A stretch of DNA of 32,000 nucleotides from Candidatus Saccharimonadota bacterium (GCF_965196625.1 NZ_OZ239769.1:330001-362000); one strand, 5' to 3'; numbered from the stretch's first letter, positions 1-32,000 are shown. Numbers and translations are program-made. The notes: generated by a model not told the origin, from the sequence alone.

Positions 1-621
1 AAATATGCTGCAGAGCCATTCTTTTTCGCCCACTCAGATCGCAAAGAGGCATTAAGCTTATATAGTCAAACGATGCACCTATTCATACTAGTATCGTGCT
101 GCTGCCTCTTGCTTTTTAGTTTAAACATAGATTGGGTTGCAAAAATTCTGATCCCGCATGCAGGGTATCGCCATACCATTGACACAGTACCCTATGTAGC
201 ATTTGCCCATATTGTTTTAGGGGTCTATTACAACTTTAGTGCGGCCTTTAAATTGAGCAATCATCCACGATACAATACTTGGATCAGTGGATTGGGTAGC
301 TTAGTCATTTGGCTTACGGCACTGCTATGGATACCGAAGCTGGGCCATTGGGGCTGTGTATATGCCTCTATAAGTAGTGCCACAGTTATGGGACTATTGG
401 GCTATTATATAGGTCAAAAATGTTACCCAATCCCTTACCATAAACAGGGTTTTGTACTACTTGTATTTACCTTTTTCGCATTGGGAAAAATTGCTTTATG
501 GCGCGCTAAACTTGCTTTTTTAGGGATAGGATGGGCCTATATATTGCTTCATATAACCATTCTGACCCCTTTTTGCATCATAGCCATTGCATGGTATAAG
601 TCTATTCAACCTAAGAAATAA
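1..621 (+). CDS. C-terminal part of a multi-pass membrane protein, probably a MOP/Wzx-type polysaccharide flippase; the 5' end lies outside the window
   Basis: Frame 1 is open from nt 1 (KYAAEPFFFAHSDRKEALSLYSQT precedes the listed Met at 73). The sequence has several hydrophobic helices and a basic tail (KSIQPKK). The flippase assignment rests on overall resemblance only. Confidence 0.45.
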   Translation, partial: KYAAEPFFFAHSDRKEALSLYSQTMHLFILVSCCCLLLFSLNIDWVAKILIPHAGYRHTIDTVPYVAFAHIVLGVYYNFSAAFKLSNHPRYNTWISGLGSLVIWLTALLWIPKLGHWGCVYASISSATVMGLLGYYIGQKCYPIPYHKQGFVLLVFTFFALGKIALWRAKLAFLGIGWAYILLHITILTPFCIIAIAWYKSIQPKK

Positions 622-637
622 TAATGTATTTTTATAT

Positions 638-1822
638 ATGCTAGCAGTCAGAAAACACATTGCCTCCTTTCCTATATGTAAAGTGATCTTTATAATTGGC
701 GCCTTTCTATTAGGCACTTTTTGGTATAATGTCTATTGGCCATCATTCCCTTGGTTTACAAGATATATACAATATATACACACGCAAAAGTATAAGCGGG
801 CTACCTTTGCAGAAAAGATAGCCGCTATTGACTTTAAAGTAGGAAAGTGGAATACCCCCATAGAGCTATTAAAATCAAAAGACTTTCAAGCAATTTACGA
901 GCATCCTACCTGTTATTACCAATCAGCGCAATACTTTTTAGCCCATCCTTGCTATACCCATAACCAAAAAAAGATCGTTGCGCATGCCTTATTTTATTTG
1001 CCCACATCTTTTTATAAGGATTGGTTCAATACCTGTTTGCAGCTTTATAAAAAAGGCAAAATAGATAAAGTACTTTTATCGATTATTCAATCTTATACTG
1101 ATCTACAACCGACTGCTATTCAATCAGATCAGTCCAGTTTATACTACCTTCCAAAACCTCAAAGGAGATCAGTGGAGCAAACTATTGATAATAGCCTGCT
1201 AGCAGCAATAGATCACTATAGGAAAAGTAGAGACCGATGGGGTGTTCCATTCAGTTATGCTGGCTATTGGGACATATATGGCTACCCTGACTACTATTCG
1301 GATTACTCTAATTATTGCGCTATATATACCCACCCTGATCATTATATAGAAGCACTAGCTGACTATTTGGTGCGTCACAATAAATGCAATAGTGCGCTGC
1401 CTGAAGATGATAGTATCTCTAAGGAGCATGCTATCATTCGCATCAAACCACATCTATCTCCTTCTGGCTATGCGCAATGGGTAGCCATCTGCTGGAATTA
1501 TTATACAAAAGGATTAATATCTTGCATGCAACTATATAGTATGGTGGTGTGTGACAATTATATGCGGGAAAGGTGTCAGATAGGTGTCACACACCCTTAT
1601 GTAGTTAAATATTATAAAGATCCTACTCTACAGCATATTGTAGGTGCAATCCAACGAGATCCAAGATTACCTGCTGCTATTAGAATAGAGCTTATTCATT
1701 TAACCAGTGGTTTTTCCAAATGGCGAAACAGAACCAATTCTGAAATCATTGCCCTAACAGGTGACAGACCTTTTTTCTTTCATGAAGATTTACATGGAAT
1801 CTATATTCCCATTAGTAGATGA
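638..1822 (+). CDS. Hypothetical membrane-anchored protein, paralog A of a tandem pair (orphan family with repeated YEHPxYY / HPxVxKYYxDP motifs)
   Basis: Long ORF. The ATG at 638 avoids overlap with the upstream gene and is followed by an N-terminal TM segment (VIFIIGAFLLGTFWYNVYW). It shares clear motifs with the next gene: LLKSKDFQAIYEHPTCYYQSAQYFL vs LFKSKDFAIMYRYP / FYEHPTYYVEDAHAFL, and HPYVVKYYKDPTLQHIV vs HPIVKHYADPNVSHLL. Confidence 0.6.
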   Translation: MLAVRKHIASFPICKVIFIIGAFLLGTFWYNVYWPSFPWFTRYIQYIHTQKYKRATFAEKIAAIDFKVGKWNTPIELLKSKDFQAIYEHPTCYYQSAQYFLAHPCYTHNQKKIVAHALFYLPTSFYKDWFNTCLQLYKKGKIDKVLLSIIQSYTDLQPTAIQSDQSSLYYLPKPQRRSVEQTIDNSLLAAIDHYRKSRDRWGVPFSYAGYWDIYGYPDYYSDYSNYCAIYTHPDHYIEALADYLVRHNKCNSALPEDDSISKEHAIIRIKPHLSPSGYAQWVAICWNYYTKGLISCMQLYSMVVCDNYMRERCQIGVTHPYVVKYYKDPTLQHIVGAIQRDPRLPAAIRIELIHLTSGFSKWRNRTNSEIIALTGDRPFFFHEDLHGIYIPISR

Positions 1823-3174
1823 TTAAACAAAATAAAATGATTGATTACAATAGTAAAGAAGAAAAACGATTAAATCATCCAGTTATCAAATCTATTAGGT
1901 ATGCTATCCTAGGCTCCTTTTTATTTGGGCTTGGTCGTGTGACCGAGTGATGGGTAATCCCTCCTATAGAATATAAATTTATCAAACAAAAGTTAGCTGC
2001 TATCAACCAATCTACGCCCTGGCCACAGCGGCTTTCTCTAGAAGAAAAACTTACTTTGATTTTACAAGAGGTAGGCCACTTTAAAAGAATATCACAATTA
2101 TTTAAGTCTAAGGATTTCGCCATAATGTACCGGTATCCTAAAAGCTATCTTCCCTATGTACTGAAACTTTTAAAAAATCCTGCTGTAAAATCTGGGCTTA
2201 AAGCTATAGCCATTTATGCTATGGAACAATTAGAAGTAGCAGATTATTTAAACTTACTCAACAGTGCATGGGAAAGTTACCAAAAAAAAGAGCTAGATAG
2301 AGAACTGTTGGAACCTATTTTATATTACGAATTAGCTGGAGACCACCCTATCGTCAAACATTATGCTGATCCTAATGTATCCCATCTATTAGAGACCATA
2401 TGGCACGCAAGCAATGGTGCCAGTAAAACGCAATTAGGTAAAATAATATCAGGAGAAATATGGAAATTATGGCAGCAAAAAAAGGTAGGTGCTAGCTTTC
2501 AATGGGGTAAAAAACCTTTCCCTTTTATAGCGACCCTAGATAAAGTTTTATCAAAAGTTAAGGCAGGCTTTACCAAAGATTCAGAAAATGGGGAAGGTGT
2601 ATTATGGTGTGAACCATTTATGTTGTTCTATGAACATCCTACCTATTACGTAGAAGATGCTCATGCCTTTTTAAACCAATCTATAGAGGATTATCACTAT
2701 AGAAAGAAATATAGAGGTTGTGCTACCTTTGGCATGGCATTGGGTATTGTGATGAATGCTTTTAGAAAACTGGACCGTGAAGCCTTCTTGCAATTATTCT
2801 ATCAAATGACTAAGTTACATATACCTCATAAAAGCGGTTACTGTAAGATGGGTACTTGTTACCCAGCATTTTCACTTACCGGTGGTAAATTGGTAGAGGA
2901 ACGGTTCCCAACTATCTATGATACCCTATTGCTTAAGCCTTTTCCTGTCTATGCTAGTGGCAATATATTCACTAAAGGAATGTGGTGTGATATGGATGGC
3001 AAGGGACTTCCCTTTGATGGACTCCCCCTCATTTTATATAGGCCAATAGCATACTATCATGATTATCTATTAAAAGACATAGAGGAGCTACAAACATTGT
3101 ATGGCATTCCTGCTTATTCAAAAGAAAGACCTTTCATTTCTTTTACCTATTTTGATCACCCTTCATCAGGGTAA
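1819..3174 (+). pseudogene. Paralog B of the orphan family, interrupted by an in-frame TGA at 1948-1950. The intact remainder is the track ORF 2056..3174, which uses a TTG start.
   Basis: The ATG at 1819 overlaps the paralog A stop (ATGA). Frame 1 then reads MIKQNKMIDYNSKEEKRLNHPVIKSIRYAILGSFLFGLGRVTE-TGA-WVIPPIEYKFIKQKLAAINQ... The TM-like segment (AILGSFLFGLG) and KLAAINQ align with paralog A FIIGAFLLGTF and KIAAIDF, so homology spans the stop. Confidence 0.55.
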
Positions 3175-6100
3175 ACGCACACACTATTTTCATCTTGCGC
3201 TCTACTTTTACAAAGCTCCAGCGCTGCTTTGGCTGCTTCTTCTAATGCCGCTCCTATGGCTGGGTCTAGATAGGTATGGGCTATTGGCACATCTATAGCC
3301 AGGGTTTCCCGCGCCATATGGGCTACTTCTGGTAGGTAGGCATAACCTGCTGCATGGCGCAGGTCATAGAGTCGTTCAGCTAGTTTGATAAAGAGTACAG
3401 AAAGCTGTATGTGCTCTTCTCTAATCGCTTCTTTCAATCGGTTCTGCACATAGAGCAAAGAAGGATGGTCTAAGTCTTGGCGTTTATCTACCCCTATCAC
3501 ATTCAACACAAAAGCATAAACCCCTAAATTATAATGTTTTTTGATATAAGAAAGCGGTAAGCAGGTATGGCGCACCAGTTCATAGAGCAAAGCAGCATAG
3601 ACTACTTTAGGCGCGTGTACAACCCATTTTACCACCAATTCGGCAATGCCTACCGCACGTACATAAAACAATTGACCGGAAGCATGCTGCTTAAAACCAA
3701 AGTATTGCCGCAACAATAAAAGCAATCCAGAAATAGCCCCTATATCAATAGGATCTGATCCATGAGAAGATTTGCAGACATAGTCATGGAATTGCATCAA
3801 CACCATCATCGAGTCGGCTTGCTCTTTAGGCGTAACAGGCGCCGCTGAGGTTAAGCAATCCAACGGTAGTTTCGCGGTCATTTTATCACGAATGGCTGTA
3901 ACATCAGTAGGGAGGACCAATAAGATCGCCTGTTCCGTACCATCAACCGGGTATGTTACATAGCCATAGTGGGCACGCACCATACTGGATATCGTGTCTT
4001 GCTGTAGATCTATCGATGGTGGCATTTCTTTTTTCCCCTGAGGCTCCATAACATGCATCAGATCATGATAGAGCGCTTCTACTAGAGGAAAGTCTTTAGG
4101 GGGAAGCGCAGATTGGCCTATTGCGAAAGCAATCGCTTGGAAAAGCATACTAGGAGGCGTGCTACCATCAATCGCATCTGCTTGTTCAAATTGCAAAGAG
4201 GTCTTGTGCAGTTGTATACGAACAATTGGTGCACTAGGGCTATCTAACTTACCGCCCACACGTAAAACGGCCTGAGCCAACATGTAGACTACCTGATGGA
4301 TATCACATACCATATAAGAAGAGGGCACCCCACTAGGGACCTTTATTTTTTCTACCAATAGCCTAGGTGGATCAGCTGCCTCTTGCGATAAAGCAAACTC
4401 TACCTTACGGATCAGCTTATCTAAAGTAATTTTAGTAGGCTGCAAGAGTGCATGATCCTTAGCCTTTTCTTTTCGAGTAAAAAAGCTCACCCAATCATAA
4501 AGCTTATGGATAATACCTTGAAAATCTTGCTTATATAAGGGCATATTGCCATCTAAAAAAGAAATAGATTGCTCCATTTTATGGATAACCTGAGCTAAAA
4601 TAGAACTATTCCCCTTAGCTAAAGCACCAGCCGTGGAAAACATGGCTGAATCATAGAGGGATGCTTTTAGTGCACGGGATGCGTTAAGCTTTTCTCTACC
4701 CTTAAGGTAGATAACTTGATCCAAGTAACGCTTGTTCTTAGCTTTTAGGTAAACAAAAATGCCAAAAATAAATAATCCTAATCCCAAACAAAGCAGCAGC
4801 AGCAACGCCACACCTGATGGCGATAGCACCAACGTGAGTGACTGGGTAGCATAAACAGCGCTAAGATAGATGGCCATAACTAGGGTAACCCCTAAAAAAG
4901 CTACACCAAGATATAAAGGAAGTACCAGCAAAGTGACCACCAAATGGGCCAAAGACAAGCCTAGGGTTAAGAAAAGATTGGTGCCATGCCACCAGTGCCA
5001 AAGCACATTAATAGGAAAGCAAAAAGATAAACCGACCACCCAAAATAGACCCGCTAACCAAGTTGGAATGGTTTTTATCTTTTCTGAGACAAATGTGCTA
5101 TACCCCAAAAAGCAGCTCCCTATCAAAAGTTGAGCGATAAGCCAACAACCATGGTCGGCAATAGAGGCTACGCAATAAGTCAGCAAATTACTGATGAGTA
5201 GATAGCATCCCACATATATCAGCATAGCATGGCTAGGCTGCAGCTTAGCAAAAGTATCTTTTATATGCAGCAATCCATTTTTAATCGCTTCTTTGCGGGC
5301 GTGCCTCTTACGCGCATGCGCTTGTTGCATTTGTATAAACGCATGATCGGGTCCAACCCATCCTTTACCTTCTGGTTGTTTGAATAGATAGTGTGCAACC
5401 ATCATGGCCAGACCATTGGCCAACATAGCAACAAAAGAACCATCTATACCAGTTACTGATTTAACCCATTCATTCCAAGCTAAAATAGCTAATACACCCG
5501 TAACCATACCCATTAACGCCGTGCGAGCAGTACCCCGAAAACCAAAAATAGCCAAAAGAAAAGGAGCAGTTATGATGGGTATAGAGAGATCAAAAATGAT
5601 TATAATTAAGCCTAGTAAATCATTACAACAAAAGGCCAAAATCATAGCCAATAAGCCTACAACCAGCGCAACCGTTTTAGCAAGCAAGAGCTGACGCGTA
5701 TAAGAAATGTCTTTTACACCTCGTATACTTTCCAGTATATCATGGCTAACCATAACGGCACAGGTATTCAATTTAGAATCAGCTGTGGACATAGTCATAG
5801 CCAATAGAGCGATAGAAATAAACCCTTTAAAAAAAGAGGGCACATTAGCCATTATATAACTCCAAATTTTTTCTACCGGCAACATGGGTTCCTTCACAAA
5901 AACAAATAGGCCAATTAAAAGGATCAAAGTCTGTATAAATAGACGAAAAAAGCTAGCGTACAAGAAGACTTTTTTAGCTTGAATAGGGTCAGCAGACATG
6001 TATACCCTTTGAATAGTTGTAGGTTCCACATAAGATACTACAGCAGATAGAATCAGTGCAACCATAGCCACAAGCTTCGTATCAAAATGAAATACCGTAC

Positions 6101-6770
6101 TGAATTGAAAATTTTCATGACTTTGTAAAAAAGGGATAATTTCTGTAGAAGGCTTATCTAGCTTGTGAAAAATAAATAAACCCAAAAGAGGTATGATCAT
6201 AGTAAAGGTTATAAACTGTACTACATCAGTAAAGGTAACGGCACGAATACCCCCAAACATCGCATAGAAAATAAGGATTAAAGTAGAGCATATAGTTACT
6301 ATCCTGGGATCAATCGAGTCTACACACATACCAATGGCCATAGACATTACATTAATTTGAATGGTAACATTGGCAATAGATGCGCAAATACTGGCTAGCG
6401 CTACAATAATCCTTGGGTACTTACCATATACTTTACCTATCGTCTCTGGCATAGAGATATGCTGCATAAATGGGCTCATACGCACAGCAAGTAGGCTAAT
6501 AACCCAAAAATCAAAGGCCATACAAAGTGAGAATACGATCCAGTAAAGACCAAGATTCGAAACCTGCTGTACAGTACGCACCAGCCCTCCACCTCCATAC
6601 GTAGTAGCCAATAACGTAGCTACCAAGGTAGCGGTAGCAAATTGTTTATTCCCTATTGCATATTCGCGCAATGTGGTTACCTTTTTGTTAAAACTACAAT
6701 AAACACCTACCACCAAGGTTACCAACAAAAAAGCAGCCACTATAAATAGTGGAGTATTAAAGTATATCAT
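3156..6770 (-). CDS. Intact long fusion protein (copy P1): SSF/SLC5 sodium:solute symporter core, about 6 extra TM helices, a HisKA/HATPase_c-like module, and a degenerate RelA/SpoT-type HD domain
   Basis: The uninterrupted ORF runs to 6803 (TTG). The ATG at 6770 (MIYFNTPLFIVAAF) aligns with the start of paralog P2 (MICLSIPLFIIVAF). The SSF-like core covers aa ~1-490. A further hydrophobic block follows. Then comes an H-box-like ILAQVIHKMEQSISF (His codon 4581-4583) and an HATPase-like stretch (HQVVYMLAQAVLRV ... ISSMVRAHYGYVTYPVDGTEQAILLVLP). The C-terminus matches RelA/SpoT HD motifs: AALLYELVRHT vs AALLHDVIEDT, VLFIKLAERLYDLRHA vs VILIKLADRTHNMRTL, and MARETLAIDVPIAHTYL vs IARETLEIYSPLAHRLG. 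Confidence 0.8.
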   Translation of the reverse strand: MIYFNTPLFIVAAFLLVTLVVGVYCSFNKKVTTLREYAIGNKQFATATLVATLLATTYGGGGLVRTVQQVSNLGLYWIVFSLCMAFDFWVISLLAVRMSPFMQHISMPETIGKVYGKYPRIIVALASICASIANVTIQINVMSMAIGMCVDSIDPRIVTICSTLILIFYAMFGGIRAVTFTDVVQFITFTMIIPLLGLFIFHKLDKPSTEIIPFLQSHENFQFSTVFHFDTKLVAMVALILSAVVSYVEPTTIQRVYMSADPIQAKKVFLYASFFRLFIQTLILLIGLFVFVKEPMLPVEKIWSYIMANVPSFFKGFISIALLAMTMSTADSKLNTCAVMVSHDILESIRGVKDISYTRQLLLAKTVALVVGLLAMILAFCCNDLLGLIIIIFDLSIPIITAPFLLAIFGFRGTARTALMGMVTGVLAILAWNEWVKSVTGIDGSFVAMLANGLAMMVAHYLFKQPEGKGWVGPDHAFIQMQQAHARKRHARKEAIKNGLLHIKDTFAKLQPSHAMLIYVGCYLLISNLLTYCVASIADHGCWLIAQLLIGSCFLGYSTFVSEKIKTIPTWLAGLFWVVGLSFCFPINVLWHWWHGTNLFLTLGLSLAHLVVTLLVLPLYLGVAFLGVTLVMAIYLSAVYATQSLTLVLSPSGVALLLLLCLGLGLFIFGIFVYLKAKNKRYLDQVIYLKGREKLNASRALKASLYDSAMFSTAGALAKGNSSILAQVIHKMEQSISFLDGNMPLYKQDFQGIIHKLYDWVSFFTRKEKAKDHALLQPTKITLDKLIRKVEFALSQEAADPPRLLVEKIKVPSGVPSSYMVCDIHQVVYMLAQAVLRVGGKLDSPSAPIVRIQLHKTSLQFEQADAIDGSTPPSMLFQAIAFAIGQSALPPKDFPLVEALYHDLMHVMEPQGKKEMPPSIDLQQDTISSMVRAHYGYVTYPVDGTEQAILLVLPTDVTAIRDKMTAKLPLDCLTSAAPVTPKEQADSMMVLMQFHDYVCKSSHGSDPIDIGAISGLLLLLRQYFGFKQHASGQLFYVRAVGIAELVVKWVVHAPKVVYAALLYELVRHTCLPLSYIKKHYNLGVYAFVLNVIGVDKRQDLDHPSLLYVQNRLKEAIREEHIQLSVLFIKLAERLYDLRHAAGYAYLPEVAHMARETLAIDVPIAHTYLDPAIGAALEEAAKAALELCKSRAQDENSVCVYPDEG
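3203..4549. repeat. About 1.35 kb high-identity block shared with 6983-8338 (C-terminal signalling module of P1)
   Basis: Aligned by eye, 3241-3420 vs 7024-7203 show 4 mismatches in about 180 nt. Identity falls sharply beyond about 4549 / 8338. Confidence 0.8.
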
Positions 6771-6962
6771 AAAGCAAAGGATTATAAACCTAAAAAATAC
6801 CAATACAAGAAAATGGTAAGGATTTTTAGCTAGAAATCAAAAAAAGGAGATGGACTTTAAAATGTATTTATAAAATAATATCAAAGGGATCGGTTATGCA
6901 AGGGGTCTAATCATGGACAAAACTTTACAAAATATATCTAAGCAATTTTTAGATACAACCTA

Positions 6963-9900
6963 CTAATTATCTTGTTCTTTAGCTTTACTTTTACAGAGCG
7001 CTAGTGCTGCTTTGGCAGCTTCTTCTAATGCCGCTCCTATGGCTGGGTCTAGATAGGTATGGGCTATTGGCACATCTATAGCCAGGGTTTCCCGCGCCAT
7101 ATGGGCTACTTCTGGTAGATAGGCATAACCTGCTGCATGGCGCAGGTCATAGAGTCGTTCGGCTAGTTTGATAAAGAGTACAGAAAGCTGTACATGCTCT
7201 TCTTTAATCGCTTCTTTCAATCGGTTCTGCACATAGAGCAAAGAAGGATGGTCTAAGTCTTGGCGTTTATCTACCCCTATCACATTCAACACAAAGGCAT
7301 AAACCCCTAAATTATAATGTTCTTTGATATAAGAAAGCGGCAAACAGGTATGGCGCACCAGTTCATAGAGCAAAGCAGCATAAACTACTTTAGGCGAGTG
7401 AAAGACCCATTCCAAGACCAATTCGGCAATGCCTACCGCACGTACATAAAACAATTGACTGGAAGCATGCCGCTTAAAACCAAAGTGTTGCCGCAACAAT
7501 AAAAGCAATCCGGAAATAGCCCCTATATCAATAGGATCTGATCCATGAGAAGATTTGCAGACATAGTCATGGAATTGCATCAACACCATCATCGAGTCGG
7601 CTTGCTCTTCAGGCGTAACAGGCGCTTCTGCGCTTAAGCAGTCTAGCGGTAGTTTCACGGTCATTTTATCACGAATAGCTGTGACATCAGTAGGGAGGAC
7701 CAATAATACCGCCTTTTCCGTACCATCAACCGGGTATGTTATATATATATAGCCATAGTGGGCACGCACCATACTGGATATGGTATCCTGCTGTAGGTCT
7801 ATCGATGGTGGCATTTCTTTTTTTTCCTGAGGGTCTATAACATGCATGAAATCATGGTAGAGCGTTTTTACTAAAGGCAAGTCTTTAGCAGCAAGCGTAG
7901 ACTGGCCTATTACGAAAGCAATCGCCTGGAAACGCATACTAGGAGGCGTGCTACCATCAATCGCATCTGCTTGTTCAAATTGCAAAGAGGTCTTGTGCAG
8001 TTGTATACGAACAATTGGTGCACTAGGGCTATCTAACTTACCGCCCACACGTAAAACGGCCTGAGCTAACATGTAGACTACCTGATGGATATCACACACC
8101 ATATAAGAAGAGGGTGCCCCACTAGGGCCATCTATTTTTTCTACCAATAGCCTAGGTGGATCGAATACCTCCTGCAATAGCGCAAACTCTATTTCATGAA
8201 CCAATTGATCCAAAGTAATTTGGATAGGCTGCAAAAGTGCATGGTCTTTGGCTTTTTCTTTTCGGGTGAAAAAGCTCACCTAATCATAAAGCTTATGGAT
8301 AATACCTTGAAAATCTTGCTTATATAGGGGCATATTGCTGTCCAAAAAGGAGATAGACTGCTCAACTTTATGCACTGCTTGCGCTAAAATAGAACCATTG
8401 CCTTTACATTCCGTGCCAGAGGTGGAGACCATTGCCAAATCATAGAGAGAGGACTTGAACTGACGGGATGTGCTAACCGCTTCTCTACCCTTTAGGTAGG
8501 TTACTTGGCGTAGGTAACGGTTGTTCTTCGTTTTAAGGTAAACAAAAATACCAAAAATAATTAGGCTTAAGCCCAAAAAGAACAACAACAATAACGCAAT
8601 AGTTGAGGGTGCTAAGACAAATGTTTTAGTACAATAGACAGAGCTAAGACAGATGGCGATGCATAGAGTAGCCATTAAAAAACTGACACCGAGGTATAAA
8701 GGCAGTACGAGTAAGGTTACTACCAAATGAGACAAAGATATGCCTAAGGTTAAAGCAAGATTGGTGGCATGGGACCAATGCCACAGGACATTAATCGGCA
8801 GGCAAAAGGCCAACCCCATTACCCAAAATAGACCAACCAGCCAACCTATACTAGATTCGACCTTTGCTGATACAAAGGTGCTATACCCTAACAAACCAGC
8901 ACCTACTAAAAGTTGCAGTGTAAGCCAACAATCATGATCTGAAATAGAGGCTACAAAATAAATCAGTAAATTGCTGATGAGTACATAAAACCCCACACCC
9001 GTTAGCGTAGCACGACTGGGTTGAAACCTATGCAAGGTCTGCTTGATATCTAGCAAACTATTTTTAATCGCTTCTTTTTGAGCAGCCCTCTTACGGGCAC
9101 GCGCTTGTTGCATTTGTATAAAGGTATGGTCGGGCCCCACCCATCCTGCACCTTCTGGTTGTTTAAATAGATAGTGGGCAGCTAGCATAGCCAAGCCATT
9201 GGCCAACATAGCCACAAAAGAACCATCTATACCTGTTGGTGGCTGAACCCATTCGTTCCAGCCTAAAATGGTTAGTACCCCTGTAGCCATACCGATTAAA
9301 GCGGTTTGGGGGGTACCGCGAAAGCCAAAAACAGCTAAAATAAAGGGGGCAGCTAGTATAGGAACCTTGCAGTTAAGAGACCAATACATTAACTTTAACA
9401 AATCTTTACATCTAAAAGTTAGCAACATAGCCGATAGCCCTACGGTTAACGTCGTCCATCTGGCTATTTTAAGTTGGCACTGATCAATATTTTGGGTTGT
9501 CTTTTCTGTTCCATTTTCTATTGATTTTATAAAGTTCTTGACAAGATCATGACTCACCATAACGGCACACGCATTTAAACAAGAATCAGCTGTAGACATC
9601 GCCATAGCAAGTAAGCTAACTGCAACAAATCCTTTAAAGAAAACGGGAATATGAGCGGTTATATAATCCCAAATTCCCACTTTTGATAACCCTGGCGCTC
9701 CTACAAAAGTAAATACAGCAATTAAAATTATAAAAAACTGAATAATAACAGCAAAAGTAGCAGCGTACGAAAAAACCTTTTGGGCCTGCATAGGACCAGA
9801 AGCCATATAGACTCGCTGCATAAGAGCGGGATCTACTATATTACTGGGTATATCACCCAGTAACAATAGTACTATACTGGCTAGGTGGGTCTTAGAAAAG

Positions 9901-10573
9901 AATAATTGTCTAGCTGAAACTTAGTATGGCTCTGTAGTGCAGGAACAATTGAAGAAACTGGCTTACCTATCTTTACAAAGATAAACCAACAAAGTAGAGG
10001 AATAATAATGGAAAAAGTCACAAACTGTATTATATCTGTAAAAGTCACAGCACAGACACCTCCAAAGGTAGAATAAAAAATAAGCAATAAGGTACAAAGA
10101 ATAGGTATTACATAGGGGTTAGCTAAAGTCACACATATGCCAATAGCCTGGGACATTATGATGATTTGAGAAGTAATTACAATAATCGTACGACAAATAC
10201 CAACAAATACAGTCATAACTCTTGGATACTTACCATACATATCACCCATTGTTTCTGCTATAGAAATATGATGCATAAATGGGCCCATACGTAAAGATAA
10301 CTTGCTGATCGTCCAAATACCTATAGGAACTAAGAGCAAAATGACTATAAACCACAAGCCAAGGTCATATACACATTCTACATTACGTATTAATCCTCCT
10401 CCTTCAAAAAAAGTAGCCAATACCGTAGCCACTAAAGTAGCGGTAGTAAATTGTTTATTCCCTATTGCATATTCTCGAAAGGTGGTCCCTTTTCTAGAAA
10501 AGTAAATACCTATAACTAAGGTTAATACTAAAAAAGCAACTATTATAAATAGGGGGATGCTCAAGCAGATCAT
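6963..10573 (-). pseudogene. Second long SSF-HK-like-HD-like paralog (P2), split into three ORFs by a frameshift near 9897-9915 and a TGG->TAG nonsense codon at 8280-8282
   Basis: ORFs 9881..10573, 8280..9866 and 6963..8279 are colinear with P1. The N-ORF ends KFQLDNYSFLRPT*, while the next frame reads FFSKTHLASIVLLLGDIP upstream of its listed start, aligning with P1 FHFDTKLVAMVALILS. P1 has ctt tat gat tgg gtg agc (YDWVS) where P2 has ctt tat gat tag gtg agc. Confidence 0.8.
6983..8338. repeat. Partner of the 3203-4549 high-identity block (C-terminal module of P2)
   Basis: Same alignment as above. It contains an in-frame (TA)3 expansion at about 7741-7750 that changes YGYVTYP to YGYIYITYP. 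Confidence 0.8.
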
Positions 10574-10663
10574 AATATTAAAAATAGTTATATGAATAGT
10601 ACAGATTGTATGGTAAGGATTCCCAAGTAAAAATCAAAAGTAGCCTTTGATGCAACGCATCAG

Positions 10664-12027
10664 CTAGATGCATAGCGAACCCAACCTACCCCTTTCGGTT
10701 GTTTGAATAGATAGTGTGCGGCCATCATAGCCAATCCATTGGCTAACATACAAACAAATAAAAGAACCATTTATTCCCGTTACAGGTTCAACCCATTTAT
10801 TCCAAGCTAAAATGGCTAAAACACCTGTGGCCATACCGATTAAAGCGGTACGGGAACTGCCTCGAAAACCAAAAATAGCCAATAAAGCTGGGGCAGTGAT
10901 TACTGGAATAGAAAAGGAAAAACCTAGCATCAACAGTGCTAAGAGATCATCACAATAAAAGGCCAAAAACATACTAGATAAGCCCACGACGAGTGTGGTC
11001 GATCTAGCTATTTTAAGTTTATAGACATCAGCCATTTCTTTTTGTATGGTGCCTAAAATATCATGGCTAACCATCACAGAGCAAGCATTTAAACAAGAAT
11101 CAGCGGTAGACATCGCCATAGCAAGTAAGCTAACACAAACCACACCTTTAAAAGTAGGTGAAACATTAGTGATTATATAACACCAAATATCTTCAATTGG
11201 TAGCGCTTCCCCTCCTCCTACAAAAACAAATAGGCCAATCAGACGGATAAAACTAGAAATCACAACACTTAACAAACAGACATATAAAAAAACTTTTTTT
11301 GCTTGAGTAGGTCCAGAAGACATATAGACTCTTTGCATAATTTCAGGCGTCCCCATATCAGGAACCATAATACATAAAATCATCGCAACCCTACTCAGTA
11401 GTTTCGTATCAAAATGGAGTAAACTACTCAATTGAAATTTTTCTTGCGTTTGTAGAAAGGCAACTACCTCTATAACGGATCTACCTGTTTTTTTTAACAT
11501 CAACCAAGCCAAAAATGGAATTACTATAGTAAAAGTCAAAAACTGGAAGATATCTGTAATGGTAACTGCACGAACGCCTCCAAAAGTATCATAGAAAATA
11601 AGGATTAAGGCAGCAAAAATGGTAACCACCCGGGCATTAACCAAATCTAGGTCGACACAAATGCTAATTGCTTGGACCATGGCGATAATTTGTATGGTAA
11701 TACTGACGATAGACCTAGCAATACCAAACAGAGCCGTAATAATCCTTGGGCACTTACCATAGACATTACCCATCATTTCTGCAATAGAAAGGCTTTGCAT
11801 AAATGGCCCCATACGGCCCATCAACCGGCTAAAAAGCCATATACTGAAACTATTCACAAATAGAAAAAGGATCCAATAAAGGCCAAGCTTATGCACATAC
11901 TGTACATTACGTATCAGCCCTCCTCCACCATAGTAAGTAGCCAACACCGTAGCCACCAAAGTAGCGGTAGTAAATTGCTTATGCCCTACTGCATATTCCC
12001 GAAAGGTGGCCTTTCCTGATCTAAAGG
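10664..12027 (-). pseudogene. Short SSF-core paralog (P3), N-terminally truncated and frameshifted near its 3' end
   Basis: Homology to P1/P2 starts only at GKATFREYAVGHKQF, so TM1 is missing. Around 10749-10762 there are 4 extra nt relative to P1 (tttatttgtttgtatgttagcc vs tttgttgctatgttggcc), which shift the frame. The restored frame reads ANGLAMMAAHYLFKQPKGVGWVRYASS-TGA. Confidence 0.7.
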
Positions 12028-12029
12028 AT

Positions 12030-12362
12030 CCTATTATCGCGCTAGATATAGAGGAACACAAAGGAGCTGATTATAGATTGGTTCAACGTGTTACAGAAGA
12101 AAGTGTTCGGTACCTCAGGGATAAAGCAAATAGAACACCTTATATTTATACCAGAACATCCTTCTGGGATGCCTATGTATCCGATACGCCCGATATCGTT
12201 GCACAATGTCCGCTATGGATAGCTAGATGGCGTGACCATCCACCCTTACCAAACGAGTTGCCAAAGGGCTGGGCTAGCTGGAAAATATGGCAGTATTCTG
12301 ATCAAGGAACGGTTCCAGGTATTAGAGGTCCAGTAGATCTGAATAGGATGGCCACAACATAG
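12030..12362 (+). pseudogene. C-terminal fragment of a GH25-family muramidase (lysozyme)
   Basis: IALDIEE ... PLWIARW ... WKIWQYSDQGTVPGIRGPVDLNR matches the typical GH25 C-terminal half (LD.E, LWIA.Y, WQYs..g.v.Gi.g.vDlN). The N-terminal ~90 aa and an ATG start are absent. The fragment abuts the truncated P3 head-to-head. Confidence 0.65.
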
Positions 12363-12455
12363 TCCCATTTTTCTTTTCCGGGCTATTTTTTTAAATTGTG
12401 GAGCATACATTGAGCGGAAAGTTGCTAACCTATATTTCACTTTATTTTTTTTGTC

Positions 12456-13673
12456 ATGCCCAATCCATTACCACCTTCCACTTCTGCTGCGCATAAATGG
12501 GCGAGTAGCCATTTACAAGTCGCTACGCAAGTGGTACATGCTGGCGTGAACCCAGAACCCTATACCGGTGCAATGCTTACCCCTATTTTTCAATCATCCG
12601 TATTTGTACAGGAATCCATTGAAAACTACCTCGAAAAGGGACATTCCTATTCTGGATCAAGAAACCCTACTGTTGCAGTGCTTGAAGCAAAAATCGCTGC
12701 TTTGGAAAAAGCAGAAGTGGCCTATTGTTTTGGTTCGGGAATGGCGGCTATTGTGACTACTATGGCAACCTTTTTACGCCATGGGGACCATTGCATACTC
12801 TCTAATGGTTGTTACGCCACTACACAAGAAGTAGCCCGTGACCTTTTTGGGCAACTTGGCGTAACTTTTTCTTTTGTAGACTTTACCGATTTAGCCGAGA
12901 TAGAAGCAGCGATACAATCCAATACGAAGTTACTTTTTTCCGAATATCCGACCAATCCAACACTTGCTTTAACCGATTTGGCTGCGGTTAGTGCGCTAGC
13001 CCATCAAATAGGTGCCAGACACGTTTGTGATAGTACATTGGCCTCGCCTATGGTGATTTGTCCATTAACATTTGGTGCAGATATCGTCATCCAATCTACC
13101 ACCAAATACTATGATGGACATAATATGACTATTGGTGGCGCAGTTGCTTGTGCATCTGCAAAAGATGGCCCTCAAATTTTTACCTATAGAAATAGGCATG
13201 GGAGTATCATGAGCCCTATGGTTGCTTTTTTTACCTTGCAATCCATTAAGACCATGCATTTACGTATACGCGCACAATCTGAAAATGCGGCACAAATTGC
13301 AAGATTTTTAGAAGAACACCCTAAAGTAGAAAAAGTGGGTTATCCAGGATTGGGTAGTTTTCCGCAAAAACCATTGGCAGATAGGCAACATAATAATGGA
13401 CTTCATGGTGGTATGTTATACTTTATACTGAAAGGAGGAGCCGATGCAAGCAGCCAATTTATGAAGACACTGCATCGTCCATGGAGTTTTGGAGCCAATT
13501 TAGGGGGTGTGGAAAGCTTGATTTCTTATCCCGTTGTAATGTCCAATGGAACAATGGATTCCATACAACTGCAAGCCATTGGCATAAGCGATGGCTTTGT
13601 ACGCGTCTCTTGTGGGATTGAAGCTATACAAGATCTTATTGATGCACTTGAAGCAACCTTTAATGGCTGCTAA
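12456..13673 (+). CDS. Cys/Met-metabolism PLP-dependent enzyme (cystathionine gamma-lyase/beta-lyase or methionine gamma-lyase type)
   Basis: 405 aa with family hallmarks: IFQSSVF, YSGSRNPT, EYPTNPTL, and a PLP-lysine motif QSTTKYYDGH. Exact specificity cannot be judged from sequence alone. Confidence 0.85.
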   Translation: MPNPLPPSTSAAHKWASSHLQVATQVVHAGVNPEPYTGAMLTPIFQSSVFVQESIENYLEKGHSYSGSRNPTVAVLEAKIAALEKAEVAYCFGSGMAAIVTTMATFLRHGDHCILSNGCYATTQEVARDLFGQLGVTFSFVDFTDLAEIEAAIQSNTKLLFSEYPTNPTLALTDLAAVSALAHQIGARHVCDSTLASPMVICPLTFGADIVIQSTTKYYDGHNMTIGGAVACASAKDGPQIFTYRNRHGSIMSPMVAFFTLQSIKTMHLRIRAQSENAAQIARFLEEHPKVEKVGYPGLGSFPQKPLADRQHNNGLHGGMLYFILKGGADASSQFMKTLHRPWSFGANLGGVESLISYPVVMSNGTMDSIQLQAIGISDGFVRVSCGIEAIQDLIDALEATFNGC

Positions 13674-13697
13674 AGCTTACATTAAGCTAGATCGGTT

Positions 13698-15137
13698 TTA
13701 TTTTGTTGGATATTGATAGCCAAGCTTTATCTGCTCCTTTGGTTGTGGCAATAGATAGCGCGCAGCCACCATAGCTAGGCAATTGGCTACCATACTAGGA
13801 AAAGCACCATTGATATCTGTAATCGGCTCCACCCATTTATTCCAACTCCAAATGGCCAATATACCTGTAACCATACCGACCAAAGCAGTTCGGGAAGTAC
13901 CTCGAAACCCCAAAACAGCTAAAATAAAAGGCGCCGTTGCTATAGGTATAAAACAATCAAAATACAATTTACATAGCTCCATTAAATCATTACAGTAGAC
14001 GCTAAGCAATAGCGCAACCATGCCCATCAGTAACGCTGTTAGCTTAGCCAGCCGGATGTGATAACGATAAGGAATTTCTTTTTGCCCCATCATACCTTCT
14101 ATGATATCATGACTAAACATAAGAGAAGAAGTACTTAAATAGGTATCCGCTACAGAGATCGCTACAGCAAGTAGGCTGATGGCAACAAAGCCCTTTAAAA
14201 TAGGGGGCATATCTGTTATGATATAGCTCCATATTTCTGCTAAAGACAATTGGGGAGCAACTGCAAGGACAACCATACCAAATACTAGAATAAAAAGCTT
14301 CATAATAACTCCAAAAATACCCGTATAGAAGAAGACGCTACGCGCCTGAAAGTGATCAGAAGACATATACACTTTCTGCATCATCAAAGGCTGTATACAA
14401 GCAACCTGATTAGCTAAAAATAAGGATATGATGGACAGGGCATTAAAGTCCGAATGGCATAGGCTACTCAAATGAATTTTTTCTTGACTATCAAACAATC
14501 TTACAAAGAGCTCTAATGGTGACTGATCAATACGGGTAAATATCCAACAAGACAAAATTAAAGGAGTAATTAAAAAAGCAGCGAGTTGCGCAAGATTGGT
14601 TAGACTAAAAACACGCATCCGCCCAATAACCGTATAGGAAGCAAGGAGCAAAATGGTTAAAAAAGTAATGATATTTGGTTCAACCCAGTCTAAACAGATA
14701 CTGATTGCCAAAGAGATGATATGTATTTGAATGGCAACAACCACAATAGAGCAGCAAATATTGGATAATGATGTAAGGACCATCGGATATCTGCCATACA
14801 TGCGTTTTATGGTTTCCGACATAGATAGGTTATGCATAAAAGGGGCCATACGTAGTGCCAAGGAACTGACCATCCAGAAAGGCATACAACTACTTAAAAA
14901 CTCGAAAATGATCCAAGGGAGGCCAAGGTTATGGACCTGCTGTACCGTACGTACTATTAATCCACTTTCTAAAAAAGTAAATAATAGAATATAGACCAAG
15001 AGAGGAGTTTCATGCCGCTTAGTGCTTACCACATAGTCTCGAAATGTAGTGGGAGTGATGGAAAAATAGGATAGAAAAAGCCATTCAAGCAATAAAAAAA
15101 CCACCACCATGAAAATGGGGATATACAAGGATGTCAT
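13698..15137 (-). CDS. Stand-alone SSF/SLC5 symporter-core paralog (P4), the most divergent copy
   Basis: The ORF is open to 15197 (TTG). The ATG at 15137 (MTSLYIPIFMVVVF) aligns with the P1/P2 starts. It is colinear with the P1 core and stops right after the conserved YL.(K/P)QP(E/K) boundary. The GGGG motif of P1/P3 reads LESG here. Confidence 0.7.
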   Translation of the reverse strand: MTSLYIPIFMVVVFLLLEWLFLSYFSITPTTFRDYVVSTKRHETPLLVYILLFTFLESGLIVRTVQQVHNLGLPWIIFEFLSSCMPFWMVSSLALRMAPFMHNLSMSETIKRMYGRYPMVLTSLSNICCSIVVVAIQIHIISLAISICLDWVEPNIITFLTILLLASYTVIGRMRVFSLTNLAQLAAFLITPLILSCWIFTRIDQSPLELFVRLFDSQEKIHLSSLCHSDFNALSIISLFLANQVACIQPLMMQKVYMSSDHFQARSVFFYTGIFGVIMKLFILVFGMVVLAVAPQLSLAEIWSYIITDMPPILKGFVAISLLAVAISVADTYLSTSSLMFSHDIIEGMMGQKEIPYRYHIRLAKLTALLMGMVALLLSVYCNDLMELCKLYFDCFIPIATAPFILAVLGFRGTSRTALVGMVTGILAIWSWNKWVEPITDINGAFPSMVANCLAMVAARYLLPQPKEQIKLGYQYPTK

Positions 15138-15328
15138 AAAAAAGTAAATTTTTGCTGTATCAAAATTGATTTTAGGTATTTTGGATGATAAAAACAAATG
15201 GTTGAGGGATTTACATCACACATAAGCTATACTAAAGTGCACATATACTAGCATATACTAAACAAAGATGATCCAATATTTTGGTTATATTTACCTAGAT
15301 ATATATTCATGCAAAAGTAAAAAGTTAA

Positions 15329-15907
15329 ATGCCACAAACTACTGTTCATAAACTGGACCAAACATTATTGCTTATATTAAACCAATGGAACCATCCAGGG
15401 ATGGACCTTTTTTTTAAACTGATAACTAGTACTTTTTTTTGGACACCGCTCTATAGCTTGCTTCTATTTTTGATTAGAAAAGCATTGGGTTGGAAGGGTG
15501 TGGTCTTCTTCGCATTAACGATTGTTATTTCAGATCAAATTTCTGCTACATGGCTCAAGCCACTTTTTGCAAGATATCGGCCCTGCTATCTTATTTCCCA
15601 GCTACATCTTATAGGTAGCCATACAGGCCTCTATGGTTTTCCATCATCTCATGCGGCCAACACCTATGCCTTTGCGATGCTTTTTTGGCGAATCTTTAAA
15701 AATAGATACAGATTCAGTGGCTTATTTTTTATCTGGGCTACTATTGTTTCCTACGGTCGAATATATGGCGGGGTACACTACCCATTAGATGTTTTGGCAG
15801 GTGCTATAGTAGGGTGCTGCGTAGGGATATTCATGCATCATATCTATCAAAAAAGTAATAACCTAAATAGCTTACCAAAATGGCCAAGAAAAGGGTACCT
15901 AAAATAG
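15329..15907 (+). CDS. PAP2-family (type 2 phosphatidic acid / undecaprenyl-diphosphate) phosphatase
   Basis: All three PAP2 motifs are present: KPLFARYRP, PSSHAAN and YGRIYGGVHYPLDV. It is a multi-TM protein. Confidence 0.8.
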   Translation: MPQTTVHKLDQTLLLILNQWNHPGMDLFFKLITSTFFWTPLYSLLLFLIRKALGWKGVVFFALTIVISDQISATWLKPLFARYRPCYLISQLHLIGSHTGLYGFPSSHAANTYAFAMLFWRIFKNRYRFSGLFFIWATIVSYGRIYGGVHYPLDVLAGAIVGCCVGIFMHHIYQKSNNLNSLPKWPRKGYLK

Positions 15908-16515
15908 GTTCAATTTTCCACAAAATACCGACACATTTACCTACTTATACACAATTAACTAAAGGTAAACCGCCTAAGCATAACCATACCAACATTTATA
16001 CCAAATCTATAACCAAAGTTATGAACCATAAGGTTATCCACTTTTTATAAACATAACCTGCTTCTTATCTATTTTAGTAGGATACTATACTAAAATCCAT
16101 TGGACTGCGCATTACATTAACTTTATACAAGAAAACCAATCTATATAAACAGAAATAAATAAAGTTGCATAGATATAATTTATAAACGATAAGAACCATG
16201 TATATAAGCCAGATGAGCCTTAGAAATACAACCACTTAGCAATAAAACTACCTTAAAATCAACTATATTTGATATAATTTACCTTCAATATTACTAGCAA
16301 AATTACAAATTAACTTTTACCATCGAGAATACCTGTGGATAAATAGAATATTCTAGTAGAAGTTATACACAGTTCTATGTGTAGCCTATACTTTTCCACA
16401 AATCCACCAAGTAATAAGGATAAGTTTTTTGATTTATATCAAATTACTTATAATAGATCTCTTATGGATGTGGATAAAAAATAAAGAGTGCCTACGGCAT
16501 CTTGAACAATTCCTT
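15908..16515. promoter_or_regulatory. AT-rich non-coding spacer with a cluster of DnaA-box-like 9-mers; candidate chromosomal replication origin (oriC) or other DnaA-binding locus
   Basis: The boxes are TTTTCCACA 15914-15922, TTATACACA 15945-15953, TTATCCACT 16034-16042, TGTGGATAA 16334-16342 (reverse complement of TTATCCACA), TTATACACA 16363-16371, TTTTCCACA 16392-16400 and TGTGGATAA 16469-16477. A very AT-rich core at about 16100-16320 carries a direct 11-mer repeat, GATATAATTTA, at 16172-16182 and 16271-16281. Confidence 0.5.
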
Positions 16516-18606
16516 ATGATGGATCATTTTTTCTCTAGAGATATAGTAGACCTTATAGGATCGGATAAGGCGCAGCTGTTTAAGGATGAATTGGGTATAC
16601 ATACCTATGAGGATCTTTTAAAACATTATCCCTTTCGGTATGAAGATCGGGGCAACCAATCTACTATTGCGGCATTAACCCCTACTACGCCTGGTGTACA
16701 ATTGTGCGGGTATATTAAAAAACTCCAAAGCATAGAGAAAGGAAAAAAAAGATTGGTAGCACTATTTGAAGACGATACGGGGCAATTGGAACTGGTATGG
16801 TTTCATAACTTTGCTTGGGTTATAAAGAAAATCAAGGCCAATGTACGCTACCGTGTTTGGGGCAAGCCTGTTTTTTTAGCGCAGGGCCAAAAGCAATTGA
16901 TTCATCCAGAGCTCTATCCTTTATATGGCCACCAAACGCAAAAAAGCCAATTGATACCTGTATACCACAGTACAGAAAAATTAAAACGCAATCAACTAGA
17001 TGCCAAAGGAATTGCGTTTGTGCAAAAAAAGGTACTGAGTCAGCTTAAGACCACTGTAGAGGAAACCCTACCAGAATATGTATTGAGGCGTTACGAACTT
17101 TCCCCTTTAAGGGAGGTCTTTCAAAACATTCATTTCCCAGGTGATGAAACCCTACTCAAACAAGCCCAAAGGAGGCTTAAGTTTGAAGAATTATTCTACA
17201 TTCAACTAAAATTGCTTAAGGCAAGGCAAGTGCGTGTAGAAAGACAAAATGGTAAAGTTTTTAATAATGTATCCTTATTAAATACGTTTTACCATAACCA
17301 TTTGCCTTTTCATTTGACAGCTGATCAAAAGAAAACCATTAAAGAGATCTATCGCGACTTAGGTTCTGGTAAGCAGATGAATAGGCTTTTACAAGGTGAT
17401 GTCGGGAGCGGAAAGACGATTGTTGCTTTTCTTGCCATGTTGGTGGTAATAGCCAGTAATGCACAAGTAGCCATTATGGCACCTACTGAAATTTTGGCTA
17501 AGCAGCATTTTGAACGTTTTCTTCTTTTTGCACAGCCATTGCATTTAAATATTACTTTGCTGACAGGAAGTACTAAAAGAAAAGAGCGGGAGCATATTTT
17601 ATACCGACTTAAAGTAGGCATACTAAACATTATAGTGGGCACACATGCTTTGCTGAGTGATGATGTCTCGTTTAACGAACTGGGTTTTTTTATCATAGAT
17701 GAGCAGCACCGCTTCGGTGTAGCACAACGTGCGGGTCTGTTAACTAAAAATCAAGTGTATGCCCCTCATATACTCATTATGACTGCTACACCCATTCCAA
17801 GAACCTTAGCCATGACGTTTTATGGTGACTTGGACCTTTCTACTATTTACGAGTTACCGTCAGGAAGACAACCTATTAAGACCCAACATTACTATGAAAA
17901 CTTTCGGTTAAAGGTTTTTCAGTTTATAAGGGAGCAAATTCTATTGGGCAGACAGGTATATATTGTTTATCCGCTTATTGAAGCTTCTGCTGCACTGGAT
18001 TACAGTGACCTAATGGCTGGTTATGCCTCTATTGTTAGGGCTTTTCCTGGTATGCCTGTTGGCATCGTCCATGGTAAGATGGATGGTGCCTCTAAAGATA
18101 TAGAAATGAAGCGTTTTGAAAAAAATGAAACACGTATTTTGGTTACTACAACCGTTATAGAGGTGGGGGTGAATATACCCAATGCAACCGTTATGGTTAT
18201 AGAAAGTGCGGAGCGATTTGGGTTGTCTCAATTGCACCAGTTGCGTGGAAGGGTTGGCCGTAGTAGTGCACAATCTTACTGTATTTTAATGACCGATTAT
18301 CGTTTAAATAAAACAGGAAAAGAACGGATTGAAACCATGGTAAGAACAAATAATGGATTTGAAATAGCAGAGTTGGATCTTAAACTTCGTGGTCCAGGAG
18401 ATTTAATGGGGCTGCAGCAAAGTGGTGCGCTAAACTTAAAAATAGCTGATTTAGCTAAAGATGCTGCTATTTTAGAAGCAGCACGTAGGTTGGCTAAAGA
18501 TATTATGCAACAAGACCCGGAATTTCAGCATCCTGCTAACTTGCCAATTTATAGAGAATATGCTAGATTACTTGCTGCAGCTGGGGGTTGGAATAGAATA
18601 GGGTAG
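16516..18606 (+). CDS. recG: ATP-dependent DNA helicase RecG
   Basis: Walker [24 protein letters not shown] and [11 protein letters not shown] motifs. The start is placed at ATG 16516 (MMDHFF...) because the track start at 16429 adds a non-conserved 29-aa extension that overlaps a DnaA box. Confidence 0.9.
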
Positions 18607-18656
18607 GAGGAATCCCATGTAATGTTCTTTAGTTTGCTAAACCTAATTTAGCTATT

Positions 18657-20158
18657 ATGTTAACATATAAAAAGTTTGTAGAAAGATTTAGCCACATTCG
18701 GTTGCTACATCAGGTAGAAGCACTCTTAGGCTGGGACCAGCAAACCTATATGCCTGCTGGCGCTATTGATATTCGTGCCAAACAACTTGCTTATATCGCT
18801 GGCTTAGCCCATAAAGAAGCGACTAGCAGCAGCTATCGCGATGCGTTAGAGGCAATGATTGATATCGAAACAGAAAAAATTAAGCTAGAAGGATTGCCTC
18901 TGGTGGCACAATCTAATCTCAAGCAATGGTGCAGGGATTTTAAACGGTCTACCAAACTCCCTGAAGATTTTATTACAACCTACTATGCTATTACCACTAC
19001 CGCAACAGAGGTCTGGAAAAAGGCTAAACAGACGGCTGATTTTGCCTTATTCAGTCCATGGCTTGAAAAGGTTGTAGCGCTTAATCGAGAAAAAGCTAGC
19101 TTATTAGGCTATATAGATAGCCCTTACGATGCCCTTATTGATTTGTATGAACCCGGTGTAACCGCTTCTACTTTATCCACACTTTTTGCGGACTTAAAGG
19201 GTTTCTTATGTGACATTGTACGCAAAACAGATGGAAAAGCTAGCCCCTATAGCAGCTATTTTAAAACTTCTTTTTCAGAAGCATCGCAAATGGCCTTTAA
19301 CCAATTCCTCCTGGAGGCCATGGGCATTAATCGTCAAAATAGTAGGTTAGATTATGCAGTACATCCTTTTTGTTCTGGTATAGATCCTTCTGATGTAAGG
19401 CTTACGACTAATTTAGACTGTGGATTACTACAAAATATTTTTGCTGTTTTACATGAAGGGGGCCATGCATTGTATGAGTTGGGTCTTCCTAAAGAAGAAT
19501 GGGCTACGCCTGCTGGTCAAGCTGCTTCTATAGGATTACATGAAAGCCAATCCAGATGGTGGGAAGTAATGATAGGCAAGTCTTTGCCTTTTTGGTCTTA
19601 TATATACCCTAAGTTTCAAAGCCAATTCCCTCATTTTAACGAGCTATCTCTTACTGATTTTTACAGACACATCAATCATGTGCAAGCTTCTTATATCCGC
19701 ATTTATGCCGATGAAGTAACCTATCCATTGCATGTGATCCTTAGATTTGAACTAGAAAAACAACTTATAGAGGGCACCATTCAGGTATCAGATCTTCCAC
19801 AACTCTGGAATGCGGGTATGCAAGAGTTGTTAGGTATTACACCTAAGCATGATGCAGAAGGCTGTTTACAAGATGTTCATTGGTCTTCAGGGTATTTTGG
19901 TTATTTTCCTATGCATTGGGTACGCTTTATGCAGCGCAATATTTTACCGCTTTTGCCCAATCTTTTCCAGACTGGGAAACAAAAATAACGAGTGGTTCAC
20001 TTGCTTTTATAAATAGTTGGTTGCAGGAGCATATTCATCAGTTTGGCAGAATGTATAACGCCGAGGAAAGCATGAATAGGGTTACAGGCCATCCGTTGTC
20101 TGTAGCGCCTTATAAAGATTATATTACAAGGAAGTATAGCAATCTGGTTGGTTTATAA
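18657..20158 (+). pseudogene. M32 (Taq-type) carboxypeptidase split by a frameshift around 19901-19912
   Basis: HEGGHALYE (HExxH) and HESQSRWWE motifs lie in ORF 18657..19988. After DVHWSSGYFGYFP the conserved continuation SYALGTLYAAQYF...APYKDYITRKY is in the other frame (ORF 19880..20158). The switch falls in ggttattttcctatgc. Confidence 0.8.
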
Positions 20159-20365
20159 CCAATGGCACCAATTTTAAGTCAATATATTAAAGGTAGTACT
20201 GGTATAGACCCTGATCGATTTGGACGATTCGATGAATACTATTCATACATTATTTCAGGAAAAAAACAGAGAATCTTAAAGAAGAGCCTAAAATCTATAG
20301 CAAAAAGGGGTAGGCGCATCATCCTTTAAATCAACTAAAAAGCGCAAAACACATCTCTTTTAGCA

Positions 20366-20713
20366 ATGAAAGAAAACACCTATAAACCCATTAAAAAACG
20401 AACCCTATTTGGTCAGTTGGAAAAGCGATTGTGTTTAAACGGCATCTCTTTAGACACCCCCTACTACCTATCTCGTTTGTTTTATCTTTTCTTTTTGGGG
20501 TTGCTTTATATTTGGAATGCACATTATCATGAAAAAATGTTACATAAAATCCATCAACTCCAGCCCGTTGTAGATGGCCTACGCGTAAAGCATATGCGCT
20601 TGCAGTCCACTTATATGTTTGATAGCAAACAATCAGAAGTGGCTAAAAAAGTTGCCCTCTTAGCCATTTATGAAAGCAAAGTCCCCCCTTATATCATCAA
20701 AGCTGGTAAATAA
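20366..20713 (+). CDS. ftsL: FtsL-like cell-division protein (small bitopic protein upstream of ftsI)
   Basis: 115 aa with a single TM (LFYLFFLGLLYIW) followed by a coiled-coil-like region. It sits directly upstream of, and overlaps, ftsI. Confidence 0.6.
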   Translation: MKENTYKPIKKRTLFGQLEKRLCLNGISLDTPYYLSRLFYLFFLGLLYIWNAHYHEKMLHKIHQLQPVVDGLRVKHMRLQSTYMFDSKQSEVAKKVALLAIYESKVPPYIIKAGK

Positions 20714-22796
20714 AGTGACCTTTACTAAAGAAATTTTACTGCGTGCCAGAATAATTTTTCTTTCTGCTCTATTTTTTGTAGCCCTTATTACATGGAAAAT
20801 CATCCACTTACAATTTGTAGAAGTAGATAAATGGCGCAACTGTGCCAAAGCAGCGCAACTGACCTATAAACCTATTTTAGCATCCCGAGGCAATATTTAT
20901 GCCCATGATGGTGCTTTATTGGCTACTTCCCTCCATTTTTATACCGTTGCTTTAGACCCTACTGTAGCCTCAGATGAGGCCTTTAGAACAGGCATTGATC
21001 CACTCAGTCAAGCATTGTCTGATTTTTATAAAGATCACCCTCCTGCATACTATAAGAAACGGATTGTACATGCCCGTGCTAAAAAACAAAGATACCTGTT
21101 GTTGCATACAGGCCATATCACCTATGAAGAAAAGAAAAAAATGAGCTGTTGGCCCATTTTTAACCAAGGTAGGTTCAAGGGAGGCGTGATTTTTGAAGCG
21201 CAATACAAACGCTACAACCCCTTTAAAGAATTGGCTAGGCGAACCATTGGTATCCATAGAGCAACACATGGATCTGGGTTAGAATATTCCTTTAACGAAA
21301 CTTTAAAAGGGGTGGATGGTAAAGCACTATACCAAAAAGTCGTTGGGGGCAATTGGAAAAAAGTTCCAGAAAGCAACATGTTTCCTCCTGTACACGGATC
21401 TGACTTGGTGACTACACTAGATATTAACTTGCAGGATGTAACCCAAAGTAGTTTGTTGGCTGTTCTTGAGCAAACCAATGCCCAAAATGGTTGCGCCATT
21501 GTAATGGAAGTGGCTACTGGTGCCATTAAAGCAATGGCTAATTTATCTCGTATGGAGTCTGGGCAATATATAGAAGCATATAACTATGCCATTGGCAACC
21601 AGGGCACCGTTGAACCAGGCTCTATTTTTAAACTGGCCTCTATGTTGGCTTTATTGGAGGAAACAGAGTGGCCACTTACCAAACCTATAGATACTGGAAA
21701 TGGGATGGTGCAATTTTACAATAGATGGATGAAGGATGTAAAAAAAGGAGGGTATGGACTGCTGAACTTACAGGAAGTATTTGAGAAATCCTCTAATGTC
21801 GGCATCTCTATGGCCATTCAAGAAACATTTGGTGCAAATCCTCAAAGGTTTATTGACTATATTGAACGATTGGGCATGCATCAGCCCTTAGCCATTGAAT
21901 TAGCTGGAGAGGGTAAGCCTTATATGATCACGCCCAAAAGCAAAATGTGGAGTGGTGTGACACTCCCGTGGCTCTCTATTGGGTACAACTTACAGATTAC
22001 CCCCCTTCAGATATTGGTGCTATACAATGCAGTGGCCAATAATGGTAAAATGGTTAAGCCTATGTTTGTACAACATATACAATCAACGCATCGGATCAGT
22101 TTTCCAACTACCATTTTACAAGAAAAGATCTGCTCAGATGCAACTTTGCGTAAACTAAAGCTAATGTTAGAAGGTACGGTAGAGAGAGGGCTTGCACAAC
22201 GGATTAAACATGGGTTTTACAAAATAGCTGGTAAAACAGGCACCGCCCAAAAGTTGGTAGGTGGAAGGTATACAGACCATCACCTTACCTCATTTGCTGG
22301 TTATTTTCCAGCAGATCATCCACGTTATAGTTGTATTATTGTGGTAGATAGCCCACAAGGAGAAAGCTTTCGATTTGGTTCAGAAGTGCCTGCACCTATA
22401 TTTAAAGATATTGTGGATAGAATAGCTGGAAAAGATTTGTATGCAAGAAAACCCATTAATGGATCAGTAGGTGTGCATCCCACCACCCTTTCTAACGTCG
22501 GTTATACCAACGAGTTAAATTTTTTGTATCAATGCTTTCAGCTTCCTATACCTAAAAACTTCAGTCTAGAAGAGCAGTGGGGCAGTCTGAAAATCAATGC
22601 TGAAGGAGGAAGCTTTGAGCCATTCAAACGCCAATCTTCAAAGGAAATACCCCATGTGTTAGGTATGAAACTACGTGATGCACTCTTTTTACTAGAGCGA
22701 AATGGTTTAAAGGTTACGGTAGAGGGAAACATACATGGGGTGGTTTCCACACAATCTAAAGCTATTTCTAACGAAGTGACCATTTTATTAAAGTGA
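20670..22796 (+). CDS. ftsI: Penicillin-binding protein 3 / FtsI transpeptidase with a C-terminal PASTA-like domain
   Basis: SxxK (GSIFKLAS), SxN (KSSNVG) and KTG (AGKTGTAQ) motifs. The start is uncertain: ATG 20670 overlaps ftsL by 44 nt, and GTG 20715 is an alternative. Confidence 0.9.
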   Translation: MKAKSPLISSKLVNKVTFTKEILLRARIIFLSALFFVALITWKIIHLQFVEVDKWRNCAKAAQLTYKPILASRGNIYAHDGALLATSLHFYTVALDPTVASDEAFRTGIDPLSQALSDFYKDHPPAYYKKRIVHARAKKQRYLLLHTGHITYEEKKKMSCWPIFNQGRFKGGVIFEAQYKRYNPFKELARRTIGIHRATHGSGLEYSFNETLKGVDGKALYQKVVGGNWKKVPESNMFPPVHGSDLVTTLDINLQDVTQSSLLAVLEQTNAQNGCAIVMEVATGAIKAMANLSRMESGQYIEAYNYAIGNQGTVEPGSIFKLASMLALLEETEWPLTKPIDTGNGMVQFYNRWMKDVKKGGYGLLNLQEVFEKSSNVGISMAIQETFGANPQRFIDYIERLGMHQPLAIELAGEGKPYMITPKSKMWSGVTLPWLSIGYNLQITPLQILVLYNAVANNGKMVKPMFVQHIQSTHRISFPTTILQEKICSDATLRKLKLMLEGTVERGLAQRIKHGFYKIAGKTGTAQKLVGGRYTDHHLTSFAGYFPADHPRYSCIIVVDSPQGESFRFGSEVPAPIFKDIVDRIAGKDLYARKPINGSVGVHPTTLSNVGYTNELNFLYQCFQLPIPKNFSLEEQWGSLKINAEGGSFEPFKRQSSKEIPHVLGMKLRDALFLLERNGLKVTVEGNIHGVVSTQSKAISNEVTILLK

Positions 22797-24289
22797 TGAT
22801 GCACAGTCTTACACAACTTCTAGTAGGCGTCCCTGTAAAAAAGATATTGGGTCCAACAGATATAGCTATAGAAACCCTTTGTTTTGATAGCCGTAAAGCA
22901 GTAACCCATTCTTGTTTTGTCGCCCTAAATGGCAGCCAATTCGATGGCCATAACTATATAGCTATGGCTATAGCAGCAGGTAGTAGTGCGGTTGTATGTG
23001 CCCGTTTGCCTCAGTCTCTTGAGCCCACTGTAACCTATATAGTGGTTGCCTCTACCCCTAGTGCACTAGGGATGATGGCTGCCAACTTTTATGACCACCC
23101 TAGCAAAAAACTGAAAGTAGTAGCCGTTACCGGTACCAATGGTAAAACGACTGTTGTACATCTCCTGTATAATATGGTTATGAAGATGGGTTATAAAGCA
23201 GGCATGTTTTCTACCATATGCAATAAAGTTTTAGACCAAACCTATCCAGCTAGCCATACCACCCCAGATGCATTGCAGCTGCAGTCCACTTTACATCTTA
23301 TGGTAGCAGCCGGTTGCAGCTACTGCTTTATGGAAGCAAGTTCCCATGCCATCGTTCAAGAACGGTTAGCAGGTATCGTTTTTACAGGTGCTGTATTTAC
23401 CAATATCACCCATGAGCACTTAGACTACCATCTTGATTTTGCAAGTTATATTCAAGCTAAAAAAAAACTTTTTGATGGCTTGCCTGCTACCGCCTTTGCC
23501 CTTATGAACCAGCAAGATAGAAATAGTTCCATTCTGCTGCAGCATTGTAAGGCTAAAAAGTTTACTTTTTCACTTCAAGACACTGCGGACTTTCGAGCAA
23601 AAATAGTGACCAATACATTGTATGGGTTAGAGTTGGACCTTTTTCAGAACGCCATTGCTAATGGCCTAGCCATAAACCACCAATCGGTTTGGTTCCAGCT
23701 AATCGGTGCATTCAATGCCAGCAACCTATTGGCTGCTTATGGCGCCGCTCAGTTATTGGGCTTGAATAGCCTGGAAAGTTTGGTAGCGCTTTCAGCCATC
23801 CCCCCTATTCTAGGCAGAATGAACCGCCTTCATCATATAAAATCCAAACAAGTTGTAATCGATTACGCCCATACACCAGATGCCATTCAAAAAGTAATCG
23901 CTACCTTGCATTCCATGCTTCCTGCGTACAGTAGACTCATTACCATTATGGGTTGTGGCGGCAACCGTGATCAAGAAAAGCGCGTTATGATTGGCCAGAT
24001 TCTGGCTAAAAATAGTGATATGGCTATATTCACCAGTGATAATCCAAGAGATGAAGACCCACAGAAAATTATACATGCCATGCAGCAAGGTGTCTATGCA
24101 TCAGACCTTTCAAAGGTGCTCCATATAGCAGATAGAGCGATGGCTATTAAAACCGCCTGTTTGCTTGCGCATGCAAATGATCTTATTTTAATAGCAGGAA
24201 AGGGCCATCAATATTATGAAGAAATTAATGGTGTGCAACACTACTTCTGTGAAGCGCAAATTGTTCAAGATAGCTTAAGTGATAGATAA
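22793..24289 (+). CDS. murE: UDP-N-acetylmuramoyl-L-alanyl-D-glutamate--2,6-diaminopimelate ligase
   Basis: VTGTNGKTT P-loop, Mur ligase middle and C-terminal domains, and a DNPR motif (SDNPRDEDP) typical of meso-DAP-adding MurE. The start overlaps the ftsI stop (GTGATGATG). Confidence 0.9.
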   Translation: MMMHSLTQLLVGVPVKKILGPTDIAIETLCFDSRKAVTHSCFVALNGSQFDGHNYIAMAIAAGSSAVVCARLPQSLEPTVTYIVVASTPSALGMMAANFYDHPSKKLKVVAVTGTNGKTTVVHLLYNMVMKMGYKAGMFSTICNKVLDQTYPASHTTPDALQLQSTLHLMVAAGCSYCFMEASSHAIVQERLAGIVFTGAVFTNITHEHLDYHLDFASYIQAKKKLFDGLPATAFALMNQQDRNSSILLQHCKAKKFTFSLQDTADFRAKIVTNTLYGLELDLFQNAIANGLAINHQSVWFQLIGAFNASNLLAAYGAAQLLGLNSLESLVALSAIPPILGRMNRLHHIKSKQVVIDYAHTPDAIQKVIATLHSMLPAYSRLITIMGCGGNRDQEKRVMIGQILAKNSDMAIFTSDNPRDEDPQKIIHAMQQGVYASDLSKVLHIADRAMAIKTACLLAHANDLILIAGKGHQYYEEINGVQHYFCEAQIVQDSLSDR

Positions 24290-24404
24290 AAACCCATCCT
24301 TCTGGCTATACAACCTCTGGTTACACTGCTCAATGTATTTTTTTAAATACTTGTTTTTATAATAAAATTTTTGTAGTATTAAAATTGTTTTATAAATATG
24401 AAAA

Positions 24405-25601
24405 ATGAGAAAAATCAATACTTATTACCGCCGTTCTATTGCTTGGACCAATTTATTAACCATATCGCTTGGATGTAGCCACCATTCAGAAAATCATATG
24501 ACTGCTATTCGATCTCTGATGCAAAACGTAAGGGGTACGTTCTCTAGTATAGATTTGTATGTCCCTGATGATGGCTTAGAAGCCATCATCAATATTTTAT
24601 TAGAAAAGTTACAGGAATGCTGTCGGTTCATTGATGACAAAAGAAACGACTGTAGCATTGGTAACATTATGGAAATGAATAGCGAACTTCAGTGTAAGCG
24701 GTATATAAAACGCCATTATAATCTGATGCCATATAACGATATGAGTGATGTGTATTGTAAACGAATCTCCAAAGAGCGCATCCAAGACTTCGGAGATTTA
24801 AAAACTTTATGTGCTTCTGTTCCGCTTCGGAATCTAGCGTGTTTGAGCCTTTGGGAAAAAGATTTTTCTGAACAATTCAAAAAATCTCTAAAAAATTCCC
24901 CTCAGGTTTTACATTACTTCTATAACAATCTTTTACCTTATTGGGCTGAAATTGTTCAACTTTTGATATTCCACGCGCTTAATACTAGTATTGCGCAAGG
25001 AAAAATACTCCTTAGTGATGCTGAACAAAAATATAAAGAAGTTTGTGAAACCATTAAAGCTATTTATAGTTCAAGCTATATTGCAAATCTTAAAAAGTGT
25101 TGCCGCGCGCAATTCGAAAAGGCTATTGAATATGGTTCCCGGAAGCATGGCTATGGTTGTATAGAAATCATTGAACAATTAAAAAAGAATACGCAAAAGC
25201 TGAAGCAATATACTTTGCAGCCCATTGAAGATGTCTATACTGCACTGACTACCTTAGTCGATAAGATCAAATATAAAGATGAGCCTAAGCTGAAAGAGAA
25301 GATCGCCGACAGTCTTAAAATGTTTTATAACATAGCGTATAGTTTTGGTATAATCGATCTAATAGCTAACCTGCACCTTCTCTTATCCGTTTATAACCCT
25401 AATATGGAGTGTGGTGAGGAGCAAGTAGAAAGGTGTTTAAAAAAATTAAGCGCATTAGCAAAGCCATTGCTTACCGTTAAGCGCTCCCTTATTGAGTTTA
25501 TTACGGGTATGCATACTGGTTTTGATCAAGTCAGCAACGAGGTTAGCCAACTGATTTCCCCTCTTAGGCATTTGCTTGCACAAGCAGAAAATCAGCCATA
25601 G
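24405..25601 (+). CDS. Orphan hypothetical protein, predicted all-helical, with a possible lipoprotein signal
   Basis: 398 aa ORF with no motif I recognise. The N-terminus MRKINTYYRRSIAWTNLLTISLGCSHH resembles a signal peptide with a lipobox-like LGC. Confidence 0.5.
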   Translation: MRKINTYYRRSIAWTNLLTISLGCSHHSENHMTAIRSLMQNVRGTFSSIDLYVPDDGLEAIINILLEKLQECCRFIDDKRNDCSIGNIMEMNSELQCKRYIKRHYNLMPYNDMSDVYCKRISKERIQDFGDLKTLCASVPLRNLACLSLWEKDFSEQFKKSLKNSPQVLHYFYNNLLPYWAEIVQLLIFHALNTSIAQGKILLSDAEQKYKEVCETIKAIYSSSYIANLKKCCRAQFEKAIEYGSRKHGYGCIEIIEQLKKNTQKLKQYTLQPIEDVYTALTTLVDKIKYKDEPKLKEKIADSLKMFYNIAYSFGIIDLIANLHLLLSVYNPNMECGEEQVERCLKKLSALAKPLLTVKRSLIEFITGMHTGFDQVSNEVSQLISPLRHLLAQAENQP

Positions 25602-25688
25602 GAATCGTTCCATATGGCAATTTTTGATTAGGTATTTTTTGTGTGTATTTATGAAGCAGATAATTTATATCTATTAATTCCCATAAAA

Positions 25689-25763
25689 ATGAGTTTTGGA
25701 GAGCGATTGGTCTTAGTTAGAAAAAGAAAAAAGTTGTCTCAATTAGATTATTCCATTTCCTGA
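25689..25763 (+). pseudogene. Fragment resembling the N-terminus of an XRE-type HTH regulator
   Basis: 24 codons, MSFGERLVLVRKRKKLSQLDYSIS*, similar to the common FGERLK.LR..KGLSQ opening. It is too short to be functional. Confidence 0.3.
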
Positions 25764-25774
25764 AATAATCTGAT

Positions 25775-25837
25775 ATGAATGCGTATAAATTACCAATTGG
25801 AGTGAGTAACCTTCATAAGTTGGTATCTAACTCCTAG
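25775..25837 (+). pseudogene. Fragment resembling the N-terminus of an AAA-ATPase-like / PD-(D/E)XK (DUF1703-type) protein
   Basis: MNAYKLPIGVSNLHKLVSNS* matches the characteristic KLPIG(I/V).(D/N)F.KL opening of that family. It is 20 codons only. Confidence 0.35.
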
Positions 25838-25867
25838 ACGACCTAAAGGTAAAAAATCTATGATCTC

Positions 25868-26215
25868 CAAGAAGATGGAACTATAACCGTATCCGAGAGT
25901 TATCAAAAAGGCGTAGATCCAAAGGCAAGTTGGACTAAAAAAGGTCATAATTTTTATTATGGCTATAAACGCCGTATCCTTGTAGAAAGTAAAGAGGGTT
26001 TGGTATTAGCAGTCAGTACTACAACCATCTAGTAATGATAGTGGTCATTTACAGGGCTTATTAGATAAAGTAAAGCTAAAAGCAGGTAGTAGGTTATATG
26101 CAGATAAGGGCTATAGCGGGTTGCCCAATGAAAACTTGCTAAAAAAAGAAACTTAAAATCAGCTATTCAGAAAAAAGCTACTAGAAATCATCCCTTATCA
26201 CCTATTGCAACGGTC
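25868..26215 (+). mobile_element. Degraded IS5/IS4-superfamily DDE transposase remnant (internal stops, frameshift, truncated at both ends)
   Basis: GVDPKASWTKKGHNFYYGYKRRILVESKEGLVLAVSTTTI is followed by TAG TAA TGA TAG at 26030-26041. After a +1 shift the sequence reads SNDSGHLQGLLDKVKLKAGSRLYADKGYSGLPNENLLKKRNLKSAIQKKATRNHPLSP. The D.A.W.K...fGYK and aDkGY patterns are typical of IS5-type transposases. No inverted repeats were identified. Confidence 0.6.
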
Positions 26216-26227
26216 TCAATGCGTTGG

Positions 26228-26692
26228 TTACAATCCTGAGGATATGCTGCTTTCGTAATAAGCATCTACAAGCGGATTATGATCATAGCTGCTCGCCACA
26301 GCAAGCGCATCACAGCGCTCATTCTCATAGTGACCAGCATGGCCTTTAACCCAACAAAAACGCACAAAGTGTTTTTGATAGACTATCCAAAAACGCTTCC
26401 ATAAATCAGGATTTTTTTTATGCTTAAAATCTATTTTGATCCAATTTTTAAGCCATCCTTTTTCTATTGCATGGATTACATATTTGGAATCAGAGTGGAT
26501 GGTAACCGTTTGCCCCATTTGTTTTAGCGTTTCTAGGCCTATGATCACCGCCAATAGTTCCATTCGATTATTGGTTGTTTTTCTATAGCCTTGAGATAGC
26601 TCTTTCGTATACCCATTGTGCTTTAAAATAATCCCATATCCACCTGGTCCTGGATTACCTCTAGCCGACCCATCTGTGTAGATATCAATCAT
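26228..26692 (-). CDS. rnhA: Ribonuclease HI
   Basis: IYTDGSARGNPGPGGYG, TNNRMEL, HSDSKYV and WVKGHAGHYENERCDALA are canonical RNase H1 catalytic motifs. Confidence 0.9.
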   Translation of the reverse strand: MIDIYTDGSARGNPGPGGYGIILKHNGYTKELSQGYRKTTNNRMELLAVIIGLETLKQMGQTVTIHSDSKYVIHAIEKGWLKNWIKIDFKHKKNPDLWKRFWIVYQKHFVRFCWVKGHAGHYENERCDALAVASSYDHNPLVDAYYESSISSGL

Positions 26693-26713
26693 CTGAAATA
26701 ATAAGCTAACCCT

Positions 26714-28438
26714 TTAAAATTTAAAGTCGATGCCCGTTACATCCCAGTTTTCCGTTACATTGATTTCTTTTTCGTAAAAGATTACTGGGTTTGGCTCAAT
26801 GTTTTGAAGTATATTCCCCGGCGACCACGCTTCTTCCCCTTCATTAAGAACCAATAGCCGCATTTTATAGGAACCAGGAGGTACCATTTTAAATTGATAG
26901 TTTTTTTGATTCCGAATGGAATCGATGCACTCATCTTTTTGATTGAGTAGCTCAATAATAAAATAGGGCGTAGCGGTATCTACACTTCCTGAAATGGTTC
27001 CAGTCTCTTCTTTTTTTCTAAGTGGGTAGGTTTGACAAATCTTTTTATGGGTGGTTTGGTCAAATGCCATACAAGCACCTGCTTCTATCTGTAGCGTGAC
27101 CATCTGTTTTATAACTTTACTTTTATGGTCTTTTTCTTGTTCTTCTGTAGCAAACTGTATGATCTCTTCTCCCGTGAAATGCTTTCGTATGGTAAGCTTA
27201 GTGCGGTTTTCGTTCCACATCCATTCGTCTGGCTTCAATGCAATTTTCTGTTGGTTTTTGCCTTCAAAATAGATCAACGCTTCTTTGAGTTCTTTAATGG
27301 GTTTGTTAAATACGATTGATTCTGTAAAATCATTCAGTATAGAAGGAATCGGGCGCGGCAATAGGCTATAGCTTAGGCTGGTTTTGTCTATTTTGCCTTC
27401 CTTGAAGTTTATGGTTATATCTTTTTCTAGTGCCCTATGTAAGGCATCCTCAGCCTTTACCTTAACCTTTAAAAAATCTCCCTCCAGAAGCCCAAAAGTA
27501 TTGTAAATCGTAATGGTTTTAGGTGATTGTTCTGAAAAGAAGCTGTAAACTTGTGGCTTTCCCTTAGCCCCTACCGTTTGAAGAGGCGTTACTTGATAAA
27601 TTTTTATTGCTTTGTTAAAGACGATTTCAAAGATCCCCTTTTGAGGCGTACCACGTAGTAAGCTTAAATCACGCACGTCAGATGCAATAAGCGGGAGGAT
27701 AATATCCTCTCGCGTCTCATTTAAATCGATAGGATCTTTAAAAAATCCATATTGATCCTTTTCATAATCAATTTTATAGTTGTTTTTTTTACCAGTACTC
27801 GCCCGTATATAATACTGGCCCAAGCGTATGCAATTTATGGTAAAATTTCCATCTTTATCAGCTGTAGTATAATAATCCGGTGTACCTTCTTCTTGCCATT
27901 CTTTAGGGTCTCGTTCTGCATTATAGAGATAAACGTTCGTATCTCCTACTGGCTTATTGGTTAATAATTCTTTTACTTTTCCCTTAGCCGTAATGGGGTC
28001 TATAAAAGAACCCGTGCTAAAGGTTAATGCATCACCAATTGCCTTAGTACCCTCATGGGTATCTTTAATGGCTTTGTTAAAATGGATGGAATAGGTAGTG
28101 TTTTCCTTTAGAGGAACATGTAGCTTAAGCGTTAAGGTTTTGCCATTTACGGTGTAGGTGTAGGCTTTTTTATTTTTAGGTTCATCTGGCTTAGGCATGA
28201 TCCCTAAGTTATTGTAAAGGTTTTCAACCGCAATATCTTTATCAAAAATAAGTCGGATGGTTTTACCCTTAAAGTTTAATCCCCCATTTTCTGGAAGAGA
28301 ACGTACTAGTTTAGGGGGCGTTTCATCAGGAGGGCCACCTTCTGGTTCCTGTACCGCAACACAGGAAATAATGGAAATAAACAATAAATGGCTAAAATGA
28401 AAGCACCGTAAAAGCGCAGCAATGGGTTTAAGCATCAT
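26714..28438 (-). CDS. Lipoprotein with an N-terminal SbsA/Big_5-like Ig domain and a carboxypeptidase-regulatory-like beta-sandwich
   Basis: Signal peptide plus lipobox (LLFISIISC). PPKLVRSLPENGGLNFKGKTIRLIFDKDI resembles Big_5 domains. GKVKELLTNKPVGDTNVYLYN...TTADKDGNFTINCIRLGQYYIRAS resembles CarboxypepD_reg-like folds. Confidence 0.6.
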   Translation of the reverse strand: MMLKPIAALLRCFHFSHLLFISIISCVAVQEPEGGPPDETPPKLVRSLPENGGLNFKGKTIRLIFDKDIAVENLYNNLGIMPKPDEPKNKKAYTYTVNGKTLTLKLHVPLKENTTYSIHFNKAIKDTHEGTKAIGDALTFSTGSFIDPITAKGKVKELLTNKPVGDTNVYLYNAERDPKEWQEEGTPDYYTTADKDGNFTINCIRLGQYYIRASTGKKNNYKIDYEKDQYGFFKDPIDLNETREDIILPLIASDVRDLSLLRGTPQKGIFEIVFNKAIKIYQVTPLQTVGAKGKPQVYSFFSEQSPKTITIYNTFGLLEGDFLKVKVKAEDALHRALEKDITINFKEGKIDKTSLSYSLLPRPIPSILNDFTESIVFNKPIKELKEALIYFEGKNQQKIALKPDEWMWNENRTKLTIRKHFTGEEIIQFATEEQEKDHKSKVIKQMVTLQIEAGACMAFDQTTHKKICQTYPLRKKEETGTISGSVDTATPYFIIELLNQKDECIDSIRNQKNYQFKMVPPGSYKMRLLVLNEGEEAWSPGNILQNIEPNPVIFYEKEINVTENWDVTGIDFKF

Positions 28439-28467
28439 GAAGGTATAAGCAATTTTCGAAAGAAGCC

Positions 28468-28544
28468 TGGTGGAGAATGGGGGATTCGAACCCCCGACCT
28501 TCTCGATGCCATCGAGATGCTCTAGCCAACTGAGCTAACCCCCC
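28468..28544 (-). tRNA. tRNA-Ala (anticodon GGC) with genomically encoded CCA
   Basis: The reverse complement folds as a cloverleaf: acceptor GGGGGGT / ATTCTCC, D arm GCTC-AGTTGGCTA-GAGC, anticodon arm TCTCG-ATGGCAT-CGAGA (GGC at positions 34-36), T arm GGGGG-TTCGAAT-CCCCC, then ACCA. The G3:U70 alanine identity pair is present. Confidence 0.85.
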
Positions 28545-28748
28545 TAGCATTAAACATTATACAACGATACCAATATTTCTTAAATATATCAAATATCTTC
28601 TACTTTTTTAGTTGTAATGACCTCTTGTGAAACCTATTTGTAATCAGCAATCTTTAGGAGAAACGCAGTCGAGCACTGCAGAATACTCAGGTGTATTTGA
28701 GGAGCATAGACAAACTTCTACACTCAAAATGGCCATTAGCAAGAGGTT

Positions 28749-30221
28749 TCATAAGCGGGCTAGTAAGGATTTGATACTAGTTGTAACCTCTAAATGGCTA
28801 GCTACTTCGGCCATGTGGATGCGATGCTGTGCCATAGCATCTCGTTCCCGTATGGTGACGGTTTCATCTTCTAGTGTTTGGTAGTCAACCGTAATACAAT
28901 AAGGCGTACCGATCAGATCTTGTCTGGTATAGCGTTTGCCAATCGATTGGGCTTCTTCATAAATCAGCGGGAAATCATACTTAAGCGTATCAAACAGCGC
29001 TAGCGCTCTTTCGGCTAATCCATCCTTTTTAACCAATGGAAAAATAGCTGCTTTAATAGGCGCCAATGGTGCCGGGAGCTTTAAGTAGGTTCTTTGCCCA
29101 TCTGTTGGATGCTCCGTTTGTACGAAACCATTGCTCAACAACATTAAAACCAACCGATCAAGCCCAACAGAAGTCTCTATAACGTATGGCGTGTAATGCT
29201 TTTTCAAGTCAGGATCAAAGTATTGCAATTTCTTTTTGGCATACTGTTCATGGCTTTTTAGGTCAAAATCCGTTCTAGAATGAATCCCCTCTACTTCTTT
29301 AAAGCCAAATGGAAAAGCATATTCAATGTCAACCGCAGCGGTTGCATAATGGGCCAGTTGTTTATGGGGATGTAGGTTGAGCTTCTCTTCGTTGATGCCT
29401 AAGCTGCTATACCAAGCTTTGCGATTTTCTTGCCAATAGTTGAACCATTTTGCCTCCGTGTCAGGTTGAATAAAAAACTGCATTTCCATTTGCTCAAACT
29501 CACGCATCCGGAAAGTAAATTGACGCGCTACAATTTCATTCCGAAATGCTTTCCCGATTTGGGCAATGCCAAAAGGAATCTTCATCCGTGCTGTTTTTTG
29601 CACATTCAAAAAATTCACAAAGATACCCTGTGCCGTTTCTGGTCGCAAATAAAGAGTCGTTGCATCATTTTGTGCCCCCACTTGCGTGGAAAACATAAGA
29701 TTAAATTGACGTACAGGGGTCCAATGGTTCGTCTTCGATAGGGGGCATGCAATAGCGAAATGCTGCAGGAGCTTGTCTAACCCAGTTAGGTTACCAGCCT
29801 GTAAGCAGTGCTCCATCTCTTCTATTAAGTCTTGTGCTTCAGCCGGTTTCCCTTGGGCCACCAATTGTGCCGCATGCTCCTCGATCAGCAGGTCTACACG
29901 ATACCGCTTTTGAGAATCCTTATTGTCTACCATTGGGTCTGTAAAGCCATCTATATGGCCAGAAGCTTTCCAGGTAGTAGGGTGCATCATAATGGCTGCA
30001 TCAATCCCTACAATGTTTTGATGCAGTTGGGTCATGCTTTTCCACCAAAAGTCTTGTAGATTGCGTTTGAGCGCTATCCCATACGGACCATAATCATAAA
30101 TAGACTGTAAACCATCATAAATTTCACTAGATGGATAGATAAAACCATAGGCTTGCGCATGTGCAATCAATGCTTTAAGAGTATGATTTGACCGATCTAA
30201 AGCAGCATCTGTAGGAGACAT
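28749..30221 (-). CDS. glyQS: Glycine--tRNA ligase (dimeric class II GlyQS type)
   Basis: 490 aa. YGFIYPSSEIYDGLQSIYDYGPYG, FRNEI..R.FTFRMREFEQMEMQFF and GLDRLVL are class II / GlyRS hallmarks. Confidence 0.9.
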   Translation of the reverse strand: MSPTDAALDRSNHTLKALIAHAQAYGFIYPSSEIYDGLQSIYDYGPYGIALKRNLQDFWWKSMTQLHQNIVGIDAAIMMHPTTWKASGHIDGFTDPMVDNKDSQKRYRVDLLIEEHAAQLVAQGKPAEAQDLIEEMEHCLQAGNLTGLDKLLQHFAIACPLSKTNHWTPVRQFNLMFSTQVGAQNDATTLYLRPETAQGIFVNFLNVQKTARMKIPFGIAQIGKAFRNEIVARQFTFRMREFEQMEMQFFIQPDTEAKWFNYWQENRKAWYSSLGINEEKLNLHPHKQLAHYATAAVDIEYAFPFGFKEVEGIHSRTDFDLKSHEQYAKKKLQYFDPDLKKHYTPYVIETSVGLDRLVLMLLSNGFVQTEHPTDGQRTYLKLPAPLAPIKAAIFPLVKKDGLAERALALFDTLKYDFPLIYEEAQSIGKRYTRQDLIGTPYCITVDYQTLEDETVTIRERDAMAQHRIHMAEVASHLEVTTSIKSLLARL

Positions 30222-30403
30222 CTATTTGTTTGGTTGTGGTTTAAGTAAAAACTCGGCTTGTACAGGGCCTCTGGCACCATTAGATGGCATCGTCCAAAGC
30301 TAATAATTTTTTTTAAATTAAGTTTAAAAACCAGGCCATTGCAGTATTTCATGAGCTGTCGTTTGCCTGAAAGGTATCCATTTTTTATTTTTAGCTTATC
30401 GCT

Positions 30404-31153
30404 TTGATACAAATAGAAAAACTAGAGCAGAAAATCTTTTTTATATCAGATTTGCATCTGCCCCTTCGGCCCAGTGGCATAGATCGTTCTCCTTGGCTAG
30501 AGGATCAGCTATTGGATTGGCTAGACTATATAAAACCACAAGCACAGGCCCTATTTTTATTAGGAGATGTCTTTGACTTTTGGTTTGAGTATAGGTATCT
30601 TGTTCCTAAAGGCGCCATTCGGTTTCAGGCAAAAATGTGGGAATTTTATAAAGCGGAAATACCAGTCTATTTTTTTTTAGGGAACCATGATGGCTGGTCC
30701 ATAGATTATTTAACACAAGAATGTGGTGTACAGCTATTTAGAAAACCAGCTTCCATTACCATTGCCCATAATCGGTTTTTAGTGGGCCATGGCGATACCA
30801 TGCATCCTACCACTGGTTATGCGCTATTGCGTAAATTATACCATAGTAGTTGGCTGCAATCTTTTGTGCGGGCTTTGCCTCCGGATTGGGTCTATAGTAG
30901 GGTAGACCGTTATCTTACCAAAAAAAAACATGCAAAGTCTTCGTTTTTCGAAGAAAATGACCGTATATTTCATTATTGCAAGGATAAAATAGAACCTTTT
31001 AATCATCATGAATTTTATATATTTGGCCATACACATTGTCCATATATAAAGGCGTTAAACCATTCAAGCAGGTATTGTAACCTTGGTGCTTGGATCTCGG
31101 ATCGTACCTATGCTTGTTTTGATGGTCTATCCCTTTCATTGCTTAAATTTTAA
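30404..31153 (+). CDS. lpxH: UDP-2,3-diacylglucosamine diphosphatase (LpxH-type metallophosphoesterase)
   Basis: FFISDLHL, LLGDVFDFWFEY, FFLGNHD and VGHGD motifs. TTG start as in the track. Confidence 0.8.
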   Translation: MIQIEKLEQKIFFISDLHLPLRPSGIDRSPWLEDQLLDWLDYIKPQAQALFLLGDVFDFWFEYRYLVPKGAIRFQAKMWEFYKAEIPVYFFLGNHDGWSIDYLTQECGVQLFRKPASITIAHNRFLVGHGDTMHPTTGYALLRKLYHSSWLQSFVRALPPDWVYSRVDRYLTKKKHAKSSFFEENDRIFHYCKDKIEPFNHHEFYIFGHTHCPYIKALNHSSRYCNLGAWISDRTYACFDGLSLSLLKF

Positions 31154-31228
31154 TACTATACTGGTACTGCGTATACCATTTAGTAAGCTTTTATTTCAAA
31201 ACTTTTAATGATTAGACCTCTATAGTAC

Positions 31229-32000
31229 ATGGGAATTTGGAGTTATTTTTATATAGATATCGCTGTCGATCTAGGAACAGCCAATACGTTAATCATCCAC
31301 AACGATAAAATTGTTGTAGATGAGCCTTCTATTATTGCAATAGATCGGAATACGAATAAGATGATAGCAGTGGGAAAAGCTGCTATGCAGATGCATGAGA
31401 AAACGCATGATACGATACGTACTATTAAACCGCTCAGGGATGGTGTCATTGCAGACTACCATGCAGCAGAGCTGATGATTCAGGGGATGATCAAGATGTT
31501 ATCTAAAAAGAAACTATCCCTGTTTACACCATTTTTTAATAGAATTATCATTTGCATTCCATCTGGTACCACTGATGTAGAAAAGAGAGCCGTTCGGGAC
31601 TCTGCTGCTCATACAGGTGCCAAAGAGGTTTATATGATTTATGAACCTATTGCGGCTGCTATAGGCATAGGCGTTCAGATTGGAGAGCCTATTGGCTGTA
31701 TGATTGTCGACATTGGCGGCGGTACAACAGAAATAGCGGTTATCTCTTTATCTGGCATTGCATGTGATCAATCCATTAAAGTAGCTGGGAATGCATTCAA
31801 TAAAGATATATTGGACTATATGCGCAAGCAGCACAATCTAGTGATTGGGGAGCGTACGGCAGAACAAATTAAAATAGCCGTAGGCGCTGTTTGGATGGAT
31901 TTAGGTGAACCACCCGCTGATTATGCCGTACATGGCAAAGATCTTATGACTGGTATTCCTAAGATTATATCGGTAAGCTATAGAGAGATAGCCGTTGCTT
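31229..32000 (+). CDS. mreB: Rod-shape-determining protein MreB (3' end outside the window)
   Basis: The ATG at 31229 is followed by MGIWSYFYIDIAVDLGTANTLIIHNDKIVVDEPSIIAIDR...RTIKPLRDGVIADY...DIGGGTTEIAVISL. The frame stays open to the window end. This gene is not in the ORF track because there is no stop. Confidence 0.9.
   Translation, partial: MGIWSYFYIDIAVDLGTANTLIIHNDKIVVDEPSIIAIDRNTNKMIAVGKAAMQMHEKTHDTIRTIKPLRDGVIADYHAAELMIQGMIKMLSKKKLSLFTPFFNRIIICIPSGTTDVEKRAVRDSAAHTGAKEVYMIYEPIAAAIGIGVQIGEPIGCMIVDIGGGTTEIAVISLSGIACDQSIKVAGNAFNKDILDYMRKQHNLVIGERTAEQIKIAVGAVWMDLGEPPADYAVHGKDLMTGIPKIISVSYREIAVA

Follow-up and report, generated by a model that had tools for sequence, protein, structure and literature searches.

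A cluster of symporter paralogs in Cardinium is probably built from old lineages that later exchanged parts

Are four sodium:solute symporter (SSF) paralogs that lie on the minus strand within 12 kb a young array undergoing local birth and death, or are they older lineages? The question arises from a 32,000-nucleotide stretch of DNA, hereafter the window, in which a first-pass annotation had described such copies, P1 to P4, at different stages of decay. The Amoebophilaceae possess an expanded family of putative sodium/solute symporters, with 12 genes in Cardinium hertigii cEper1 and 19 in Amoebophilus asiaticus; it is among the largest and most highly expressed families in Cardinium and Amoebophilus and its function is unknown (PMC5698495, PMC8831229). 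In Cardinium strain cTPut, 81 family elements, intact and fragmentary, have been reported and a MITE-like spread suggested (PMC12039267). Both Cardinium and Amoebophilus are obligate intracellular symbionts dependent on imported host metabolites. The features of the locus are as follows.

3156..6770, minus strand: P1, intact long paralog of 1204 aa, with SSF core, six transmembrane (TM) helices, kinase-like module and HD-like domain (ORF; Pfam SSF and HD_4)
3180..3830, minus strand: P1 HD domain of Rel/SpoT type whose conserved catalytic motifs are replaced, aa 981-1197 (Pfam HD_4; profile against Rel structures)
3846..4694, minus strand: P1 degenerate histidine-kinase module, DHp and CA-like, aa 693-975 (Foldseek; hhalign chain)
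4695..5273, minus strand: P1 extra TM block, aa 500-692, about six helices (hydropathy scan; AlphaFold2 helices)
5271..5393, minus strand: junction linker AHYLFKQPEGKGWVGPDH... (alignment of long and short members)
5367..6770, minus strand: P1 SSF core, aa 1-468 (Pfam SSF at aa 48-436; family profile against structures)
6963..10573, minus strand: P2, recently inactivated long paralog and apparent three-part mosaic (three ORF pieces; mosaic map)
6976..9352, minus strand: P2 segment homologous to P1 3193-5569, putative gene-conversion or recombination tract (self-BLAST, sliding window, dS gradient, mid+HD tree)
8280..8282, minus strand: P2 in-frame nonsense codon, TGG to TAG (direct comparison with P1)
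9900..9910, minus strand: P2 frameshift, position approximate, AATTATT context (frame change between ...FQLDN and LFFSKTHL...; outside a homopolymer run)
10610..10638, minus strand: conserved upstream element TTTGATTTTTACTTGGGAATCCTTACCAT before P2 (also upstream of P0005 (L010) and P0027 (L002))
about 10660..12030, minus strand: P3, core-only pseudogene (truncated at the 5' end; 4-nt insertion, ATTT, at 10756-10759)
12006..12362, plus strand: C-terminal half of a Glyco_hydro_25 gene (the Pfam alignment covers profile positions 87-180 of 180), adjoining P3 at its truncated 5' end
12456..13673, plus strand: intact Cys/Met-metabolism PLP enzyme interrupting the array (Pfam Cys_Met_Meta_PP, E 6e-112)
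13698..15137, minus strand: P4, intact core-only member of 479 aa (NCBI protein P0121; all-short clade)
15329..15907, plus strand: PAP2 phosphatase gene, divergent neighbour of P4 (Pfam PAP2)

ORF and Pfam scans bore out the number, strand and positions of the four copies, and also their described states. P1 is long and intact (an ORF of 1204 aa) and P2 long and broken (three ORF pieces); P3 is core-only, truncated and frameshifted, its 5' end lacking TM1 and its frame shifted by the 4-nt insertion; P4 is core-only, intact and the most divergent, with 42-43% identity to the other cores. The term tandem array held for the common strand and the 12-kb span but not for contiguity: two plus-strand genes, detected using Pfam, lie between P3 and P4. 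At the junction linker, a direct-repeat family, D8, is common to all four copies. Inverted repeats of at least 30 nt were absent from the whole window, as were transposases from the array. In a scan of the array for promoters and terminators, whose coverage does not extend to Bacteroidota promoters, promoter-like sites were fewer than in shuffled sequences and there was no sensibly placed terminator.

The cores gave significant matches over their whole length to the SSF profile (PF00474, TC 2.A.21; cut-off 22.8 bits), with scores of 62.3 bits for P1, 45.9 for P3 and 33.8 for P4, and of 31.0 and 21.3 bits for ORF pieces of P2. A family profile further matched the structures of CHT1, SiaT and vSGLT (E 3.5e-23 to 4.4e-10). 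All substrate-specific NCBIfam models stayed below their cut-offs (PutP, 41 versus 515; PanF, 26 versus 328). The core would be a Na+-coupled importer of host metabolites, different cores probably having different substrates.

The family numbers approximately 100 full-length relatives, all in Cardinium. Trees were calculated by neighbour-joining with 200 bootstraps from one MAFFT alignment, and their deep nodes are without resolution. All four copies fell inside one Cardinium-specific clade (bootstrap 100%); independent acquisition of the copies by horizontal transfer was therefore rejected. The same clade agrees with the earlier description of a lineage-specific transporter family with live and dead members, P1 and P4 being intact and P2 and P3 broken. 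However, the recent local birth-and-death array that had been proposed, with the copies as each other's closest relatives, did not survive the phylogeny of the cores. No window copy paired with another: the cores of P2, P3 and P4 grouped with genes of other Cardinium strains (bootstrap 97-100%), the placement of P1 had bootstrap support below 20%, and only the 3' halves of P1 and P2 were sisters. The P1 protein matches NCBI protein P0001, from the Cardinium endosymbiont of Nabis limbatus, at 100% identity, and the window belongs to the genome of this endosymbiont. The positional ortholog of P1 in the MAG CP101107 is P0002. Overall, we consider it probable that the cluster comprises four old paralog lineages with later exchange of parts rather than recent local duplicates.

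P4 had been taken for a stage of decay, a reading contradicted by purifying selection (dN/dS 0.15-0.19), by orthologs of equal length and by a synteny of its own. The orthologs are of 479 and 485 aa, with 84% and 76% identity, and P4 groups with P0122 and P0123 (bootstrap 100%) inside the all-short clade (76%). Its adjacency to the PAP2 gene is kept in three genomes (L006, L007 and L008), and its departures from family-conserved residues are common to its orthologs. By these comparisons, P4 belongs to an ancient, conserved subfamily of core-only genes and appears to be functional.

P3 carries three lesions: a 5' loss including TM1, the 4-nt insertion, and the lack of a start codon matching the family N-terminus. 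In the restored frame its C-terminus reads ...KQPKGVGWVRYASS, with the stop at 10660-10662. In the core tree, P3 groups with the long genes P0005, P0027, P0052 and P0058 (bootstrap 100%). Because these core relatives are long, we first concluded that P3 had lost its tail recently, in the present genome. The corresponding locus of cTPut, a strain from Tyrophagus, led us to revise this conclusion, as it revealed a shared and older core-only state: an intact core-only gene of 476 aa, short476, lies upstream of the long P0005, and the tail end of P3, the spacer and the start of P2 align with short476, its spacer and the start of P0005, the end point being identical. A four-point test supported the pairing of P3 with short476 at 72-80%, and the dN/dS of P3 was 0.20-0.26. 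In raw distance, P3 is closer to the long P0005 and P0027 (dS 0.68) than to short476 (dS 0.87), so that this sisterhood requires faster evolution of the short copies; P3 and short476 might instead have been truncated in parallel at one site. The data are nevertheless consistent with P3 being the decayed counterpart of short476, its core-only state shared and older than its decay. In this lineage, a long gene would have been duplicated in tandem and the tail then lost at the linker that immediately follows the final core helix, which would make P3 a dead copy of a core-only lineage younger than that of P4. A single rearrangement junction at approximately 12010-12030 may have taken the 5' ends of both P3 and the Glyco_hydro_25 gene.

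P2 is a long gene that was inactivated recently, and its core has one deviation at 115 family-conserved core columns. This core clusters with P0016, P0029, P0032, P0034, P0044 and P0070 (bootstrap 97-99%), and a sister pairing of P1 and P2 appears in the mid+HD tree alone (bootstrap 100%), such that the core and tail trees are incongruent, each at 97-100% support. According to the mosaic map, the TM block of P2's core orthologs is only 22-50% identical to that of P2. By self-BLAST and sliding window, P2 6976-9352 is 84.8% identical to P1 in DNA, climbing to 97% at the 3' end. Between the two genes, dS runs from 1.40 through 0.77, 0.95 and 0.39 to 0.12 from the core to the 3' end, with an omega of ∼0.2 throughout. 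In the sliding window, the step in identity starts at ∼5535, about 50 codons upstream of the junction linker. P2 thus has the appearance of a mosaic, in which the core of one lineage would be followed by a TM block of another type and by a 3' half that P1 sequence may have overwritten. A spacer motif had seemed unique to P2 and P0005, a claim weakened when a looser search gave related copies before P1 (6813-6841) and P0027.

The earlier observation that P3 and P4 end where the extension of P1 and P2 begins was confirmed by alignment: both stop a few codons after the last core helix, where P1 and P2 run on as ...GWVGPDH. The coincidence is not special to this locus, however, since at least 14 core-only members in other Cardinium genomes end ∼0-30 residues from that junction. 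Even distant SSF-histidine kinases conserve the KQPxGxGWVG linker. That core and extension are separable modules with one defined junction was strengthened by the nesting of the P3/short476 lineage within the long-gene clade, which supports the view that the core-only genes of this lineage would have arisen via loss of the extension at the junction.

Separate evolution of core and tail was also observed elsewhere in the family. P0014 and P0020 from Philonthus have cores that are 56% and tails that are 100% identical, and the DK880 paralogs have cores of ∼50% and tails of 82-95% identity. In P0034 and P0044 the cores are 100% identical and the TM blocks 41%; three sequence types of this extra TM block occur across the family. 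It appears that tails are homogenised within genomes across the family, with cores ∼50% identical. Homologous recombination between paralogs would handle core and tail as separate cassettes, leaving tails homogenised within a genome and cores diverse. As the P1/P2 identity step lies in the conserved stretch around the junction, recombination breakpoints probably cluster there.

Several other explanations bear on these patterns. Repeated local duplication would have produced a young tandem array whose copies are closest relatives at successive stages of decay, P4 being the oldest decaying one. Four copies on one strand within 12 kb, two pseudogenes among the four, and 85-97% identity between P1 and P2 across the 3' 2.4 kb are all in its favour; the cores are nevertheless only 42-57% identical with dS >1, other strains have genes closer to P2, P3 and P4 (bootstrap 97-100%), P4 has equal-length orthologs and evolves under purifying selection, and the P3-P2 arrangement is common to cTPut. 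We regard this history as quite unlikely. Stronger purifying selection on the tail, in place of recombination, is an extremely improbable cause of the rise in P1/P2 identity toward the 3' end. The HD region is indeed the family's most conserved part at the protein level (74-93% between paralogs), but dS itself drops from 1.40 to 0.12 at constant omega, and neither the conflict between strongly supported core and tail trees nor the dissimilar TM block of P2's core orthologs agrees with it.

It is very unlikely, too, that P2 and P3 are truly intact and that sequencing or assembly errors created their frameshifts and stop. The lesions are a G-to-A substitution, an indel at AATTATT and a 4-nt insertion, none of them in a long homopolymer; P3 has additionally lost its 5' end, directly beside which lies a truncated GH25 gene; and P1 and P4, but neither P2 nor P3, occur as annotated proteins among the matches. 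These points outweigh the presence of only two lesions in 3.6 kb of P2 and its retention of 114 of 115 family-conserved core residues. Finally, SSS/HD pieces might be mobile MITE-like elements spreading in the genome, as put forward for cTPut (PMC12039267); the many family fragments in Cardinium genomes, with 81 elements in cTPut (PMC12039267) and many truncated matches of 640-915 aa, and the transposases near some copies (L008) fit such a spread. The window's lack of inverted repeats of 30 nt or longer and the array's lack of a transposase, the orthologs and conserved neighbours of the copies, and the sufficiency of pseudogene decay and recombination to explain the fragments make it highly improbable here. 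The array itself is an ordinary outcome of the published family expansion.

The tail combines six TM helices with a module resembling a histidine kinase and an HD domain of the Rel/SpoT type. A Pfam scan of P1 (E ≤0.01) detected only SSF and HD_4, and no STAC or PAS domain; HD_4 scored 34.7 bits against a cut-off of 27.2. In an AF2 model (pLDDT 78.9), Foldseek matched the kinase-like module to HK853, RetS, ZraS, DivL and CpxA (E 1.6e-5 to 5e-4 over ∼250-290 columns) and the HD domain to Rel and SpoT. When profiles were compared directly, the Cardinium middle domain matched true kinases weakly (probability 11%, E 0.0026), and the homology therefore rests on the fold and on an intermediate clade, through which an hhalign chain reached true kinases at 99% and then 96.4% probability. 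The kinase module has neither the phospho-acceptor His of the H box nor the N, G1 and G2 boxes. Where true SSF-kinases have NHEIRTP, the aligned residues form a low-confidence loop that contains no His, and the N-box Asn is lost. The motif DHALLQP was considered as an H box and rejected, as alignment with true SSF-kinases places it at the start of the CA domain.

The family profile matched the B. subtilis Rel hydrolase structure over ∼175 residues (E 1.4e-28). In all 85 long Cardinium-type members, however, the motifs are changed (HP to RA, HD to Y[EDG], ED to R[HYR], ADR to AER and HN to YD), whereas the outgroup P0104-P0115 retains all of them as RxSGEPFxLHP, LLHDxVEDT and KLADRxHNMRT. In Rel, SpoT and Mesh1 hydrolases these motifs carry Mn2+-coordinating residues, and changes to them abolish hydrolysis. 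The name signalling extension given to this region is thus justified by ancestry only, the catalytic motifs of both kinase and hydrolase being absent. A fusion of an SSF-sensor-kinase and a Rel/SpoT hydrolase would be the ancestor of the tail, which has remained under purifying selection despite motif loss and is most likely a non-catalytic dimerising or regulatory module. An active signalling enzyme with non-canonical residues, making the long proteins transceptors with catalytic output, is rather unlikely. Purifying selection on the tail, replacement residues that are invariant (Y1063, R1038, E1132 and D1136 in 84-85 of 85 members), and an intact HD site in relatives from other Bacteroidota, with one such gene in cTPut, speak for such activity; the missing phospho-acceptor His and N, G1 and G2 boxes, and the change of every Rel/SpoT motif checked, speak against it. 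Loss of canonical motifs is not proof and leaves room for residual activity or ligand binding.

The long proteins could form a cassette system, in which many solute-specific cores share one genome-wide constant tail, kept identical by gene conversion for docking onto a single shared partner or onto other tails. The degenerate kinase/Rel hydrolase tail could then be a regulator that binds a ligand, for example a nucleotide alarmone, and either reports on the uptake of nutrients or gates it. We offer this proposal tentatively and consider it doubtful; if true, it would describe a regulatory device in a symbiont with very few classical regulators. In practical terms, two conserved architectures (long and core-only), core and tail cassettes, and a pseudo-kinase/pseudo-(p)ppGpp-hydrolase tail are of use for experimental work and annotation. 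All paralogs of a genome may be represented by a single tail construct, and substrate assays of the cores are separable from the tail. Whole-gene trees of the symporter family will mislead, and pseudogenes and recombination products are a simpler account than mobile elements of the gene fragments described for such genomes. Expansion of the family has been published before; its modular recombination and degenerate tail appear to be undescribed.

The cluster belongs to the Amoebophilaceae symporter family. P1 is 55-71% identical to Cardinium entries annotated as sodium:solute symporter family transporter / HD domain-containing protein, and the occurrence of multiple copies per genome, intact and fragmentary, is as reported for cTPut (PMC12039267). 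The literature searched treats the family solely as transporters whose substrate is unknown, or as MITE candidates; descriptions of two architectures, a degenerate tail or core/tail decoupling were not found there. As in CbrA and CrbS/MxtR (PMC7918813), an N-terminal SSF domain in P1 is fused to C-terminal DHp and CA domains, those of P1 being recognized by fold match, and bacteroidotal SSF-kinases have the KQPxGxGWVG linker in common with the Cardinium family. By contrast with CbrA and CrbS/MxtR, P1 has six extra TM helices instead of a Pfam-detected STAC or PAS domain, the Cardinium tail lacks the H-box His and the N, G1 and G2 boxes, and the long proteins add a C-terminal Rel/SpoT-like domain and have no receiver domain.

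With respect to Rel/SpoT/Mesh1 hydrolases, P1 exceeds the Pfam threshold for HD_4 and the family matches Rel hydrolase structures, but every Cardinium member has substitutions in all conserved catalytic motifs, a synthetase domain is lacking, and the domain is tethered to a membrane transporter. Inactive forms of HD_4 include the pseudo-hydrolase domain of E. coli RelA. Concerted evolution and segmental gene conversion are known in bacterial multigene families, and the Cardinium paralogs resemble such cases in sharing near-identical segments while the rest of each gene is divergent. They differ from the general case in that homogenisation takes in an entire domain block, the tail, with the P1/P2 boundary near the conserved linker. 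The organisation of the long Cardinium genes is cassette-like, combining a variable core with a constant tail.

An ORF map and three-frame translations placed four minus-strand sodium:solute symporter (SSF) paralogs, P1 to P4, where the first-pass annotation had located them, with agreement almost to the base. Pfam searches returned an SSF match in all four and HD_4, of the RelA/SpoT hydrolase family, at the C-terminal end of P1 and P2. In these two long genes, the SSF core is followed by a tail consisting of a transmembrane (TM) block, a kinase-like middle domain and an HD domain; P3 and P4 are core-only.

Features of the array
3156-6770, minus strand: P1, 1204 aa, intact according to the ORF map and three-frame translation
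6963-10573, minus strand: P2, three ORF pieces
About 10660-12030, minus strand: P3, first helix and start codon missing
12006-12362, plus strand: Glyco_hydro_25 (GH25) fragment, C-terminal half only, between P3 and P4
12456-13673, plus strand: Cys/Met-metabolism PLP enzyme, intact, between P3 and P4
13698-15137, minus strand: P4, 479 aa, intact, NCBI-annotated
15329-15907: PAP2 phosphatase gene, neighbour of P4

With 100% identity, the P1 protein matched an NCBI protein from the Cardinium symbiont of Nabis limbatus. In the three-frame translation, the P2 reading frame shifted near 9900-9910, at the sequence AATTATT; P2 also carried an in-frame TGG>TAG stop at 8280-8282. P3 contained a 4-nt insertion (ATTT) at 10756-10759 and, after restoration of the frame, ended in ...KQPKGVGWVRYASS (stop). 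The earlier description of a family with both live (P1, P4) and dead (P2, P3) members thus held. That of a tandem array held for the clustering of the four copies, but overlooked the two plus-strand genes that separate P3 from P4. The G+C content of 12006-13673 was slightly higher, at 0.44 versus about 0.39. The GH25 fragment and P3, which are divergently oriented and meet at about 12010-12030, each lack the 5′ end, and probably lost it in one and the same rearrangement.

A locus search found no loci related to the array outside Cardinium genomes. In the Tyrophagus putrescentiae strain cTPut (locus L010), positions 1-7207 are collinear with 20670-31153 of the window (PBP, Mur ligase, RNase H, Big_5, GlyRS and metallophosphatase), and this region runs via MreB straight to a short > long symporter pair. 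The counterpart of this pair in the Nabis strain, P3 > P2, is 10-20 kb distant and inverted, suggesting a rearrangement that had one of its ends in P3. Adjoining P1 are two plus-strand ORFs, 587-1822 (411 aa) and 2056-3174 (372 aa), for which neither Pfam nor a tblastn comparison with ten related Cardinium loci gave a match; they may be strain-specific genes. Elsewhere, the Philonthus strain (L008 11507-17305) has the order short gene (P4 ortholog) > carbonic anhydrase > long gene > DDE transposase, and strain cEhis1 (L001 866-13552) has two long genes on the same strand, 5.6 kb apart. Clustering of paralogs is common in these Cardinium genomes, and the make-up differs from cluster to cluster.

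To establish how the four cores are related, we compared their sequences and placed them in neighbour-joining trees that covered 112-132 family members (200 bootstraps). Pairwise identity was 56-57% among the P1, P2 and P3 cores and 42-43% between these and the P4 core. The P2 core grouped with P0016, P0029, P0032 (Sogatella), P0034, P0044 (Bemisia) and P0070 (bootstrap 97-99%), and the P3 core with the full-length proteins P0005 (cTPut), P0027 (Oedothorax), P0052 and P0058 (100%). The P4 core grouped with P0122 (MAG CP101107) and P0123 (Philonthus) (100%), nested in a clade consisting exclusively of core-only proteins (76%). The P1 core had no supported partner (under 20%). The array had been proposed to reflect birth-and-death evolution; as a recent process in situ, this fails for the cores by the refutation criterion that came with the proposal, as P2, P3 and P4 group with other strains. 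The alternative named there, independent acquisition, is likewise rejected: all copies lie inside one Cardinium-type clade that comprises the whole family, separate from bacteroidotal outgroups (100%). On this phylogeny, the four copies are old paralogs, older than the divergence of the sampled Cardinium strains.

The four copies had been described as being in different stages of decay. For P4, this does not hold: its orthologs are of equal length (479 and 485 aa; 84% and 76% identity), and it differs from them with a dN/dS of 0.15-0.19 at a dS of 0.57-0.86. In three of three genomes, the gene is the divergent neighbour of a PAP2 phosphatase gene. P4 deviates at 36 of the 115 family-conserved core positions, and nearly all deviations are common to the orthologs, indicating fixed divergence rather than decay. 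P0124, which is also encoded in the Nabis genome, belongs to this short clade too.

Besides that of P4, there is a second and younger core-only lineage, of which sequence comparison identifies P3 as the apparent dead copy; the counterpart of P3 in cTPut is short476, an intact 476-aa core-only gene. The gene order in cTPut is MreB > short476 > P0005 (long, 1204 aa). The nearest relatives of short476 were the P0005 core (71%) and P3 (70%), and its C-terminus, ...KQPEGAGWSR (stop), lies a few codons from the end point of P3. The DNA of the P3 tail, 90-nt spacer and P2 start could be aligned with that of the short476 tail, 172-nt spacer and P0005 start. In both P3 and short476, TCG comes right after GGTTGG(G/A)(T/G)T and is followed by remnants of the extension's first codons. 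Their common ancestor would have sustained a small deletion in ...GGTTGGGTT[GGACC]CGAT..., after which its untranslated tail would have been lost. A four-point test on 1356 aligned nucleotides favoured (P3, short476)|(P0005, P0027) with 72-80% bootstrap; by raw distances, P3 was slightly closer to the long genes (dS 0.68) than to short476 (dS 0.87). Local conversion clearly occurs, as 80 consecutive nt at the junction are identical between short476 and P0005. The dN/dS among P3, short476 and P0005 was 0.20-0.26, indicating that the short lineage was functional through most of its history. Finally, P3 retains 109 of the 115 conserved positions (four substituted, two gapped), which argues for recent inactivation.

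P2 is a mosaic. Identity between P1 and P2 was 55-65% in the 5′ core, rose to 79-85% from P1 position about 5535, some 50 codons ahead of the linker (the core/tail junction), was 67-86% over the TM block and start of the middle domain, and reached 97% at the 3′ end. Overall, P1 3193-5569 and P2 6976-9352 were 84.8% identical in DNA.

dS between P1 and P2 by segment
Core, codons 1-400: 1.40
Core, codons 401-468: 0.77
TM block: 0.95
Middle domain: 0.39
HD domain: 0.12

Stronger constraint on the tail was dismissed as the cause of this gradient because dS itself drops and omega is about 0.2 along the gene; a dS gradient at steady omega indicates sequence exchange. A 60-aa sliding comparison divided P2 into three zones: residues 31-420 of P0016/P0032 type; residues 420-720 with a 'type A' TM block common to P1, P0002, P0003 and P0005 (63-85%) and only 22-50% identical to the orthologs of P2's own core; and residues 720-1200, which are P1-like (78-97%). 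In the tree of middle and HD domains, P1 and P2 were sisters (100%) and P0002 of MAG CP101107 was the next branch (91%). As the same 499-aa gene follows P1 and P0002, the latter is the positional ortholog of P1, and its position outside the pair indicates that the P2 tail was overwritten after the Nabis/MAG split. The source would have been P1 or a P1-like sequence.

A 29-nt conserved element, TTTGATTT.TA......AATCCTTACYAT, precedes P2, P1, P0005 and P0027, at a distance of about 45-70 nt from the start codon:
10610-10638 and 6813-6841 of the window, minus strand
9923-9951 of L010
9940-9968 of the related Cardinium locus L002
The copies preceding P1 and P0027 led us to dismiss it as a private marker of P2 and P0005. 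It was not found before other long family genes at six further loci, and could be a promoter or 5′-UTR element of one sub-group.

Decoupling of core and tail extended across the family. Among 85 long members, core and tail identities correlated at only about 0.5, and middle and HD domain identities at 0.95. P0014 and P0020 of the Philonthus spinipes strain, with 56% identity in the core and 100% over the tail of about 700 aa (TM block, middle and HD domains), are the clearest case in the family of very recent tail exchange. Paralog pairs of DK880 had 47-52% core and 82-95% tail identity. P0034 and P0044 were 100% identical in the core and 41% in the TM block; for P0005 and P0027, these values were 78% and 38%. 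The TM block occurs as three sequence types (n = 36, 17 and 15) that do not track the core lineages. Strong conservation is seen around the linker, in FGFRGTSRTALIGM...MLANGLAMMAAHYLLKQPxGxGWVGPD, a stretch that belongs to repeat family D8 and is the likely location of the crossovers.

The 13-helix core ends at the linker. In other Cardinium genomes, at least 14 core-only proteins terminate about 0-30 residues from it, and proteins of this kind have multiple origins (the P4 clade, the P3/short476 lineage, P0127/P0129/P0133, P0126 and P0130). The modular junction postulated earlier is borne out. The shared end point of P3 and P4 is explained by the linker closing the core, such that only truncation just past it spares a complete transporter, and by recombination probably being concentrated around it, judging from the P1/P2 breakpoint.

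To characterize the tail, we modelled P1 residues 456-1204 using AlphaFold2 and a 74-sequence alignment (mean pLDDT 78.9). The model comprised about six TM helices, a long helical hairpin, an α/β domain and a helical C-terminal domain. In Foldseek searches of the PDB, the top matches were histidine-kinase cytoplasmic regions (HK853, RetS, ZraS, DivL, CpxA and YycG; E 1.6e-5 to 5e-4, about 250-290 columns), with Rel/SpoT hydrolase domains ranking after. According to hhalign, the Cardinium middle domain matched a bacteroidotal SSF-HD clade (P0104-P0111) with 99% probability, and this clade matched true SSF-histidine kinases (P0112-P0120) with 96.4% over 231 columns; the direct match of the Cardinium domain to the latter was weak (11%). 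At the H-box position of the Cardinium tail, a low-confidence loop in the model, no NHEIRTP-like sequence was present. The N-box Asn was missing in Cardinium members, and G1 and G2 in both the Cardinium and P0104-P0111 clades.

The family profile matched Rel hydrolase structures with an E of 1e-28. In 85 of 85 long Cardinium-type members, RxSGEPFxLHP is replaced by HxSGQLFYVRA, LLHDxVEDT by LLY[EDG]LVR[HYR]T and KLADRxHNMRT by KLAERLYDLRH; the outgroup keeps the canonical HD motifs. The invariant replacement residues and an omega of about 0.2 indicate that the HD domain is maintained but remodelled. The first-pass term 'signalling extension' is apt in that kinase-like and Rel/SpoT-like domains are recognizable, but the catalytic signatures are missing. 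L010 13917-17366 (JANAVR010000003), convergent to P0005, encodes a 1149-aa SSF-HD protein of outgroup type, with intact LHDTVED and ADRLHN and 28-30% identity to P0104/P0105. At least one Cardinium genome thus has both a catalytic-type and a degenerate-type fusion. The module is rare: among 1.84 billion representative proteins, the cytoplasmic half had just 144 matches at E<=1e-3, 43 of which reached E<=1e-10.

Na+-coupled uptake of host solutes is the most likely function of the cores. The structures nearest to the family profile were CHT1, SiaT and vSGLT, and no substrate-specific model matched the cores at cut-off. The ancestor of the tail may have been an SSF-sensor-kinase resembling CbrA/CrbS (PMC7918813), to which a Rel-type hydrolase was added; the symbiont lineage would have retained the tail although its catalytic motifs were lost. 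With these motifs gone, the tail probably catalyses neither reaction any more. The DHp-like hairpin of the model suggests that the tail dimerises, and tail homogenisation within genomes suggests a shared partner or tail-tail contacts.

Nineteen genes of this symporter family, of unknown function, have been described in A. asiaticus (PMC8831229). In cTPut, complete genes and 81 'SSS/HD-domain fragments' were reported, the fragments being put forward as MITE candidates (PMC12039267). We found neither inverted repeats nor a transposase in the window's array, and read fragments of the cTPut type as pseudogenes and recombination products rather than MITEs. As expansion of the family is already published, the array is an ordinary instance of it. 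The searchable literature yielded no description of the two architectures, the degenerate kinase/hydrolase tail or the core/tail decoupling. True SSF-histidine kinases (P0112-P0120) contain NHEIRTP, whereas the Cardinium tail has no such H box. The Cardinium long proteins resemble SSF-sensor-kinases of the CbrA/CrbS type in combining an SSF core with a kinase-like module, and the family-level features exposed by the array represent a new variation on this theme.
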